Source: Escherichia coli (lineage in GTDB: Bacteria > Pseudomonadota > Gammaproteobacteria > Enterobacterales > Enterobacteriaceae). From it: a stretch of 64,000 nt of DNA. Made by a program: the position numbers and the translations under genes. Positions within the stretch are counted from its first letter, which is position 1. Each line of letters begins with the position of its first letter. The notes beneath the pieces were generated by a model that was given only the letters and a program-made list of their open reading frames with translations, had not been told where the DNA came from and did not search any database. This document shows positions 1 through 64,000 of this stretch, piece by piece. The stretch lies in assembly GCF_003019035.1 (NCBI RefSeq), contig NZ_CP027447.1. One strand, given 5' to 3'.

Positions 1-652
1 TGCGGATATTGAAGCAGTGGTCGAAGGTGTACGTACTTTTGGCTATTACAATGCCGGACAGGATTGTACAGCGGCTTGTCGGATCTATGCGCAAAAAGGT
101 ATTTACGATACGCTGGTGGAAAAACTCGGTGCTGCAGTGGCAACGTTAAAATCGGGTGCACCGGCTGAAGAGTCTACGGAGCTTGGACCTTTAAGCTCGC
201 TGGCGCATCTCGAACGCGTCAGCAAGGCGGTAGAAGAGGCGAAAGCGACAGGGCACATCAAAGTGATCACCGGTGGTGAAAAGCGCAAGGGTAATGGCTA
301 TTACTATGCGCCGACGCTACTGGCTGGCGCATTACAGGATGATGCCATCGTGCAAAAAGAGGTATTTGGTCCGGTAGTGAGTGTTACGCTCTTCGACAAC
401 GAAGAACAGGTGGTGAACTGGGCGAATGACAGTCAGTACGGACTTGCATCCTCGGTATGGACGAAAGATGTGGGCAGGGCGCATCGCGTCAGCGCGCGGC
501 TGCAATATGGTTGTACCTGGGTCAATACCCATTTCATGCTGGTAAGTGAAATGCCGCACGGTGGGCAGAAACTTTCTGGTTACGGCAAGGATATGTCACT
601 TTATGGGCTGGAGGATTACACCGTCGTCCGCCACGTCATGGTTAAACATTAA
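1..652 (+). CDS. patD: gamma-aminobutyraldehyde dehydrogenase, C-terminal part (gene starts upstream of the window)
   Basis: Frame is open to the window start (track ORF 17..652 begins at an internal GTG); aldehyde dehydrogenase C-terminus matching my recollection of PatD/YdcW; followed by ortT-ydcY-ydcZ as in K-12. Confidence 0.85.
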
Positions 653-748
653 GGATAATATTGCAGATCGTAAGAGTATGAGATGATCTTGCGTACTGTC
701 AGAGCACTGATTTCTCTGACAGTACGTGCTGCGTGCAAAATCACTACA

Positions 749-844
749 TCAAATAAACCAGCCAAATCTCATAGAGATAAGAGTAAACAAACCAACAGCA
801 GCAAAGACATTTATCAGTACTACAGTTCTACTGGAAACATTCAT
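749..844 (-). CDS. yncL: small membrane protein, 31 aa (MNVSSRTVVLINVFAAVGLFTLISMRFGWFI)
   Basis: Hand translation of the reverse strand; ATG is the reverse complement of 842..844, stop is the reverse complement of 749..751; below the ORF-track size cutoff; matches my recollection of YncL. Confidence 0.6.
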   Translation of the reverse strand: MNVSSRTVVLINVFAAVGLFTLISMRFGWFI

Positions 845-1038
845 TTTTGCCACCTTTTATCATTGCCCCTATGTGTATAGTACGGGTTAAGAAAATCCGC
901 AATAATACTCATTCTGAAGATGGATAAGGGCAAGTTGCTGTTTGATGATTTTTTCTCAAACGGGTGAAAAAACTTGATGCACGTCAAAAAATGACGCATA
1001 TTTGCGCGCGTTTTATTCATCTGGCTGGACGCCCGTAC

Positions 1039-1212
1039 ATGTCTCTCTATCAACACATGCTTGTTTTTTATGCGGTTATGGCAGCAATCGCATTTCTTAT
1101 CACCTGGTTTCTTTCTCACGATAAGAAACGCATCCGTCTCTTAAGCGCCTTTCTGGTGGGGGCAACATGGCCGATGAGTTTCCCGGTGGCGCTGTTATTT
1201 TCACTGTTTTAA
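1039..1212 (+). CDS. ortT: small hydrophobic orphan toxin-like membrane protein, 57 aa
   Basis: Internal ATG of track ORF 964..1212; product MSLYQHMLVFYAVMAAIAFLITW... matches my recollection of YdcX/OrtT. Confidence 0.6.
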   Translation: MSLYQHMLVFYAVMAAIAFLITWFLSHDKKRIRLLSAFLVGATWPMSFPVALLFSLF

Positions 1213-1297
1213 ATCTTACGCACTGGCTTGACGGCACCACGCAGACTTATATCATTTGGATGAATCGATAAATTTCACAAGTGGCTAAGGAGAAAGT

Positions 1298-1531
1298 ATG
1301 TCGCATCTGGATGAAGTCATCGCGCGCGTGGATGCCGCGATTGAAGAGAGCGTCATTGCCCATATGAACGAATTATTAATCGCCCTGAGCGATGACGCGG
1401 AGTTAAGTCGGGAAGATCGCTACACCCAGCAGCAGCGTTTGCGCACAGCGATCGCCCATCACGGTCGCAAACATAAAGAAGATATGGAAGCGCGCCACGA
1501 ACAGTTAACCAAAGGTGGCACCATCCTCTGA
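1298..1531 (+). CDS. ydcY: DUF2526-like small protein, 77 aa
   Basis: Track ORF with GGAG ribosome-binding site upstream; position matches K-12 ydcY. Confidence 0.7.
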   Translation: MSHLDEVIARVDAAIEESVIAHMNELLIALSDDAELSREDRYTQQQRLRTAIAHHGRKHKEDMEARHEQLTKGGTIL

Positions 1532-1981
1532 TTAAAATGTGCGCCTGGCCACCAGCCAGGCGCCAACCACAAGTAAAATTGCGCCACAAATTGGGCCGAA
1601 CAACGCCCGTAGTGGTACGCCATGACTGCGAAAGATATCCAGCACCAGACCGCCAATCAACTGGCTGGCGACCAGTACTGCAATAGTTGTCGCCGCTCCC
1701 ACATTCTGATATCCGCTGATACTGGCGAAGACAAAAAACGATCCCAGCAAGCCAGGTATAAGTGTCCACCATCGCACGCTGGACACCAGTTCGCCAAACC
1801 CCGCCATACCTTGTTTAAACCATAAAATAGAAACAAAGAGCACAATCCCCACCAGTGAGTTCAGCAACATGGCGATGAGAATGGTAGAGGAGGTCTGGGT
1901 GATGCGCACCATCAGCGTGTTCTGGACTACCAGACCAATTCCGGCGGCAATCAAAAAAGCAAGGGTGAGCGACTGATTCAT
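1532..1981 (-). CDS. ydcZ: DMT-superfamily inner membrane protein, 149 aa
   Basis: Track ORF; strongly hydrophobic multi-helix product; synteny. Confidence 0.8.
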   Translation of the reverse strand: MNQSLTLAFLIAAGIGLVVQNTLMVRITQTSSTILIAMLLNSLVGIVLFVSILWFKQGMAGFGELVSSVRWWTLIPGLLGSFFVFASISGYQNVGAATTIAVLVASQLIGGLVLDIFRSHGVPLRALFGPICGAILLVVGAWLVARRTF

Positions 1982-2496
1982 CCAATCGCGTCCGGTTCAG
2001 TGCGTTCGTCGAGTTGCAACTGCATAAATGTCAGATCCAGCCAGCGCCCAAATTTAGTGCCCACCTGCGGCATTTGCGCGGTGACGACAAATCCCAGCGA
2101 CTGGTGGAGATGCAGCGAAGCCTGATTTTGCGATTCGATCCCGGCGACCATGACATGCTTCCCGCAATCCCTCGCTTCATCAATCAATCGGCTTAACAAT
2201 TTACGCCCAAGACCTTTGCCCTGATGATCGGGATGGACATAAATCGAATGTTCCACGGTATGGCGAAAACCATCGAAACTACGCCAGTCGCCAAACGAGG
2301 CATATCCTGTAACTACGCCATCTTCTTCACTCACCAGCACCGGATAACCTGCTAAAGTCCGCGCTTCGAACCAGGCAATGCGGTTATCTGCATCCACCGT
2401 TTGGTCATTCCAGATAGCCGCCGTATACAACACGGCGTGGTTATAAATTTCCGCAATGGCAGCACAGTCGGCTTTGCGGGCAAAACGGATGGACAT
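1978..2496 (-). CDS. mnaT: GNAT N-acetyltransferase (L-methionine sulfoximine/sulfone acetyltransferase), 172 aa
   Basis: Internal ATG (reverse complement of 2494..2496) of track ORF 1978..2730; product begins MSIRFARKADCAAIAEIYNH; GNAT motif QGKGLGRKLL. Confidence 0.85.
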   Translation of the reverse strand: MSIRFARKADCAAIAEIYNHAVLYTAAIWNDQTVDADNRIAWFEARTLAGYPVLVSEEDGVVTGYASFGDWRSFDGFRHTVEHSIYVHPDHQGKGLGRKLLSRLIDEARDCGKHVMVAGIESQNQASLHLHQSLGFVVTAQMPQVGTKFGRWLDLTFMQLQLDERTEPDAIG

Positions 2497-2676
2497 GTCT
2501 GGCCTCGATAAAATAATGATGGTGATGTTATCAATACTATCGAAAACAGCCCGAAGCAACGGATTCCTCGATGAAATTATTGCGTGCTGCAGAGGGGATG
2601 TGACGGCTGCAAACAAAACCATTCCTGCGAGCCTGCTACTATTGATGGATTCATGCCAAAAGCACAGGAGAGCATT

Positions 2677-3714
2677 ATGGGGCAACAAAAGCAGCGTAAC
2701 CGCCGTTGGGTTCTGGCCTCGCGTCCGCATGGCGCACCGGTTCCGGAGAATTTCCGTCTTGAAGAAGATGATGTCGCCACACCGGGTGAAGGACAGGTGT
2801 TACTGCGCACAGTTTATTTGTCCCTGGACCCGTATATGCGTGGACGTATGAGCGATGAGCCATCTTATTCACCGCCGGTTGATATTGGCGGCGTGATGGT
2901 CGGCGGTACGGTGAGCCGTGTCGTGGAGTCGAATCATCCTGATTACCAGCCTGGCGACTGGGTGCTGGGCTACAGTGGATGGCAGGACTATGACATATCC
3001 AGTGGTGATGAACTGGTGAAACTTGGCGATCATCCGCAAAATCCATCGTGGTCGCTGGGTGTGCTGGGGATGCCAGGCTTTACTGCTTATATGGGCCTAC
3101 TGGATATCGGTCAGCCTAAAGAGGGCGAAACGCTGGTGGTTGCGGCGGCGACAGGACCAGTAGGGGCGACGGTGGGGCAAATCGGCAAACTTAAAGGTTG
3201 TAGAGTGGTTGGGGTGGCCGGCGGCGTGGAAAAATGCCGCCATGCTACTGAGGTGCTGGGCTTCGATGTTTGTCTTGACCATCACGCGGATGATTTTGCC
3301 GAACAACTGGCGAAAGCGTGCCCAAAAGGTATTGATATCTATTATGAAAACGTGGGCGGTAAGGTATTTGATGCAGTGCTACCTTTACTTAATACATCTG
3401 CGCGCATTCCCGTTTGTGGCTTAGTGAGCAGCTATAACGCTACAGAGCTACCACCCGGTCCGGATCGTTTACCTCTGTTGATGGCTACGGTGCTGAAAAA
3501 ACGTATTCGCTTGCAAGGATTTATTATCGCTCAGGATTATGGTCACCGCATCCATGAGTTTCAGAAGGAGATGGGGCAATGGGTGAAAGAGGATAAAATT
3601 CACTATCGTGAACAAATTACCAACGGTTTGGAGAATGCCCCACAGACGTTTATTGGCCTGCTGAACGGCAAAAACTTCGGTAAAGTTGTTATTCGCGTCG
3701 CGGATGATGATTAA
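2677..3714 (+). CDS. curA: NADPH-dependent curcumin/dihydrocurcumin reductase (medium-chain dehydrogenase), 345 aa
   Basis: ATG at 2677 with AGGAG ribosome-binding site at 2666..2670; internal start of track ORF 2584..3714. Confidence 0.85.
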   Translation: MGQQKQRNRRWVLASRPHGAPVPENFRLEEDDVATPGEGQVLLRTVYLSLDPYMRGRMSDEPSYSPPVDIGGVMVGGTVSRVVESNHPDYQPGDWVLGYSGWQDYDISSGDELVKLGDHPQNPSWSLGVLGMPGFTAYMGLLDIGQPKEGETLVVAAATGPVGATVGQIGKLKGCRVVGVAGGVEKCRHATEVLGFDVCLDHHADDFAEQLAKACPKGIDIYYENVGGKVFDAVLPLLNTSARIPVCGLVSSYNATELPPGPDRLPLLMATVLKKRIRLQGFIIAQDYGHRIHEFQKEMGQWVKEDKIHYREQITNGLENAPQTFIGLLNGKNFGKVVIRVADDD

Positions 3715-3912
3715 AGATACGACGGCGGCATAAAGCCGCCATAAAAATCCAGGCAAAAAGCTTATTTTCAGCTTTAATTAACTAACCACGTCATTGTTCT
3801 GCTGCTAATAACAACAAAGGTGAGTGGTTTATGATTATTCACTTTAATACACCAGGTGAACTCCTTCTGCCATGCAGGCAGGGTTGGACAGAAAACACGC
3901 GAAGGAATTAAA

Positions 3913-4578
3913 ATGCCTGGAACGGGAAAAATGAAACATGTCAGTTTGACTCTGCAGGTTGAGAACGACCTGAAACATCAGCTTAGTATTGGCGCATTAA
4001 AACCTGGCGCACGCCTGATTACTAAAAATCTGGCGGAGCAATTAGGTATGAGTATTACACCTGTGCGTGAAGCATTATTACGTCTGGTTTCGGTGAATGC
4101 GCTTTCTGTCGCACCAGCGCAAGCATTTACAGTTCCGGAAGTGGGGAAACGTCAATTAGACGAAATCAATCGGATCCGCTACGAGCTGGAATTAATGGCA
4201 GTTACTCTGGCTGTTGAAAACCTCACCCCGCAAGACCTGGCGGAACTCCAGGAATTGCTTGAGAAATTACAGCAGGCGCAAGAAAAGGGCGACATGGAAC
4301 GAATCATTAATGCGAGCAGGCTATTTCGCTTAGCAATTTATCATCGTTCAAATATGCCCATTCTGTGTGAGATGATTGAGCAACTGTGGGTCAGGATGGG
4401 ACCTGGTTTACATTATCTCTATGAAGCGATTAATCCAGCGGAATTACGGGAGCGTATAGCAAACTATCATCTATTACTCGCCACGCTAAAAGCAAAAGAC
4501 AAAGAGGGATGCAGACATTGTCTTGCTGAAATTATGCAACAGAATATTGCTATTCTATACCAGCAATACAATCGTTAA
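3913..4578 (+). CDS. mcbR: GntR/FadR-family transcriptional regulator, 221 aa
   Basis: ATG at 3913 inside track ORF 3856..4578; N-terminal GntR helix-turn-helix; synteny. Confidence 0.8.
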   Translation: MPGTGKMKHVSLTLQVENDLKHQLSIGALKPGARLITKNLAEQLGMSITPVREALLRLVSVNALSVAPAQAFTVPEVGKRQLDEINRIRYELELMAVTLAVENLTPQDLAELQELLEKLQQAQEKGDMERIINASRLFRLAIYHRSNMPILCEMIEQLWVRMGPGLHYLYEAINPAELRERIANYHLLLATLKAKDKEGCRHCLAEIMQQNIAILYQQYNR

Positions 4579-4583
4579 ATTAA

Positions 4584-4605
4584 ATGCCCGGCAAATGCCG
4601 GGCAT
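4584..4605. terminator. Intrinsic hairpin terminator between convergent mcbR and yncD
   Basis: Perfect 9-bp stem atgcccggc / gccgggcat with aaat loop, in the 35-bp gap between two convergent stop codons. Confidence 0.5.
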
Positions 4606-4613
4606 CAAGGTAA

Positions 4614-6716
4614 TTACTCAAATCGCCACGCAATATTCATGCCGACACCATAATTTCGCCCGGGAGCTGGTTCGTAATATCGACCATTTGATTCATTAAC
4701 AATCACCGATCCGACATATTCTTTATCGAATAAATTATCGACACGACCAAATAAATCCATAGTTAAATTGTGGTAATTGTATTTATACCCCGTGAATAAG
4801 CCGACGAGTGTATAAGAAGGTGCTTTGGCCGTATTTTCATCATCTGCCATAATATCGCCCATATAACGTGTTTCTGTGCCTGCATACCAGCCATCTTCCG
4901 GTACGTAACCTAAAGACACAAAGCCCATATTACGGGCGATCCCTGGCATCCGGTTACCGTTACAATCCTGTTCATTGCAAACATTGCTGCGATAGGTCGC
5001 ATCAAGCCAGGTCCAGGACGCTTTTACGCGAAAATCTCCCGCGAAACGTTGATCCCATGCCAGTTCAGCGCCTTGACGACGGGTCTTTCCGGCATTTTTG
5101 TAAGTCGTACGCCCACCGCTACTGCTATCGACAACAATTTCATCATCGGTGTCGGTCTGGAACAATGCGAGACTAAGCAGCCCATCACCAATACGCGTTT
5201 TACTGCCGATCTCAATTGTATCGTTGGTGGAGGGTTTTAACCCAAAGTTCATACCGCTTTGTCCATCAGCACGATAAGACAGCTCATTAATCGTCGGCGT
5301 TTCAAAACCTCGCCCGGCTGCCAGATAGATATTCCAGGCATCGGTCATTGCATATTTTAACGAACCGGCAGGTAGCCATTTGTGATAACTGGCATCACCG
5401 CTGTCATCGCCGTTACCCGGAGTAACGTAATGGTCGTTGGAATCAAACCACACGGAGCTGTAGCGCACGCCAGCATCCAGCGACAGTTTTTCGCTCAGCT
5501 GCCACTGCGTCTGTAAATAGGGATCGACGTTCCACATCAGATTGCGTTCGTCGCGGCGCAACTCACCTTTTTGCCCGTATTCCGGCACGCCGCTATTCAG
5601 GCGGAAGTTATTGTAGCCCTTGCGGTTTTCACTCATGTTTTCGTAGTTCAGGCCGGTAGTGAACGTGAGCGGAACGCCCAGTTCACCACGGTGTGTCCAG
5701 CGGCTGTCTATCCCCTGGTAATGGCGTTGCAGAGTAATCACGCCGCCCGCATGCGACGGGTTAAGTTGGGGGGCCATCGGGATTGACTGGTACTGGGTCG
5801 TTTCTCGCTCTCCGGCATACATCATCACACTCATATCATCCCGCGAACTCAGGCTACGTTCATAGCGCAACCCAGCCTGAGTTTGCTTGATGGTTTTTCG
5901 CGTGTCGTACTGTTCTGCACGAGGCGCTTGTTGTGGATTCGCCTTCCATTCTGCTTTGGTTAGCCCACCTGGGTCATCTGCTTTGATATCCACACTATTG
6001 AAAATCAGGCTTAATTTGCTGGCGTCATCAATGCGTACGCCCAGTTTGGCATTGGCTAAATTTTTCTGTGCGCCACTATGGTCACGATAGCCGTGGGTCG
6101 TAAAACGCGTGGTTGAGACGGTGTAATCAACATCGCCGGGCTGTGTGCCGTCTCCCGTTGCGCCCGTTGCTTTCAGCCCATAGCGCCAGCTGCCAAAACT
6201 GCCGTAGTAACTACTGGCTTCAATGGTTGGTGGCTGTTGTCCGGTCTGGGTGGTGACATTCATTACACCGCCAGACGCGTTGCCATACAGGGCAGAGAAG
6301 GGGCCACGCAGCACTTCCACATTTTGCACACTGCTTAAATCGATGTTGGATGTTTGCCCTTGCCCGTCGGGCATGGTGGCGGGAATACCGTCCACATACA
6401 GGCGAATACCGCGAATTCCGTAAGTGGAACGGGAGCCAAATCCGCGAATCGACAGCTGTAAATCTTGCGCATAGTTCTGCCGGTTTTGTACCTGCAAACC
6501 AGGCACGCCGGTCAGTGATTCGGACAAGTTAATGCGCGGTGTTGCCAGGCGCATCTCCTCGCCATCCACCACGCTTACTGCTGCAGGGGTATCCAGTTCT
6601 GAAACCACCTGCGGCGCGGCACTGACAATCATGGTCTGTTCATCAGCGGCAAAAACAACGGGGGAAAGGACAAGCAGTGCGGGCAAAACGGTCTGTCGGA
6701 CGGAAAAAATCTTCAT
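4614..6716 (-). CDS. yncD: TonB-dependent outer membrane receptor, 700 aa
   Basis: Track ORF; signal peptide, plug and beta-barrel, C-terminal aromatic residue (…AWRFE). Confidence 0.85.
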   Translation of the reverse strand: MKIFSVRQTVLPALLVLSPVVFAADEQTMIVSAAPQVVSELDTPAAVSVVDGEEMRLATPRINLSESLTGVPGLQVQNRQNYAQDLQLSIRGFGSRSTYGIRGIRLYVDGIPATMPDGQGQTSNIDLSSVQNVEVLRGPFSALYGNASGGVMNVTTQTGQQPPTIEASSYYGSFGSWRYGLKATGATGDGTQPGDVDYTVSTTRFTTHGYRDHSGAQKNLANAKLGVRIDDASKLSLIFNSVDIKADDPGGLTKAEWKANPQQAPRAEQYDTRKTIKQTQAGLRYERSLSSRDDMSVMMYAGERETTQYQSIPMAPQLNPSHAGGVITLQRHYQGIDSRWTHRGELGVPLTFTTGLNYENMSENRKGYNNFRLNSGVPEYGQKGELRRDERNLMWNVDPYLQTQWQLSEKLSLDAGVRYSSVWFDSNDHYVTPGNGDDSGDASYHKWLPAGSLKYAMTDAWNIYLAAGRGFETPTINELSYRADGQSGMNFGLKPSTNDTIEIGSKTRIGDGLLSLALFQTDTDDEIVVDSSSGGRTTYKNAGKTRRQGAELAWDQRFAGDFRVKASWTWLDATYRSNVCNEQDCNGNRMPGIARNMGFVSLGYVPEDGWYAGTETRYMGDIMADDENTAKAPSYTLVGLFTGYKYNYHNLTMDLFGRVDNLFDKEYVGSVIVNESNGRYYEPAPGRNYGVGMNIAWRFE

Positions 6717-6957
6717 GAAAAAAGCCAGGTTAAGAATGGGAAAACGCCGTCATGGTAATGAAATTGTAAATTTATGGAAAATGAAACGGCACAATACGTT
6801 AAGTAATTGAGAAAATTGTAGTCGTAACGGCAAGAAATGCTCCACATTTGAGAAAATAATGATTACCATTCCCATTTATAACAAGAGCGTAACGATGATT
6901 ACGCTTAGCGAAGCATTGTGAAGCAGCAAAAATATCGGTTCATCAAAGGGAGTCGTC

Positions 6958-8019
6958 ATGCATTTACGTCATCTGTTTTCATTGCGCCTGCGTGGTTCAT
7001 TACTGTTAGGTTCATTGCTTGTTGCTTCATCATTCAGTACGCAGGCCGCAGAAGAAATGCTGCGTAAAGCGGTAGGTAAAGGTGCCTACGAAATGGCTTA
7101 TAGCCAGCAAGAAAACGCGCTGTGGCTCGCCACTTCGCAAAGCCGCAAACTGGATAAAGGTGGCGTGGTTTATCGTCTTGATCCGGTCACTCTGGAAGTG
7201 ACGCAGGCGATCCATAACGATCTCAAGCCGTTTGGTGCCACCATCAATAACACGACTCAGACGTTGTGGTTTGGTAACACCGTAAATAGTGCGGTCACGG
7301 CGATAGATGCCAAAACGGGCGAAGTGAAAGGACGTCTGGTGCTTGATGAGCGTAAACGTACCGAAGAAGTGCGTCCGTTGCAGCCGCGTGAGCTGGTAAC
7401 TGATGATGCCACGAACACCGTTTACATCAGTGGTATTGGTAAAGAGAGCGTGATTTGGGTCGTTGATGGCGAGAATATCAAACTGAAAACCGCCATCCAG
7501 AACACCGGTAAAATGAGTACCGGTCTGGCGCAGGATAGCAAAGGCAAACGTCTTTACACCACTAACGCTGACGGCGAATTGATTACCATCGACACCGCCG
7601 ACAATAAAATCCTCAGCCGTAAAAAGCTGCTGGATGACGGCAAAGAGCACTTCTTTATCAACATCAGCCTTGATACCACCAATCAGCGTGCATTTATCAC
7701 CGATTCTAAAGCGGCAGAAGTGTTAGTGGTTGATACCCGTAATGGCAATATTCTTGCGAAGGTTGCGGCACCGGAATCACTGGCTGTGCTGTTTAACCCA
7801 GCGCGTAATGAAGCCTACGTGACGCATCGTCAGGCAGGTAAAGTCAGTGTGATTGACGCGAAAAGCTATAAAGTGGTGAAAACGTTCGATACGCCGACTC
7901 ATCCGAACAGCCTGGCGCTGTCTGCAGATGGCAAAACGCTGTATGTCAGTGTGAAACAAAAATCCACTAAACAGCAGGAAGCTACCCAGCCGGACGATGT
8001 GATTCGTATTGCGCTGTAA
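6958..8019 (+). CDS. yncE: Secreted beta-propeller protein, 353 aa
   Basis: Track ORF; signal peptide; synteny. Confidence 0.85.
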   Translation: MHLRHLFSLRLRGSLLLGSLLVASSFSTQAAEEMLRKAVGKGAYEMAYSQQENALWLATSQSRKLDKGGVVYRLDPVTLEVTQAIHNDLKPFGATINNTTQTLWFGNTVNSAVTAIDAKTGEVKGRLVLDERKRTEEVRPLQPRELVTDDATNTVYISGIGKESVIWVVDGENIKLKTAIQNTGKMSTGLAQDSKGKRLYTTNADGELITIDTADNKILSRKKLLDDGKEHFFINISLDTTNQRAFITDSKAAEVLVVDTRNGNILAKVAAPESLAVLFNPARNEAYVTHRQAGKVSVIDAKSYKVVKTFDTPTHPNSLALSADGKTLYVSVKQKSTKQQEATQPDDVIRIAL

Positions 8020-8100
8020 TAGATATGGCGAGGGTGAAAACGGAGAGACTTGCCTGACTTTTATCACGCCGTATCCGGCACCTTCGTCAGTAATTTGAAT

Positions 8101-8127
8101 TTGCCCGGCACGTAGCCGGGCAATTTT
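8101..8127 (+). terminator. Intrinsic terminator after yncE
   Basis: 9-bp stem ttgcccggc / gccgggcaa with 5-nt loop followed by a T-run. Confidence 0.45.
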
Positions 8128-8131
8128 GCAA

Positions 8132-9631
8132 TTAACTCGCCGTTTCAGGCTTAAACACAATTTCCTGTTGTTCTTCATCTTCCTCGACGACTGGCGCAGT
8201 GCTGTGAATTTCAGCAACGCGTTTGCGCACACCAAACCAGCCTATAACCAGCAGAATACCGATAATCGGCAGCGCCGCGATAGTATAAGTCCCGTTCGGG
8301 TAATCGAACGCCATCAGCACCAGAACACTCAGTAAAAACAGTAATGTCAGCCAGGAAGTGAAGGGCGCGCCAGGCAGTTTAAAACTGACATCCGCTGCTT
8401 TGCCTTCTTTAATCGCTTTACGCAGGCGCATCTGGCACACGATGATAAACGCCCATGAAGCGATGATTCCCAGCGACGCGAAGTTCAACACAATCTCAAA
8501 TACGCGCGACGGCACCAGATAGTTGAGGAATACGCCGACGACATACACAACCAGTGTCGCCAGAATCCCGGCATACGGCACATGCTGACGACTCATTTTC
8601 GCCATAAAACTCGGTGCGGAACCGCCCATCGCCATTGAGCGCAGAATGCGTCCGGTGCAGTACAGACCTGAATTCAGGCTGGAGAGGGCAGCGGTCAGCA
8701 CCACAATGTTCATAATGCTGCCGATATATGGCACACCCAGTTTAGAGAAAAACGTCACGAACGGACTTTGCCCCGCCTGATACGCGCTCCACGGCAATAA
8801 CATAACCAGCAACACCACGGAGCCGACGTAAAACAGGCCAATACGCCAAATCACACTGTTAATGGCTTTAGGCACCATGGTCTGCGGATCTTTACATTCT
8901 CCGGCAGCTGTCCCCACCATTTCAATGGAGGCAAAAGCAAACACTACGCCCTGAATCAACACCAGCGCAGGCAGCAAACCGTGGGGGAAGAAGCCGCCAT
9001 TATCGGTGATTAAATGAAAGCCAGTGGTGTTGCCATCCAGCGGCTGACCACTACCGAGGAACACTGTACCCACGACCAAAAAGGTCACAATGGCGAGCAC
9101 TTTAATAAGCGCAAACCAGAACTCCATCTCCGCAAACCATTTCACACCGATCATATTCATGGTGCCAACGATGGTAAGTGCAGCGAGCGCAAAGACCCAC
9201 TGCGGCACGCCGCCAAACGCACCCCAGTAATGCATATACAGAGCGACGGCGGTAATATCAACAATCCCCGTCATCGCCCAGTTGATGAAGTACATCCAGC
9301 CAGCAACATAAGCGGCTTTCTCACCCAAAAACTCACGGGCATAAGAGACAAAACTGCCACTGGAAGGGCGGTGTAGCACCAGCTCACCCAATGCACGCAG
9401 AATAAAAAACGAAAACAAGCCACAAATTAAATAAACCAGTGCCAGTGCTGGACCCGCCATTTGCAGTCGGGCTCCTGCACCTAAAAACAAGCCGGTGCCA
9501 ATCGCGCCGCCAATGGCGATCATCTGTACCTGGCGATTGCCCATCGCTTTGTGATACCCCTCTTCGTGGGCATTAAGCCAGCGGCGTTTCGCGGCGTGTT
9601 GATCTGAAGTGTCGGTGTCGTGTTTACTCAT
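8132..9631 (-). CDS. ansP: L-asparagine permease (APC family), 499 aa
   Basis: Internal ATG (reverse complement of 9629..9631) with GGGAGAG ribosome-binding site; track ORF 8132..9682. Confidence 0.85.
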   Translation of the reverse strand: MSKHDTDTSDQHAAKRRWLNAHEEGYHKAMGNRQVQMIAIGGAIGTGLFLGAGARLQMAGPALALVYLICGLFSFFILRALGELVLHRPSSGSFVSYAREFLGEKAAYVAGWMYFINWAMTGIVDITAVALYMHYWGAFGGVPQWVFALAALTIVGTMNMIGVKWFAEMEFWFALIKVLAIVTFLVVGTVFLGSGQPLDGNTTGFHLITDNGGFFPHGLLPALVLIQGVVFAFASIEMVGTAAGECKDPQTMVPKAINSVIWRIGLFYVGSVVLLVMLLPWSAYQAGQSPFVTFFSKLGVPYIGSIMNIVVLTAALSSLNSGLYCTGRILRSMAMGGSAPSFMAKMSRQHVPYAGILATLVVYVVGVFLNYLVPSRVFEIVLNFASLGIIASWAFIIVCQMRLRKAIKEGKAADVSFKLPGAPFTSWLTLLFLLSVLVLMAFDYPNGTYTIAALPIIGILLVIGWFGVRKRVAEIHSTAPVVEEDEEQQEIVFKPETAS

Positions 9632-9897
9632 TGCTCTCCCTGATTGCTTTAATGAAAAAGTCATATAAGTTGCCATGAACAATGTTTATTCATCCTGGCG
9701 ATGATAGTTATCACCATTATTCTTTATGGGTATAAAACTATCGGCGCAGCATCCTACCCGTTATCGATAAACGATGCAAAACATCCCCTTACAATCCTGA
9801 AGGGGAATAATACAACTGACGAAAAAATGACAAATCCTTTTGCTGGTTAACCTGTGTACTGTCCTACACTTAATCTTTAAAAGATTGTGAGGGGCAT

Positions 9898-10515
9898 ATG
9901 ATTAAGGTGTATGGCGTACCCGGATGGGGCTCTACAATCAGTGAGCTGATGCTAACACTGGCTGATATTCCTTATCAGTTCTTTGATGTCAGTGGTTTTG
10001 ACCACGAGGGAACTTCACGCGAGTTATTGAAAACCCTGAACCCGTTGTGTCAGATTCCGACACTGGCGCTGGAAAATGACGAGATTATGACGGAGACAGC
10101 GGCGATTGCATTGATGGTTCTCGATCGTCGCCCGGACCTTGCGCCACCGGTTGGGCGCGCCGAACGTCAGCAGTTTCAACGGCTATTGGTCTGGCTGGTT
10201 GCTAATGTCTATCCAACATTCACTTTCGCCGATTACCCTGAGCGTTGGGCTCCTGACGCACCTGAACAGTTAAAGAAGAATGTTATTGAATATCGAAAAT
10301 CGCTTTATATCTGGTTGAATTCGCAGCTCACTGCTGAACCTTATGCGTTTGGTGAGCAACTAACGCTGGTGGACTGTTATCTTTGCACTATGCGCACATG
10401 GGGGCCTGGGCATGAATGGTTTCAGGATAATGCCACGAATATCAGTGCGATTGCTGATGCTGTATGTCAGTTACCGAAATTACAAGAAGTATTAAAAAGG
10501 AATGAAATTATTTGA
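9898..10515 (+). CDS. yncG: Glutathione S-transferase-like protein, 205 aa
   Basis: Track ORF; GST fold; synteny. Confidence 0.8.
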   Translation: MIKVYGVPGWGSTISELMLTLADIPYQFFDVSGFDHEGTSRELLKTLNPLCQIPTLALENDEIMTETAAIALMVLDRRPDLAPPVGRAERQQFQRLLVWLVANVYPTFTFADYPERWAPDAPEQLKKNVIEYRKSLYIWLNSQLTAEPYAFGEQLTLVDCYLCTMRTWGPGHEWFQDNATNISAIADAVCQLPKLQEVLKRNEII

Positions 10516-10590
10516 GTGGGATACCAGAAGATTATGTTATTTATTATTCAGTAACTTTATCCACAATGATGGGCGTAATTAATTAAATTC

Positions 10591-10803
10591 ATGTTATGTT
10601 TTTTAATTTATATCACTCTCCCTTTCATTCAGCTTGTCTATTTCATTTCCTCTGAAAAGAAACTAACTATTCACATTGTGCAGATGTTTCAGTTGTTATC
10701 ACAGGTATTCTATAATCTCAAAATGTTTTTAATGATGGATATGCTCGGAGTTGGAGATGCAATTAATATTAATACAAATAAAAATATCCGGCAGGTATGC
10801 TAA
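10591..10803 (+). CDS. yncH: Small hypothetical protein, 70 aa
   Basis: Track ORF in an AT-rich region; position matches K-12 yncH. Confidence 0.45.
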   Translation: MLCFLIYITLPFIQLVYFISSEKKLTIHIVQMFQLLSQVFYNLKMFLMMDMLGVGDAININTNKNIRQVC

Positions 10804-11623
10804 AAGGATAAATGGCGTTCTCTGTATTTATTCGCAATTATCTGTAGGACAAATATGGAGAGCTTGATGAGTCAGAGCTAAAACAGCAATTGATTAATAA
10901 ACATGTTGATTTATTCAAGAAAATGGATGTATTTTAAATATTGATTCTTAATATAACCTAATCAATAGATTATCACGTGAGAGCTGCACATTATTGGAGG
11001 GGCAGGGGAAAACACCATTTTGGGAACAATGCATCAGGTACTCTTACCACTGAAGCAAGATCATCCGGGCACCAGGTGGTGGTGCAGTGCTTTGGAAATG
11101 GTCCCCTCGGGGGAGTTGTCATTATTTTCTATGCTATTTGCTTATTATATTCATCAGGTGAATTTAATAAATTCCTAATTTGAAATATCCACTATTAAGC
11201 TAGTGTTTAACGACGTTAAGATGGCAATGTGCAGATCATGTTATCAGGGTGGGGCGGTAGCGTATATTCCTTATACAAACCATCATTCATTTCAATGATT
11301 GTTATTGAATTATTTATTGTTGTGAATAAAAAGACATTATGAATATTGGTTTGACTTTGCATATCAGGTTTTTTATTACTCGCTGTAATGTACGAGCCTG
11401 TCGTGAATAACGTCGAGAACCCATCCGTTGCGTTTGTGATTATTTTGTTGACTAAACAGACACCCGTTTCTCTGAAGTAAAATCCCAGACTAAATCATCA
11501 CATAACCATGACATTTTTCTGATATTCCCCGGTAACGCCAGATGTCGACTCGCTTATCTCATCCGCCCGACATGTTGTACATGCAATATGTGCGGATTAT
11601 TATTCATTTTCACGGAGGTTGCT

Positions 11624-13732
11624 ATGTCAACCGGATTACGTTTCACGCTGGAAGTGGACGGCCTGCCACCGGACGCGTTTGCGGTGGTTTCCTTTCATCT
11701 CACCCAGTCACTCTCTTCACTTTTTTCCCTTGACCTTTCTCTGGTCAGTCAGCAGTTTCTCTCCCTTGAATTTGCGCAGGTGCTGGACAAAATGGCCTAC
11801 CTGACGGTATGGCAGGGCGATGACGTACAGCGCCGGGTGAAAGGCGTGGTGACCTGGTTTGAACTCGGGGAGAACGACAAAAACCAGATGCTGTACAGCA
11901 TAAAGGTGCGCCCGCCGCTGTGGCGGGCAGGACTGCGTCAGAACTTCCGTATCTTCCAGAACGAGGACATCAGAAGCATCCTCGGCACCATACTGCAGGA
12001 AAATGACGTCACGGAGTGGAGTCCGCTGTTCAGCGAGCCGCATCCTTCCCGTGAGTTTTGTGTCCAGTACGGCGAAACCGATTACGATTTCCTGTGCCGG
12101 ATGGCGGCGGAGGAAGGCATCTTCTTTTATGAGGAGCACGCGCAAAAAAGTACCGACCAGAGCCTGGTCCTGTGCGACACCGTGCGTTATCTGCCGGAGT
12201 CCTTTGAGATCCCCTGGAATCCGAACACCCGTACCGAGGTGAGCACCCTATGCATCAGCCAGTTCCTCTACAGCGCACAAATCCGCCCATCTTCCGTGGT
12301 GACCAAAGACTACACCTTTAAACGACCCGGCTGGGCAGGGCGTTTTGATCAGGAAGGCCAGCACCAGGATTACCAGCGCACACAGTATGAAGTGTATGAC
12401 TACCCCGGACGTTTCAAGGGTGCCCACGGGCAGAACTTTGCCTGCTGGCAGATGGATGGCTGGCGAAACAACGCAGAAGTGGCGCGCGGAACAAGCCGTT
12501 CGCCGGAGATATGGCCGGGACGGCGAATTGCGCTGACGGGGCATCCGCAGGCGAACCTGAACCGGGAATGGCAGGTGGTGGCAAGTGAACTGCACGGCGA
12601 GCAGCCGCAGGCGGTGCCGGGACGCAGTGGTTCAGGTACCACGCTGAATAACCACTTTGCGGTAATACCGGCAGACAGAACATGGCGGCCACAGCCGTTG
12701 CTGAAACCGCTGGTGGACGGCCCGCAGAGCGCCGTCGTGACGGGACCGGCAGGAGAAGAAATCTTCTGTGATGAACATGGCCGCGTGCGGGTGAAATTTA
12801 ACTGGGACCGTTATAACCCGTCAAACCAGGACAGTTCATGCTGGATCCGTGTGGCACAGGCGTGGGCAGGCACCGGGTTTGGTAACCTGGCGATACCGCG
12901 TGTGGGTCAGGAGGTCATTGTGGACTTCCTCAACGGCGATCCGGACCAGCCGATTATTATGGGGCGCACCTACCACCAGGAAAACCGCACCCCCGGCAGC
13001 CTGCCGGGAACAAAGACGCAAATGACCATTCGTTCAAAAACCTATAAGGGCAGCGGGTTTAATGAACTGAAGTTTGACGATGCGACAGGGAAAGAACAGG
13101 TCTACATCCACGCGCAGAAGAACATGAACACCGAGGTGCTGAATAACCGCACCACGGATGTGATAAACAACCATGCTGAGACCATCGGCAACAATCAGGT
13201 GATTGCGGTTACCAACAATCAGATACAGACGGTGGGCGTTAACCAGATAGAGACGGTGGGCAGTAACCAGATCATTAAAGTGGGCTCTGTTCAGGTGGAA
13301 ACGATTGGACTTGTTCGTGCGCTGACTGTGGGCGTGGCGTATCAGACGACGGTAGGTGGCATTATGAACACCTCGGTGGCCCTGATGCAGTCCTCGCAGA
13401 TCGGTTTGCATAAATCGTTGATGGTCGGGCTGGGTTATGACGTCAAAGTCGGAAATAACGTTACCTTCACCGTTGGTAAAACGAAAAAGGATGATACCGG
13501 GCAGACCGCGATTTACTCCGCCGGTGAGCATCTGGAACTCTGCTGTGGTAAGGCAAGGCTGGTGCTGACTAAGGACGGACAAATTTTTCTCAACGGCACA
13601 AAAATTCATTTGCAGGGTAAGGAGCAGGTTAATGGTGACTCACTGTTGATTAACTGGAACTGTGCAGCCTCGAAATCCCCACCGAAGACCCCTGATGAAA
13701 AGCAGGATACGCCGGATATGAGAGAGTACTGA
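11624..13732 (+). CDS. vgrG: Type VI secretion spike protein VgrG, 702 aa
   Basis: ATG at 11624 with GGAGG ribosome-binding site; gp27/gp5-like VgrG sequence (…VDFLNGDPDQPIIMGRTYHQEN…); followed 66 nt later by an rhs start. Confidence 0.85.
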   Translation: MSTGLRFTLEVDGLPPDAFAVVSFHLTQSLSSLFSLDLSLVSQQFLSLEFAQVLDKMAYLTVWQGDDVQRRVKGVVTWFELGENDKNQMLYSIKVRPPLWRAGLRQNFRIFQNEDIRSILGTILQENDVTEWSPLFSEPHPSREFCVQYGETDYDFLCRMAAEEGIFFYEEHAQKSTDQSLVLCDTVRYLPESFEIPWNPNTRTEVSTLCISQFLYSAQIRPSSVVTKDYTFKRPGWAGRFDQEGQHQDYQRTQYEVYDYPGRFKGAHGQNFACWQMDGWRNNAEVARGTSRSPEIWPGRRIALTGHPQANLNREWQVVASELHGEQPQAVPGRSGSGTTLNNHFAVIPADRTWRPQPLLKPLVDGPQSAVVTGPAGEEIFCDEHGRVRVKFNWDRYNPSNQDSSCWIRVAQAWAGTGFGNLAIPRVGQEVIVDFLNGDPDQPIIMGRTYHQENRTPGSLPGTKTQMTIRSKTYKGSGFNELKFDDATGKEQVYIHAQKNMNTEVLNNRTTDVINNHAETIGNNQVIAVTNNQIQTVGVNQIETVGSNQIIKVGSVQVETIGLVRALTVGVAYQTTVGGIMNTSVALMQSSQIGLHKSLMVGLGYDVKVGNNVTFTVGKTKKDDTGQTAIYSAGEHLELCCGKARLVLTKDGQIFLNGTKIHLQGKEQVNGDSLLINWNCAASKSPPKTPDEKQDTPDMREY

Positions 13733-13798
13733 TCCCGTACCTGTTCAGTATTCAGTAACAAACAAGCATTAAAAATAAACAGAAGAAGGAATTGAATC

Positions 13799-13815
13799 AT
13801 GAGCGGAAAACCAGC
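13799..13815 (+). pseudogene. rhs start stub (ATG plus 14 nt) cut off by the H-repeat element
   Basis: atgagcggaaaaccagc matches the first 17 nt of the full-length rhs at 21550 (atgagcggaaaacccgc) at 15 of 17 positions; sits at the usual distance after the vgrG stop. Confidence 0.45.
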
Positions 13816-15106
13816 CAGGGAAAGATCATCAGAAGTACACTTTTTGTACTAAACAATTCGCATTTTATGTTTAAAAATTGAGATATTCCTCATTACCTGA
13901 AGCTGTTTTTTATTGCTTATACATGATCAAATACTCCTTACATAATTAAGGAGAACAAAATGGAACTTAAAAAATTGATGGAGCATATTTCTATTATCCC
14001 CGATTACAGACAAGCCTGGAAAGTGGAACATAAATTATCGGACATTCTACTGTTGACTATTTGTGCCGTTATTTCTGGTGCAGAAGGCTGGGAAGATATA
14101 GAGGATTTTGGGGAAACACATCTCGATTTTTTGAAGCAATATGGTGATTTTGAAAATGGTATTCCTGTTCACGATACCATTGCCAGAGTTGTATCCTGTA
14201 TCAGTCCTGCAAAATTTCACGAGTGCTTTATTAACTGGATGCGTGACTGCCATTCTTCAGATGATAAAGGCGTCATTGCAATTGATGGAAAAACGCTCCG
14301 GCACTCTTATGACAAGAGTCGCCGCAGGGGAGCGATTCATGTCATTAGTGCGTTCTCAACAATGCACAGTCTGGTCATCGGACAGATCAAGACGGATGAG
14401 AAATCCAATGAGATTACAGCTATCCCAGAACTTCTTAACATGCTGGATATTAAAGGAAAAATCATCACAACTGATGCGATGGGTTGCCAGAAAGATATTG
14501 CAGAGAAGATACAAAAACAGGGAGGTGATTATTTATTCGCTGTAAAAGGAAATCAGGGGCGGCTTAATAAAGCCTTTGAGGAAAAATTTCCACTGAAAGA
14601 ATTAAATAATCCAGAGCATGACAGTTACGCAATGAGTGAAAAGAGTCACGGCAGAGAAGAAATCCGTCTTCACATTGTTTGCGATGTCCCTGATGAACTT
14701 ATTGATTTCACGTTTGAATGGAAAGGTCTGAAGAAATTATGCGTGGCAGTCTCCTTTCGGTCAATAATAGCAGAACAAAAGAAAGAGCCAGAAATGACGG
14801 TCAGATATTATATCAGTTCTGCTGATTTAACCGCAGAGAAGTTCGCCACAGCAATCCGAAACCACTGGCACGTGGAGAATAAGCTGCACTGGCGTCTGGA
14901 CGTGGTAATGAATGAAGACGACTGCAAAATAAGAAGAGGAAACGCCGCAGAATTATTTTCAGGGATACGGCACATCGCTATTAATATTTTAACGAATGAT
15001 AAGGTATTCAAGGCAGGGTTAAGACGTAAGATGCGAAAAGCTGCCATGGACAGAAACTATCTCGCGTCAGTCCTTGCGGGGAGCGGGCTTTCGTAATCTT
15101 TCCCTG
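13816..15106 (+). mobile_element. H-repeat (ISAs1-family) insertion sequence, copy 1, about 1291 bp
   Basis: Terminal inverted repeats cagggaaagat… (13816) and …atctttccctg (ending 15106); encloses the transposase gene. Confidence 0.75.
13960..15096 (+). CDS. H-repeat-associated (ISAs1-family) transposase, 378 aa
   Basis: Track ORF; about 99% identical to the ORFs at 18738..19874 and 26492..27628. Confidence 0.85.
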
Positions 15107-16889
15107 GCTGCTGGAGTTCACGCGCGACCGCCTGCACCGGGAGACGGTGCGCAGCTTCGGCAGCATGGCAGGCAGTAATGCCGCATACGAACTGACCAGC
15201 ACATACACCCCCGCAGGCCAGTTACAGAGCCAGCACCTGAACAGCCTGGTATATGACCGTGACTACGGGTGGAGTGACAACGGCGACCTGGTGCGCATCA
15301 GCGGCCCGCGACAGACGCGGGAATACGGCTACAGCGCCACGGGCAGGCTGGAGAGTGTGCGCACCCTCGCACCGGACCTGGACATCCGCATCCCGTATGC
15401 CACGGACCCGGCGGGCAACCGGCTGCCGGACCCGGAGCTGCACCCGGACAGTACACTCACAGTGTGGCCGGATAACCGAATCACCGAAGACGCGCACTAC
15501 CTGTACCGTTACGATGAATACGGCAGGCTGACGGAGAAGACGGACCGCATCCCGGCGGGTGTGATACGGACGGACGACGAGCGGACCCACCACTACCGCT
15601 ACGACAGCCAGCACCGCCTGGTGTTCCACACGCGGATACAGCATGGCGAGCCACTGGTCGAGAGCCGCTACCTCTACGACCCGCTGGGACGGCGAATGGC
15701 AAAACGGGTCTGGCGGCGGGAGCGTGACCTGACGGGGTGGATGTCGCTGTCGCGTAAACCGGAGGAGACATGGTACGGGTGGGACGGCGACAGGCTGACG
15801 ACGGTGCAGACTGACACCACACGTATCCAGACGGTCTACCAGCCGGGGAGCTTCACGCCGCTCATCCGTATCGAGACAGAGAACGGCGAACGGGAGAAAA
15901 TGCAACGCCGCAGCCTGGCGGAGAAGTTACAGTCGGAAGGGAGTGAGGACGGTCACGGTGTGGTGTTCCCGGCTGAGCTGGTGAGGATGCTGGACAGGCT
16001 GGAGGAAGAAATCCGGGCAGACCGCGTGAGCAGTGAAAGCCGGGCGTGGCTTGCGCAGTGCGGGCTGACGGTGGAGCAACTGGCCAGACAGGTGGAGCCG
16101 GAATACACACCGGCGCGAAAAGTTCATTTTTACCACTGCGACCACCGGGGCCTGCCGCTGGCGCTCATCAGCGAAGACGGCAATACGGTGTGGAGCGGGG
16201 AGTATGATGAATGGGGCAACCAGCTTAATGAGGAGAACCCGCATCATGTGTATCAGCCATACCGCCTGCCGGGGCAGCAGTATGATGAGGAGTCGGGGCT
16301 GTACTATAACCGCAACCGGTACTATGATCCGTTGCAGGGGAGGTATATTACCCAGGATCCGATTGGGCCGGTGGGGGGGTGGAATCCCTATAGTTATGTG
16401 CTTATTAATCCAGCCCAGTTTATTGACCCAACAGGTTTAACTCAAGAGGACAATTGGACCTATGGTGAGGTAGGTAATAGCTGTGTTACGAGTCAACGCG
16501 ATTTTACTCCCCCGCCCGGACTTGCGGATATGAAAGCCAGCATTGGCGCTGCCTGCTCAAGAAACAATGCTTCCAGAAACTGCCACCCCGTAGATGGTAG
16601 TAATGCTTCTGCACCATCGGATAAAGCCGCATGGGAAAATATTCAAAATGCGACAAATGGTAAAGATTTATCTGGTGGTGGAAATATGTTTTGTGTAGGA
16701 AATGAGGACTGTGCGGTTGTTCATAGCTGTCGTGAAATAGTTAATGCTCGACACCCGGCAGGACGAGTGCGTGAACGTGTAACTCCGTTAACAACGTCAG
16801 GAACAGCAACGCTCAATGGAACAACAGTTTACTTTTATAATGATCCCCGGAATGGCAATTGTCCTGCTCACGAATATATTCCTCAATAA
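15107..16889 (+). pseudogene. N-terminally truncated rhs: 3' core (YD repeats) plus a distinct Cys-rich C-terminal tip
   Basis: Near-identical at nucleotide level to 23994..25260 of the full-length rhs; track ORF 15147..16889; tip after the DPxGL-type core boundary (…IDPTGL) is unrelated to the full-length tip. Confidence 0.75.
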
Positions 16890-16939
16890 AGAAAAGTGGC
16901 CAGACTAAGCTCTAGCCACATTTTTTGGAGATCCTTTTC

Positions 16940-17563
16940 ATGAAAAGGTTTTTTATAACATGTTGCGTTATGACATTATTTTTATTTGTTAAATGTAAAG
17001 CAGCGTGTGTAACTTCCTTATATGAGGTTCAGCAATCGCTCTTTACATACATTTATTTGATTAGACAAGACCCTGTTCATTTTGATTCATATATTAAGAA
17101 TGTGCATAACGAATTAAAAATATTCCATGATATTGATAAAGCAATGAATATAGCCTCAGATATGGTCAAAATTATTGATATAAAGACCCGTTTATCATTT
17201 AATAATGATTTATATATATTACAAGGGGAACGACAGTATGCAATAGTTAAGAGTGAAGGGGAAAGTAGTCAATTAAAATCATCAGCATTTATCATATCTA
17301 ATTACCCACTATTTAAAAACAAAGTTCTGTTAATTTTATCCGCTACTAGTCCCGTTCAGTTGGTTATATTGTCTTTTGATCAATGTCTTAATGTGGAGGT
17401 GTTATTTGATTCAATGTCTCCAGTTTTCGCTAAGTATAGAGAAGATATTAGTGCAACATTACCATTATGGAAGGTTATTTTGACAAAAAATGATATAGAA
17501 TTATATGAGTACCATAGAACAAATCCATACTCACTTAACAAATTATTGAGCATGTCAAAATAA
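16940..17563 (+). CDS. Putative cognate immunity protein with signal peptide, about 207 aa
   Basis: ATG at 16940 with GGAG ribosome-binding site; AT-rich; directly downstream of the rhs tip; N-terminal hydrophobic signal-like segment. Confidence 0.55.
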   Translation: MKRFFITCCVMTLFLFVKCKAACVTSLYEVQQSLFTYIYLIRQDPVHFDSYIKNVHNELKIFHDIDKAMNIASDMVKIIDIKTRLSFNNDLYILQGERQYAIVKSEGESSQLKSSAFIISNYPLFKNKVLLILSATSPVQLVILSFDQCLNVEVLFDSMSPVFAKYREDISATLPLWKVILTKNDIELYEYHRTNPYSLNKLLSMSK

Positions 17564-17743
17564 CGGTCAAGTATTCAACGTTGTAATATTATTCCTTTTG
17601 CTGAGTGTCTCGAACGGCTAAAGTTGACGTAAAATGCCACGTTTTGTGGGCAAACCGAATCGGTTAAAAAGCATGGTCCGGGAAAAGCTTAACATCAGCG
17701 CTATCGGTGCCAAATGTGCAGCAGGCCTTTCCAGCCTGATTAC

Positions 17744-18004
17744 CAGGGCAGGGCGGGATCGTGAATATTGTGATGCATATCACATGAACTCCTGGTTTTA
17801 ACTTATTATTTCGGTTAAAATTTAACCACTGAAATCATTAGGATTCGAGCAAAGGGACGGCATATGGATATTCAAAATTTACTGGATTATATTTCTATAA
17901 TTCCTGATTATCGTCAGCAAGGGAAAATAAGGCATAAATTGTCAGATATTTTATTGCTCACTATATGTGCTATTATTGCCGGTTCTGATGAATGGGAGGA
18001 TATT
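17744..18004 (+). mobile_element. Remnant A of an ISAs1-family element (left end plus 5' transposase), interrupted by remnant B
   Basis: IR-like end cagggcagggcgggatcgtg at 17744; transposase N-terminus [21 protein letters not shown]… from 17864. Confidence 0.5.
17864..18004 (+). pseudogene. ISAs1-family transposase 5' fragment (about 46 codons)
   Basis: Homologous to the N-terminus of the intact H-repeat transposases; ends where the next element's end begins. Confidence 0.5.
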
Positions 18005-18593
18005 CAGGGCAAGATCATGAAAATCGTGATGTAAATCACAATTTTCAACCTGGCTTTAACTCCTTCAGGAGATTAAAATTTAACCTATGGAATAACTAAA
18101 AAGATAAAAAAGGACGCCAGATGAGTATTCAAAGTTTGCTTGATTATATTTCAGTGTTCCCTGATATACGACAACAAGGAAAGGTTAAACATAAATTATC
18201 TGATATTTTGTTTCTCACCGTATGTGCAGTAATTGCAGGTGCCGATGAGTGGCAGGAAATTGAAGATTTTGGACATGAAAGACTGGAATGGCTAAAGAAA
18301 TATGGTGATTTTGATAATGGCATTCCGGTCGATGACACCATTGCACGCGTTGTGAGTAACATTGACAGTTTGGCCTTTGAAAAGATGTTTATTGAATGGA
18401 TGCAGGAGTGCCATGAAATCACTGATGGTGAAATTATAGCAATAGATGGAAAGACCATAAGAGGCTCCTTTGATAAGGGAAAAAGGAAAGGAGCAATCCA
18501 TATGGTGAGTGCATTCTCGACTGAAAATGGTGTTGTACTGGGGCAGGTGAAAACGGAAGCCAAAAGTAATGAGATTACAGCCATTCCAGAGTT
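18005..18593 (+). mobile_element. Remnant B of an ISAs1-family element, interrupted by intact copy 2
   Basis: IR-like end cagggcaagatcatgaaaatcg at 18005; transposase 5' ORF from 18121; homology stops at 18593 where copy 2 IR-L begins. Confidence 0.55.
18121..18593 (+). pseudogene. ISAs1-family transposase N-terminal fragment (about 158 codons, divergent paralog)
   Basis: Track ORF 18121..18630 reads through into the next element's end; roughly 60-70% identical by eye to the intact H-repeat transposase. Confidence 0.6.
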
Positions 18594-19884
18594 CAGGGAA
18601 AGATCATCAGAAGTACACTTTTTGTACTAAACAATTCGCATTTTATGTTTAAAAATTGAGATATTCCTCATTACCTGAAGCTGTTTTTTATTGCTTATAC
18701 ATGATCAAATACTCCTTACATAATTAAGGAGAACAAAATGGAACTTAAAAAATTGATGGAACATATTTCTATTATCCCCGATTACAGACAAGCCTGGAAA
18801 GTGGAACATAAATTATCGGATATTCTACTGTTGACTATTTGTGCCGTTATTTCGGGTGCAGAAGGCTGGGAAGATATAGAGGATTTTGGGGAAACACATC
18901 TCGATTTTTTGAAGCAATATGGTGATTTTGATAATGGTATTCCTGTTCACGATACCATTGCCAGAGTTGTATCCTGTATCAGTCCTGCAAAATTTCACGA
19001 GTGCTTTATTAACTGGATGCGTGACTGCCATTCTTCAGATGATAAAGACGTCATCGCAATTGATGGAAAAACACTCCGGCATTCTTATGACAAGAGTCGC
19101 CGCAGGGGAGCGATTCATGTCATTAGTGCGTTCTCAACAATGCACAGTCTGGTCATCGGACAGATCAGGACGGATGAGAAATCCAATGAGATCACAGCTA
19201 TCCCTGAACTTCTTAACATGCTGGATATTAAAGGAAAAATTATCACAACTGATGCAATGGGTTGCCAGAAAGATATTGCAGAGAAGATACAAAAACAGGG
19301 CGGTGATTATTTATTCGCTGTAAAAGGAAATCAGGGTCGGCTAAATAAAGCCTTTGAGGAAAAATTCCCACTGAAAGAATTAAATAATCCAGAACATGAC
19401 AGTTACGCAATGAGTGAAAAGAGTCACGGCAGAGAAGAAATCCGTCTTCACATTGTTTGCGATGTCCCTGATGAACTTATTGATTTCACGTTTGAATGGA
19501 AAGGTCTGAAGAAATTATGCGTGGCAGTCTCCTTTCGGTCAATAATAGCAGAACAAAAGAAAGAGCCAGAAATGACGGTCAGATATTATATCAGTTCTGC
19601 TGATTTAACCGCAGAGAAGTTCGCCACAGCAATCCGAAACCACTGGCACGTGGAGAATAAGCTGCACTGGCGTCTGGACGTGGTAATGAATGAAGACGAC
19701 TGCAAAATAAGAAGAGGAAACGCCGCAGAATTATTTTCAGGGATACGGCACATCGCTATTAATATTTTGACGAATGATAAGGTATTCAAGGCAGGGTTAA
19801 GACGTAAGATGCGAAAAGCTGCCATGGACAGAAACTATCTCGCGTCAGTCCTTGCGGGGAGCGGGCTTTCGTAATCTTGCCCTG
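18594..19884 (+). mobile_element. H-repeat (ISAs1-family) insertion sequence, copy 2, about 1291 bp
   Basis: IR-L cagggaaagatcatcag at 18594; IR-R …atcttgccctg ending 19884; same length as copy 1. Confidence 0.75.
18738..19874 (+). CDS. H-repeat-associated (ISAs1-family) transposase, 378 aa
   Basis: Track ORF; near-identical to copies 1 and 3. Confidence 0.85.
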
Positions 19885-19896
19885 CTTTGTAATGGT

Positions 19897-20079
19897 ATGG
19901 CAGGAGGATATGAATTTGCAGTAAGTAAATTTGGTCAGTCGGCCTATGATGCCGCACAGGAAAAAGCATTAAATAACTATATGGAATTTGAAATGTTAGA
20001 TTTATTACAAAGCATGGGAGAGAATGTCAATCCAGATGAATATAAGCAGGCGCATGATAGAGTTGTTAATCCAAATTGA
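19897..20079 (+). CDS. Small hypothetical protein, about 60 aa, possibly a toxin-tip remnant
   Basis: ATG at 19897 just after copy 2 IR-R; track ORF 19852..20079 starts inside the insertion sequence; ends 15 nt before the next gene's ATG. Confidence 0.3.
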   Translation: MAGGYEFAVSKFGQSAYDAAQEKALNNYMEFEMLDLLQSMGENVNPDEYKQAHDRVVNPN

Positions 20080-20093
20080 ATGCAGAGGGGAGT

Positions 20094-20657
20094 ATGTTAT
20101 TAAAACTGATAATGTTATTTTCAATATTTTTTATCCCGTTTTTGGCAGGTTGCAGTATGTTTGATGATGTTTTTGAGAAAAACTACTCATTGAGTTCTGT
20201 CGCCAGTTTTCCAGATGACGTTGATGAATTAAAAGAAATATGGTTTTTTTGTGAAAGATGTTTAAGTGATGAGCAGTGCGAAAATCATGACATTAAACAA
20301 TGTAGAGATGTAACTATTCCCGGTAGAGATGAAGCATTAAGTAAAGCTGTAGGCAGAGCCAATGTCGAAGCTGTTTACTTTCTTGTTGATGTGGCAAAAA
20401 CTGATGTCAATGGTATTACAGGTAAATATAAGGAAACACCATTAATTATTGCTGCATATTATGGAACTCAAGCACATCAGGATATAGCTGAATTTTTGCT
20501 ATTGCATGGGGCAGATATTAATAAAACTTACCCAGCCATTGGGCGAAATCCTCTAGGTGTCGCCAGATGGAAGCATAATGTCGATTTCGTTAATTTTCTA
20601 CTGAAGCATGGTGCTGAACCAGCAGTACATATGGGGTCGATTGAGAATAAAGAGTGA
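20094..20657 (+). CDS. Ankyrin-repeat lipoprotein, about 187 aa, immunity-like
   Basis: ATG at 20094 with GAGGGGA ribosome-binding site; lipobox FLAGC; ankyrin repeats (…TPLIIAAYYG…LLLHGADIN…). Confidence 0.6.
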   Translation: MLLKLIMLFSIFFIPFLAGCSMFDDVFEKNYSLSSVASFPDDVDELKEIWFFCERCLSDEQCENHDIKQCRDVTIPGRDEALSKAVGRANVEAVYFLVDVAKTDVNGITGKYKETPLIIAAYYGTQAHQDIAEFLLLHGADINKTYPAIGRNPLGVARWKHNVDFVNFLLKHGAEPAVHMGSIENKE

Positions 20658-21100
20658 GATTTAACAAAAATGCAATTCATGCTCTCGCCTTGGGTGACGG
20701 TATTGATACTGCTTTTAAGTGTTCAGGAAAAATGGAAAGTGGTAAACCCTTAAAATCTTCGGGCAAATGGGATTACTCTGTTGGTGGGACAAATGGTGCC
20801 TTTCTTTATCTTAAAGACTATTCAAATATTTTGACGGCTGGCCACACAGGAAATCTGGCAGTTACTTTTCTTGGAAGTTACAATGCTCAATATTCAATAA
20901 ACGGAAACTCTCTGGATGTAGTTGTAACAAATTCTTCAACGATACAATCAGCGACACATCCCCCAATCCTGGAGTATACAAAATGGTGGCAGGATAATAT
21001 TGGTAATCCTTTGGATAGAAAATTTCAAAAAGGTCCCACGTCCCCAAAAACACAAACCATAAATTTACACTTTGATTTGTCATGTGCGTGCAAAAAATGA
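20654..21100 (+). CDS. Hypothetical protein, 148 aa, no signal peptide
   Basis: Track ORF with GTG start overlapping the upstream stop (GTGA) and stop overlapping the downstream ATG; no recognisable domain. Confidence 0.35.
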   Translation: MRFNKNAIHALALGDGIDTAFKCSGKMESGKPLKSSGKWDYSVGGTNGAFLYLKDYSNILTAGHTGNLAVTFLGSYNAQYSINGNSLDVVVTNSSTIQSATHPPILEYTKWWQDNIGNPLDRKFQKGPTSPKTQTINLHFDLSCACKK

Positions 21101-21480
21101 AAATTTTATTTATGTTATTATTAATTATCTTGAGTGGATGTGATGGCGAAAATGATGCCAAATTTGTTGGGCAATGGCTTGCTGATATTGATGGTGATAT
21201 AAAATCAGAATTGATCGTGAAGGCAAATGGAATTTTTTATTTCAAGAATATGCCTATGGAGACAGTTTGTCGCGAGGATAAAACATATAAGGCTAATTTT
21301 TTCGGGGATTGGACTATTAATATTGACAATAGGATTGATATTTCAATGGATAATGTTAATTCTGAACGGTGTAATATTCCATCCTCGTATTTAATTAATG
21401 GGTTTTATGATGGTGGATATTTTTTATGTCAGAAAGGATTGTCTTTTTTCCAGACGGACCTGATGAGCCAGGTAATATGA
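21097..21480 (+). CDS. Small lipoprotein, about 127 aa, immunity-like
   Basis: ATG at 21097; lipobox ILSGC; AT-rich. Confidence 0.45.
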   Translation: MKILFMLLLIILSGCDGENDAKFVGQWLADIDGDIKSELIVKANGIFYFKNMPMETVCREDKTYKANFFGDWTINIDNRIDISMDNVNSERCNIPSSYLINGFYDGGYFLCQKGLSFFQTDLMSQVI

Positions 21481-21549
21481 TCATTTATATTAAACAATGA
21501 AAGTATTGATCGTGAGCAGATTAAATATATAAGAAATTAAGGAGATACC

Positions 21550-24500
21550 ATGAGCGGAAAACCCGCGGCACGCCAGGGTGATGCCACGCTGAAAGGCGGT
21601 CCGATAGTCCAGGGGTCAGCGGGGGTGCTGATAGGCGCGCCCACCGGCGTGGCGTGCTCGGTGTGTCCGGGCGGGATGACTTCGGGCAACCCGGTAAATC
21701 CGCTGCTGGGGGCGAAGGTGCTGCCCGGCGAGACGGACCTTGCCCTGCCCGGCCCGCTGCCGTTCATTCTCTCCCGCACCTACAGCAGCTACCGGACGAG
21801 GACGCCTGCCCCGGTGGGCGTTTTCGGCCCCGGCTGGAAAGCGCCTTCGGATATCCGCTTACAGCTACGTGATGACGCACTGATACTCAACGACAACGGC
21901 GGGCGGAGCATTCACTTTGAGCCGCTGCTGCCGGGGGAGGCGGTGTACAGCCGCAGCGAGTCAATGTGGCTGGTGCGCGGTGGTAAGGCAGCGCAGCCGG
22001 ACGGCCACACGCTGGCGCGACTGTGGGGGGCGCTGCCGCCGGATATCCGGTTAAGCCCGCATCTTTACCTGGCGACCAACAGCGCACAGGGGCCGTGGTG
22101 GATACTCGGCTGGTCAGAGCGGGTGCCGGGTACTGAGGACGTACTGCCAGCGCCGCTGCCGCCGTACCGGGTGCTTACCGGGCTGGCGGACCGCTTCGGG
22201 CAGACGCTGACGTACCGGCGTGAGGCCGCCGGTGACCTGGCCGGGGAAATCACCGGCGTGACGGACGGTGCCGGGCGGAAGTTCCGTCTGGTGCTGACCA
22301 CGCAGGCGCAGCGTGCGGAAGAGGCCCGCACCTCTTCGCTATCTTCTTCTGACCGTTCCCGCCCTCTCTCAGCCTCAGCGTTCCCCGACACACTGCCCGG
22401 TACGGAATACGGCCCCGACAGGGGCATCCGTCTTTCGGCGGTGTGGCTGATGCACGACCCGGCATACCCGGAAAGCCTGCCCGGTGCGCCACTGGCGCGG
22501 TACACGTATACGGAAGCCGGTGAACTGCTGGCGGTATATGACCGCAGCAATACGCAGGTGCGCGCTTTCACGTATGACGCGCAGCACCCGGGCCGGATGG
22601 TGGCGCACCGTTACGCGGGAAGGCCGGAGATGCGCTACCGCTACGACGATACGGGGCGGGTGGTGGAGCAACTGAACCCGGCAGGGTTAAGCTACCGCTA
22701 TCTTTATGAGCAGGACCGCATCACCATCACGGACAGCCTGAACCGGCGAGAGGTGCTGCATACAGAAGGCGGGGCCGGGCTGAAGCGGGTGGTGAAAAAA
22801 GAACTGGCGGACGGCAGCGTCACGCACAGCGGGTATGACGCGGCAGGAAGGCTCACGGCACAGACGGACGCGGCGGGACGGCAGACAGAGTACGGTCTGA
22901 ATGTGGTGTCAGGCGATATCACGGACATCACCACGCCGGACGGGCGGGAGACGAAATTTTACTATAACGACGGGAACCAGGTGACGGCAGTGGTGTCCCC
23001 GGACGGGCTGGAGAGCCGCCGGGCGTATGATGAGCGGGACAGGCTGGTAACGGAGACATCGCGCAGTGGGGACGTCATCCGGTATGCTTATGATAATCCG
23101 CACAGTGAATTACCGGCCACGACAACAGATGCGACGGGCAGCACCCGGCAGATGACCTGGAGCCGCTACGGGCAGTTGCTGGCGTTCACCGACTGCTCGG
23201 GCTACCAGACCCGCTATGAATACGACCGCTTCGGCCAGATGACGGCGGTCCACCGCGAGGAAGGCATCAGCCTTTACCGCCGCTATGACAACCGTGGCCG
23301 GTTAACCTCGGTGAAAGACGCACAGGCCCGTGAAACGCAGTATGAGTACAACGCCGCAGGCGACCTGACTGCCGTTATCACCCCGGATGGCAACCGGAGT
23401 GAGACACAGTACGATGGGTGGGGAAAGGCCATCAGCACCACGCAGGGCGGGCTGACGCGCAGTATGGAGTACGATGCTGCCGGACGTATCACCACGCTGA
23501 CTAACGAGAACGGCAGCCACAGCGACTTTAGTTACGATGCGCTGGACCGCCTGATACAGCAGGGCGGCTTTGACGGGCGGACGCAACGTTATCATTATGA
23601 CCTGACCGGAAAACTCACGCAGAGTGAAGATGAGGGGCTTGTCATCCTCTGGTACTACGATGAATCGGACCGTATTACTCACCGCACGGTAAACGGTGAA
23701 CCGGCAGAACAGTGGCGGTATGACGGCCACGGCTGGCTGAGAGAAATCAGCCACCTGAGCGAAGGCCACCGTGTTGCCGTCCACTATGGCTATGATAATA
23801 AAGGCCGCCTGACCAGTGAGCGCCAGACGGTGCATCACCCGGAGACGGGAGAGCTGCTCTGGCAGCATGAGACCGGACATGCGTACAACGAACAGGGGCT
23901 GGCAAACCGCGTCACGCCGGACAGTCTGCCGCCGGTGGAGTGGCTGACCTATGGTAGCGGTTATCTGGCAGGCATGAAGCTGGGCGGGACGCCGCTGCTG
24001 GAGTTCACGCGCGACCGCCTGCACCGTGAGACGGTGCGCAGCTTCGGCAGCATGGCAGGCAGTAATGCCGCATACGAACTGACCAGCACATACACCCCTG
24101 CAGGCCAGTTACAGAGTCAGCACCTGAACAGCCTGGTGTATGACCGTGACTACGGGTGGAATGACAACGGAGACCTGGTGCGCATCAGCGGCCCGCGACA
24201 GACGCGGGAATACGGCTACAGCGCCACGGGCAGGCTGGAGAGTGTGCGCACCCTCGCACCGGACCTGGACATCCGCATCCCGTATGCCACGGACCCGGCG
24301 GGCAACCGGCTGCCGGACCCGGAGCTGCACCCGGACAGTACACTCACAGTGTGGCCGGATAACCGCATCGCGGAGGATGCGCACTATGTCTACCGCCACG
24401 ATGAATACGGCAGGCTGACGGAGAAGACGGACCGCATCCCGGCGGGTGTGATACGGACGGACGACGAGCGGACCCACCACTACCACTACGACAGCCAGCA

Positions 24501-25803
24501 CCGCCTGGTGTTCTACACGCGGATACAGCATGGCGAGCCACTGGTCGAGAGCCGCTACGTCTACGACCCGCAGGGACGGCGAATGGCGAAACGGGTATGG
24601 CGGCGGGAGCGTGACCTGACGGGGTGGATGTCGCTGTCGCGTAAACCGGAGGTGACGTGGTACGGCTGGGACGGCGACCACCTGACGACGGTGCAGACCG
24701 ACAGCACACGTATCCAGACGGTATACGAGCCGGGAAGCTTCACACCGCTCATCCGCATCGAAACAGACAACGGCGAGCGGGAGAAAACGCAGCGGCGGAG
24801 CCTGGCGGAGAAGCTCCAGCAGGAAGGGAGCGAGGACGGACACGGTGTGGTGTTCCCGGCTGAACTGGTGAGGATGCTGGACAGGCTGGAGGAAGAAATC
24901 CGGGCAGACCGCGTGAGCGGTGAAAGCCGGACGTGGCTTGCACAGTGCGGGCTGGCGGTGGAGCAACTGGAAAAACAGGTGGAGCCGGAATACACGCCGG
25001 AACGCACACTGCATCTTTACCACTGCGACCACCGGGGACTGCCGCTGGCGCTTATCAGCGAAGACGGCAATACGGTGTGGAGCGCGGAGTATGATGAATG
25101 GGGAAACCTGCTTAATGAGGAGAACCCGCATCATGTGTATCAGTCATACCGTCTGCCGGGGCAGCAGCATGATGAGGAGTCGGGGCTGTATTATAACCGG
25201 AACCGGTACTATGACCCGCTACAGGGGAGGTATATCACCCAGGATCCAATCGGGCTAAGAGGTGAATGGAATCTGTATAAATATCCATTAAACCCTGTTC
25301 GGTTTATAGATTCTTTGGGTTTAAAATTCCATGTTAACGGTGATCCAAGTGATTTTAATCAGGCTGTTGAGTATTTAAAACAAGATTCACGAATGAAAGA
25401 AGCTATAGATTTTTTATCAAGCTCTGAAGAAACCATAAAGATAGAGTATATTGATGAAACCGACGTTAGATTTGACCCGGATAAAATGACTATATATTGG
25501 AATGGTAAGGCGGCTTTATTTTGTTCAACTGATTTAAAATCGAAATCACAATCACCTGCATTAGGTTTGGGGCATGAGTTTGCTCATGCGCACTTATATC
25601 TTATTGATAAGGATGGTTATATGGGGCTTGTGAGACGTGCGGATGAACAATATAAAAATAAAGAAGAGGCGAGAGTTATCACTTTAATTGAACAGCATGC
25701 GGCGAAAACTTTAGGTGAGTGTACCAGAACAGCATATAATGGAGTGTATTATCGTGTGAATACACCAACGCAGACGGCAACAATAAATGGCACGCCAGAA
25801 TAG
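21550..25803 (+). CDS. Full-length Rhs polymorphic toxin, 1417 aa: PAAR-like N-terminus, YD-repeat shell, HExxH-containing C-terminal tip
   Basis: Track ORF with AAGGAG ribosome-binding site; N-terminus [11 protein letters not shown]…; repeated YD motifs; core boundary …YITQDPIGL…IDSLGL; tip contains [10 protein letters not shown]. Confidence 0.9.
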
Positions 25804-25815
25804 TGAGATTTTTTT

Positions 25816-26265
25816 ATGATGAAATATTTGATGGTTTTATTGTCTCTATTTTCTGCTTCGGTATTGGGGATGGGGCGAGTGAATGAATTGTGTGGAATAG
25901 ATAGTGTGAAAACGATAGAAATAATTAATCTTCCAGCATATGTTACCACCTTAACCCCGCTTAGCAAGGAAGGTCTCAAGAGAATATACAAACATAAAGT
26001 GGTGGTGAATGGAGTTAGCGATTTTTATGCTGGTGAGATAATTGATTTATTGCAAATGAAGTATTTCAGGAAGGAGGAGAATAACGATATAAGATGGGGG
26101 GTTGACATTGTTTCGAATAAAAATAATAAATGTGAAATTTATTTTGATGGTTTTGGTGAATGTGGAAGTGTGAATGGCATTAACGTATGTTTTGAAAAAA
26201 ATGAAATGATAGATTGGATTAAAAAAGAAATCCCTTTTCTGTCGCAAGAAATAGGTGGTCTTTAA
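25816..26265 (+). CDS. Putative cognate immunity protein with signal peptide, 149 aa
   Basis: Track ORF 13 nt after the rhs stop; AT-rich; N-terminus MMKYLMVLLSLFSASVLG. Confidence 0.55.
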   Translation: MMKYLMVLLSLFSASVLGMGRVNELCGIDSVKTIEIINLPAYVTTLTPLSKEGLKRIYKHKVVVNGVSDFYAGEIIDLLQMKYFRKEENNDIRWGVDIVSNKNNKCEIYFDGFGECGSVNGINVCFEKNEMIDWIKKEIPFLSQEIGGL

Positions 26266-26322
26266 ATGGTAGGGCAATATTCAAAGACAGTATAGGTAAC
26301 TATTTGTATGGACATGTAAGGT

Positions 26323-27638
26323 CAGGGAAAGATCACGTAACGCTGCTCAGGGAAAGATCACGTAACGCTGCTTTTTTGTACTAAACAATCCGCATTTTAT
26401 GTTTAAAAATTGAGATATTCCTCATTACCTAAAGCTGTTTTTTATTGCTTATACATGATCAAATACTCCTTACATAATTAAGGAGAACAAAATGGAACTT
26501 AAAAAATTGATGGAACATATTTCTATTATCCCCGATTACAGACAAGCCTGGAAAGTGGAACATAAATTATCGGATATTCTACTGTTGACTATTTGTGCCG
26601 TTATTTCGGGTGCAGAAGGCTGGGAAGATATAGAGGATTTTGGGGAAACACATCTCGATTTTTTGAAGCAATATGGTGATTTTGATAATGGTATTCCTGT
26701 TCACGATACCATTGCCAGAGTTGTATCCTGTATCAGTCCTGCAAAATTTCACGAGTGCTTTATTAACTGGATGCGTGACTGCCATTCTTCAGATGATAAA
26801 GACGTCATCGCAATTGATGGAAAAACACTCCGGCATTCTTATGACAAGAGTCGCCGCAGGGGAGCGATTCATGTCATTAGTGCGTTCTCAACAATGCACA
26901 GTCTGGTCATCGGACAGATCAGGACGGATGAGAAATCCAATGAGATCACAGCTATCCCTGAACTTCTTAACATGCTGGATATTAAAGGAAAAATTATCAC
27001 AACTGATGCAATGGGTTGCCAGAAAGATATTGCAGAGAAGATACAAAAACAGGGCGGTGATTATTTATTCGCTGTAAAAGGAAACCAGGGGCGGCTAAAT
27101 AAAGCCTTCGAGGAAAAATTTCCGCTGAAAGAATTAAATAATCCAGAGCATGACAGTTACGCAATGAGTGAAAAGAGTCACGGCAGAGAAGAAATCCGTC
27201 TTCACATTTTTTGCGATGTCCCTGATGAACTTATTGATTTCACGTTTGAATGGAAAGGTCTGAAGAAATTATGCGTGGCAGTCTCCTTTCGGTCAATAAT
27301 AGCAGAACAAAAGAAAGAGCCAGAAATGACGGTCAGATATTATATCAGTTCTGCTGATTTAACCGCAGAGAAGTTCGCCACAGCAATCCGAAACCACTGG
27401 CACGTGGAGAATAAGCTGCACTGGCGTCTGGACGTGGTAATGAATGAAGACGACTGCAAAATAAGAAGAGGAAATGCAGCAGAATTATTTTCAGGGATAC
27501 GGCACATCGCTATTAATATTTTGACGAATGATAAGGTATTCAAGGCAGGGTTAAGACGTAAGATGCGAAAAGCAGCCATGGACAGAAACTATCTGGCGTC
27601 AGTCCTTGCGGGGAGCGGGCTTTCGTAATCTTTCCCTG
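26323..27638 (+). mobile_element. H-repeat (ISAs1-family) insertion sequence, copy 3, with a 25-bp tandem duplication at its left end
   Basis: cagggaaagatcacgtaacgctgct occurs twice in tandem (26323..26372); IR-R …atctttccctg ends at 27638. Confidence 0.7.
26492..27628 (+). CDS. H-repeat-associated (ISAs1-family) transposase, 378 aa
   Basis: Track ORF; near-identical to copies 1 and 2. Confidence 0.85.
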
Positions 27639-27744
27639 TTTGTTTATATAAATGCCAAGATATTCTTTCTCAAAATATTGACTTCAGATTAACCGTGTTC
27701 CACGCAAACAATTTTCAAACATTCATCAATAGATAAGGAATTCC

Positions 27745-28212
27745 ATGTTTATACGACCAGTCAAACCTTCAGATGTTGAACCATTACTGGATATGCTGCT
27801 TGCCAGTGGACAATTTGATCAAGATGGCCTTCATCATGTACAAAAAACACTAACACATTATTTCTCAGGTCAATCTGCCGATTTATGGTTTAGTGCAGAA
27901 CACTTAGGACTGGCAGGGATTGCCTATTGCGCTCCTGAAGTGATGACAAATGATGTCTGGAATTTATTAATGCTCTGGATCAGTCCTTCCCATCAGCGCC
28001 AGGGAGTGGGACATCTGCTGATTAACGAAATAGAAAAAGAGCTCACAATTAAACAGGCAAGACTACTTTTAGTAGAGACCTCCAGCCATATCGATTTTAG
28101 TGCCGCCCGCGCATTTTATACAAAACAGGGCTTTATCAATGAAGCTATAATACGCAATTACTATGATGTTGGTGAGGATAAATTAATCTTCACTAAGAAT
28201 ATACAATCGTGA
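27745..28212 (+). CDS. GNAT-family N-acetyltransferase, 155 aa
   Basis: Track ORF; acetyl-CoA-binding motif (QRQGVGHLL). Confidence 0.7.
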   Translation: MFIRPVKPSDVEPLLDMLLASGQFDQDGLHHVQKTLTHYFSGQSADLWFSAEHLGLAGIAYCAPEVMTNDVWNLLMLWISPSHQRQGVGHLLINEIEKELTIKQARLLLVETSSHIDFSAARAFYTKQGFINEAIIRNYYDVGEDKLIFTKNIQS

Positions 28213-28277
28213 AATAAAATGTGCTTTTAACTCATATGGAAACATTGCTTAAAAAACCGGTCGCTGCATATGATTCT

Positions 28278-28847
28278 TTAGCCCGCGGTGACTCGCTTCC
28301 CGCTGGTAACAAACGTGCCAGCGCCTAAATGATGCAACGTATTGAGCTTATCATCATCAAACTGCCAGCGGCCTTCGACAAATACCCGTGCGTCTGCCGC
28401 TGCTGATACCACTTCGCCAAACAGCGTGTCGTATTTCTCTTGCGCGGAAGTCGCTGGTAGCAATCGGCACTCCATCCACGCCAGACATTTCTCTTCAACA
28501 AGTGGCAAACCAAGCACCGGACCTTCCACCACCGGAATGCCATAGCAATTAAATTTATCCTCTTCACGCCCAGATACACTTCCCACTGCCCACGTCCAGT
28601 TAGTCGCTGCAACGCCTGGGATAACGATGCCAAATTTACCGTTACGCTCAATCAACTCCCTGGTCCATGTCGACTTATCTACCACAATCGCCACGCGTGG
28701 CGGTTCAAACTCTACGGGCATAGACCAGGCTGCTGCCATCACATTACGTCGCTGTGATTTTTCATCAAAAGTTGTTATCAAAACTGTGGGGCCGTGGTTT
28801 AACAGACGGCTGGCATGGTGTAATTCGACGGGAATGAATTGGCTCAC
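28278..28847 (-). CDS. yddH: Flavin reductase-like domain protein, 189 aa
   Basis: Track ORF; synteny with nhoA. Confidence 0.8.
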   Translation of the reverse strand: MSQFIPVELHHASRLLNHGPTVLITTFDEKSQRRNVMAAAWSMPVEFEPPRVAIVVDKSTWTRELIERNGKFGIVIPGVAATNWTWAVGSVSGREEDKFNCYGIPVVEGPVLGLPLVEEKCLAWMECRLLPATSAQEKYDTLFGEVVSAAADARVFVEGRWQFDDDKLNTLHHLGAGTFVTSGKRVTAG

Positions 28848-29021
28848 GATATCGCCTCGCTATGAAGGGTGTTTTAAAAGCGTAGCTCGTAACGCAATAA
28901 GTAACGAAATTAACGGGATTGGCGATTTGCGAACGTGATGCATGTCCGCGATCGCACAAAATAGCCGGTGCGGCGTCTATTCCAGGTTATAAGTTGAGAA
29001 AACCACTAAGGGAAACGCCTG

Positions 29022-29867
29022 ATGACGCCCATTCTGAATCATTATTTTGCCCGTATTAACTGGTCGGGAGCTGCTGCGGTCAATATTGATACGCTGCGTG
29101 CATTGCACCTGAAACACAATTGCACTATTCCGTTTGAAAACCTCGACGTTTTGCTGCCGAGGGAAATACAGCTTGATGATCAATCGCTGGAAGAGAAACT
29201 GGTGATAGCCCGTCGTGGCGGTTACTGTTTTGAGCAGAATGGCGTGTTTGAGCGGGTGTTATGCGAGCTGGGGTTTAACGTTCGCAGCTTGTTAGGGCGC
29301 GTAGTGTTATCAAATCCGCCAGCATTACCGCCGCGCACCCATCGTTTGCTGTTGGTGGAACTGGAAGGGGAAAAATGGATTGCTGATGTCGGCTTCGGTG
29401 GGCAGACGCTAACCGCGCCGATTCGTTTAGTTCCCGATCTCGTGCAGTTCACGCCACACGGAGAGTATCGGTTGTTACAGGAGGGTGATGATTGGGTGTT
29501 GCAGTTTAATCATCATCAGCACTGGCAGTCGATGTACCGTTTTGATCTCTGCGAGCAGCAACAAAGCGATTATGTGATGGGCAATTTCTGGTCGGCGCAC
29601 TGGCCGCAGTCGCATTTTCGCCATCATTTGCTGATGTGTCGCCATTTGCCGGACGGTGGCAAGCTAACGCTGACCAATTTTCATTTTACCCATTATGAAA
29701 ATGGGCACGCAGTTGAGCAGCGAAATCTACCAGATGTGGCGTCGTTATATGCCGTGATGCAGGAACAGTTTGGTCTGGGCATGGATGATGTGAAACATGG
29801 CTTTACTGTGGATGAGTTAGCGCTGGTGATGGCGGCGTTTGATACGCACCCGGAGGCGGGAAAATAA
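29022..29867 (+). CDS. nhoA: Arylamine N-acetyltransferase, 281 aa
   Basis: Track ORF; NAT-family sequence; matches K-12 NhoA length. Confidence 0.85.
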   Translation: MTPILNHYFARINWSGAAAVNIDTLRALHLKHNCTIPFENLDVLLPREIQLDDQSLEEKLVIARRGGYCFEQNGVFERVLCELGFNVRSLLGRVVLSNPPALPPRTHRLLLVELEGEKWIADVGFGGQTLTAPIRLVPDLVQFTPHGEYRLLQEGDDWVLQFNHHQHWQSMYRFDLCEQQQSDYVMGNFWSAHWPQSHFRHHLLMCRHLPDGGKLTLTNFHFTHYENGHAVEQRNLPDVASLYAVMQEQFGLGMDDVKHGFTVDELALVMAAFDTHPEAGK

Positions 29868-29880
29868 TTTATGTCAGGTT

Positions 29881-29985
<105 letters not shown>

Positions 29986-30014
29986 GCCAGACACAGCGCC
30001 GTCAGGCGCTGTTG

Positions 30015-31240
<1,226 letters not shown>

Positions 31241-31241
31241 T

Positions 31242-32135
31242 TCAGAGTTCAATTGCCCATTCGGCATGAAACAAAATCACCGCCGTGCCAGAAATGGTGA
31301 CTTTCTCCGGTTGGTTATCGCGAATTGTCACCGTCACTTCAATTACGCCGTCACGCCCTAATGCGCGCCCCTGATGGCCTTTAACATGCAACACGTTGCC
31401 ATCGTGGGGCAATACGTTGTGATGTACCAACCATGCACCCATCGGGCCATTGGCATTGCCAGTCACCGGATCTTCCACAATACCAATCGCAGGCGAGAAC
31501 ATGCGACCATCGGTTTCGTTTTTGCCTGGGCGGATCTGGAACGGGAAGAAACCATTGCAGCCAATCTGTTTGCTGATTGTGGTCAGCGCAGCAAGGTCAG
31601 GCGAAAGGGCGTCGATATCCACTTCCGGCTTCAGTGGAATCATCACTTTTGAGTGTCCTGTGGTAGCCACCTGGATTGGCAAGCCTTGCAAAATATCGTC
31701 TTCAGTGAGATGAAGCGCGTTGATAATCGCTGCACGTGTTTCACCTTTCAGCGGTGGCTCAAAGCCTGGAGTACCTTGTTCCAGCGAAATACGATAATCA
31801 TCATTTTGCTTTTCGATAGTCACACGATGTTTTCCTGCCAGCGACGTTTGCCAGACGGTGCAATTTCCTAAACCTAACACCTTTGCACGTACATAGTGCG
31901 CAGCTACTGTCGCGTGACCACAAATCGGAACTTCAACCGTTGGCGTAAAGTAGCGGATGCGCACATCGCTGTCGTCGCTGTGCAGCAGAAAAGCAGTTTC
32001 CGAATGACCTAACTCGCGGGCGATAAGCTGCATTTGCGCTTCGCTAAGATTATCGGCGGGGAAAACAACACCGGCAGAATTGCCGCGAAACGGTTGAGAG
32101 GTAAAAGCATCGACGTGGTAAACCTGCGGTTTCAT
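31242..32135 (-). CDS. yddE: PhzF-family isomerase-like protein, 297 aa
   Basis: Track ORF; synteny. Confidence 0.8.
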   Translation of the reverse strand: MKPQVYHVDAFTSQPFRGNSAGVVFPADNLSEAQMQLIARELGHSETAFLLHSDDSDVRIRYFTPTVEVPICGHATVAAHYVRAKVLGLGNCTVWQTSLAGKHRVTIEKQNDDYRISLEQGTPGFEPPLKGETRAAIINALHLTEDDILQGLPIQVATTGHSKVMIPLKPEVDIDALSPDLAALTTISKQIGCNGFFPFQIRPGKNETDGRMFSPAIGIVEDPVTGNANGPMGAWLVHHNVLPHDGNVLHVKGHQGRALGRDGVIEVTVTIRDNQPEKVTISGTAVILFHAEWAIEL

Positions 32136-32214
32136 TAATGTTCTCCTGTGGCTGGAGAACTATCATAGCCTGCAAGTGGCCGGAGAGCGAAGAGCTATCC
32201 GGCCCGCGAGAGAA

Positions 32215-32895
32215 TTAACGCCGCGAACGCACAATCTGATACCGACGAGTAAAGTACTCAAACGGCGCGCTCCAGACATGCACCAGTCGGGTGAACGGGA
32301 AGAGCAGAAAGATGGTCATTCCAAGCACCAGATGAACGCGGAATATAAAGGCGACACCATCAAGATGCGTAGATGCACCGCCCTGGAAAGTGACAATGCT
32401 TTGCGCCCAGCCCACCAGCTTCATCATTTCACTGCCGTCCGGATGTTGTGCTGAAAAAGGAATGGTGGTTAACCCAAGAATGCACTGAATTAACAAAATG
32501 GCGAGGATCAGGATATCCGCACCAGAAGACGTCGCCCTGATACGCGGATTTGTTAAACGACGCACCAGTAGCCCCGCACCGCCAATCAGCGTCAATACCC
32601 CGCATATTCCGCCGAGGATCATCGCCATCTGCTGTTTTACCGCCACCGGCAGAAACCACGCGTACATCCAGTGCGGTGTTAACATGCCGAACAGGTGCCC
32701 GAAGAAAATCCCCAAAATGCCGATATGGAACAGATTCGACCATATCACCATCCCACGTTTATCGAGCATCTGGCTCGAGGAGGCGCGCCAGGTGTACTGC
32801 CCGTAGTCATAGCGCAGCCAGCTGCCAAGGAAAAACACCGTCGCACAAATGTACGGGTAGATATCGTAAAAAAAGACGTTCAGATACTGAATCAT
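32215..32895 (-). CDS. narV: Nitrate reductase Z gamma subunit (cytochrome b), 226 aa
   Basis: Track ORF; NarI-family membrane protein; operon order narZYWV. Confidence 0.85.
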
Positions 32896-44509: not shown

Positions 44510-44766
44510 TTAACAGAATCCTTTTAATTATCGTTAAACGTATTTTCTAAACGAATTTTAAACGACGTCATTTATAAATGACATACTGTTTTTAAAATGG
44601 AATGGTGATTAAACACAATGAGAAAAATAGATGAAATAATATTATTTATCGATATGTGATCGAAGTCGAAATGAAATATAAGGTGAACTACTGGTATTTG
44701 AAATTTATTTTTTATATTGTCGGAATTTATCTGATTAACTGCCGGGCCGTAGACCCGACAATTATT

Positions 44767-45648
44767 TTAGCCACGACGTGTCGCCAGCCAGCAGAGCAGG
44801 GAACCGCCGCAGACCATTAGCGCGCCTTGCCAGAACGAGAACGACAGCGGGGCGCTGAGCAGCACGGCTGCAAGCGCTGAGGAAAGGACGGGCGTAAAAT
44901 ACGAACCTACCGCCATAATGGTGACGTTGCCATGTAATATACCGACGTTCCATGCAGCATAAGCAAATCCTAAGGTAAATGCCGCAGAGATGAGTTTAAT
45001 CATGACTGGCGTGCTAAATACCATTTCTGGTTGTGGCGTGAGAAAATAGTAAACCCACAGACTTGCTCCCGTTAGCAGGACAAAAACGGTAATTCCGTTA
45101 AATCCGCGTGCGTATTTATTCGTTACTGTGCAATAGGCTGCCCAGATAAACGCACCAATAAACGCCAGGAAATAACTCAATGGGCTGGTGGTGATATTAT
45201 TGATGATTTCATCATAATGTAACCCATTGTCACCACCTAACACCCAGCAGACGCCAACCAGGGCTAATAATAATCCTGGTACAATCAGCCAGTTGGTTTT
45301 CTGACCATTAAACAGAATGGCAAAGAGAATTGTCAGGCTGGGCCACAGATAGTTCACCATACCCACTTCAATCGCCTGATGACGGGTCGCCGCATATCCT
45401 AAGGAAAGCGCCAGACAGATTTCATAGCTGACGAATAACAGACACCCGGCGAGTAAATAGCCTTTCGGGATCTGCCGAATACGCGGAAATCCAACCGTGA
45501 AGATTAACAGCAGCCCGCTTAATGAATAGATAGCAGCTGCGCCGCCGACCGGGCCGAGCCCCTCACTGACACCGCGAATCAATCCTACCATCGTGCTCCA
45601 CAGGACGATCGCTATTAGCCCTATGAGCGTTGCTTTTTGTCGTGTCAT
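44767..45648 (-). CDS. yddG: Aromatic amino acid exporter (DMT family), 293 aa
   Basis: Track ORF; 10-helix hydrophobic profile; synteny upstream of fdnG. Confidence 0.8.
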   Translation of the reverse strand: MTRQKATLIGLIAIVLWSTMVGLIRGVSEGLGPVGGAAAIYSLSGLLLIFTVGFPRIRQIPKGYLLAGCLLFVSYEICLALSLGYAATRHQAIEVGMVNYLWPSLTILFAILFNGQKTNWLIVPGLLLALVGVCWVLGGDNGLHYDEIINNITTSPLSYFLAFIGAFIWAAYCTVTNKYARGFNGITVFVLLTGASLWVYYFLTPQPEMVFSTPVMIKLISAAFTLGFAYAAWNVGILHGNVTIMAVGSYFTPVLSSALAAVLLSAPLSFSFWQGALMVCGGSLLCWLATRRG

Positions 45649-45879
45649 GCTCGCTGTTTTGTCTCTCTTGCCGTTAAAAATTAAGCTGAATTTTATAGCA
45701 TTTTTTTAACTGGCCTGTCAGGCAGTGGTGCGTTTTTCTACCGCTATTGAGGTAGGTCAATTTGCGCAGGCGGATTATTTTGTGGCAAACACGTGTTCTT
45801 TTTGATTTCGCGCAAAAAGATTCAGAATTTTACTGTTAGTTTCCTCGCGCAGTAATACCCCTGAAAAAAGAGGAAAGCA

Positions 45880-48800
45880 ATGGACGTCAGTCGCAGACAA
45901 TTTTTTAAAATCTGCGCGGGCGGTATGGCTGGAACAACAGTAGCGGCATTGGGCTTTGCCCCAAAGCAAGCACTGGCTCAGGCGCGAAACTACAAATTAT
46001 TACGCGCTAAAGAGATCCGTAACACCTGCACATACTGTTCCGTAGGTTGCGGGCTATTGATGTATAGCCTGGGTGATGGCGCGAAAAACGCCAGAGAAGC
46101 GATTTATCACATTGAAGGTGACCCGGATCATCCGGTAAGCCGTGGTGCGCTGTGCCCGAAAGGGGCCGGTTTGCTGGATTACGTCAACAGCGAAAACCGT
46201 CTGCGCTACCCGGAATATCGTGCGCCAGGTTCTGATAAATGGCAGCGTATTAGCTGGGATGAAGCATTCTCCCGTATTGCGAAGCTGATGAAAGCTGACC
46301 GTGACGCTAACTTTATTGAAAAGAACGAGCAGGGCGTAACGGTAAACCGTTGGCTTTCTACCGGTATGCTGTGTGCCTCCGGTGCCAGCAACGAAACCGG
46401 GATGCTGACTCAAAAATTTGCCCGCTCCCTCGGGATGCTGGCGGTAGACAACCAGGCGCGCGTCTGACACGGACCAACGGTAGCAAGTCTTGCTCCAACA
46501 TTTGGTCGCGGTGCGATGACCAACCACTGGGTGGATATCAAAAACGCTAACGTCGTGATGGTGATGGGCGGTAACGCTGCTGAAGCACATCCCGTCGGTT
46601 TCCGCTGGGCGATGGAAGCGAAAAACAACAACGATGCAACCTTGATCGTTGTCGATCCCCGTTTTACGCGTACCGCTTCTGTGGCGGATATTTACGCACC
46701 TATTCGTTCCGGTACGGACATTACGTTCCTGTCTGGCGTTTTGCGCTACCTGATCGAAAACAACAAAATCAACGCCGAATACGTTAAGCATTACACCAAC
46801 GCCAGCCTGCTGGTGCGTGATGATTTTGCTTTCGAAGATGGCCTGTTCAGCGGTTATGACGCTGAAAAACGCCAGTACGATAAATCGTCCTGGAACTATC
46901 AGTTCGATGAAAACGGCTATGCGAAACGCGATGAAACACTGACTCATCCGCGCTGTGTGTGGAACCTGCTGAAAGCGCACGTTTCCCGCTACACGCCGGA
47001 CGTAGTAGAAAACATCTGCGGTACGCCAAAAGCCGACTTCCTGAAAGTGTGTGAAGTGCTGGCCTCCACCAGCGCACCGGATCGCACAACCACCTTCCTG
47101 TACGCGCTGGGCTGGACGCAGCACACCGTGGGTGCGCAGAACATCCGTACTATGGCGATGATCCAGCTGCTGCTCGGTAACATGGGTATGGCCGGTGGCG
47201 GCGTGAACGCATTGCGTGGTCACTCCAACATTCAGGGCCTGACCGACTTAGGTCTGCTCTCAACCAGCCTGCCGGGTTATCTGACGCTGCCGTCAGAAAA
47301 ACAGGTTGATTTGCAGTCGTATCTGGAAGCGAATACGCCGAAAGCGACGCTGGCTGATCAGGTGAACTACTGGAGCAACTATCCGAAGTTCTTCGTTAGC
47401 CTGATGAAATCTTTCTACGGCGATGCCGCGCAAAAAGAGAACAACTGGGGCTACGACTGGCTGCCGAAGTGGGACCAGACCTACGACGTCATCAAGTATT
47501 TCAACATGATGGACGAAGGCAAAGTCACCGGTTATTTCTGCCAGGGCTTTAACCCGGTTGCGTCCTTCCCGGACAAAAACAAAGTGGTGAGCTGCCTGAG
47601 CAAGCTGAAGTACATGGTGGTAATCGATCCGCTGGTGACTGAAACTTCTACCTTCTGGCAGAACCACGGCGAGTCGAACGATGTCGATCCGGCGTCTATT
47701 CAGACTGAAGTATTCCGTCTGCCTTCGACCTGCTTTGCTGAAGAAGATGGTTCTATCGCTAACTCCGGTCGCTGGTTGCAGTGGCACTGGAAAGGTCAGG
47801 ACGCGCCGGGCGAAGCGCGTAACGACGGCGAAATTCTGGCGGGTATCTACCATCATCTGCGCGAGTTGTACCAGGCCGAAGGTGGTAAAGGCGTAGAACC
47901 GCTGATGAAGATGAGCTGGAACTACAAGCAGCCGCACGAACCGCAATCTGACGAAGTAGCTAAAGAGAACAACGGCTACGCGCTGGAAGATCTCTATGAT
48001 GCCAATGGCGTGCTGATTGCGAAGAAAGGTCAGTTGCTGAGTAGCTTTGCGCATCTGCGTGATGACGGTACAACCGCATCGTCTTGCTGGATCTACACCG
48101 GTAGCTGGACAGAGCAGGGCAACCAGATGGCTAACCGCGATAACTCCGACCCATCTGGTCTGGGGAATACGCTGGGATGGGCCTGGGCGTGGCCGCTCAA
48201 CCGTCGCGTACTCTACAACCGTGCTTCGGCGGATATCAACGGTAAACCGTGGGATCCGAAACGAATGCTGATCCAGTGGAACGGCAGCAAGTGGACGGGT
48301 AACGATATTCCGGACTTCGGCAATGCCGCACCGGGTACGCCAACCGGGCCGTTTATCATGCAGCCGGAAGGGATGGGACGCCTGTTTGCCATCAACAAAA
48401 TGGCGGAAGGTCCGTTCCCGGAACACTACGAGCCAATCGAAACGCCGCTGGGCACTAACCCGCTGCATCCGAACGTGGTGTCTAACCCGGTCGTTCGTCT
48501 GTATGAACAAGACGCGCTGCGGATGGGTAAAAAAGAGCAGTTCCCGTATGTGGGTACGACCTATCGTCTGACCGAGCACTTCCACACCTGGACCAAGCAC
48601 GCGTTGCTCAACGCAATTGCTCAGCCGGAACAGTTTGTGGAAATCAGCGAAACGCTGGCGGCGGCGAAAGGCATTAATAATGGCGATCGTGTCACTGTCT
48701 CAAGCAAGCGTGGCTTTATCCGCGCGGTGGCGGTGGTAACGCGCCGTCTGAAACCGCTGAATGTAAACGGTCAGCAGGTTGAAACGGTGGGTATTCCGAT

Positions 48801-48927
48801 CCACTGGGGCTTTGAGGGAGTCGCGCGTAAAGGTTATATCGCTAACACTCTGACGCCGAATGTCGGTGATGCAAACTCGCAAACGCCGGAATATAAAGCG
48901 TTCTTAGTCAACATCGAGAAGGCGTAA
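45880..48927 (+). CDS. fdnG: Formate dehydrogenase-N alpha subunit (selenocysteine-containing molybdoenzyme), 1015 aa with UGA read as Sec at codon 196
   Basis: Track ORFs 45880..46467 and 46516..48927 share one frame, separated by TGA at 46465..46467; twin-arginine signal MDVSRRQFFKICAGGMAG. Confidence 0.9.
46465..46515 (+). other. Selenocysteine UGA codon with downstream SECIS-type hairpin region
   Basis: In-frame TGA inside fdnG; the sequence immediately 3' (cacggaccaacggtagcaagtcttgctccaaca) can form a stem-loop. Confidence 0.55.
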
Positions 48928-48939
48928 GGGGGCGAACAG

Positions 48940-49824
48940 ATGGCTATGGAAACGCAGGACATTATCAAAAGGTCCGCAACTAACTCCATCACGCCGCCTT
49001 CGCAGGTGCGTGATTACAAAGCAGAAGTCGCAAAACTTATCGACGTTTCCACCTGTATCGGCTGTAAAGCCTGTCAGGTGGCGTGTTCGGAGTGGAACGA
49101 CATCCGTGATGAAGTGGGGCACTGCGTCGGGGTTTACGATAACCCCGCCGATCTGAGCGCCAAGTCCTGGACTGTGATGCGCTTTAGCGAAACCGAACAG
49201 AACGGCAAGCTGGAGTGGCTGATCCGTAAAGACGGCTGTATGCACTGTGAAGATCCGGGCTGCCTGAAGGCGTGCCCGTCTGCTGGTGCAATCATTCAGT
49301 ACGCTAACGGGATTGTCGATTTCCAGTCGGAAAACTGCATCGGCTGTGGTTACTGCATTGCCGGGTGTCCGTTTAATATTCCGCGCCTCAACAAAGAGGA
49401 TAACCGGGTATATAAATGCACGCTCTGCGTCGATCGCGTCAGCGTCGGCCAGGAACCGGCTTGTGTGAAAACCTGTCCGACCGGGGCTATCCACTTCGGC
49501 ACCAAGAAGGAGATGCTGGAGCTGGCGGAACAGCGCGTGGCGAAACTGAAAGCGCGTGGTTACGAACATGCTGGCGTCTACAACCCGGAAGGGGTCGGTG
49601 GTACGCACGTCATGTACGTGTTGCATCACGCCGATCAGCCGGAGCTGTATCACGGTCTGCCGAAAGATCCGAAGATCGACACATCGGTGAACTTGTGGAA
49701 AGGCGCGTTGAAACCGCTGGCAGCGGCTGGCTTTATCGCCACTTTTGCCGGGTTGATTTTCCACTACATCGGTATTGGCCCGAATAAGGAAGTGGACGAT
49801 GACGAGGAGGAGCATCATGAGTAA
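48940..49824 (+). CDS. fdnH: Formate dehydrogenase-N beta subunit (4Fe-4S), 294 aa
   Basis: Track ORF; four CxxCxxCxxxCP motifs. Confidence 0.9.
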
Positions 49825-50470
49825 GTCGAAAATGATTGTGCGCACCAAGTTTATTGATCGCGCCTGTCACTGGACCGTGGTGATTTGCTTCTTCCTGGTG
49901 GCGCTGTCCGGGATTTCGTTCTTCTTCCCGACGCTGCAATGGCTGACGCAAACCTTCGGTACGCCGCAGATGGGACGCATTTTGCACCCGTTCTTCGGCA
50001 TTGCGATTTTCGTCGCGCTGATGTTTATGTTTGTGCGTTTTGTGCATCACAACATCCCGGATAAGAAAGATATTCCGTGGCTGTTGAACATTGTCGAAGT
50101 ATTAAAAGGCAATGAGCACAAAGTGGCGGATGTCGGGAAGTACAACGCCGGGCAAAAGATGATGTTCTGGTCGATCATGAGCATGATTTTCGTGCTGCTG
50201 GTGACCGGGGTGATTATCTGGCGTCCGTACTTTGCGCAGTACTTCCCGATGCAGGTTGTTCGCTACAGCCTGCTGATTCACGCGGCTGCGGGTATCATCC
50301 TGATCCACGCCATCCTGATCCATATGTATATGGCATTCTGGGTGAAAGGATCGATTAAAGGGATGATCGAAGGGAAGGTGAGCCGTCGCTGGGCGAAGAA
50401 ACACCATCCACGCTGGTATCGTGAAATCGAGAAGGCAGAAGCGAAAAAAGAGAGTGAAGAAGGGATGTAA
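49817..50470 (+). CDS. fdnI: Formate dehydrogenase-N gamma subunit (cytochrome b556), 217 aa
   Basis: Internal ATG at 49817 overlapping the fdnH stop; track ORF 49775..50470. Confidence 0.85.
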
Positions 50471-50491
50471 TCTCTTTTGAACTTTAAGCTG

Positions 50492-50523
50492 AAAATGGCG
50501 CTTTAAGAAGCGCCATTTTTTTA
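50492..50523. terminator. Bidirectional intrinsic terminator between fdnI and yddM
   Basis: Stem aaaatggcgc / gcgccatttt with 8-nt loop, flanked by an A-run and a T-run. Confidence 0.5.
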
Positions 50524-50805
50524 TTGCGTAACCAGACGGCGCAGTCGCGACACATCCACCGTTTTTTCAGCCTCTGCCAGGCTCCAGGCGTTTTGCAGAT
50601 TCAGCCACATTTGCGGCGAACTGCCGATCACCACGGAAAGTTTAATTGCCATTTCTGGCGTCAAAGCTGCTTTTCCGGTCAGCAATCGGCTTGCCGTTGA
50701 GGGAGCAATTTCCATTGCTCTGGCAAACTCGCGCAGGCTGACATTAAGTTCGTCCAGTGATTCCTGAATAATGTCCCCCGGGCGGGGATGATTGGCCATT
50801 TTCAT
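50521..50805 (-). CDS. yddM: HigA-like helix-turn-helix antitoxin-type regulator, 94 aa
   Basis: Internal ATG of track ORF 50521..50883; HTH (…[27 protein letters not shown]…). Confidence 0.6.
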
Positions 50806-50950
50806 TAGTGTCTTTACTCTCAGTAGCGTTCCTTCACCAGGAACACTATCATTATTGTTCCTTCCTACGCAACAATAATCCATTTAGCCATTTCATGTTG
50901 GAGAGAGTGCGATGCTGCGACCCGAACATGGCAGTCGCAGCAAAGGCCTC

Positions 50951-51961
50951 TTAGTGACGGAAATCAATCACCATGCGGCCACGGATTTTGCCTTCTTCCA
51001 TCTCGGTAAAGATGGTGTTGATGTCCGCTAACGGACGCAGGGCGACTTTCGGCACCACTTTGCCTTCGGCGGCAAACTGGAAGGCTTCAGTTAAATCCTG
51101 GCGCGTGCCGACCAGCGAACCGACCACTTCAATACCATCCAGCACAAGGCGTGGGATATCCAGGCTCATAGACTCCGGCGGCAGACCGACTGCCACAACA
51201 CGCCCGCCTGCACGGACAGCATCAACTGCCGAGTTAAACGCAGCTTTAGCTACCGCTGTCACCACTGCTGCGTGAGCGCCACCAGTTTTCTCCTGCACAA
51301 TTTTGGCGGCGTCTTCGGTGCGTGAGTTAATCGCTAAATCAGCGCCCATTTCGGTTGCCAGTTTTAACTGCTCATCATTGACATCAATGGCGATCACTTT
51401 CGCGTTAAAGACATTCTTCGCGTATTGCAGGGCGAGGTTACCCAGACCGCCAAGACCGTAGATAGCAATCCACTGCCCTGGACGAATTTTTGACAGCTTC
51501 ACCGCTTTGTAGGTGGTGACCCCCGCACAGGTAATGCTGCTGGCCGCCGCCGAGTCCAGGCCATCGGGCACTTTTACCGCGTAATCGGCGACCACGATGC
51601 ATTCTTCAGCCATCCCGCCATCAACGCTGTATCCGGCGTTTTTAACAGAACGGCAGAGGGTTTCGTTACCACTATTACAGTATTCGCAATGACCGCATCC
51701 TTCGTAAAACCACGCCACGCTGGCACGATCGCCTGGTTTTAATGAGGTGACACCTGGGCCAACTTCTGCCACTACACCAATACCTTCGTGTCCCAGAATT
51801 ACGCCGGTTTTGTCACCAAAATCGCCATTCTTAACATGAAGATCGGTATGACATACACCACAACACTCCATTTTCAGCAGGGCTTCGCCATGTTTCAGTG
51901 AGCGCAGTGTTTTATCCGTAACGTCAACATGATGATCCTTCGTAACAACTGCAGCCTTCAT
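50951..51961 (-). CDS. adhP: Zn-dependent alcohol dehydrogenase (propanol-preferring), 336 aa
   Basis: Internal ATG (reverse complement of 51959..51961) with AGGAGG ribosome-binding site; GHEGIG and GLGGLG motifs. Confidence 0.85.
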
Positions 51962-52094
51962 AGTTCCTCCTTTTCGGATGATGTTCTGCATAGCAGGTGA
52001 GGCAAATGAGATTTATTCGCCACTACCCAGTATGGATGAGATCTGAAAAAGGGAGAGGAAAATTGCCCGGTAGCCTTCACTACCGGGCGCAGGC

Positions 52095-53792
52095 TTAGAT
52101 GGAGGTACGGCGGTAGTCGCGGTATTCGGCGTGCCAGAAATTATCATCAATGGCCTGTTGCAGAGCTTCGGCAGACGTTTTCACCGCCACGCCTTGCTGC
52201 TGCGCCATTTTGCCAACCGCAAAGGCAATTGCGCGGGAGACTTTCTGAATATCTTTCAGTTCCGGTAGTACCAGACCTTCGCCGTTCAGGACCAGCGGCG
52301 AATACTGAGCAAGCGTTTCACTTGCCGACATCAGCATCTCATCGGTGATACGTGACGCGCCGGAAGCAATAACGCCCAGCCCGATGCCCGGGAAAATAAA
52401 GGCGTTGTTACACTGGGCGATAGGGTAGATTTTATCTTTCCATACCACTGGGTTAAACGGACTGCCAGTGGCGACCAGCGCGTTACCTTCGGTCCAGGCG
52501 ATAATGTCCTGCGGTGTGGCTTCCACGCGTGACGTCGGGTTAGACAGCGGCATCACGATCGGACGCGGACAGTGTTTATGCATCTCACGGATGATCTCTT
52601 CCGTAAACAGCCCGGTCTGTCCTGAGACGCCAATCAGAATATCTGGTTTTACATTGCGCACCACATCCAGCAGTGACAACACATCGCTGTCGGTATCCCA
52701 GTCACTGAGGTTTTCGCGCTTCTGCACCAGTTTGGTCTGGAAAGGCAGCAGGTTCGGCATCTTGTCGGTCAGCAGGCCAAAGCGATCGACCATAAAGACT
52801 TTCTGCCGCGCCGCTTCCTCGCTTAATCCTTCGCGCTGGGTCTGGGCGATGATCATTTCGGCAATGCCGCATCCCGCTGAACCTGCGCCAAGGAAGACGA
52901 TTTTTTTCTCGCTTAACTGACCGCCTGCCGCGCGGCTGGCTGCGATCAGTGTGCCGACTGTTACCGCCGCAGTGCCCTGAATGTCATCGTTAAAAGAACA
53001 AATTTCATTGCGATAGCGGTTAAGTAACGGCATCGCATTTTTTTGTGCGAAGTCTTCAAACTGCAACAGTACGTCCGGCCAGCGTTGTTTCACAGCCTGG
53101 ATAAATTCATCAACGAATTCATAGTATTCGTCGTCAGTGATACGCGGATTACGCCAGCCCATATACAGCGGATCGTTAAGCAGCTGTTGGTTGTTCGTCC
53201 CGACATCCAGCACCACCGGAAGGGTATACGCCGGGCTGATGCCGCCACATGCGGTATAGAGTGACAGTTTACCGATCGGAATGCCCATCCCGCCGATGCC
53301 CTGGTCACCAAGCCCCAGAATACGTTCGCCGTCAGTCACCACAATCACTTTGATATTATGGTTTGGTACGTTTTGCAGAATATCGTCCATATTGTGGCGG
53401 TTCTGGTAAGAGATAAACACACCGCGTGAACGGCGGTAGATCTCAGAAAAACGCTCACAGGCTGCGCCGACGGTTGGGGTGTAAATGACTGGCATCATCT
53501 CATCAAGATGATTGTTTACCAGACGGTAGAAGAGGGTTTCGTTAGTGTCCTGGATGTTACGCAGGTAGATGTGTTTGTCGATTTCGGTTTTGAATCCCTG
53601 ATACTGGATCCATGCTCGTTCCGCTTGTTCTTCGATGGTTTCGACCACTTCCGGCAGTAACCCCAGCAGGTTGAAGTTACGGCGTTCTTCCATGCTGAAG
53701 GCGCTGCCTTTATTCAACAACGGAAATTCCAGCAATACAGGGCCAGCGTAAGGGATATAAAGCGAACGCTGTTTTTTTGTTTTTGGTTCCAT
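52095..53792 (-). CDS. maeA: NAD-dependent malic enzyme, 565 aa
   Basis: Internal ATG of track ORF 52095..53828; start [18 protein letters not shown] matches my recollection of MaeA/SfcA. Confidence 0.85.
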
Positions 53793-53948
53793 GTCACTCA
53801 CTCTTTTTTGAATATCCATCCCTGGCACGCTTTTATCGTCTTTGCTTTACCGCCAGGGCGTCGGCCCCAAGTATAAAGCAGATAAAAACAAAAACACCAT
53901 TGCGCAGGCAATGGTGTTTAATCGTCATTGAGGACTGATGGTTATGAA

Positions 53949-54086
53949 TTACTTTTCAGCGGGGCGTTTTCTGCCGGTTGGGTTATTTACCACGCTGGAT
54001 TTGTCACCTTCGGTAACTATTTTGCGCTGGTTAGAAATTTTATGGTCCAGTCCAAGAATATGACGTGCCTGACGGTTCGATTTCAT
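53949..54086 (-). CDS. sra: Stationary-phase ribosome-associated protein Sra (S22), 45 aa
   Basis: Hand translation [45 protein letters not shown]; GAGGAG ribosome-binding site; below the ORF-track cutoff. Confidence 0.8.
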
Positions 54087-54187
54087 TTTAACTCCTCAAT
54101 CCTGTTGCTAGTTTTAAGGACAACATCGCCGTAGCGAAGAAACACGTGCTAAACCCCTAAATTAGGTTGCCGATCAAGCATAGCACC

Positions 54188-54403
54188 TTAAAGCGTAGGG
54201 TGCTGGCCACTGACCACATAATTGATCGTTTGCTGGTAGATATCACTGAGGATGTCGTTATCAGAAGCTTCCACCCATTTGGTCAGCTCCATGAGAATGT
54301 CATCTTCAGTGACAACACCGTGCTCTGCCCGAAGGCCTTGCTCAATGGCATTAACCAGAGCGGGTTCTGCTGTTGAATTTTCTGCCTGATAATAAGTAAA
54401 CAT
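54188..54403 (-). CDS. bdm: Biofilm-dependent modulation protein, 71 aa
   Basis: Internal ATG of track ORF 54188..54466; start MFTYYQAENSTAEPALVNAIEQ. Confidence 0.75.
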   Translation of the reverse strand: MFTYYQAENSTAEPALVNAIEQGLRAEHGVVTEDDILMELTKWVEASDNDILSDIYQQTINYVVSGQHPTL

Positions 54404-54747
54404 AGTGATTCTCCGTGTCTGTGTATTTTTGGTGTCTGCTACGGATCGCAGATTTATAAAGCACATTCAGCATGGCAAATATTTGCCGCTTCGTTGTTAA
54501 GATTAGTCCTGGTTGATAGTTTTTATATTTTAACCCCATGATATTGATAGGTATTATTATTGTGGTGAGTTGAATGATATTGATGCAATATCTCTTGAGA
54601 TATATATTCCCGGTAATCTATTGTGGGAATTTAATTTAAGTGCAGAAGTATTATTTTCGCCGGATTTTATTCGGAATATCCTGCTTATCCTCGTGCGGTT
54701 TCTCACGTAGTCTATAATTTCCTTTTTAAGCCCACAGGAGAGCAACA

Positions 54748-55179
54748 ATGACAATCCATAAGAAAGGTCAGGCACACTGGGAAGGCGATATCAAACGCGG
54801 GAAGGGAACAGTATCCACCGAGAGTGGCGTGCTGAACCAACAGCCGTATGGATTTAACACGCGTTTTGAAGGCGAAAAAGGAACCAACCCTGAAGAACTG
54901 ATTGGCGCAGCGCATGCCGCATGTTTCTCAATGGCGCTTTCATTAATGCTGGGGGAAGCGGGATTCACGCCAACATCGATTGATACCACCGCCGATGTGT
55001 CGCTGGATAAAGTGGATGCCGGTTTTGCGATTACTAAAATCGCACTGAAGAGCGAAGTTGCGGTGCCGGGTATTGATGCCTCTACTTTTGACGGCATTAT
55101 CCAGAAAGCAAAAGCAGGATGCCCGGTTTCTCAGGTACTGAAAGCTGAAATTACGCTGGATTACCAGTTGAAATCGTAA
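54748..55179 (+). CDS. osmC: Osmotically inducible peroxiredoxin, 143 aa
   Basis: Track ORF with ribosome-binding site; OsmC/Ohr fold. Confidence 0.85.
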   Translation: MTIHKKGQAHWEGDIKRGKGTVSTESGVLNQQPYGFNTRFEGEKGTNPEELIGAAHAACFSMALSLMLGEAGFTPTSIDTTADVSLDKVDAGFAITKIALKSEVAVPGIDASTFDGIIQKAKAGCPVSQVLKAEITLDYQLKS

Positions 55180-55234
55180 AGCGTTGCCGGATGACGCGTC
55201 AGGCGCGTGATTGCCTGATGCGTTGTTAGCGTCT

Positions 55235-56161
55235 CTACAGCGCCCGCCAGCACCGGATCTCACGTCCGTCCTCCCTTATTGCTAATGATTGCCGGACTTC
55301 ACACCCGTGGGTTGCCAGAGGGCAACGTTCACGGAAAAAACAGCCTTGTGGCAACGTGCGGTTTCCTGGTAGATCCGTTTTACGTAATGCCCATTCTTCC
55401 TCCAGCGGTTTATCAATGGCGGGGAGGGAATCCAGCAATAATCGGGTGTAGGGATGTGCCGGAGCTGTCAGCACCTGTTGCGCGTCTCCTAATTCCACAA
55501 TCTGTCCGAGATACATCACCGCCACCCGATCGCTCATATGACGTATCACCGAGACATTGTGTGAAATCAGCACATAAGTCAGCCCGCGATTTTCCTGTAG
55601 CGTTACCAGTAAATTGAGGATCTGCGCCTGCACGGAGATATCCAGCGCCGAGGTTGGTTCATCAAGCACAATCACGTCAGGCTGCGAAGAGAGTGCTCTG
55701 GCAATGGCGATACGTTGCCGCTGCCCGCCTGAGAACGCATGGGGCAAGCGGTCGAGATACTCCGGACGAATACCCACCTGCACAGCCAGCTCCTCTGCCA
55801 ACGCTCGCCGCTGTTGTTCACTACTACGCTTAGCAATCCAGAGCGGTTCCGTGATGATGCGCCACACCGGTAAGCGCGGATTAAGCGAAGAGAGCGGGTC
55901 CTGAAACACCATCTGCATAATGCGTTGTGATCCTGAACGGATGTACTGCCCGTGGCTCGGTTGCAGCATACCCATTAAAAGCTGTGCGAGGGTGCTTTTG
56001 CCGCAACCTGACTCACCGACGATCCCTAAGGTTTCACCACGACGGATCTGTAAATCAATACCATTGATGGCATGAACATGTTCCGTAGTTTTACCAAGCC
56101 AGTTTTTTCGGGCCGGGAAATTGATATGGACGTCGCGTAACGTTAATAACGTGTCAGACAC
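55235..56161 (-). CDS. ddpF: D,D-dipeptide ABC transporter ATPase, about 308 aa, GTG start
   Basis: Track ORF 55235..56215; GTG (reverse complement of 56159..56161) gives MSDTLLTLRD…; Walker A GESGCGKST. Confidence 0.8.
   Translation of the reverse strand: MSDTLLTLRDVHINFPARKNWLGKTTEHVHAINGIDLQIRRGETLGIVGESGCGKSTLAQLLMGMLQPSHGQYIRSGSQRIMQMVFQDPLSSLNPRLPVWRIITEPLWIAKRSSEQQRRALAEELAVQVGIRPEYLDRLPHAFSGGQRQRIAIARALSSQPDVIVLDEPTSALDISVQAQILNLLVTLQENRGLTYVLISHNVSVIRHMSDRVAVMYLGQIVELGDAQQVLTAPAHPYTRLLLDSLPAIDKPLEEEWALRKTDLPGNRTLPQGCFFRERCPLATHGCEVRQSLAIREDGREIRCWRAL

Positions 56162-64000: not shown

Follow-up and report, generated by a model that had tools for sequence, protein, structure and literature searches.

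Four small ORFs in a type VI secretion rhs locus of Escherichia coli very probably represent two toxin-tail/immunity cassettes with truncated toxin parts

Results

The stretch of DNA analysed, referred to throughout as the window, comprises 64 000 nucleotides of Escherichia coli (RefSeq assembly GCF_003019035.1, contig NZ_CP027447.1). It includes a type VI secretion rhs locus in the rhsE/ydcC-nhoA neighbourhood of E. coli, and the region of interest, the AT-rich tail of this locus, is listed below with its surroundings.

11588..13732: vgrG, upstream of the 5' stub of rhs
13799..13815, plus strand: 5' stub of the rhs gene that ends with ORF1, consisting of its first 17 nt (ATGAGCGGAAAACCAGC) and cut by ISAs1 copy 1
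13816..15106: ISAs1 copy 1, which cuts rhs after its first 17 nt
18594..19884, plus strand: ISAs1 copy 2, with a transposase ORF at 18738..19874
19885..20079, plus strand: ORF1 remnant, the last 64 codons and stop of an Rhs C-terminal toxin domain of predicted phospholipase A2 (PLA2) type
ATG 19897 (or TTG 19852) to TGA 20079, plus strand: ORF1
ATG 20094 (or TTG 20076) to TGA 20657, plus strand: ORF2, 187 aa, an ankyrin-repeat lipoprotein with lipobox LAGC (residues 17-20) and Ser at +2
GTG 20654 to TGA 21100, plus strand: ORF3, 148 aa, a predicted copy, cut at the N-terminus and diverged, of an Rhs C-terminal toxin domain of ~170 aa that has no annotation
ATG 21097 (or ATG 21082) to TGA 21480, plus strand: ORF4, 127 aa, a small lipoprotein with lipobox LSGC and Asp at +2
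21550..25803, plus strand: full-length rhs, intact, 1417 aa, with a PAAR-like N-terminus and its own strong Shine-Dalgarno (SD) sequence

An earlier, sequence-only reading of the window had described four co-directional small ORFs with overlapping stops and starts upstream of a full-length rhs, and this layout was borne out. All four lie on the plus strand; ORF2 and ORF3 overlap at GTGA (20654-20657), ORF3 and ORF4 overlap at ATGA (21097-21100), ORF1 is separated from ORF2 by a 14-nt gap, and a 69-nt spacer follows ORF4 before the full-length rhs begins. The alternation that had been noted is also present, with ORF1 and ORF3 devoid of a signal peptide and ORF2 and ORF4 carrying the lipoboxes FLAGC (Cys20) and ILSGC (Cys15), respectively; the ankyrin repeats attributed to one of the lipoproteins were recovered in ORF2 (Pfam Ank_2, 2.4e-11). 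Rhs core homology was looked for at the 5' ends of all four ORFs and, as in the earlier reading, none was found. The GC content of the module is 32-38% versus 62% for the rhs core. The module was detected in 3 of 5426 complete E. coli genomes, and identical proteins from E. coli and E. albertii are already public, labelled as hypothetical or ankyrin.

Of the four ORFs, only ORF2 has a strong SD sequence (GAGGGGAG). No SD was found upstream of the ORF1 ATG at 19897 or of the ORF4 ATG, and that of the ORF3 GTG is weak at best. Translational coupling of the four ORFs is suggested by their geometry, and it is on geometry that the suggestion continues to depend, because ORF2 is alone in having a strong SD. 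As ORF4 lacks a ribosome-binding site, ribosomes probably have to reinitiate at the ATGA overlap to translate it, as happens in native toxin-immunity pairs. A search for Rfam RNA families between 19500 and 21700 returned none, and a promoter and terminator scan was uninformative because the counts were no higher than in shuffled sequences.

Three near-identical full copies of the ISAs1 family (H-repeat) are present in the window, each with a 378-aa transposase ORF; the transposase is annotated as ISAs1 family in E. coli strain D8 and in SCU-301. Alignment of the three copies placed the left inverted repeat of copy 2 (CAGGGAAAGAT) from position 18594 and the right inverted repeat (ATCTTGCCCTG) up to 19884. 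The terminal inverted repeats are 11 bp long, and the right repeat reads ATCTT(T/G)CCCTG across copies. The first ORF had been described as starting at an H-repeat boundary; this boundary is exact, and the right inverted repeat of copy 2, ending at 19884, is the upstream breakpoint of the module.

Comparison with D8 placed ORF1 at the end of a longer gene. The order in D8 is vgrG, an intact 1400-aa rhs ending at the ORF1 stop codon, ORF2, ORF3 with a nonsense codon, ORF4 and a second rhs. Positions 11001-13815 of the window are co-linear with L001:2195-5009 of D8 and positions from 19885 onward with L001:9001 onward, so that homology resumes one base past the ISAs1 inverted repeat; the segment 19885-22510 is co-linear at 97.3% identity. 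The ATG at 19897, from which ORF1 had been read, is an internal Met of the remnant 19885..20079, which differs from its D8 counterpart (L001:9001-9195) by 2 nt. Rhs core is missing from the 5' end of ORF1 because the ISAs1 junction cut inside the tail. The intact D8 tail is predicted to be a PLA2-type toxin domain, with matches to Pfam PF09056 (3.9e-5) and PF06951 (3.1e-4), a Ca-loop YGCG (YGCGDES) and a catalytic CxxHDxCY motif (CRNHDICY), both motifs lying upstream of the breakpoint. ORF1 is without the active site because the remnant begins downstream of CRNHDICY. Tox-PLA2 is among the domains listed on RHS proteins (PMC3482391).

ORF2 appears to encode the cognate immunity protein of the PLA2-type Rhs tail. 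It is directly preceded by the intact Rhs in D8 and in 2020CK-00188, and the pairing recurs in Salmonella salamae, where the gene for an ankyrin lipoprotein of 51% identity (E 7e-64) overlaps by 1 nt the end of a preceding rhs whose PLA2-type tail is likewise 51% identical. In the Tle/Tli pair of E. cloacae, an ankyrin-repeat lipoprotein provides immunity to a T6SS lipase (PMC11470151). An NCBIfam search with all four ORFs gave ankyrin-type noise for ORF2, sub-threshold EexN lipoprotein signal-peptide matches and nothing else.

ORF3 is, judging from its homologs, a displaced toxin fragment. The sequence-only reading had proposed looking for the 148-aa protein as a C-terminal domain of larger toxins in other genomes, and the outcome was positive: a profile search identified 544 cluster representatives at 50% identity, in nearly all of which the domain occupies the extreme C-terminus of the host protein. 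All six long homologs tested contain the Rhs-associated core TIGR03696 and all are Rhs/YD proteins, and homologs start with the end of an Rhs core ('DAIDPLGL' in P0003, YD core in P0009). Structural matches in AFDB50 numbered 82 and were mostly Rhs C-termini. The domain is distributed over Proteobacteria, Bacteroidota, Actinobacteria, Akkermansia and CPR bacteria, and its carriers are Rhs, ALF-repeat, WXG100/T7SS and Bacteroidales T6SS proteins. In ORF3, ~25 residues are missing from the start of the domain and ~75% of it is kept, including the conserved residues D74-Y75-S76, N86, N112, S118 and Q153; upstream of 20654 the ORF3 frame is closed by stop codons. Rhs core is absent from the 5' end of ORF3 because the toxin domain itself was cut where the incoming PLA2/ankyrin cassette ends.

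Searches for a known family were negative for this domain. Neither ORF3 nor a 61-member toxin alignment matched Pfam, a PDB sequence-profile search with the alignment gave no match, and Foldseek against the PDB returned nothing significant. Ntox44 was considered as an assignment and rejected, as its DxK, GNxxxG and DxxxD motifs do not fit; one AFDB match (rank 46) is named 'Bacterial toxin 44 domain', a name that was probably given for a different domain in the protein.

ORF3 might instead be a small toxin that functions by itself as a cargo effector, with ORF4 providing immunity. A free 232-aa form of the domain does occur inside a Bacteroidales-type T6SS locus beside Hcp genes, and the large retained share of the domain with its many conserved residues, together with an intact 148-aa ORF3 in most Escherichia copies (the frame is open in ~48 contigs from a single lineage and in two allelic variants), is what such a toxin would show. 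However, ORF3 is alone among the 61 aligned members in having lost the near-invariant GxEWLTGxGPR motif, including W13, G16 and G18, and in an AF2 model this block accounts for helix 1 and strand 1 of a compact fold. His37 is replaced by Ser, there is no delivery domain or N-terminal extension, the GTG start has a poor SD, and in D8 W39 of ORF3 is a stop codon while ORF4 is intact. An active stand-alone toxin is therefore considered highly improbable, and a truncated fragment remains the preferred reading of ORF3. That its frame has stayed open could reflect residual selection, although the D8 nonsense codon and the five synonymous and five nonsynonymous changes between D8 and the window count against this.

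The gene immediately after the ORF3-type domain encodes a homologous small protein of 113-165 aa in nine of nine other loci, almost always with a lipobox. An HMM built from eight of these partners matched ORF4 with 37.0 bits (E 3e-10), a score that none of 2000 shuffled sequences reached, and BLASTP aligned ORF4 to one partner, L015_dn, at 32% identity (E 4e-14). Pairwise BLASTP of ORF4 against the gene downstream of the domain in L006 was not significant, and kinship between these two emerged only via other members and the HMM. A Pfam search with ORF4 gave no match. The conserved position and the profile match point to ORF4 as the cognate immunity protein of the ORF3-type toxin domain. Since the immunity proteins are lipoproteins, the toxin probably acts outside the cytoplasm.

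These homologies also bear on whether the four ORFs are an independent module of uncharacterised type, such as a set of accessory, adaptor or chaperone genes for loading the downstream Rhs onto VgrG. The ORFs are co-directional with the intact rhs and immediately upstream of it, terminator-like sites between them and rhs are not above chance, and ORF1, ORF3 and ORF4 belong to no Pfam or NCBIfam family, all of which would suit such a module. However, the Rhs adaptor families EagR DUF1795, DUF4123 and DUF2169 were not matched by ORF3 or ORF4 in Pfam or NCBIfam, ORF1 is the end of another Rhs gene, and ORF3 is homologous to C-terminal toxin domains. In addition, ORF2 and ORF4 encode exported lipoproteins, which would not meet a cytoplasmic Rhs, and the toxin/lipoprotein pair stands without a following rhs in homolog loci. 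A loading module has, in our estimation, hardly any chance of being the correct explanation.

A further explanation is that ORF1 and ORF3 are non-coding relics, ORF2 and ORF4 are decaying and the whole segment is neutral debris left by IS-mediated rearrangement. Rearrangement of the locus is extensive, with three ISAs1 copies, ISAs1-like fragments and one IS1 fragment, and ORF4, besides being without an SD, shows two synonymous and five nonsynonymous differences between the window and D8. Set against this, ORF2 has six synonymous and three nonsynonymous changes in the same comparison and a strong SD, although the substitutions separating the window from D8 are too few for a dN/dS verdict. Both ORF2 and ORF4 are undisrupted in every compared strain that has complete, good-quality sequence, and orphan immunity genes are commonly retained. 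Neutral debris is thus regarded as improbable, and two cassettes with retained immunity genes as the better account of the segment.

The sole structural lead on the ORF3-type domain is a weak resemblance of its modelled fold to colicin M-like lipid II-degrading enzymes. The relevant colicin M-family/DUF3289 structures are PaeM (4g76), syringacin M (4fzl), pectocin M1 (8jc1), ColM (3da4) and BtpeA (9jdi); a literature search on BtpeA activity gave no information. DUF3289 T6SS effectors have been proposed as a ColM homolog (PMC11148199). The colicin M motif DxYDx5HR was present in none of the 61 ORF3-type domain members, and the DUF3289/colicin M Pfam profile did not match any of them.

Discussion

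The four ORFs are, with high confidence, two toxin-tail/immunity cassettes in a T6SS rhs locus, both of whose toxin parts are truncated. The sequence-only reading had favoured two orphan toxin-fragment/immunity pairs and had left room for an uncharacterised module. The former is supported by the co-linearity of ORF1 with the end of the D8 Rhs, the relation of ORF3 to a C-terminal toxin domain and the standing of ORF2 and ORF4 as conserved downstream partners, while a four-gene module of a new kind found no support, given that ORF1 is an Rhs 3' end and ORF3 a homolog of an Rhs/YD C-terminal domain. The description of four small genes holds in part: the ORFs are real, but ORF1 and ORF3 are gene remnants and not genes in their own right. 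From their sequences, both remnants would be inactive today, whereas ORF2 and ORF4 are predicted to be exported orphan immunity lipoproteins that could still protect the periplasm and envelope from neighbours delivering intact PLA2-type or ORF3-type toxins.

The history of the locus can be reconstructed as a cassette displacement followed by an ISAs1-mediated replacement of the rhs gene. From the anatomy of the segment, an ancestral Rhs would have borne an ORF3-type toxin domain followed by the lipoprotein immunity gene ORF4. A new cassette, comprising a PLA2-type tail and ORF2, would then have recombined onto the rhs core, its distal end landing ~25 residues into the old toxin domain, so that the fragment ORF3 and an intact ORF4 were left downstream. 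In a second step, which the D8 comparison shows, a block flanked by ISAs1/H-repeat copies replaced codons 6 to 1336 of the rhs gene in the lineage of the window, leaving the last 64 codons of the PLA2 tail (ORF1) without the catalytic His-Asp. The two displacement events appear to have taken place in this order. Overall, such a history is what recombination and insertion-sequence activity ordinarily produce at an rhs locus of E. coli.

These results allow four 'hypothetical proteins' to be re-annotated, two as Rhs toxin remnants and two as putative orphan immunity lipoproteins. The ORF3-type domain with its lipoprotein immunity family is common across phyla and secretion systems and has no Pfam, NCBIfam or PDB sequence counterpart. 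Through ORF4, E. coli and E. albertii lineages keep a predicted immunity to the ORF3-type toxin, and a full-length homolog of ORF3 is a reasonable candidate for characterisation. A tentative joint proposal, which we consider rather doubtful as a whole, is that (a) the ORF3-type domain and its ORF4-type partner are a widespread unnamed toxin/immunity family with a new envelope chemistry and (b) the inactive ORF3 fragment is kept open in E. coli as a translational bridge. Under (a), the domain might be a colicin M-like lipid II hydrolase that has diverged strongly and relies on another active site. Under (b), ribosomes from the strong ribosome-binding site of ORF2 may reinitiate at GTGA and then at ATGA, as the sole route to the SD-less ORF4.

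Comparison with known systems

Displacement of C-termini is known for rhs genes from the 'core-extension' and displacement literature on E. coli. Koskiniemi and colleagues reportedly worked in 2014 on Rhs C-terminal displacement and orphan rhs toxin-immunity modules. The locus resembles these systems in its GC-rich core and AT-rich tails, in a new tail/immunity cassette adjoining the core, and in an older toxin fragment and immunity gene pushed downstream, with immunity genes intact and toxin parts truncated. As in orphan rhs modules, the module sits downstream of rhs in a vgrG-linked locus (an intact rhs1 in D8, disrupted by ISAs1 in the window). Classical orphan rhs modules still contain a stretch that is homologous to the core. 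In contrast, both fragments here are without rhs core (the DPxGL region), and ORF1 begins well after DPLG; the breakpoints are one ISAs1 inverted repeat and one position ~25 residues inside a toxin domain. With no core sequence in either fragment, re-arming by core-core recombination would therefore not be available, unlike in Salmonella. The polymorphic-toxin cassette model is that of Zhang et al. 2012 (PMC3482391).

The PLA2/ankyrin pair also resembles Tle/Tli of E. cloacae (proposed Tle6 group, PMC11470151), in which the immunity protein to a lipid-hydrolysing T6SS toxin is an ankyrin-repeat lipoprotein of the periplasm; the comparison of ORF2 with Tli is a functional analogy drawn from that paper. 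The toxins differ, since the one here is an Rhs-fused tail of PLA2 fold (PF09056/PF06951) whereas Tle is an alpha/beta-hydrolase. An in-frame Met two residues past the lipobox Cys of ORF2 recalls the alternative cytosolic start of Tli; a dual role for ORF2 would be pure speculation.

The insertion sequences behave as do the H-repeats (ISAs1 family) of E. coli rhs loci, with copies bearing 11-bp terminal inverted repeats at rhs breakpoints. Nothing about them is unusual; at this locus, two copies bracket a block that replaces nearly the whole upstream rhs gene.

Layout of the four ORFs and the surrounding rhs locus

The four small ORFs upstream of the full-length rhs gene were present as the sequence-only reading had described them, co-directional on the + strand and with stop/start overlaps GTGA and ATGA; a gap of 14 nt separates ORF1 from ORF2.

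19897..20079, +, ORF1, ATG start, without signal peptide
20094..20657, +, ORF2, canonical lipobox (MLLKLIMLFSIFFIPFLAGC...), ankyrin repeats
20654..21100, +, ORF3, GTG start, without signal peptide
21097..21480, +, ORF4, canonical lipobox (MKILFMLLLIILSGC...)
starting at 21550, intact rhs, 1417 aa

The lipoboxes bear out the earlier assignment of ORF2 and ORF4 as lipoproteins, and the ankyrin repeats ascribed to one of them lie in ORF2 (Pfam Ank_2, 2.4e-11). Alignment of the three full H-repeat (ISAs1) copies in the window placed the right inverted repeat of copy 2 (ATCTTGCCCTG) at 19874-19884, so that the start of this 1.7-kb module coincides exactly with the H-repeat end, as proposed. The module is rare (3 of 5426 complete E. 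coli genomes). Its exact proteins are already public in about 42-50 E. coli contigs and in E. albertii, under the names 'hypothetical' or 'ankyrin repeat domain-containing'.

The window holds an E. coli rhsE-type locus, with a yncG-like GST gene, vgrG (11588..13732; TIGR03361, 2e-187), rhs material, a GNAT gene, yddH and nhoA. The E. coli D8 locus (L001) has the order vgrG, intact 1400-aa Rhs (L001:4993-9195), ORF2, ORF3, ORF4 and a second rhs. A BLAST map against D8 gave the following correspondence.

11001-13815, D8 vgrG through the first 17 nt of rhs1
13816-15106, ISAs1 copy 1
15107-17710, 3' part of D8 rhs2 with its tail, immunity gene and IS1 fragment
after 17710, ISAs1-like fragments, then ISAs1 copy 2
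19885 onwards, D8 9001 onwards

This indicates that codons 6 to 1336 of the upstream rhs gene gave way to an ISAs1-flanked block. ISAs1 copy 1 (13816..15106) follows the first 17 nt (ATGAGCGGAAAACCAGC; 13799..13815) of the rhs directly 3' of vgrG; the first rhs of the locus is thus decapitated, and the sole intact rhs (21550) lies ~7.8 kb from vgrG. The block 15147..17563 is 97 % identical to the 3' part of the second D8 rhs and has therefore moved upstream of the module in the window lineage. It comprises a 580-aa 3' rhs fragment (15147..16889), 5'-truncated by ISAs1 copy 1 and carrying a Cys-rich tail after DPTGL (16425), and a 212-aa exported protein (16925..17563); no NCBIfam family was found for either.

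The E. coli SCU-301 locus (L002) has the window's arrangement at 99.5 % identity. Its many homopolymer single-base indels and 'frameshifted' annotations are probably assembly errors, not biology. Two partial ORFs of a different ISAs1-like transposase (17864..18034 and 18121..18630), annotated in SCU-301 as an ISEc26 family fragment, adjoin an IS1 fragment and are with it nested IS debris between two full H-repeat copies. Between nhoA and yddE, a 326-aa ORF (30035..31015, -) occupies the place of an IS110-like IS621 transposase in SCU-301, and is another mobile element at the locus edge.

The tail of the intact Rhs (25309..25803, after DSLGL at aa 1254) contains HEFAH, a zinc-metallopeptidase-like motif, at 25573-25587. 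The next gene (25816..26265) encodes a 149-aa protein with a Sec-type signal peptide. The two are probably another envelope-acting toxin/immunity pair; neither matched an NCBIfam family.

ORF1 and ORF2 derive from a phospholipase-type cassette

Co-linearity of the window with D8 begins at 19885 (97.3 % identity over 19885-22510), the sequences before this point being unrelated, and the stop codon of the D8 1400-aa Rhs is that of ORF1. ORF1 thus consists of the final 64 codons of an Rhs tail, and its start 'ATG' is an internal methionine that no Shine-Dalgarno sequence precedes. The full D8 tail (DPLGQKG...YGCGDES...CRNHDICY...) matches prokaryotic phospholipase A2 (PF09056, 3.9e-5) and PLA2G12 (PF06951, 3.1e-4), and Tox-PLA2 has been found on RHS proteins (PMC3482391). 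The breakpoint falls 3' of the catalytic His-Asp, which excludes ORF1 as an active toxin.

ORF2 stands directly 3' of the PLA2-type tail in both D8 and 2020CK-00188. Salmonella enterica subsp. salamae has a PLA2-type Rhs tail with 51 % identity to that of D8; the next gene, overlapping it by 1 nt, encodes an ankyrin lipoprotein with 51 % identity to ORF2 (E 7e-64). This pairing in all three indicates that toxin and partner travel and diverge together, and by sequence ORF2 and the PLA2-type tail behave as a cognate immunity pair. In Enterobacter cloacae, periplasmic immunity to a T6SS lipase is provided by Tli, an ankyrin-repeat lipoprotein that is also made as a cytosolic form from internal starts (PMC11470151). 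Reminiscent of these starts, ORF2 has an in-frame ATG (20154..20159, codon 22) two codons after the lipobox Cys (…LAGCSMFDD).

ORF3 is a truncated Rhs C-terminal toxin domain

A word-indexed search with ORF3 returned only 17 relatives. One homolog (P0003) starts '...DAIDPLGL', the Rhs core end, and another (P0009) with the YD-repeat core end; in both, the ORF3 homology lies past that boundary. The 148-aa protein was also sought as a C-terminal domain of larger toxins. When 1.84 billion representatives were searched with a profile, 544 proteins contained the ORF3-type domain (231 at E<=1e-30). These proteins reach 2729 aa in length, and the domain nearly always forms their extreme C-terminus. 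The TIGR03696 Rhs-associated core lay just upstream in six of the six long matches tested. One Bacteroidales-type T6SS locus carries a stand-alone 232-aa form in its variable region, immediately 3' of an Hcp/TssD gene. No member of the domain matched a Pfam family, and no sequence relative was found in the PDB. The AF2 model of the full 167-aa domain was confident (pLDDT 90.3, pTM 0.83), and a Foldseek search of AFDB50 gave 82 matches. Most were to the C-terminal ends of proteins named 'RHS repeat-associated core domain', which came from Bacteroidota, Akkermansia, CPR bacteria and Streptomyces, in the last with ALF-repeat and WXG100/T7SS proteins as well.

Among 61 aligned sequences, ORF3 alone lacked the near-invariant N-terminal block G10-x-E12-W13-L-T-G16-x-G18-P-R20, and had Ser in place of His37. 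HMMER aligned ORF3 from profile position 67, and complete domains from about 42-49. Several stop codons close the frame just upstream of 20654, and no other frame encodes the missing block. In D8, ORF3 (L001 9770..10228) is unannotated and interrupted at codon 39 by a nonsense mutation (TGG->TGA), with ORF4 intact. The missing block, closed frame and nonsense codon indicate that ORF3 is a displaced toxin fragment, truncated at its N-terminus. The ORF2 cassette ends at the 5' breakpoint of ORF3; since the ORF2 C-terminus is ~40 residues shorter than that of the Salmonella homolog, the junction may lie within roughly 20628-20680.

ORF4 belongs to a family of lipoprotein partners

A word-indexed search with ORF4 found only near-identical Escherichia relatives, and ORF4 had no Pfam family. 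In each of the nine independent loci examined (L004, L006, L008, L009, L010, L011, L012, L013 and L015), the gene directly 3' of the toxin domain encodes a small protein of 113-165 aa. A lipobox is present in almost all of them, and overlap with the toxin stop, by 1-7 nt, is frequent. Significant BLASTP matches join these proteins into one family. ORF4 reached 37.0 bits (E 3e-10) against an HMM made from eight of these proteins, itself left out, and none of 2000 shuffles with the signal peptide kept exceeded 15.7 bits. P0004, the closest toxin homolog, shares 65 % identity with ORF3, and its partner shares 32 % with ORF4 (E 4e-14). A conserved toxin with a fast-diverging partner is the usual immunity-protein pattern. 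In L008 (6699-7193) and L009 (6699-7196), the immunity-family protein ends in ~25 residues (RYLDAWRNTVGKKINESFETG) that repeat the C-terminal toxin part (GYLDVWKNTVGKKINETFETG); this looks like a recombination scar from cassette exchange in these Bacteroidales-type T6SS loci too.

ORF4, annotated in D8 from a downstream Met (122 aa), has no Shine-Dalgarno sequence and, like native pairs, overlaps ORF3 at ATGA, so it is probably translated by reinitiation there. Asp at +2 after the lipidated Cys predicts inner-membrane retention under the E. coli sorting rule. ORF4 has Asp at this position and its closest homolog Ser, so this is not a family trait. The immunity proteins are lipoproteins in both Proteobacteria and Bacteroidota, which makes the periplasm or envelope the most likely site of action for the ORF3-type toxin.

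Proposed history and comparison with known rhs loci

The four ORFs are two toxin-tail/immunity cassettes, both with truncated toxin parts and intact exported lipoprotein partners, in agreement with the two orphan pairs first suggested. The alternative of an uncharacterised four-gene module was rejected, as ORF1 is the end of an Rhs gene in D8 and ORF3 a truncated toxin domain. In the likely order of events, the PLA2/ankyrin cassette would have displaced an ORF3-type tail, and ISAs1-mediated loss of the rhs body would have followed; ORF2 and ORF4 may serve today as orphan immunity genes.

The domain families of the PLA2/ankyrin pair are known, and the ORF3/ORF4 pair represents toxin and immunity families named in no database searched in this analysis. 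The locus departs from textbook rhs loci in a single point: neither the ORF1 nor the ORF3 fragment retains core homology, as had been noted for the 5' ends, which rules out re-arming by core recombination for both. Otherwise it is like those loci, with a tail with displaced toxin fragments and immunity genes, and rearrangement by H-repeats.

Follow-up and report, generated by a model that had tools for sequence, protein, structure and literature searches.

A long Rhs gene of Escherichia coli, whose C-terminal tip bears an HExxH motif and which is closely followed by a small gene with a signal-like start, raises the question of what kind of toxin the tip is, in which compartment of a target cell it would act, and what the small neighbor does. 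The locus lies in a window of 64,000 nucleotides (the window being the whole stretch of DNA analyzed), and the answer that we consider likely is that of a T6SS-associated Rhs polymorphic toxin, whose tip would be an M91-like zinc endopeptidase that cleaves envelope proteins in the periplasm, and whose immunity protein would be exported and act by binding.

The Rhs carrier, its surroundings and the limits of its tip

The carrier gene and its neighborhood comprise the following features:

21550..25803, plus strand: intact Rhs gene (carrier, shell and toxin tip), a single ORF of 1417 aa
21550..21918, plus strand: N-terminal PAAR-like segment followed by DUF6531 at residues 46-123 (Pfam)
25243..25323, plus strand: end of the conserved core, with the demarcation and presumed autoproteolysis region, from DPIGL (residues 1232-1236) to the DSLGL-containing motif (residues 1249-1258)
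11588..13732, plus strand: linked vgrG of 714 aa, the probable T6SS spike partner (TIGR03361, 623.8 bits)
26492..27628, plus strand: ISAs1 (H-repeat) transposase gene, an ORF of 378 aa that bounds the module downstream

The sequence-only reading had spoken of a full-length Rhs tip, and the Rhs protein is indeed full length, since the ORF is uninterrupted and the NCBIfam equivalog RHS_core (NF041261) is matched end to end over residues 1-1258 (2717 bits, the cut-off being 2000); YD_repeat_2x and Rhs_assc_core also match, and the latter model likewise ends at residue 1258. At the N-terminus DUF6531 is clear (Pfam, E 1.1e-18), and a literal KPAARQGD is present, the Pfam PAAR_motif match being weak (residues 3-28, E 0.28). 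The primer for the Salmonella gene SED_RS06335, whose product is called PAAR-RHS in its paper, encodes the same N-terminal residues (PMC8867033).

As regards the end of the core, residues 1249-1258 form a PxxxxDPxGL-type demarcation in which S replaces P, and this coincides with the end of the RHS_core model. The tip had earlier been placed from 25261 (residue 1238), just after the first DPIGL, and given some 180 aa; the tip itself is real, while its start and size have to be revised, as the core continues to residue 1258 and the variable toxin domain is thus of 159 aa. Cleavage within the DPIGL…DSLGL region may be presumed from known Rhs/Tc biology. GC content passes from 0.60-0.69 in the rhs core to 0.34-0.38 across the tip and the downstream ORF, a break between core and tip that is usual in Rhs genes. 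Relative to K-12 rhsE the tip has been exchanged, and on comparison the module is not the same as K-12 rhsE/ydcD.

The vgrG gene lies ~7.8 kb upstream of rhs, with ISAs1 copies and orphan rhs modules between them; the ISAs1 transposase is present in three near-identical copies in the window, and related genomes have ISAs1 annotated at the same position. No T6SS core genes were found in the 64-kb window; in strain 1190 a tip and immunity pair with 100% protein identity to the present one stands behind hcp-vgrG, inside a tssB-tssG cluster. A sister allele (RhsH-type) occupies the same yncH-vgrG-rhs-ISAs1-yddH-nhoA locus, with 87% DNA identity to this window and protein identities of 72.5% for the toxin and 85% for the immunity protein. 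The allele of the window is the rarer one (at least 99% identity in ~40 genomes) and carries RTAY at the RxxY/H position, where the common allele has RGAH; together the two are found in 1084 of 5426 complete E. coli genomes.

Family and predicted fold of the toxin domain

The domain and its motifs are located as follows:

25324..25800, plus strand: toxin domain of 159 aa (K1259-E1417), an M91-like, botulinum light-chain-like zinc metallopeptidase
25573..25587, plus strand: HEFAH (H1342, E1343, H1346), predicted zinc ligands and catalytic base, invariant in 20/20 homologues, on predicted helix 78-94
25663..25674, plus strand: EEAR (E1372, E1373, R1375), predicted to supply the third zinc ligand on the "glutamate helix" (113-129); E114, E115 and R117 of the domain are invariant
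25690..25737, plus strand: E1381 … R1393-T-A-Y1396, the predicted E-x11-RxxY motif that shapes the active site; E123 and R135 of the domain are invariant

The HExxH-containing string on which the sequence-only reading relied is present in the translation, with HEFAH at residues 1342-1346. By itself an HExxH is not significant, because 0.095 copies per protein are expected from the composition of the Rhs protein and because a second copy, HETGH at residue 773, lies within the core. The copy in the tip rises above chance by its invariance in all 20 homologues, which come from several phyla, and by the predicted fold. The residues invariant in these homologues are H84, E85 and H88 of the HExxH, E114/E115 and R117 in an invariant EExRV, E123 and R135 (domain numbering), and at position 138, where this tip has Y, at least 90% of the family has H. 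The catalytic set of HExxH, downstream Glu and E…RxxY is therefore complete and in order (H1342/E1343/H1346, E1372/E1373, E1381, R1393..Y1396). An HExxH, a third Glu and E…RxxY form the motif set common to M91 and the botulinum neurotoxins (BoNT), the third-ligand Glu being shared by both, and E350 and R363-x-x-Y366 being conserved BoNT/M91 features (PMC6367388).

The family around the tip amounts to 2412 cluster representatives at E ≤ 1e-3, mostly C-terminal on long carriers, among which are carriers that bear Sec signals (P0015, P0142). The same protease domain is also found on an SpvB-TcdB-Rhs (Tc-like) carrier without an immunity gene, and as stand-alone copies in ~40 Eremiobacterota genomes, so that the family is not intrinsically directed to the periplasm. 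Membership in M91 is transitive only: the tip itself remains below the threshold of Pfam M91 (PF14891; E 0.056-0.079), whereas Peptidase_M91 matches 10 of the 20 homologues at E ≤ 1e-3 and 19 of them at E ≤ 0.1 (best 6.6e-9), and the homologues from Hafnia, 43-45% identical, are annotated as M91 zinc metallopeptidases. NleD itself gives E 0.69 against the tip in BLASTP, and hhalign of the tip-family profile with NleD and with a 12-sequence profile of the NleD clade gives a non-significant probability of 0.3-0.6%; the idea of a plain NleD homologue was therefore rejected, and the tip is, judged by its sequence, a distinct subfamily beside NleD/HopH1 (Pfam PF14891), marked by a sequence motif of its own. 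The NCBIfam search matched nothing past the end of the Rhs core, PDB sequence searches with the tip (phmmer) and with the family profile returned nothing at E ≤ 10, and neither the tip nor any of the 20 homologues matched Tox-MPTase1-5 (PF15638-PF15641 or related) at E ≤ 10.

The AlphaFold (AF2) model of the tip reaches pLDDT 94.4 and pTM 0.90, being the only one of five models with high confidence (the other four have pLDDT 70-75). In this model HExxH lies on helix 78-94 and the glutamates of EExR on helix 113-129, which is the zincin arrangement, and the protease fold covers 147 of the 159 residues. The predicted catalytic core is similar in fold to the botulinum neurotoxin light chain (M27), and the structural neighbors of the model are BoNT light chains, GtgA and NleC, all of them proteases with specific protein substrates; no structural similarity was found to PDB 6H56 (the VgrG2b C-terminal domain), and Foldseek against the PDB gave nothing at E ≤ 0.001. 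On the predicted structure, the core of the tip would be a pared-down version of the botulinum light chain. Neither the HMM searches nor the structure prediction yielded a non-peptidase fold, and the earlier proposal of a metallopeptidase-type toxin finds computational support in the size of the family, its invariant motifs, the M91 matches of the homologues and the zincin arrangement of the model. The family, left unnamed at that time, can be given a name: with its botulinum light-chain-like core, the tip is a zincin of the M91-like (HopH1/NleD) type.

The downstream protein and the site of action

Two features belong to the neighbor of the toxin:

25816..26265, plus strand: putative cognate immunity gene of 149 aa ("dsORF-h1" family), starting 12 nt past the rhs stop codon
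25816..25875, plus strand: Sec signal peptide predicted for the immunity protein (residues 1 to ~18-20), with n/h/c layout

The protein begins with MMK followed by YLMVLLSLFSASVLGMG, that is, one positive charge and then 17 uncharged residues, which agrees with the hydrophobic, signal-like start that had been noticed from the sequence. The call of a signal peptide, made by hand from the n/h/c layout and the -3/-1 rule, is based on a mean Kyte-Doolittle hydropathy of 1.84 over the 17 residues of the h-region and on small residues at -3/-1 (VLG|M or GMG|R being the candidate sites of the E. coli protein); residues 1-19 have pLDDT below 50 in the predicted model. All nine aligned immunity sequences have a signal-like N-terminus of this layout, with h-regions of 11-17 residues, and several homologues show classic -3/-1 sites, such as SYA|K and VQA|K. 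An h-region of 17 residues, as in the E. coli protein, could also serve as a signal anchor. The mature protein has four cysteines, and a lipoprotein was rejected, as the sequence has no lipobox and NEL stands before its first Cys (residue 26).

Homologues of the immunity protein stand directly behind the toxin in Hafnia (E 3e-23), in Mixta (2e-11), in a MAG of Omnitrophica (7e-10) and in two lineages from metagenomes, and the adjacency of the two genes is kept across six lineages. The close E. coli homologues (83-85% identical) are named "RHS element protein dsORF-h1", and the present allele is annotated "hypothetical protein". These co-conserved neighbors, and the signal-like N-terminus of 9/9 sequences, give computational support to what the sequence-only reading had supposed, namely an exported immunity protein and a toxin that acts in the periplasm or envelope.

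The course of events would be as follows. The Rhs shell would enclose the tip, and the PAAR-like N-terminus would mount the Rhs protein on the VgrG spike. After firing by the T6SS into a Gram-negative neighbor, the aspartyl autoprotease of Rhs would free the tip near DPIGL…DSLGL, and the tip, which is probably delivered to the periplasm of the rival cell, would remain there; with 147 of its 159 residues taken up by the protease fold, it has no room for a membrane-entry domain. Zinc would be held by H1342, H1346 and E1373; E1343 would activate water, R1393 and Y1396 would stabilize the transition state, and one or a few envelope proteins, rather than peptidoglycan, would be cut. In sister cells the 149-aa protein would be exported by Sec, lose its signal peptide and bind the protease in the periplasm, and by this inhibition the cells would be protected.

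Each part of this reading has its competitors, beginning with the compartment. Most characterized Rhs tips act in the cytoplasm, and the h-region of the E. coli immunity protein, at 17 residues, is relatively long; moreover, the Salmonella immunity protein is described with one TM segment (PMC8867033), and a STEC preprint assumes a cytoplasmic endopeptidase (10.1101/2024.03.05.583533). We nevertheless find a cytoplasmic site of action distinctly improbable, in view of the homologues whose h-regions of 11-15 residues, with classic -3/-1 sites, are too short for a TM helix, of a positive n-region that would leave most of the protein on the periplasmic side even without cleavage of the segment, of a tip that has no extra sequence for translocation across the inner membrane, and of the carriers of the family that bear Sec signals. 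The periplasm being granted, the structural neighbors of the tip, all protein-specific proteases, and the lack of any match between the tip and the cell-wall peptidase families of Pfam and NCBIfam make it unlikely that the substrate is peptidoglycan, with stem peptides or cross-links being cut by a peptidase that is not a protein-specific one. The founding M91 enzyme, too, cuts JNK and p38 (PMC9846239; PMC6367388), and the periplasmic metallopeptidase VgrG2b showed no peptidoglycan hydrolase activity either (PMC6899460). The Salmonella Dublin paper and a 2025 review do assign the PAAR-Rhs-M91 effector to the class "peptidoglycan hydrolase" or to those with cell-wall targets (PMC8867033; PMC12288458), and an exported immunity protein is compatible with either kind of substrate, but for the Salmonella effector that class is a prediction.

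The tip could also be thought of as mainly anti-eukaryotic, an NleD-like enzyme that cleaves signaling proteins of the host, in which case the downstream ORF would not be an immunity gene. Its M91 and BoNT relatives do have eukaryotic targets (PMC9846239; PMC6367388), and the Tc-like carrier does lack a downstream immunity gene, yet the tight co-conservation of a homologous, exported small protein directly downstream in six lineages is the signature of a bacterial toxin and its immunity, the Salmonella pair acts as effector and immunity between bacteria (PMC8867033), and the locus of the window is a classic vgrG-rhs antibacterial island, all of which leaves this proposal very improbable. Lowest of all in our estimation, and hardly to be credited, is a decaying or silent remnant that has no current activity and keeps its HExxH by descent only: the frame of 1417 codons is uninterrupted here and spans the whole RHS_core model, all residues of the catalytic motifs are intact, and so is the closely spaced immunity ORF. 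What speaks for decay is that the nearest genomes have their copies of rhs annotated as frameshifted or partial pseudogenes, that insertion sequences lie between rhs and vgrG, and that the promoter scan upstream of rhs gave 4 promoter-like sites against 3.2 expected, none of them convincing; the terminator scan around rhs was uninformative. The periplasmic, protein-cleaving toxin with a binding immunity protein is thus the reading that we retain.

Significance and known systems

Rhs tips constitute a library of interbacterial toxins in which protease tips retained in the periplasm have received less study, and to our knowledge no antibacterial M91-type effector has a known substrate; no functional study of the RhsH-type tip with dsORF-h1 was found in the literature searched. 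The module or its sister allele is present in about one-fifth of complete E. coli genomes, and therefore probably shapes the competition between strains in the gut. A domain of 159 residues that is close to the botulinum light chains in predicted structure offers a compact and safe model of their catalytic core and its evolutionary origin, and the exported protein conserved beside it would provide a natural inhibitor, itself a protein, for this type of protease. It is conceivable, and we put it forward tentatively, that the tip represents a minimal, ancestor-like botulinum/NleD core of ~160 residues turned on bacteria, which would cut one specific and conserved protein of the periplasm or envelope (a lipoprotein, for instance, or a factor of cell division or envelope assembly), and that the dsORF-h1 family would be a dedicated, cross-phylum periplasmic inhibitor of such proteases. 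If so, the substrate would be a new antibacterial target, and the tip the smallest system in which to study the M27/M91 catalytic core by experiment.

The module is a recognizable member of a catalogued toxin class and not a new kind of system, an M91/HopH1-like metallopeptidase domain having already been listed among polymorphic-toxin tips by Zhang et al. 2012 (PMC3482391). With NleD the tip shares the order of its motifs (HELLH…EEAR…RRTSY in the former, HExxH…EEAR…RTxY in the latter), although NleD is a T3SS effector that acts on host JNK/p38. The light chains of BoNT and tetanus toxin (M27) have ~430 aa as against the ~160 of the tip, with no match at the sequence level, and their carrier and target organism are completely different; unlike BoNT, the tip has no SNARE-binding insertions, belt, or translocation and receptor domains, and M91-type enzymes in general are without the BoNT insertions (PMC6367388). 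Rhs-MPTase4 of STEC (Tox-MPTase4, PF15640) is likewise an HExxH metallopeptidase at the tip of an E. coli Rhs protein, but of a separate family, as the Pfam Tox-MPTase models give nothing for this tip at E ≤ 10. Similar in its working is the C-terminal metallopeptidase of Pseudomonas aeruginosa VgrG2b (Tpe1-Tpi1 family, PDB 6H56), a T6SS-delivered zinc enzyme that is toxic only in the periplasm and whose neutralizing immunity protein needs its signal peptide (PMC6899460). The pair SED_RS06335 (PAAR-RHS-Peptidase_M91) and SED_RS06340 of Salmonella Dublin SPI-19 resembles the present one, by its description, in an Rhs protein of ~1400 aa with the same N-terminus and an M91-type HExxH tip, and in a small gene behind it whose product has a hydrophobic segment at the N-terminus, the Salmonella immunity protein differing in its 110 aa and "1 TM" from the 149 aa found here (PMC8867033). 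In competition, Salmonella prey without that pair were recovered 2.4-fold less, which is the behavior of an effector and its immunity (PMC8867033).

Layout of the island and its intact Rhs carrier

The window is an E. coli vgrG/rhs island flanked by yncH and nhoA, a locus which in K-12 contains the rhsE pseudogene, and which in SCU-301, the closest complete genome, is annotated as pqqU-yncE-ansP-yncG-yncH-vgrG-ISAs1-rhs fragments-…-rhs-hypothetical-ISAs1-GNAT-yddH-nhoA.

11588-13732: vgrG, intact, 714 aa (TIGR03361, 623.8 bits)
13960-15096, 18738-19874 and 26492-27628: three transposase genes of ISAs1 (H-repeat); a partial copy spans 18121-18630
15147-16889: orphan Rhs C-terminal fragment, 580 aa (RHS_core positions 833-1261; a different tip at residues 432-580)
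16925-17563: 212-aa ORF after this fragment, no family match
19852-20079: short tip remnant
20076-20657: ankyrin-repeat protein with lipobox (…FLAGC)
20654-21100: 148-aa ORF
21082-21480: 132-aa ORF with lipobox (…LSGC)
21550-25803 (+): main rhs gene, 1417 aa
23866-23880: second HExxH (HETGH, residue 773), inside the Rhs shell/core
25816-26265 (+): downstream ORF, 149 aa
30035-31015 (-): 326-aa ORF just beyond nhoA, at a position annotated in SCU-301 as an IS110-like IS621 family transposase

The vgrG gene, elsewhere an annotated pseudogene with an internal stop (closest complete genome) or truncated (strain 41), is followed by the three near-identical ISAs1 copies, whose DNA is 98–99% identical with about 120 bp upstream of each included, and by several orphan rhs pieces; the full-length rhs, together with the gene for its immunity protein, sits beyond those pieces, flanked by copies 2 and 3. 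In rhs islands the main gene usually comes first, before the orphan fragments, and because this order is here reversed, an IS-mediated rearrangement is suggested. About 300 nt of the core of the 580-aa fragment are 98% identical to the main gene (23994-24293), and the stretch 19852-21480 probably represents orphan toxin/immunity cassettes, at least two of whose products are predicted lipoproteins.

The full-length state that the sequence-only reading had attributed to the main Rhs protein is borne out by the NCBIfam RHS_core equivalog, which it covers over the whole length of the model (residues 1-1258; 2717 bits, cut-off 2000). That reading also placed a C-terminal tip of about 180 aa after the core, correctly as to the tip, whose low GC (0.34–0.38, downstream ORF included) follows a core of 0.60–0.69, and incorrectly as to its length: the core persists beyond DPIGL up to the 10-residue stretch 1249-1258, and therefore the variable toxin domain comprises 159 aa (25324-25800). 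The 23-residue string quoted from the tip is present in the translation, with HEFAH at residues 1342-1346 (nt 25573-25587). An HExxH is not in itself evidence for a peptidase, because 0.095 copies per protein of this Rhs composition are expected by chance and the core carries the second one, HETGH, which is a chance occurrence.

The tip as a predicted M91-like metallopeptidase

With the tip as query, Pfam returned Peptidase_M91 alone (E 0.079), NCBIfam nothing beyond the end of the Rhs core, and a PDB sequence search no match. A search of 5.8 billion proteins found 25 relatives, and two from Hafnia alvei, 43–45% identical to the tip, bear the NCBI name “M91 family zinc metallopeptidase”. When the members of a 20-sequence tip alignment were scanned singly against Pfam M91, half (10/20) matched at E<=1e-3 and 19/20 at E<=0.1, the best at 6.6e-9, and among 1.84 billion cluster representatives the family profile reached 2412 proteins at E<=1e-3, 139 of them at E<=1e-30. 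Invariant in all 20 sequences, in tip numbering, are W59, the 10-residue stretch 76-85, H88, A89, E114, E115, R117, V118, E123, A126, A127, L130, E132, R135 and G140.

The catalytic set of the tip (H1342/E1343/H1346, E1372-E1373 in EEAR, E1381 and R1393-T-A-Y1396) follows the order found in NleD (HELLH…EEAR…RRTSY); R-x-x-Y occurs in the window allele, NleD and botulinum neurotoxin (BoNT), whereas most members of the tip family have R-x-D-H. A close relationship to NleD was nevertheless ruled out, since BLASTP between the tip and NleD of the Sakai prophage Sp3 gave E 0.69, and hhalign of the tip alignment against NleD or a 12-sequence NleD-clade alignment aligned the HExxH helix alone (probability 0.3–0.6%). 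The tip falls in a separate subfamily, marked by the 10-residue motif and partly captured by the broad Pfam M91 model.

The best AlphaFold2 model of the tip, built with the 20-sequence alignment, scored pLDDT 94.4 and pTM 0.90, the remaining four scoring 70–75. It contains a mixed sheet at the N-terminus, a helix 78-94 with H84/E85/H88 and a helix 113-129 with E114/E115/E123, an arrangement that in the model is the zincin layout; neither a non-peptidase fold nor an HExxH outside an active site came to light. Foldseek placed BoNT/E light chains among the top matches, which points in the same direction but is not significant; it is consistent with the literature, in which BoNT light chains, BoNT-like toxins themselves aside, have no closer known relatives than M91 peptidases. 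The tip is therefore described as M91-like with a BoNT-light-chain-like core, and the metallopeptidase-type toxin proposed from sequence is supported by the M91 matches of its homologues, the invariant motifs and the predicted layout.

Predicted export of the immunity protein, probable site of action and substrate

The downstream ORF starts 12 nt past the rhs stop, and its product begins MMK-YLMVLLSLFSASVLGMG-R. Close relatives, named “RHS element protein dsORF-h1” by the sources, come from E. coli and Shigella only; distant ones were found through the contigs of distant toxin homologues, where a small ORF immediately follows the toxin: in Hafnia alvei (BLASTP against the window's protein, E 3e-23), Mixta tenebrionis (2e-11), an Omnitrophica MAG (7e-10), one metagenome lineage (0.01) and another metagenome lineage, in which it is the Rhs that bears a Sec signal of its own (hhalign 91%, E 1.1e-6). 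The signal-like N-terminus noticed earlier holds across all nine sequences of the immunity alignment, which share 1–3 positive charges, an uncharged stretch of 11–17 residues, shorter than membrane helices typically are, and small residues at -3/-1 (as in SYA|K, VQA|K and GKA|D). A lipobox is absent from the E. coli protein, whose mature form has four cysteines.

The best-supported reading, the same as the one made from sequence, is that a metallopeptidase toxin acts in the periplasm and that its immunity protein is exported. The protease fold takes up 147 of the 159 tip residues, so that a domain for crossing the inner membrane would not fit, and with a periplasmic target the producer would need no cytoplasmic antidote. 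In strain 1190 a tip and immunity pair 100% identical in protein lies after hcp-vgrG within a tssB-tssG cluster. In competition the Salmonella Dublin PAAR-Rhs-M91 protein SED_RS06335 and the gene downstream of it behave like effector and immunity, prey without the pair being recovered 2.4-fold less (PMC8867033), and the metallopeptidase of P. aeruginosa VgrG2b shows toxicity in the periplasm alone, the immunity protein against it requiring a signal peptide (PMC6899460). Delivery by the T6SS, autocleavage, where the tip acts and its class of substrate are all inferred.

As to that substrate, the Salmonella papers label their Rhs-M91 effector “peptidoglycan hydrolase”, which is a prediction only; the VgrG2b metallopeptidase did not hydrolyze peptidoglycan (PMC6899460), and a protein substrate is favored for the tip because its structural neighbors are, without exception, endoproteases specific for proteins.

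This protease domain also forms the C-terminus of a 2426-aa SpvB-TcdB_mid-Rhs (Tc-toxin-like) protein (locus L065, 1501-8781), which is followed by a resolvase gene and by no immunity gene, and this hints at an anti-eukaryotic use. Stand-alone copies of 150–170 aa with the exact QSPALGLGH motif occur in about 40 MAGs of a single candidate phylum, Candidatus Eremiobacterota (loci L011-L058), without carrier, signal peptide, or conserved neighbor or downstream ORF. The catalytic module has therefore served against more than one kind of target, and it is to the immunity-linked branch that the periplasmic assignment applies. A 1670-bp contig in a MAG labeled Collinsella sp. encodes a Rhs tip of E. 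coli type with 73% identity to that of the window; most likely this enterobacterial contig was misbinned into an actinobacterial MAG.

Alleles and known relatives

Of 5426 complete E. coli genomes, 1084 carry this module or its sister allele, about 40 at >=99% identity to the window and 979 at 80–90%. The commoner of the two, the dsORF-h1 (RhsH-type) form, occupies the same chromosomal site; compared with it (window 25324-26265 against 9001-9944 of locus L060), the toxin is 72.5% and the immunity protein 85% identical in amino acids. The toxin domain has thus diverged more than the immunity protein between the two alleles, an unusual pattern in toxin/immunity pairs, which prompts the question whether the alleles cross-protect. 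The K-12 rhsE/ydcD pair was also compared and is unrelated.

In summary, what the sequence-only reading observed is confirmed and its interpretation supported. Full-text literature searches found no biochemical characterization of any antibacterial M91-type member, and the interest of the locus lies in its presumed periplasmic substrate, in a small domain with a close predicted structural match to botulinum light chains, and in an immunity family that extends across phyla. As early as 2012, HopH1/NleD-like metallopeptidases appeared in a list of polymorphic-toxin tips (PMC3482391), an Rhs-M91 of a STEC strain has been noted in silico, its activity and substrate being unknown according to the authors (10.1101/2024.03.05.583533), and a further predicted T6SS effector of the M91 type is Tpe2 of P. 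aeruginosa (PMC9846239).

Follow-up and report, generated by a model that had tools for sequence, protein, structure and literature searches.

A GNAT acetyltransferase gene occupies the place of pptA beside yddH at the border of an Rhs island in Escherichia coli

Described relatives of the protein and of the locus

The structure closest to the protein studied here is 2r7h (Dde_3044 of Desulfovibrio desulfuricans), a structural-genomics entry described as a 'putative acetyltransferase of the GNAT family'. Among curated NCBIfam families the best match is RimI (TIGR01575; PDB 5isv/2cnm), the ribosomal protein S18-alanine N-alpha-acetyltransferase, which is of similar size and has the GNAT core, and homologues of the present protein are often labeled 'RimI-like' by their sources; E. 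coli has its own rimI elsewhere. With respect to chromosomal position, the counterpart is PptA, a 77-aa member of the 4-oxalocrotonate tautomerase family, whose gene lies in the RefSeq annotation of MG1655 in the order ydcC (b1460)-pptA (b1461)-yddH (b1462)-nhoA-yddE. The initial annotation of the DNA analyzed here had expected this order in K-12 and had allowed that the expectation might be wrong; the MG1655 annotation agrees with it, and the presence of pptA between ydcC and yddH removes that doubt. The gene itself is already annotated in RefSeq. In the case of strain SCU-301, the same locus is 100% identical in DNA over the segment and carries the PGAP annotation WP_123000022.1, GNAT family N-acetyltransferase, an entry that does not differ from our gene and whose generic wording names no function.

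In this study, we describe a stretch of 64,000 nucleotides of E. coli DNA (assembly GCF_003019035.1, contig NZ_CP027447.1; hereafter the window) in which, as first noticed from its open reading frames, an intact 155-aa GNAT gene stands beside the third H-repeat copy, in the slot of pptA (Table 1).

Table 1. Features at and around the GNAT gene, in window coordinates
Feature	Position	Strand	Basis or remark
ISAs1-family H-repeat copy 3, with ydcC-like transposase CDS 26492-27628	26348-27638	+	left boundary
Low-GC replacing segment absent from K-12: leader, GNAT gene, 20-bp trailer	27639-28232		blastn breakpoints
Shine-Dalgarno-like AAGGA	27735-27739	+	read from the sequence, 5 nt before the ATG
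GNAT family N-acetyltransferase CDS, intact	27745-28212	+	155-aa ATG-start ORF; Pfam, AlphaFold, Foldseek
Diverged pptA 3'-end relic, ~45 bp, abutting the yddH stop	28233-28277		~70-75% identity, local and multiple alignment
yddH, flavin reductase-like	28278-28847	-	right boundary; Pfam Flavin_Reduct; convergent with the GNAT gene

Profile scores, motif A and fold all place the protein in the GNAT superfamily (Pfam clan Acetyltrans). It scores above the gathering cut-offs of Acetyltransf_7 (PF13508; 42.3 bits, cut-off 27), Acetyltransf_1 (PF00583; 35.6 bits, cut-off 20.7) and Acetyltransf_10 (PF13673; 29.5 bits, cut-off 23.6), and its homologues number in the hundreds, with a best E of 3e-83; these Pfam matches and homologues mark a real gene rather than a chance ORF. 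Those at 69-77% identity are scattered over Salmonella, Enterobacillus, Enterobacter, Phytobacter, Kluyvera, Citrobacter, Serratia and Aeromonas, and those at ~45-50% come from environmental bacteria. The acetyl-CoA pyrophosphate motif A (Q/R-x-x-G-x-G/A) is present as Q84-R-Q-G87-V-G89, in which G89 is invariant and G87 at least 90% conserved among 45 homologues. All 22 residues that are invariant in this set are retained in the window protein, among them Y125, which we take to be the position where many GNATs have their general acid.

The AlphaFold model (pLDDT 95.8, pTM 0.90) retrieves 701 PDB GNAT chains with Foldseek at E<=0.001, with 2r7h as the best (TM 0.90 over 155 columns, rmsd 1.8 Å), followed at TM 0.70-0.84 by AAC(6')-Ii, RimI, bialaphos/phosphinothricin acetyltransferases, Ard1 and the tabtoxin resistance protein. 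The likeness to 2r7h is also a full-length one in sequence (E 8.8e-15 with the single sequence, 2.5e-25 with the 45-homologue profile), but with only 25% identity the match gives the fold and not the function. RimI, the second-best PDB sequence match (E 2e-5), falls below its equivalog cut-offs (41.3 vs 86.4 bits; 28.7 vs 173 for NF007025) and is matched over residues 48-146 only. None of the NCBIfam equivalogs reaches its cut-off for the window protein, and there is no evidence that links it to ribosomal protein S18. As for PptA, it shares with the GNAT gene product the chromosomal slot and the orientation convergent with yddH, but the two are unrelated in fold and chemistry. Taken by its fold and motifs, the protein is predicted to be a small enzyme that would transfer the acetyl group of acetyl-CoA, most likely to an amine, on a small molecule or a protein N-terminus.

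Replacement of the pptA segment beside yddH

The H-repeat on the left of the gene, whose sister copies lie at 13816-15107 and 18594-19884 and make three ISAs1/H-repeat copies in the window, encodes a transposase with the Pfam domains DDE_Tnp_1_assoc and DDE_Tnp_1 and is 96.7% identical to the ydcC region of K-12. On the right, yddH precedes nhoA, an IS621 insertion and yddE, in this order. Homology to K-12 in blastn ends at 27638, 10 bp past the stop codon of the H-repeat transposase gene, and restarts with the stop codon of yddH at 28278; the intervening 639 bp of the window stand in place of the 319-bp pptA segment of K-12, which is without GNAT sequence there. The change is a clean segment replacement, bordered by the H-repeat's right end and by the stop codon of yddH, and the replacing segment begins at the identical base in LHM10-1, a strain free of the H-repeat. 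With a GC content of 0.376 for 27639-28277 vs 0.52 for yddH and 0.51 for nhoA, the replacing DNA is consistent with a foreign origin. The early observation that no tautomerase ORF is present extends to the whole 64-kb window, in which searches with K-12 PptA (tblastn) and with the pptA segment of K-12 (blastn at word size 7) find no match.

The leader upstream of the GNAT gene measures 106 bp and is promoter-less. A consensus scan around the gene revealed neither a sigma-70 promoter nor an intrinsic terminator, and its expression might rely on transcription reading through from the transposase gene of the H-repeat; the AAGGA ribosome-binding site is also kept in the aligned alleles of LHM10-1 and CFT073. 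Two further features of the neighborhood may be mentioned. The IS621 (IS110-family) transposase gene between nhoA and yddE (30035-31015, minus strand) is missing from K-12 and identical in SCU-301. On the other side of the H-repeat, directly behind the Rhs C-terminal tip, lies a 149-aa ORF with a signal-peptide-like N-terminus (25816-26265, plus strand), which matches no family in Pfam, NCBIfam or PADLOC and whose position fits that of an Rhs immunity protein.

The stop-to-stop spacer between the GNAT gene and yddH is 65 bp long, and its last ~45 bp are a relic of pptA. This stretch is colinear with the pptA 3' ends of K-12, E. whittamii, Escherichia sp. E1V33 and E. albertii, and in the alignment it occupies the same position against yddH as they do. 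The alignment scores reach z 6-10 with respect to shuffles and, for the best pairs, 0 of 300 shuffles attain the observed score. For the ancestral state, 80 yddH loci, one genome per species, were collected in a YddH scan and searched with tblastn. In 20 of the 80 loci pptA is convergent with yddH within 700 bp, and in 20 more it is found elsewhere in the 3-kb flank; the pptA-bearing loci include those of E. whittamii, Escherichia sp. E1V33, E. albertii and many Citrobacter, Kluyvera, Kosakonia and Pluralibacter, and the GNAT gene adjoins yddH in none of the 80 species representatives. Since pptA stands by yddH in outgroups, GNAT in none of them, and a relic of pptA persists in the window, pptA is the ancestral occupant of the slot and GNAT a derived replacement. 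To judge from these alignments, the GNAT-bearing DNA displaced all of pptA but a 3' stub.

We therefore propose as very likely that a stand-alone accessory GNAT gene, carried on foreign DNA, replaced pptA, later spread and then mostly decayed. The gene would have come on ~0.6 kb of low-GC foreign DNA, and the incoming DNA would have replaced pptA except for its last ~45 bp, beside yddH, at the distal border of an Rhs/T6SS variable island. The haplotype may then have passed from lineage to lineage within E. coli, probably by homologous recombination via conserved flanks, with the H-repeat or the island serving on the left and yddH on the right; decay would have followed in most carriers, with the gene still intact in the source strain.

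The pptA gene of K-12 has itself changed with respect to other Escherichia. A 1-bp deletion near its end, seen in the alignment as AGCATGAATGCTTAA vs AGCATGTAATGC (8270-8286 of the extracted locus), makes the protein 77 aa long instead of 75, and its stop codon now overlaps that of yddH.

Frequency and state of the GNAT haplotype in E. coli

The suggestion that this is strain-level gene content bordering the Rhs island is borne out by a sample of 5,426 complete E. coli genomes, in which the replaced segment is polymorphic. Of these, 4,653 have the pptA segment (4,078 at >=80% coverage) and 660 have all or part of the GNAT segment (431 at >=80% query coverage); that is, the ancestral pptA is present in ~86% of complete genomes and the GNAT haplotype, mostly in decayed form, in ~12%. 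An annotated intact GNAT gene appears in 16 records, which are the top ones among the full-length matches listed and have a DNA identity of 97.4-100% to the window. The other listed copies are ~96% identical and belong to strains of phylogroup B2 such as CFT073, Nissle 1917, ATCC 25922 and APEC O18. In the CFT073 allele, codon 72 has changed from TGG to TGA (W72 to stop), and a 1-bp deletion follows downstream. Ecol_316 and similar strains retain only the last ~227 bp of the GNAT segment, and in some strains, such as AVS0662, a stub of 59 bp is left of pptA and the H-repeat directly adjoins yddH. The locus thus occurs in at least four states, the rarest of which is the intact GNAT of the window, and the GNAT haplotype is not private to the source strain but an old minority haplotype that is elsewhere mostly a pseudogene. 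This widespread pseudogenization suggests that the gene is dispensable and perhaps of little benefit.

The protein of LHM10-1 (WP_000470660.1) is 98% identical to that of the window, and the two alleles differ by 8 synonymous and 3 non-synonymous changes. The resulting dN/dS of about 0.10 shows a protein under purifying selection. Taken together with the retention of all 22 invariant residues, this ratio indicates that the GNAT of the window, intact as an ORF, is probably functional. In the LHM10-1 allele (5108-5575 of the extracted locus), residue 121 is Gly, where 45 of 45 aligned family members, including the window protein, have Ala; this allele is possibly mildly impaired.

Only 8 plasmid records match the GNAT gene. 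Those from E. coli hold B2-type pseudogene copies and are records that we suspect to be chromosomal fragments, and those from other organisms (Nostoc, Deinococcus, Agrobacterium) are ~32-38% identical; on this count, plasmid carriage was set aside.

All together, what we describe is ordinary accessory-genome variation at the edge of an Rhs island. Our literature search found no published account of the pptA/GNAT polymorphism. The slot downstream of yddH at the island border should be regarded as the site of a minor gene-content polymorphism, and pptA should not be expected in every E. coli strain. The value of the case is modest and lies in the reconstruction of the event from the pptA relic, the foreign base composition and the presence of pptA in outgroups.

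Genomic contexts, possible roles and divergence of yddH

The surroundings of homologues were inspected in seven contexts (Salmonella, Phytobacter, Uliginosibacterium and four metagenomic or genomic contigs). In all seven the gene is monocistronic and its neighbors differ each time, with none shared, and a clue to the substrate from conserved neighbors was rejected on these grounds. The Salmonella homologue lies in an integrase/DUF3987/AlpA island behind four small unannotated ORFs, and the Phytobacter homologue adjoins an IS3-type transposase and a MarR/MFS pair; in the remaining contexts the homologue is found among unrelated housekeeping genes. The four Salmonella ORFs, of 170, 166, 149 and 138 aa, lie between the integrase and the GNAT homologue in Salmonella enterica GCA_018535225.1 (2739-4727 of the extracted locus), within the DUF3987/AlpA/CbtA-CbeA island, and belong to no Pfam family.

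The place of the window gene at the end of the Rhs island would suit a resistance or immunity cargo that acetylates an incoming toxic small molecule or effector, in the manner of the phosphinothricin, tabtoxin and aminoglycoside acetyltransferases, and lies distal to orphan immunity-like arrays in Rhs/T6SS islands. Such a role would also agree with the Foldseek neighbors AAC(6')-Ii, BAR/PAT and the tabtoxin resistance protein, at TM 0.80-0.84, and with the finding that a run of small AT-rich ORFs without Pfam family precedes the gene or its remnant in LHM10-1, in Ecol_316 and in the integrase island of Salmonella. However, the small ORFs upstream of GNAT in E. coli, in Salmonella and in the window match no Pfam family and show no homology across species, the more distant homologues stand in unrelated chromosomal contexts, and the structural likeness is that of the generic GNAT fold. 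Against the NCBIfam cut-offs of the resistance families, the scores are low (21 vs 265 bits for AAC(6')-Ia, 17.7 vs 300 for AAC(3)-XI, 15.7 vs 300 for PPT_acetyltrans), and frequent pseudogenization speaks against strong selection; we regard this role as unlikely. A bolder form of it, which we hold to be less probable still, would make the GNAT a mobile detoxification or immunity gene of Rhs/T6SS and integrase islands, with a coexistence of pptA and GNAT that was maintained for long rather than being a case of neutral decay. A competitor toxin or an antimetabolite would then be neutralized by acetylation, with the GNAT gene distal to orphan-immunity arrays, and the four-fold elevated synonymous divergence of the adjoining yddH would form part of the long-maintained polymorphism.

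The TacT paper names 2R7H, RimI and Ard1 as the closest structural neighbors of that toxin (PMC4942678), and for this reason we tested whether the GNAT could be an orphan toxin of a type II toxin-antitoxin module of the TacT/AtaT/KacT type, which would acetylate aminoacyl-tRNA and block translation. In spite of this shared set of structural neighbors, the reading is very improbable: such modules have an adjacent, usually upstream, DUF1778/RHH antitoxin gene, but the 106-bp leader holds no antitoxin ORF and the seven other contexts no DUF1778/RHH neighbor; with 15.6 bits and E 0.11, the family profile matches KacT in no more than the generic acetyl-CoA core, and TacT and AtaT are absent from the best 60 of its 68 matches. 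The tRNA-binding GNAT toxins (TacT, AtaT, KacT, ItaT) are not known to be acidic, and a basic surface would be expected for tRNA binding, whereas the window protein has a pI, taken as a proxy for surface charge, of 5.55, within a family range of 4.51-6.71 (median 5.17). Purifying selection at the dN/dS given above is not expected of an unopposed toxin either, and a PADLOC match is absent. The toxin-antitoxin reading was discarded because no antitoxin was found, KacT is matched only weakly and the pI is acidic. A role in anti-phage defense was rejected on an empty search of PADLOC-DB 2.0, in which 0 families match the window protein at E<=0.1.

Equally hard to credit is a partnership with the xenobiotic-metabolism genes yddH and nhoA, in which the GNAT would have replaced pptA within the same pathway: the gene does sit in the position of pptA by yddH, and the nearby nhoA also encodes an acetyltransferase, acting on arylamines, but the link is unlikely because the adjacency is confined to E. 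coli (0 of the 80 species representatives, and neither a flavin reductase nor nhoA beside homologues in other contexts) and outlasts the GNAT, which is a pseudogene in most carriers, with yddH and nhoA intact, while the base composition of the GNAT segment is foreign and the protein has neither the fold nor the chemistry of a 4-OT tautomerase.

Replacement of pptA by a stand-alone accessory gene is the reading we prefer, and it leaves the state of the flanking gene to be described in its own right. In the window, yddH is 89.5% identical to K-12 in nucleotides (pS 0.356, pN 0.029), and its product agrees with that of K-12 at 179 of 189 residues; the corresponding pS values of nhoA and yddE are 0.090 and 0.130. 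In successive 200-bp blocks counted from the yddH stop codon, identity to K-12 is 93.5%, 89.5% and 83.5%, and it is 97-98% in nhoA. The distances of yddH within E. coli equal those to E. whittamii. Together, these comparisons suggest that yddH, lying beside a variable island, may be a mosaic of alleles that are ancient or imported, and its divergence within E. coli is of possible use to studies of recombination and of diversity gradients around such islands. A second divergent patch, at 32108-32707, has 77-87% identity to K-12 between flanks of 97-98% and lies around the 5' end of yddE and the 3' end of the narV homologue.

Follow-up and report, generated by a model that had tools for sequence, protein, structure and literature searches.

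Does the in-frame TGA that interrupts fdnG in this stretch of Escherichia coli DNA mark a broken gene, or is it a programmed site of selenocysteine (Sec) insertion? The stretch analysed, referred to below as the window, is 64,000 nucleotides long, and in the mechanical list of its open reading frames fdnG appears as two separate pieces, 45880..46467 and 46516..48927. The two pieces nevertheless belong to one and the same frame (46516-45880 = 636, i.e. 212 codons), and the translation of 45880..48927 gives 1016 codons with a single internal stop, at codon 196, and a terminal TAA. An earlier, sequence-only reading of the locus had placed the TGA at 46465..46467 and had the frame continue to 48927, and in both respects it was exact. 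It had also taken the TGA for the known Sec codon of formate dehydrogenase-N (FDH-N), followed by a SECIS hairpin, and had warned against annotating the gene as a pseudogene. Our analysis gives the same answer by several routes: fdnG is, almost certainly, an intact selenoprotein gene in which UGA 196 is a programmed Sec recoding site. The features on which this conclusion is based are collected in Table 1.

Table 1. Features of the fdnG locus, in coordinates of the window; SECIS positions are numbered from the U of the UGA.
Feature	Coordinates	Strand	Basis
fdnG CDS, formate dehydrogenase-N alpha subunit, 1015 residues, Sec at 196	45880..48927	+	TIGR01553 profile, RefSeq identity, 1kqf_A alignment
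Putative twin-arginine (Tat) signal peptide region, MDVSRRQFFK...QALA	45880..45978	+	SRRQFFK motif read from translation
UGA selenocysteine codon, codon 196	46465..46467	+	Same codon in K-12 fdnG/fdoG; 1kqf_A non-standard residue 196
SECIS element, full Rfam SECIS_3 (RF01989) match	46462..46520	+	84.3 bits, model positions 1-59/59
Lower stem, 5' strand, positions 3-13	46467..46477	+	MFE fold
Upper hairpin, positions 15-32, inferred SelB-binding core; 7 bp, bulged U17, 3-nt loop	46479..46496	+	Folds, comparative pairing
Bulged U17	46481..46481	+	No pairing partner in any predicted fold or in the Rfam consensus structure
Apical loop G23 U24 C25	46487..46489	+	Folds; loop 19 nt past UGA
Lower stem, 3' strand, positions 38-48	46502..46512	+	MFE fold, comparative pairing
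Block of nearly frozen synonymous sites, Enterobacterales fdnG/fdoG (positions -2 to +63)	46462..46527	+	Third-position entropy
fdnH (beta subunit)	48940..49824	+	TIGR01582, 482 bits; RefSeq annotation
fdnI (gamma subunit, cytochrome b)	49817..50470	+	NF007558; coordinates from RefSeq annotation

The identity of the gene is not in doubt. With the profile for the FDH-N alpha subunit (TIGR01553, cutoff 814 bits), FdnG scores 1623.9 bits, and the match is one stretch that runs from residue 2 to residue 1014 and covers profile positions 1-1009. Chain A of the PDB entry 1kqf aligns over residues 1-1015, and its residue 196 is a non-standard one; both in the profile scan and in the PDB comparison, Cys was entered in place of Sec at this position of FdnG. 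From established knowledge of FdnG, we take the region of the SRRQFFK motif to be an export (Tat) signal. The genes for the beta and gamma subunits follow directly, and the gamma subunit gene distinguishes between the two possible types of operon: fdnI reaches 486 bits with the FDH-N gamma model NF007558 (cutoff 339), whereas with the FDH-O gamma model it fails, at 268 bits against a cutoff of 341. K-12 has the identical arrangement of genes, yddG-fdnGHI-yddM-adhP (b1473-b1478). The locus is the FDH-N operon, not the FDH-O one, and the name fdnG given to the gene in the sequence-only reading was correct. At the nucleotide level the fdnG sequence is 100% identical to that of strain SCU-301 and to the sole fdnG CDS of NZ_CP051751.1. 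The identity to SCU-301 is 100% for the fdn region, but the 64 kb as a whole are not collinear with that genome (99.7-99.9% identity, 51 gap openings, and a match that is interrupted near 22941-23913 and again past 60310), and the annotation coordinates of that strain were used only within 23913..60310.

Were the TGA a nonsense mutation, the product would be truncated at residue 195 and the frame beyond it would be decaying. Apart from the split in the mechanical list of reading frames, nothing points in this direction. On the contrary, the 820 downstream codons are intact and the match to the FDH-N alpha profile extends from end to end, the gene having only the one internal stop and no frameshift elsewhere. 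Codon 196 is UGA in the fdnG of the window, in K-12 fdnG and in K-12 fdoG alike. In RefSeq this exact sequence is annotated as an undivided CDS of 3048 nt without a pseudogene flag, and such flags for internal stops do occur on other genes of the region. The same codon is found well beyond these few genes: in 5406 of 5433 E. coli records the 111 nt around the UGA have an identity of 99% or more, the UGA is in frame at no fewer than 107 FdnG-type loci, and of the 120 pattern matches listed from other genomes, 119 have the TGA with an open frame to either side (with the reservation that the TGA itself was part of the search pattern). A Streptomyces match (L067) that lies outside any FDH gene was attributed to chance and excluded. 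Since a recoding signal also lies 3' of the TGA, the pseudogene interpretation is effectively refuted, and we accord it only a negligible probability.

That recoding signal belongs to a described family. The match to Rfam SECIS_3 is well above the gathering score of 63 (E = 1e-19 to 1e-18; 1.4e-18 over the whole window) and is the sole Rfam match in the 64 kb to exceed its gathering score; with SECIS_2 the window attains only 28.8 bits, for a gathering score of 70. When aligned with the elements of K-12 fdnG and fdoG, as had been suggested earlier, the three are identical at the site and all score 84.3 bits. The span originally assigned to the recoding site, 46465-46515, has the right start, the first base of the TGA, but not the right end: 46515 merely precedes the next in-frame ATG by one base, while the predicted pairs end at 46512 and the Rfam match at 46520. 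The upper hairpin starts 11 nt past the UGA, at position 15, and this is also where the minimal stem-loop of the E. coli SECIS begins (PMC8659212). U17 is a known SelB contact, and G23 and U24 are the conserved loop bases of the E. coli element, whose lower stem is dispensable for minimal function (PMC8659212). The loop of the fdnG hairpin likewise fits the constraints of the bacterial SECIS models of PMC13188914 and PMC10778597. The sequence 3' of the fdnG UGA is an fdnG/fdoG-type SECIS with the E. coli SelB determinants in place.

Folding energy, in comparison, turned out to be a poor guide. The 45 nt 3' of the TGA, whose folding had been proposed as a check, do form the hairpin, but the energy is unconvincing (z = -1.70 against shuffled controls). 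For the 51 nt counted from the UGA the energy is -14.6 kcal/mol with z = -0.76, and other lengths gave -2.06 (the 18-nt upper hairpin), -0.67 (66 nt) and -0.14 (88 nt). In the same shuffle test, the experimentally defined SECIS of fdhF has a z-score of +0.10, and for this reason the test has no power for elements of this kind and was dropped as a criterion. Judged by energy alone, the stability of the fdnG element is not convincingly above chance, and the mere ability to form a hairpin is weak evidence because shuffled sequences fold about equally well.

Comparison between genomes is far more informative. Our comparative set consists of at least 107 FdnG-type loci, with 65 distinct sequences among the matches listed. 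As the search pattern fixed most of positions -3 to +20, invariance at the positions that it specified is there by construction, and the informative sites are its N positions together with everything 3' of +20. U17, for example, is invariant in the alignment, but it is fixed both by the pattern and by a Val codon. Within the 65 distinct sequences among the matches listed, the upper helix is paired in 99.8% of the cells, as against 27-56% for slid controls. Pair 18/30 occurs there as G-C (49 sequences), A-U (10), C-G (3) and G-U (3), and pair 21/27 as A-U (44), C-G (18) and G-C (3). The four sites involved are all synonymous ones at the third position of a codon, and among the matches listed none of the 130 cells is unpaired. 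The covariation score of the observed alignment was reached by none of 500 shuffles, a result whose significance is overstated because the sequences are phylogenetically related. The lower stem behaves differently: 83-85% of its cells are paired and 15-17% unpaired, with almost no compensatory change among the matches listed. Its register in the E. coli MFE fold differs from that of the Rfam consensus, and clean compensatory changes in the lower stem were found in neither of the two registers. An apparent covariation there, from A9/U42 to C9/C42, is a register shift rather than a compensated pair.

These data also bear on the idea that the hairpin is nothing but a by-product of the peptide U-HGPTVASLAPTFGRGAM encoded around the UGA, with no role as RNA, and that the codon is read through independently of any SECIS, for example by near-cognate suppression. 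The peptide is indeed highly conserved and accounts for much of the conservation at first and second codon positions, and the folding energy is, as noted above, unexceptional. Constraint on the protein is nevertheless insufficient, because it explains neither the invariance of G15 and U24 (synonymous sites left free by the pattern, yet identical in 65 of the 65 distinct sequences among the matches listed), nor the Watson-Crick covariation at the synonymous pairs just described, nor the collapse of third-position entropy around the Sec site and only there. Moreover, decoding of the UGA was reported to be lost when the fdnG stem-loop was mutated (Berg, Baron and Stewart 1991, cited in PMC13188914). 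A hairpin without a role as RNA, combined with SECIS-independent readthrough, is thus scarcely credible. Together, the comparative evidence and the covariance model establish a SECIS element far beyond chance, and of the two the comparative data are decisive.

How the element would operate can be outlined from what has been published on the K-12 gene, whose UGA was reported to encode Sec and whose stem-loop was reported to be essential (Berg et al. 1991, J Biol Chem 266:22380, 22386, as cited in PMC13188914). Since the sequence in the window is identical to that of K-12 at the site, we infer by analogy that Sec insertion and SelB binding take place at this UGA as well. The fdnG mRNA just 3' of the UGA would fold into the bacterial SECIS hairpin, and the C-terminal domain of the elongation factor SelB would bind its upper part (46479..46496). 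SelB, GTP and Sec-tRNA(Sec) would thereby be held at the ribosome as the UGA enters the A site, where the complex is expected to outcompete release factor 2 (RF2). The UGA would be read as Sec and not as a stop because the downstream mRNA forms the SECIS hairpin, and Sec196 would then coordinate the active-site molybdenum of formate dehydrogenase-N. The trans-acting genes selA, selB and selC are nearly universal in the species, with selAB in 5425 and selC in 5424 of 5426 E. coli genomes. Within the 64-kb window itself there is no selA, selB or selC, nor any tRNA or further RNA match.

One property of the region extends beyond the hairpin: in Enterobacterales, synonymous sites hardly vary across a stretch of about 66 nt, a length that exceeds that of the hairpin. 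Among the matches listed for this order, third-position entropy is 0.13 bit within the block and 1.14 bit outside it (p = 3.6e-11). The block takes in the unpaired internal loop and continues for some 15 nt beyond the predicted stem on its 3' side. Again among the matches listed, the block is present in both paralogues (fdnG and fdoG) and in four families, the Enterobacteriaceae, Yersiniaceae, Morganellaceae and Budviciaceae. In the non-enteric FdnG genes and the enteric fdhF genes among those matches, the constraint is limited to the upper hairpin. Gene conversion between fdnG and fdoG was rejected as the main explanation for the 71 nt that they have in common, because the block is conserved across the enterobacterial families while its flanks diverge. 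GGA, CUU, AGU and ACA are rare codons in E. coli, and codon optimisation is an unlikely cause of the freeze because the conserved codons include all four of these. A literature search on extended conservation, or on gene conversion between fdnG and fdoG, found nothing relevant. There is perhaps a small chance that the enterobacterial fdnG/fdoG recoding element is larger than the described SelB-binding hairpin and that the extra sequence reflects an additional, undescribed requirement. An alternative 3' hairpin, in which GGUC (40-43) would pair with GACC (54-57) after the lower stem has been unwound by the ribosome, is one possibility; a second contact with the ribosome or with a factor is another. 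If the freeze is functional, the definition of the enterobacterial SECIS would be refined, and this would be relevant to the engineering of selenoprotein expression.

In E. coli, Sec insertion competes with RF2 termination, and the frozen block exceeds what SelB binding by itself requires, so that a further role is conceivable. It could therefore be argued that the site acts as an attenuator under the control of selenium or SelB, at which ribosomes mainly terminate to give a 195-residue fragment, the full-length protein being a minor product. However, the crystallised active subunit is the full-length selenoprotein (1kqf), and the 820 downstream codons are under strong purifying selection, only four of the 60 differences from K-12 changing an amino acid. 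Nothing points to a function for an N-terminal fragment. We consider such an attenuator extremely improbable, and a recoding site whose product is the complete FdnG protein remains our interpretation of UGA 196.

The presence of the Sec UGA and its SECIS in this gene, as stated in the sequence-only reading, is confirmed; it is also ordinary and already known. The finding adds nothing new, because UGA recoding of this kind is textbook knowledge and was described for fdnG itself in 1991. Its practical side is annotation, since automated tracks of open reading frames split fdnG at codon 196. Only the synonymous constraint past the minimal hairpin has some value for further research.

Of the known systems most like this one, fdnG of K-12 (b1474) has the same Sec codon, Rfam score, operon and flanking genes as the window. 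Around the TGA the two genes agree at every nucleotide, over at least 9 nt on the 5' side and 60 nt on the 3' side. The 60 nucleotide differences between them are mostly synonymous, those nearest to the TGA (gene positions 534 and 708) falling outside the SECIS, and the two proteins differ at residues 127, 342, 366 and 666. The paralogue fdoG (formate dehydrogenase-O) resembles fdnG in having its Sec at codon 196 and a SECIS_3 match of 84.3 bits, and the longest perfect run shared by the two genes, 71 nt, begins 3 nt before the UGA and maps to 46462..46532. Over their whole length, however, fdoG and fdnG have only 74.7% nucleotide and 76.8% amino-acid identity, and fdoG is at another locus, in the operon fdoGHI-fdhE. 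A further comparison is with fdhF (formate dehydrogenase-H), whose SECIS is the reference bacterial element and matches the sister family SECIS_2. The fdhF element operates by the same SelB-dependent mechanism (PMC8659212), and it shares with that of fdnG the UGAC context, a hairpin that starts at position 15, the bulged U17, and an apical loop that contains G23 and U24. It differs in having a 6-bp upper stem closed by a 4-nt GGUC loop, where fdnG has 7 bp and a 3-nt GUC loop, and in the location of its Sec codon (140 as opposed to 196). Finally, in enteric fdhF synonymous constraint is found only in the hairpin, whereas in fdnG and fdoG it covers about 66 nt.

The ORF list splits fdnG of this E. 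coli strain in two: one ORF (45880..46467, 195 aa) ends at an in-frame TGA, and the next (46516..48927) opens at the first in-frame ATG. Read directly in the sequence, the TGA lies exactly where the sequence-only reading had placed it, correct to the base. The span flagged by that reading, 46465-46515, thus starts properly, but its end is merely the base before the next ATG and has no biological meaning. When 45880..48927 is translated in one frame it gives 1016 codons with a terminal TAA, codon 196 being the sole internal stop, so that the same frame does run on to 48927. Translation, the family model and the structure alignment reveal neither a second internal stop nor the frameshift elsewhere in the gene that had been named as an argument against recoding.

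The gene is fdnG. Its 1015-residue product, with Cys in place of residue 196, reaches 1623.9 bits against the NCBIfam model TIGR01553 for formate dehydrogenase-N (FDH-N) alpha (cutoff 814), in a single stretch covering residues 2-1014. The following ORF is the beta subunit (TIGR01582, 482 bits), and the gamma-subunit ORF passes the FDH-N model NF007558 (486 bits vs a cutoff of 339) but stays below the cutoff of the model for the paralogous FDH-O (268 vs 341). The DNA of 45700..49000 is 100% identical to that of E. coli strain SCU-301 and has a counterpart at 95-100% identity, annotated fdnG/fdnH, in 5425 of the 5426 complete E. coli genomes. Both SCU-301 and K-12 MG1655 have fdnG as one 3048-nt CDS, with yddG upstream and fdnH, fdnI, yddM and adhP downstream. 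Finally, the product and chain A of PDB 1kqf/1kqg, the 'formate dehydrogenase, nitrate-inducible, major subunit', correspond one residue to one from 1 to 1015, and the chain carries a non-standard residue exactly at 196. The TGA is the known Sec codon of FDH-N, as had been proposed. Two studies of 1991, both cited in PMC13188914, established for K-12 fdnG that Sec is specified by the opal codon (Berg, Li, Heider and Stewart) and that the stem-loop in the mRNA is essential (Berg, Baron and Stewart).

Coordinates of the fdnG recoding site and of neighboring features (hairpin positions are counted with the U of UGA as 1)
Feature	Hairpin positions	Window	Strand	Remarks
TGA (codon 196)		46465..46467	+	
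SECIS_3 (RF01989) match		46462..46520	+	full model covered
Lower stem	3-13 with 38-48		+	predicted fold
Upper hairpin	15-32	46479..46496	+	predicted fold; 7 bp, U17 bulged
Bulged U17	17	46481	+	predicted fold
Apical loop G23 U24 C25	23-25	46487..46489	+	predicted fold; 3 nt
Pair 18/30	18 with 30			Val GUN with Ala GCN; G-C 49, A-U 10, C-G 3, G-U 3
Pair 21/27	21 with 27			Ala GCN with Leu CUN; A-U 44, C-G 18, G-C 3
Low-entropy block	-2 to +63	46462..46527		about 66 nt; Enterobacterales
Candidate FNR site		45802..45815	+	TTGAT-N4-CGCAA
GC-rich hairpin		50486..50532	both	between convergent fdnI and yddM
Porin gene		43409..44509	-	intact, 366 aa; adjoins yddG

Several features of the surroundings deserve mention. 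The candidate FNR site, whose center lies about 71 nt before the start codon of fdnG, matches 8 of the 10 bases of the FNR consensus (TTGAT-N4-ATCAA) and would fit the anaerobic, nitrate-induced fdnG promoter. Runs of A and T border the GC-rich hairpin, whose Rfam matches are weak and sub-threshold (STnc320, 28.8 bits vs 50; also TarB and STnc240); rather than an sRNA, it most likely represents an intrinsic terminator acting in both directions. The porin gene is a strain-variable OmpC-family paralogue: K-12 has only a 96-aa fragment (yddL) at this position, whereas the identical SCU-301 copy is annotated 'porin OmpC', although it is probably not the canonical ompC that the PGAP name implies. 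The window does not belong to SCU-301 itself: identity to that sequence (NZ_CP051751.1; loci L127 and L128) is 99.7-99.9%, 51 small gap openings are spread over about 59 kb, the two cease to be collinear at about 22941-23913, and the aligned part stops at 60310. The stretch of SCU-301 that matches approximately 10000-32000 contains IS elements and frameshifted Rhs/VgrG genes. Small indels in such numbers point to errors of long-read assembly in one sequence or the other.

When all 4227 Rfam families were scanned over the whole 64-kb window, the only match above its gathering score was SECIS_3, with 84.3 bits (gathering 63, E about 1e-18); on SECIS_2 the same element reaches only 28.8 bits. The E. 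coli SECIS has a minimal stem-loop that begins 11 nt past the UGA, with a bulged U17 and apical G23/U24, of which U17 and G23 contact SelB (PMC8659212), and the predicted fold has all of these features of spacing, bulge and loop. It likewise conforms to the general bacterial model, in which a loop of 3-9 nt has a G within its first two positions and lies 16-37 nt from the UGA (PMC13188914; PMC10778597). Given the SECIS_3 score and the SelB determinants in the predicted fold, the contention that the sequence 3' of the TGA can form a SECIS hairpin holds, and, the lower stem aside, the element displays every testable membership feature of bacterial SECIS, Rfam SECIS_3 and FdnG. Could the interrupted fdnG nevertheless be a pseudogene? 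This is excluded, since the 820 downstream codons are intact and conserved, orthologues and paralogues share the same UGA, and a recoding signal is present.

Folding energies, expressed as z-scores against dinucleotide shuffles, were -0.76 for the 51 nt from the TGA, -2.06 for the 18-nt upper hairpin and -0.14 for the 88-nt context. The 45 nt 3' of the TGA, the fold specified beforehand, gave z = -1.70. Such energies say little. Because the proven element of fdhF (formate dehydrogenase-H), our positive control, itself scores +0.10, this test cannot discriminate, and related sequences were therefore collected for comparison.

A pattern scan with GTNTGACAYGGNCCNWCNGTNGC (codons V-U-H-G-P-T/S-V-A, third positions free) over 100,044 species genomes yielded at least 120 matches. 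Among the 120 listed, 107 are FdnG-type (...DNQARV-U-HGPTVA[SG]LAP[TS][FY]GRGAM...), 12 are FdhF-type and one, in Streptomyces, was rejected as a chance match; in all 119 real matches listed, open frames flank the TGA on both sides. The 107 FdnG-type loci and the window gave a gap-free alignment of 65 distinct 59-nt sequences, related by descent, in which the pattern had fixed most bases from -3 to +20. A conserved hairpin, whose absence would have told against the sequence-only reading, is clearly there: standard pairs occupy 99.8% of the upper-helix cells, with covariation. It might be argued that this is a by-product of protein conservation, but the behavior of the synonymous sites rules this out. 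Pairs 18/30 and 21/27 join synonymous third codon positions and covary, with zero unpaired cells in the 65 sequences. G15 (Thr ACN, paired with C32) and the SelB-contact loop base U24 (Ser AGY or Gly GGN), both synonymous and free in the pattern, are invariant (65/65), while the third positions outside the upper hairpin (9, 12, 33, 36, 45, 48, 51) each have three or four different bases. None of 500 shuffles of these sequences, which share descent, matched the observed covariation score or the count of cells changed on both sides, and when the 3' partners are slid by 1-3 columns, pairing falls to 27-56%, compared with about 91% without the shift. Support for the lower stem is poor: pairing reaches 83-85% of its cells, and the E. 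coli fold and the Rfam consensus place it in different registers. Outside Proteobacteria, too, FdnG-type Sec codons are followed by an upper hairpin of the same design (loci L017, L030, L024 and L108, from Actinomycetota and Terriglobia MAGs, Geomesophilobacter and a Desulfuromonadales MAG); G15, U17, G23 and U24 are kept there, some with the loop GUU, not GUC.

According to established work, SelB carrying GTP and Sec-tRNA(Sec) would bind the upper hairpin and, competing with RF2, bring the tRNA to the UGA in the A site; Sec196 would become the Mo ligand of the enzyme. The selA-selB genes are present in 5425 of 5426 E. coli genomes and the selC tRNA-Sec in 5424; no tRNA was found in the 64-kb window, these trans-acting genes lying outside it. 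The view that the site is mainly a regulated stop finds no support, the crystallized enzyme being a full-length selenoprotein. Thus the observation is confirmed (an in-frame UGA, an intact gene, a SECIS architecture with SelB determinants at the right distances and an upper hairpin maintained in evolution), and its Sec/SECIS interpretation is supported. The finding is already known for fdnG; its value is annotational, in that the gene should be neither split nor called a pseudogene.

In the Enterobacterales, synonymous constraint extends farther. Third-position entropy collapses over the low-entropy block in 26 distinct fdnG/fdoG sequences (e.g. loci L015, L018, L064, L110, L115), which share 72-95% identity with the window across 540 nt and represent Escherichia, Citrobacter, Enterobacter, Klebsiella, Kluyvera, Superficieibacter, Mangrovibacter, Yersinia, Photorhabdus, Providencia, Moellerella and Budvicia. 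Codons for invariant amino acids average 0.13 bit inside it (19 codons) vs 1.14 bit outside (84; Mann-Whitney p = 3.6e-11). On its 3' side the block outruns the predicted SECIS hairpin by about 15 nt: the four informative codons there (starts 49, 55, 58, 61) all have at most 0.39 bit, a level found in just 7% of outside codons and matched by none of 81 outside four-codon windows, and 24 of the 26 sequences do not differ from one another over positions 38-63. By comparison, among 73 FdnG-type sequences from non-enteric bacteria constraint falls on the upper-hairpin sites only, the flanks resembling ordinary synonymous sites (0.98 vs 1.07 bit, not significant). A frozen block of 66 nt is more than the minimal SelB-binding hairpin explains. 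Gene conversion between fdnG and fdoG fails to explain conservation across families, and codon optimization is unlikely, as the conserved codons include ones that are rare in E. coli. A possible alternative pairing of GGUC (40-43) with GACC (54-57), seen in one fold, has no comparative support. We consider it improbable that the block reflects an undescribed functional requirement; the literature searched contained no paper on this extended conservation, which does not show it to be unreported.

Within E. coli, 5406 of 5433 records keep at least 99% identity over the 111 nt surrounding the site; for the whole 3.3 kb, the majority lie in the 95-99% band. One 294-kb record labelled plasmid (L129, NZ_CP170379.1 121286-133392) carries the chromosomal rhaAD-fdhD-fdoGHI-fdhE region, perhaps through misassembly or because the replicon derives from the chromosome; its fdoG-type gene is called 'fdnG' by PGAP, which shows that RefSeq is unreliable in assigning the names fdnG and fdoG. 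K-12 fdnG differs from that of the window by 60 nucleotides, only four of which change an amino acid, and none of which falls between gene positions 534 and 708, the span holding the TGA (586-588) and the hairpin. K-12 fdoG has 74.7% nucleotide and 76.8% amino-acid identity to the window fdnG, with the identical codon at just 58% of identical amino acids; their longest perfect run, of 71 nt (gene positions 583-653, window 46462..46532), opens 3 nt ahead of the UGA, and each of the 18 informative codons in it is the same in both genes. Both K-12 genes have exactly the SECIS_3 score of the window. Unlike these, fdhF matches the sister family SECIS_2 (87.1 bits), and in enteric and Haemophilus fdhF (13 sequences) the constraint, in contrast to enteric fdnG/fdoG, is limited to the hairpin. 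Folded in the same way, fdhF has the spacing of the window element; its stem is 6 bp long and its loop is GGUC. Judged by its identical sequence, the window element is the K-12 fdnG SECIS, and by its predicted fold a structural sibling of that of fdhF.

Follow-up and report, generated by a model that had tools for sequence, protein, structure and literature searches.

YddM of Escherichia coli: Probably the Orphan HigA Antitoxin of a Chromosomal higBA Operon That Lost Its Toxin Gene

Described HigBA Systems and Solitary Antitoxins

The HigB-HigA system of the Proteus vulgaris plasmid Rts1 (structures 4MCT, 4MCX and 6CHV) combines a HigB toxin of family PF05015 with an Xre-type helix-turn-helix antitoxin, HigA, the two genes standing in reverse order. 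HigA dimers bind two operators, O1 and O2, repressing transcription (PMC12266136). In the Rts1-type hig promoter, which we read from an IncT plasmid carrying Rts1-type higBA, the palindromes are TATTGCAC...GTGTAATA and TATTACAC...ATGTAATA, 30 bp apart around TATAGT. The yddM locus of E. coli, the subject of this paper, has the same toxin and antitoxin families and in its ancestral form the same gene order, and like Rts1 it has two palindromic operators of about 19-21 bp, putative in its case, that lie 29-30 bp apart and bracket the -10 element. Whereas Rts1 is plasmid-borne, the yddM locus is chromosomal and vertically inherited, and in the DNA analysed here it is toxin-less. The two antitoxins are 40% identical and the half-sites differ (TATTACA/TGTAATA in Rts1, TGTTCC/GGAACA for YddM), which fits this degree of identity.

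In 2020 Bustamante and Vidal listed, in the AIEC strain NRG857c, the pair TA20 ('ParE-2/HigA-2', genes of 279 and 285 nt), whose toxin is shared with CFT073; strains HS and K-12 encode only the antitoxin partner at this locus (PMC7232551). This phylogroup-B2-type higB-yddM pair (CFT073, NRG857c TA20, UTI89, APEC O18) occupies the same adhP-[higB]-yddM-fdnI locus as the yddM studied here, with an identical YddM and the same operator half-sites and -10 block. The DNA analysed here differs from it in being without the 279-nt higB, in its spacer (145 bp as against 185 bp plus the gene), in the sequence 5' of O1 and in the ribosome-binding region, and in the absence of the U-tract after the adhP hairpin.

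K-12 has one other orphan HigA-family gene, that of YbaQ ('HigA-1', the partner of ParE-1 in TA19 of NRG857c), a distant paralogue of 113 aa at a different locus (PDB 2EBY against YddM, 5.6e-9), where some pathogenic strains have the toxin or its pseudogene and K-12 and HS have the antitoxin alone (PMC7232551). YbaQ, too, is a DNA binder validated by ChIP-exo (PMC6237786). Orphan antitoxins regarded as degraded toxin-antitoxin systems or as anti-addiction modules, in a survey of Klebsiella pneumoniae and in the chromosomal ccd of Erwinia, were likewise kept after decay of the toxin (PMC7354431).

That K-12 has the antitoxin alone and that the toxin occurs in pathogenic strains is thus already published (PMC7232551), and the feature is an ordinary one. 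Our additions are incremental: population frequencies, the polarity given by outgroups, an operator footprint with Rts1-like layout and the constraint on the orphan.

The yddM Gene and Its Neighbors

The sequence analysed, called the window throughout, is a stretch of 64,000 nucleotides (64 kb) that includes the E. coli fdnGHI-yddM-adhP-maeA region; a 721-bp query taken from it (50380-51100) is 100% identical to strain SCU-301. The gene and its terminator lie as follows.

50521-50805, minus strand: yddM coding sequence, 94 aa, ending in RLVTQ; HigA-family (Xre helix-turn-helix) antitoxin whose partner toxin is absent from this genome segment
50491-50520, both strands: bidirectional terminator hairpin serving fdnGHI (plus) and yddM (minus), abutting the yddM stop codon

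A reading made from the letters alone (the sequence-only reading) had called the product of yddM an HTH antitoxin-type protein, and this is borne out. YddM matches TIGR02607 (antidote_HigA) with 93.7 bits (cutoff 47.7) over model positions 1-80 of 81 and Pfam HTH_3 (Cro/C1-type helix-turn-helix) with 39.1 bits; P. vulgaris HigA (4MCX_A) matches it at 1e-18, and the 'antitoxin higa' of PDB entries 2ICP and 2ICT is YddM itself, with 94 of 94 residues identical. That structure was reportedly solved in 2010. In a review 2ICP/2ICT is named 'YddM from E. coli CFT073' (PMC3968373). The annotation is yddM or 'HigA family addiction module antitoxin', WP_000781370.1, in all E. coli records fetched except one (L054, WP_001595745.1). 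An extended ORF of 120 aa (50521-50883) was considered as the true gene and rejected: the extension is unconserved and overlaps the putative operators, and the crystallised protein has 94 aa.

In the window yddM is monocistronic, lying between the adhP hairpin and the bidirectional terminator, and does not belong to a two-gene operon with a shared promoter. Its Shine-Dalgarno sequence is weak. The RNA of the terminator hairpin folds with -17.6 kcal/mol (z = -3.2) and -16.2 kcal/mol (z = -4.2) on the two strands, and a U run follows on each.

The fdnI-yddM spacer of the window (50471-50520) is 50 bp long and consists of this single terminator. K-12-like strains (loci L003, 691-918, and L004, 691-1097) have one or two additional units of about 179 bp there, made of REP-like sequence (GCCGGATGCGGCGTGAACGCCTTATCCGGCCTAC-type) and a duplicate of the terminator hairpin, and E. 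coli 19KM1803 (NZ_CP151017.1) has an annotated IS200C transposase (IS200/IS605 family) within the fdnI-yddM-adhP stretch. Elsewhere the window contains an Rhs element (13800-27700) with a 1417-aa Rhs ORF (21550-25803; RHS_repeat, DUF6531 and RHS core), an Rhs-core fragment ORF (15147-16889) and three copies, at 13960, 18738 and 26492, of an ORF for a 378-aa DDE_Tnp_1 transposase (H-repeat/ISAs1-like), about 99% identical over a repeated 300 nt.

Absence of a Toxin Gene From the Window

Since adhP ends at 50951, the space in which a toxin gene upstream of yddM would have to lie is short.

50806-50950, minus strand: adhP-yddM spacer, 145 bp; the former higB-yddM operon in its toxin-less haplotype, lacking all of the 279-nt higB ORF

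The claim that these 145 bp hold no HigB/RelE-like toxin ORF withstood the all-frame search of 50806..50950, which found neither a conserved toxin ORF nor a degenerate remnant: there are only chance ORFs of 25-48 aa, and the best six-frame Smith-Waterman score against HigB is 21, below the shuffle mean of 25.4 (sd 3.9), with 465 of 500 composition-matched shuffles of the spacer scoring at least as high as the real one. When the last 40 nt of the spacer were aligned with higB as nucleotides, the score was at or below that of shuffled controls. A tblastn search with HigB of the whole 64-kb window gave a best E of 0.11. The toxin gene that would make up a complete type II higBA system is therefore missing from the spacer and from the whole 64-kb window. 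Both parts of the description of yddM as a solitary 'antitoxin-like regulator' stand. For toxin-less K-12, DNA binding by YddM in vivo has been reported by ChIP-exo (PMC6237786). To this the comparison with higBA loci of other genomes adds that the solitude of yddM is, as judged from the sequences set out below, secondary, having come about through loss of higB.

higB at the Orthologous Site

The comparison set comprised 5426 complete E. coli genomes. In 5413 of them the fdnI-yddM-adhP locus was found (13 gave no match), one match (H40) retaining fdnI alone, and in 1331 of the 5426 higB lies, intact or frameshifted, between adhP and yddM. At 279 nt it encodes 92 aa (MIMNFRHKGL...ILDYEDYH) and is annotated 'type II toxin-antitoxin system RelE/ParE family toxin'. 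The HigB of APEC O18 matches PF05015 (HigB-like_toxin) with 63 bits and P. vulgaris HigB (4MCT_B) at 1e-31, the latter match taking in the LHPL motif and the DYEDYH of the C-terminus. The coupling of yddM to an upstream HigB (PF05015) gene, missing from the window, is present at the orthologous locus: in APEC O18 the 92-aa ORF is directly upstream of yddM and its TGA overlaps the yddM ATG (TGATG). Such an overlap is the classic reverse-order hig arrangement.

In evenly spaced samples, a 278-nt copy of higB accounts for about 40% of the genomes with a toxin gene (16 of 40 rows in one sample, 12 of 30 in another), and PGAP flagged it as frameshifted in both copies fetched, one of them from O25b:H4-ST131. 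A further variant of 270 nt, with a 9-nt in-frame deletion, is annotated as an intact toxin of 89 aa, WP_000605680.1 (E. coli A3, L052, and H158).

A 51-nt segment specific for the toxin-less allele occurs, at 95% identity or more and in one copy each, in 4080 of the 5426 genomes, and these make up the exact complement of the genomes with the toxin gene. Toxin-less alleles thus form one haplotype class, common to K-12 MG1655 and O157:H7. In E. coli, higB is thus deleted in about 75% of the genomes, frameshifted in about 10% and apparently intact in about 15%. By blastn, at a sensitivity of about 65-70%, higB-like DNA was detected in 1354 genomes and never in more than one chromosomal place; only about 24 toxin-less genomes had a match, and these were plasmid copies.

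E. coli O157:H7 TR01 (L047, 801-946) has a mosaic spacer of 145 nt, the usual toxin-less length, in which the adhP hairpin is followed by sequence of the toxin-bearing type, O1 is of the toxin-less type, and 47 nt match the 3' end of higB without a difference. Other O157:H7 genomes carry the ordinary toxin-less allele, and the mosaic could be a recombinant or an artefact of assembly or polishing.

Direction of Change

In an outgroup scan with one genome per species and fdnI as DNA synteny marker, syntenic higB-yddM (adhP upstream and/or fdnI downstream) was found in E. albertii, in representatives of three further Escherichia species and in about 12 Citrobacter species; in a Pluralibacter, an Enterobacter and another Enterobacteriaceae genome higB-yddM adjoins fdnI. 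Because the pair stands at the syntenic site in the outgroups, the two-gene state is taken to be ancestral, and the window carries a derived deletion. The relatives carry the toxin, as is to be expected of an orphan antitoxin, and the toxin-less haplotype looks like one derived event when its sequences are compared.

Decay of the toxin gene with an intact antitoxin gene is not confined to this deletion and has occurred independently in other genomes. In Citrobacter sp. FP75 higB has an internal deletion, in C. portucalensis and Xenorhabdus lircayensis it is frameshifted, as in E. coli ST131, and in Chimaeribacter californicus and X. khoisanae it is reduced to the last 19-29 codons. Theory predicts that the toxin decays first. 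The order is expected because prior loss of the antitoxin would be lethal.

Anatomy of the Deletion Scar

Two features delimit the part of the spacer in which the toxin-less and the toxin-bearing haplotype differ.

50914-50941, minus strand: adhP 3' hairpin, GCTGCGAC ... GTCGCAGC; RNA fold -23.5 kcal/mol, z = -3.6
50805-50810, minus strand: CACTAA, directly before the yddM ATG and overlapping it; corresponds to the final His codon plus stop of higB (CAC TAA/TGA)

The two haplotypes correspond in every base position from the stop codon of adhP to the end of the hairpin. The following 46 nt, including the U-tract CUGUUUUG of the toxin-bearing alleles, are missing from the toxin-less allele; over the next 36 nt the haplotypes are only about 50% identical, and then the operator block aligns again. 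Between the last half-site and the yddM ATG there are 22 nt in the toxin-less allele as against 12 nt plus higB in the toxin-bearing one. At the junction, where E. coli E69 has CACTAATG and others in the alignment have CACTGATG, CACTAA is the only recognisable trace of higB, and by itself it is too short for statistical significance.

The end-points of the deletion fit about equally well an ATGAA microhomology with loss of 272 bp and a GAG microhomology with loss of 267 bp plus a 1-nt indel; the break-points cannot be mapped to the base from these alignments. Because the haplotypes also differ 5' of O1, where the toxin-less one is 46 bp shorter and identity is about 50% over 36 nt, the scar requires at least two mutational steps. 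The 36-nt segment 5' of O1 that is specific for the toxin-less allele has no second copy in any of the 5426 E. coli genomes and no convincing match within the toxin-bearing locus.

With the U-tract lost, adhP transcription may read through into yddM in this strain, as the comparison of window positions 50895-50953 with positions 1612-1670 of a toxin-bearing locus (L002) suggests. The junction left by the loss of higB also contains an ACA triplet (50809-50811), 6 nt upstream of the yddM AUG, which is absent from the toxin-bearing alleles (TATCACTGATG). A study of the MazF regulon lists yddM with the value 6 (PMC5001579), a figure that we take for the distance in nucleotides from an ACA cleavage site to the start codon that follows it.

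Putative Operators and Promoter

Read on the yddM strand the spacer contains ...A TTGTTGC GTAGGAA GGAACAA TAAT GATAGT GTTCC TGGTGAA GGAAC G..., in which the following elements can be recognised.

50857-50874, minus strand: putative operator O1, TGTTGC-GTAGGAA-GGAAC(A); exact pattern match, inverted repeat I4
50872-50867, minus strand: -35-like TTGCGT, overlapped by O1
50845-50850, minus strand: -10-like GATAGT, between O1 and O2, 16 nt downstream of TTGCGT
50828-50845, minus strand: putative operator O2, TGTTCC-TGGTGAA-GGAAC; exact pattern match, inverted repeat I2

Both putative operators are 18-bp palindromes, 29 bp apart from center to center. The pattern TGTTSC-N7-GGAAC has exactly two matches without mismatch in the 64 kb, both in the spacer; the sole other match, at 20450, has one mismatch and is at chance level. 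When the spacer of the window was aligned with the corresponding higB upstream regions of 24 other genomes (25 sequences, about ten genera), the four half-sites and a 'TgaTA' block between them proved to be at least 70-90% conserved, and the 7-nt spacers and the sequence further 5' varied freely. In Chimaeribacter and Erwinia the middle block reads TATACT or TATGAT, a clear -10. Two conserved palindromes thus flank a -10-like element, which is the layout of the Rts1 Phig promoter.

A strict scan for sigma-70 consensus promoters and terminators recognised neither a promoter in the spacer nor either of the two hairpins; the features of the control region rest instead on conservation across genera, on RNA folding and on published work. 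Genomic SELEX has placed a constitutive RpoD promoter in the yddM-adhP spacer of toxin-less K-12 (PMC3946193). In the same background a ChIP-exo study confirmed 10 of 16 candidates as in vivo DNA binders, most of them with 3-25 sites, and lists YddM with target genes and a MEME motif; from this listing, YddM is one of the 10 confirmed binders (PMC6237786).

The control region shows some variation among toxin-less E. coli. Perfect 9-bp inverted repeats (ATTATTGTT / AACAATAAT; window 50851-50879) enclose the 11-bp core of O1, and in some toxin-less strains (L048, L049) the core is exactly inverted, from GCGTAGGAAGG to CCTTCCTACGC. The shortened alignment expected for this inversion was seen in about 4 of 15 toxin-less rows sampled at even spacing; going by these alignments, the inversion is a small natural flip of a quasi-palindromic putative operator. 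In one strain, E. coli EC571 (L051; about 50833-50861), a 29-bp deletion between two GAAGGAAC repeats has left a hybrid of the left O1 half and the right O2 half, with loss of the -10-like element between them; yddM itself is intact.

Proposed Origin and Function of the Orphan

We propose that yddM encodes the orphan HigA, a putative autorepressor, of a higBA operon that has lost its toxin gene and kept its putative operators, and give this reading a probability of roughly 0.85. YddM would be the surviving antitoxin of an old chromosomal type II higB-higA operon of reverse order, which in Escherichia and Citrobacter has its place between adhP and fdnI. The lineage of the window, to which about 75% of complete E. 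coli genomes belong, would have lost the whole higB ORF through a single deletion of about 270 bp, by which the hig promoter/operator region was fused directly to yddM. A YddM dimer would still bind O1 and O2 on either side of the -10 and repress its own transcription, as Rts1 HigA does at its O1 and O2; by this analogy autorepression via the putative O1 and O2 is the most likely mode of action. Having no toxin to neutralise, YddM would persist as a small Xre-type DNA-binding regulator. Binding and neutralisation of its cognate HigB is expected of a member of the HigA family; neither a structure of a HigB-YddM complex nor toxicity-rescue data were found in the literature searched.

The antitoxin ORF is intact and constrained. 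Among nine toxin-less alleles yddM has 17 segregating sites, all 17 synonymous, and the protein is the same in all nine; dS between toxin-less strains is about 0.08-0.11, and dN/dS against Citrobacter is 0.04-0.07. By these substitution patterns YddM is under purifying selection. Toxin-bearing and toxin-less alleles show no fixed differences in yddM, which indicates that recombination mixes them, so that part of the selection signal could come from toxin-bearing backgrounds.

That yddM is a functionless leftover whose decay is still to come would be understandable in view of the loss of the toxin and with it of the canonical job; some strains get by with an inversion or a 29-bp deletion in the control region, and there are a few genomes without yddM (the 13 without match, and H40 with only fdnI). 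Yet under neutrality about 75% of the 17 polymorphisms should be nonsynonymous, and the exclusively synonymous sites and low dN/dS argue against a decaying relic, as do a protein identical across strains at the dS values given above, a locus retained in 5413 of 5426 genomes, a haplotype segment at least 95% identical in all 4080 toxin-less ones and the DNA binding in vivo reported by ChIP-exo (PMC6237786). We regard a neutral leftover as very unlikely. Still less credence, next to none, is due to a toxin that escaped notice, whether in the spacer, where its ORF would be small or degenerate, or in another place, to which higB would have been relocated: nothing was found that speaks for it, the spacer ORFs of 25-48 aa being as expected by chance, whereas the six-frame scores stay under the shuffled controls, the 64-kb window has no HigB-like match, and the toxin-less genomes are absent from the 1354 with a blastn match to higB, save for the roughly 24 with plasmid copies.

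After the loss of its toxin YddM may have been retained for the control of other chromosomal genes, for instance stress-response genes, beyond its own promoter. Several observations agree with this: YddM is among the ChIP-exo-confirmed binders of K-12 (PMC6237786), genetic-interaction profiles tie yddM to cspABE and oxyR (PMC9283627), the Keio yddM deletion is hypersusceptible to epetraborole (PMC12457515), and all polymorphisms in the toxin-less alleles are synonymous. But the epetraborole phenotype is uncomplemented, and the exact operator pattern occurs in the 64 kb only at the promoter of yddM itself, the match at 20450 being at chance level. We consider such a wider regulatory role a tentative possibility; it is compatible with the orphan-HigA reading and not exclusive of it. 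The selection on yddM could also reflect immunity, the orphan being kept to neutralise the HigB of plasmids or phages and thus to protect the cell from post-segregational killing, as has been proposed for orphan antitoxins in general (PMC7354431), and HigB/HigA modules of this family are indeed found on 538 plasmid records, 99 of them from Escherichia. However, genuine plasmid HigB is at most 59% identical to the chromosomal toxin and plasmid HigA at most 57% to YddM, the identity to Rts1-type HigA being the 40% given above, and blastn detected plasmid higB in no more than about 24 of the 5426 E. coli genomes. These sequence comparisons lend no support to an anti-addiction role, which appears unlikely.

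Returning to the orphan HigA with retained operators, it is conceivable, though we hold it to be doubtful, that selection has kept YddM in about 75% of E. coli long after loss of the toxin through an acquired host function, be it a small stress-linked regulon or immunity against incoming elements that carry HigB. The control region may still be in the process of re-tuning, with the inversion of the O1 core, the loss of the adhP U-tract, which would permit read-through, and the new MazF ACA site at the junction.

Significance

For annotation, yddM is best read as 'orphan HigA'; beyond such housekeeping the importance of the finding is slight. The locus is a clean and well-populated natural example of the expected order of decay of chromosomal toxin-antitoxin systems, with a series that runs from the frameshift in ST131-type strains via internal deletion and truncation in other genera to deletion of the whole gene in most E. 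coli, and across all these states of higB the antitoxin and its putative operators persist. This makes it a convenient system for asking why orphan antitoxins persist.

Follow-up and report, generated by a model that had tools for sequence, protein, structure and literature searches.

The interval between maeA and bdm in Escherichia coli DNA raised the question of which strand carries a gene. In the window analysed here, a single stretch of 64,000 nucleotides, the program-made list of open reading frames (ORFs) showed a 68-aa ORF on the plus strand of this interval. A sequence-only reading of the same DNA had proposed that the gene is instead a 45-aa ORF on the minus strand, absent from the list, which it named sra and described as ribosomal protein S22. 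We conclude, with a probability of about 0.97, that the minus-strand ORF is the chromosomal E. coli sra gene, an intact copy at its normal site between bdm and maeA.

Identity, distribution and name of the minus-strand gene

53949..54086, minus strand: sra, ATG start, 45 codons plus stop (translation, family match and annotation)
52095..53792, minus strand: maeA (annotation of a 100%-identical record)
54188..54403, minus strand: bdm, upstream of sra (annotation; PF10684, E 3.8e-52; NCBIfam NF008515)
54748..55179: osmC (annotation of the 100%-identical record)

Translation of the minus strand at 53949..54086 reproduced exactly the 45-residue product that had been read by hand, and all 45 of 45 residues were identical to those of Sra from E. 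coli K-12 MG1655 (b1480; old names RpsV, S22 and protein D). The absence of any match to Sra is excluded by this identity. The coding sequence differed from that of K-12 by a single synonymous change at Val32 (GTG here, GTA in K-12), and the window was 99% identical to K-12 over 621 bp covering bdm, sra and the start of maeA. The protein matched the Pfam family PF08136 (SRA_like; "Ribosome hibernation factor SRA") over residues 1-44 of 45 with a score of 108.2 bits (E 2.6e-31; curated cut-off, 25 bits). It also matched the NCBIfam equivalog NF007473 with 74.5 bits (E 6.6e-21; curated cut-off, 35 bits). A search of about 15 billion proteins found the exact protein on more than 1000 contigs under the name Sra. 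The gene was annotated at identical coordinates in a 100%-identical record (strain SCU-301). This annotation and the K-12 gene order, which is the same as in the window (adhP-maeA-sra-bdm, with osmC divergent), bore out the proposed position between maeA and bdm. These results indicated that the gene is already known: it is simply the reference gene, which has carried a name in E. coli since 2001. At 53826..53828, upstream of where maeA is annotated to start, three adjacent bases differed from K-12 (GTG here and CCC in K-12, read on the minus strand). These differences create a GTG, so the ORF lister reported maeA as 577 aa, compared with the annotated 565 aa.

A search of 5,426 complete E. 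coli genomes found an 801-bp region that includes sra in 5,412 of them, with bdm, sra and maeA annotated in the records listed. The same search gave four matching places on plasmids, and 14-16 of the 5,426 genomes were without a match. Orthologous loci were collected from Salmonella enterica, Citrobacter freundii, Escherichia albertii, Intestinirhabdus alba and C. amalonaticus, together with two metagenomic homologues with 64% identity. In Salmonella, C. freundii, E. albertii, Intestinirhabdus, C. amalonaticus and the JGI contig, sra adjoined maeA. The other 64%-identical homologue (L009; Logan ERR12361518 contig, 1501..1635) lay away from maeA; its neighbours were genes for an amino-acid permease and, in the opposite orientation, a beta-propeller (YncE-like) protein. 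The sra-maeA linkage is thus not universal in the family. The window copy carried the family traits, namely a length of about 45 aa, a strongly basic composition, an N-terminal MKSNRQARH that is invariant in the family and the motif GR(K/H)R at the C-terminus. Across 13 family members, the invariant columns were M1-H9, L11, G12, I17-Q20, K22, G38 and R39.

Variation was also observed on the upstream side of the gene. In E. albertii (L005, 1222..1500), bdm was reduced to a C-terminal remnant of about 26 aa by an internal deletion of about 400 bp, and in two Citrobacter loci (L004 and L007) osmC lay directly upstream of sra, with bdm absent. Both sra and its leader were kept in all three loci. 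In the clinical E. coli isolate MS20673 (NZ_CP082067.1, 1788..2608), an IS1 transposase gene abutted a 5'-truncated sra with a 37-aa product. There, digH and gadC replaced the bdm/osmC side, suggesting that an IS1-associated rearrangement or deletion took place. Since this isolate carries a truncated copy, sra is dispensable.

The label 'ribosomal protein S22' was right in that the gene is Sra, but S22 and rpsV are historical names, and the protein is substoichiometric and dispensable. Some older database entries keep '30S ribosomal subunit S22', which would fit Sra being a genuine structural protein of the ribosome and not an accessory factor of stationary phase; the current RefSeq and NCBIfam name, however, is 'ribosome-associated protein'. 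Previous studies have reported that Sra rises from about 0.1 copies per ribosome in growth to about 0.4 in stationary phase (1:10 to 4:10), which is substoichiometric (PMC8407246, quoting Izutsu et al. 2001), and that the protein is non-essential (PMC10502375, PMC10746276), as the IS1-truncated clinical allele also argues. A sequence search of the PDB with E up to 1 returned no Sra chain, ribosome structures included. The broad phylogenetic conservation expected of core ribosomal proteins was likewise not observed: in a search of limited sensitivity, all 66 named homologues came from Escherichia, Shigella, Citrobacter, Salmonella or Intestinirhabdus. The origin of the family has been dated to within the Enterobacteriaceae (bioRxiv 10.1101/2025.11.04.686544). 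For the K-12 protein, which is identical to the one encoded here, binding to the 30S subunit and a stationary-phase induction have been reported (PMC10502375, PMC9959377, PMC8407246). A structural role is therefore very improbable, and Sra is a 30S-associated protein that is substoichiometric, confined to the Enterobacteriaceae and induced in stationary phase.

Expression signals and leader RNA of sra

54177..54185, minus strand: candidate sra promoter -10 element TGCTATGCT (by eye and conservation)
54126..54137, minus strand: small leader hairpin TCGC-TACG-GCGA (RNAalifold consensus)
54093..54120, minus strand: predicted leader helix, UCCUUAA (54120..54114) with UUGAGGA (54099..54093), overlapping the Shine-Dalgarno sequence
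54092..54097, minus strand: Shine-Dalgarno sequence GAGGAG (read from the sequence)
53892..53919, minus strand: intrinsic terminator of sra, with a 12-bp stem, a 4-nt loop and a T-run (terminator scan)

The GAGGAG ribosome-binding site pointed out in the sequence-only reading was located at 54097..54092, 5 nt upstream of the ATG. Its AGGAG core was invariant in seven aligned orthologous leaders and was present too in an eighth, that of L009. At the other end of the gene, the terminator hairpin started 30 nt past the stop codon. In the consensus fold of the terminator, all 12 of 12 pairs were kept over seven orthologues, including one compensatory change from U-A to C-G in three sequences, and the T-run was invariant.

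On the promoter side, TGCTATGCT directly followed the bdm stop codon (54190..54188) and could be read as an extended -10 element carrying C at -13, an arrangement typical of sigma-S promoters. The element was identical in Salmonella and E. albertii and differed by one base in Intestinirhabdus and the JGI orthologue. A sigma-70 consensus scan gave no minus-strand promoter upstream of sra and did not report TGCTATGCT. The literature gives sra two promoters, that of bdm and one of its own (PMC10746276), and the 'native promoter' fragment that partly complemented a delta-sra strain begins at AGGTGCTATGCTTGATCGGCA (PMC8407246). The start of this complementing fragment coincided with the TGCTATGCT site. 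Position, form and conservation make TGCTATGCT a candidate sigma-S-type -10 element of sra's own promoter.

These signals also bear on whether the ORF might be a pseudogene or a silent copy of sra in this strain. Truncated sra alleles do exist elsewhere, as in the 37-aa IS1-adjacent copy of MS20673 and the partial entries among the homologues, but none of them supports such a state here. The frame in the window was full length, and its protein was identical to the functional K-12 Sra. Apart from the synonymous base in the coding sequence, the gene differed from its K-12 counterpart by one leader base, 22 nt upstream of the ATG, which fell outside the Shine-Dalgarno sequence and outside both predicted leader helices. 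No change from K-12 was seen in the Shine-Dalgarno sequence, the terminator or the -10-like element. An inactive copy is thus extremely unlikely, and the sra gene in the window is read as intact.

The leader between the promoter candidate and the start codon was folded both as a single sequence and as an alignment. In the RNAalifold consensus of seven orthologues, four of the six pairs of the small hairpin showed two-sided changes that preserved pairing. The helix nearer the start codon comprised eight pairs, with 98% of cells paired over the seven orthologues, and it was present in the single-sequence minimum free energy fold. Its changes were one-sided (G-U to A-U), and none was compensatory. 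If formed, this predicted helix would sequester the Shine-Dalgarno sequence. The fold of the single leader sequence was no more stable than those of shuffled sequences (z = -0.31), so the proposed structure rests on the comparison of seven sequences. An Rfam scan of 53000..55500 with E up to 1 returned three sub-threshold chance matches and no known RNA family in the leader or the terminator. Binding of CsrA to the GGA-rich leader was also considered; published leader fusions were without CsrA regulation (PMC10746276).

There is a small chance that the hairpin and the helix form an undescribed cis-acting element affecting translation or mRNA stability. If so, such an element could help to confine Sra synthesis to stationary phase or persistence, apart from transcriptional control. 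If the locus holds anything undescribed, it would be in this leader, for which the evidence, from seven sequences, is thin.

The 68-aa reading frame opposite sra

53928..54134, plus strand: spurious antisense ORF, 68 aa, TTG start, codon-aligned opposite sra

The absence of sra from the ORF list, which the sequence-only reading had remarked on, was confirmed and traced to the settings of the lister. By default, the lister drops ORFs of fewer than 60 codons, and sra is missing for this reason; when the program was rerun with a minimum of 30 aa, the 45-aa ORF was listed. At the default cut-off, the 68-aa plus-strand ORF was the single ORF overlapping 53900..54150. Length in itself is a poor guide at this scale. 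As many as 60 ORFs of at least 30 aa overlapped the 5 kb around sra, so a 45-codon ORF by itself is no more than would be expected by chance. The case for the 45-codon ORF as a real gene rests on its identity with Sra and on the comparison of orthologues, not on its length.

The comparative evidence was obtained from a codon analysis of eight orthologues from several enterobacterial genera, which gave 41 gap-free codons. In the sra frame, the pooled pN/pS was 0.29, and the pairwise dN/dS against E. coli ranged from 0.02 to 0.49. The variable columns were distributed over codon positions 1, 2 and 3 as 19, 13 and 32, respectively. This substitution pattern indicates that the sra sense frame is under purifying selection. 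By comparison, the pooled pN/pS of the antisense frame was 1.41. The antisense frame contained stops inside the sra coding sequence in four of the eight orthologues (C. freundii, E. albertii, C. amalonaticus and the Logan sequence), and was thus interrupted even in E. albertii, the closest relative. The 68-aa product matched no Pfam or NCBIfam family, its exact sequence was not found among about 15 billion proteins, and the ORF was listed by no annotation in the records examined. The antisense frame stays open wherever sra does without the sense codons TTA, CTA and TCA. The 68-aa ORF is therefore a by-product of sra codon usage and is spurious, as had been thought probable from the letters alone.

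The reverse assignment, with the 68-aa ORF as the real gene and the 45-aa minus-strand frame as chance antisense, can draw on the 68-aa ORF being the sole one of at least 60 aa in the interval and free of stops within the sra coding sequence in the other four of the eight orthologues, but its codon-aligned position opposite sra explains this openness, and together with the TTG start, the interrupting stops, the pooled ratio above 1 and the empty family and database searches leaves the assignment a negligible probability. With sra as the gene, the interval offers a lesson of method: when ORFs under 60 aa are left out of a track, real small genes go unseen and a spurious antisense ORF is shown in their place.

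Putative function of Sra and comparison with stationary-phase ribosome factors

Sra is a strongly basic protein, with a pI of 11.04 and 11 K+R residues against 4 D+E residues. Its AlphaFold2 model was of low confidence (pLDDT 66.9, pTM 0.30) and contained only a short N-terminal helix, lying over the invariant MKSNRQARH segment. Such a low-confidence model is consistent with disorder of the protein off the ribosome.

Previous studies have reported that Sra rises in stationary phase under the control of ppGpp and RpoS (PMC10502375) and that CsrA represses it indirectly during growth (PMC10746276). In early stationary phase, Sra is found on ribosomes together with RMF, HPF and RaiA, and it vanishes in step with RMF (PMC9959377). 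Sra is reported to contribute to persistence and to antibiotic tolerance: in a delta-sra strain, tolerance of antibiotics after HipA induction was strongly reduced (PMC8407246); earlier deletion studies reported no phenotype (PMC10502375, PMC8407246). Sra reportedly leaves the distribution of ribosomes between 70S and 100S states unchanged (PMC10746276), and reviews describe its function as that of a 'putative hibernation factor' (PMC10502375, PMC10746276).

On this background, a working mechanism can be outlined. Sra may be a cationic peptide, for the most part unstructured, that would dock on the 16S rRNA of idle 30S or 70S particles, alongside RMF, HPF and RaiA. Once docked, it could help to keep ribosomes silent and protected during starvation, acting as an accessory hibernation or protection factor. 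We infer that a hibernation-type mode of action is the most likely one for Sra, and it is regarded here as putative. As a discovery, the locus carries little weight: the copy is identical in protein to the reference, and the window adds nothing on the binding site or mechanism of Sra.

Two known systems provide the comparison. The first is the sra locus of K-12 MG1655, in which the protein, the gene order, the Shine-Dalgarno sequence and the terminator are as in the window, the two copies being set apart only by the synonymous coding base and the leader base described above. The second comprises the stationary-phase ribosome factors, such as RMF, which like Sra are small, induced in stationary phase and bound to ribosomes, and which share with it control by RpoS and ppGpp and indirect control by CsrA. 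Sra differs from these factors in having no ribosome complex in the PDB by sequence search and in the reportedly unchanged 70S/100S distribution, and it is without detected sequence kinship to them, PF08136 being its sole Pfam match. Restricted to the Enterobacteriaceae, Sra is also much younger than the factors with which it shares the stationary-phase ribosome.
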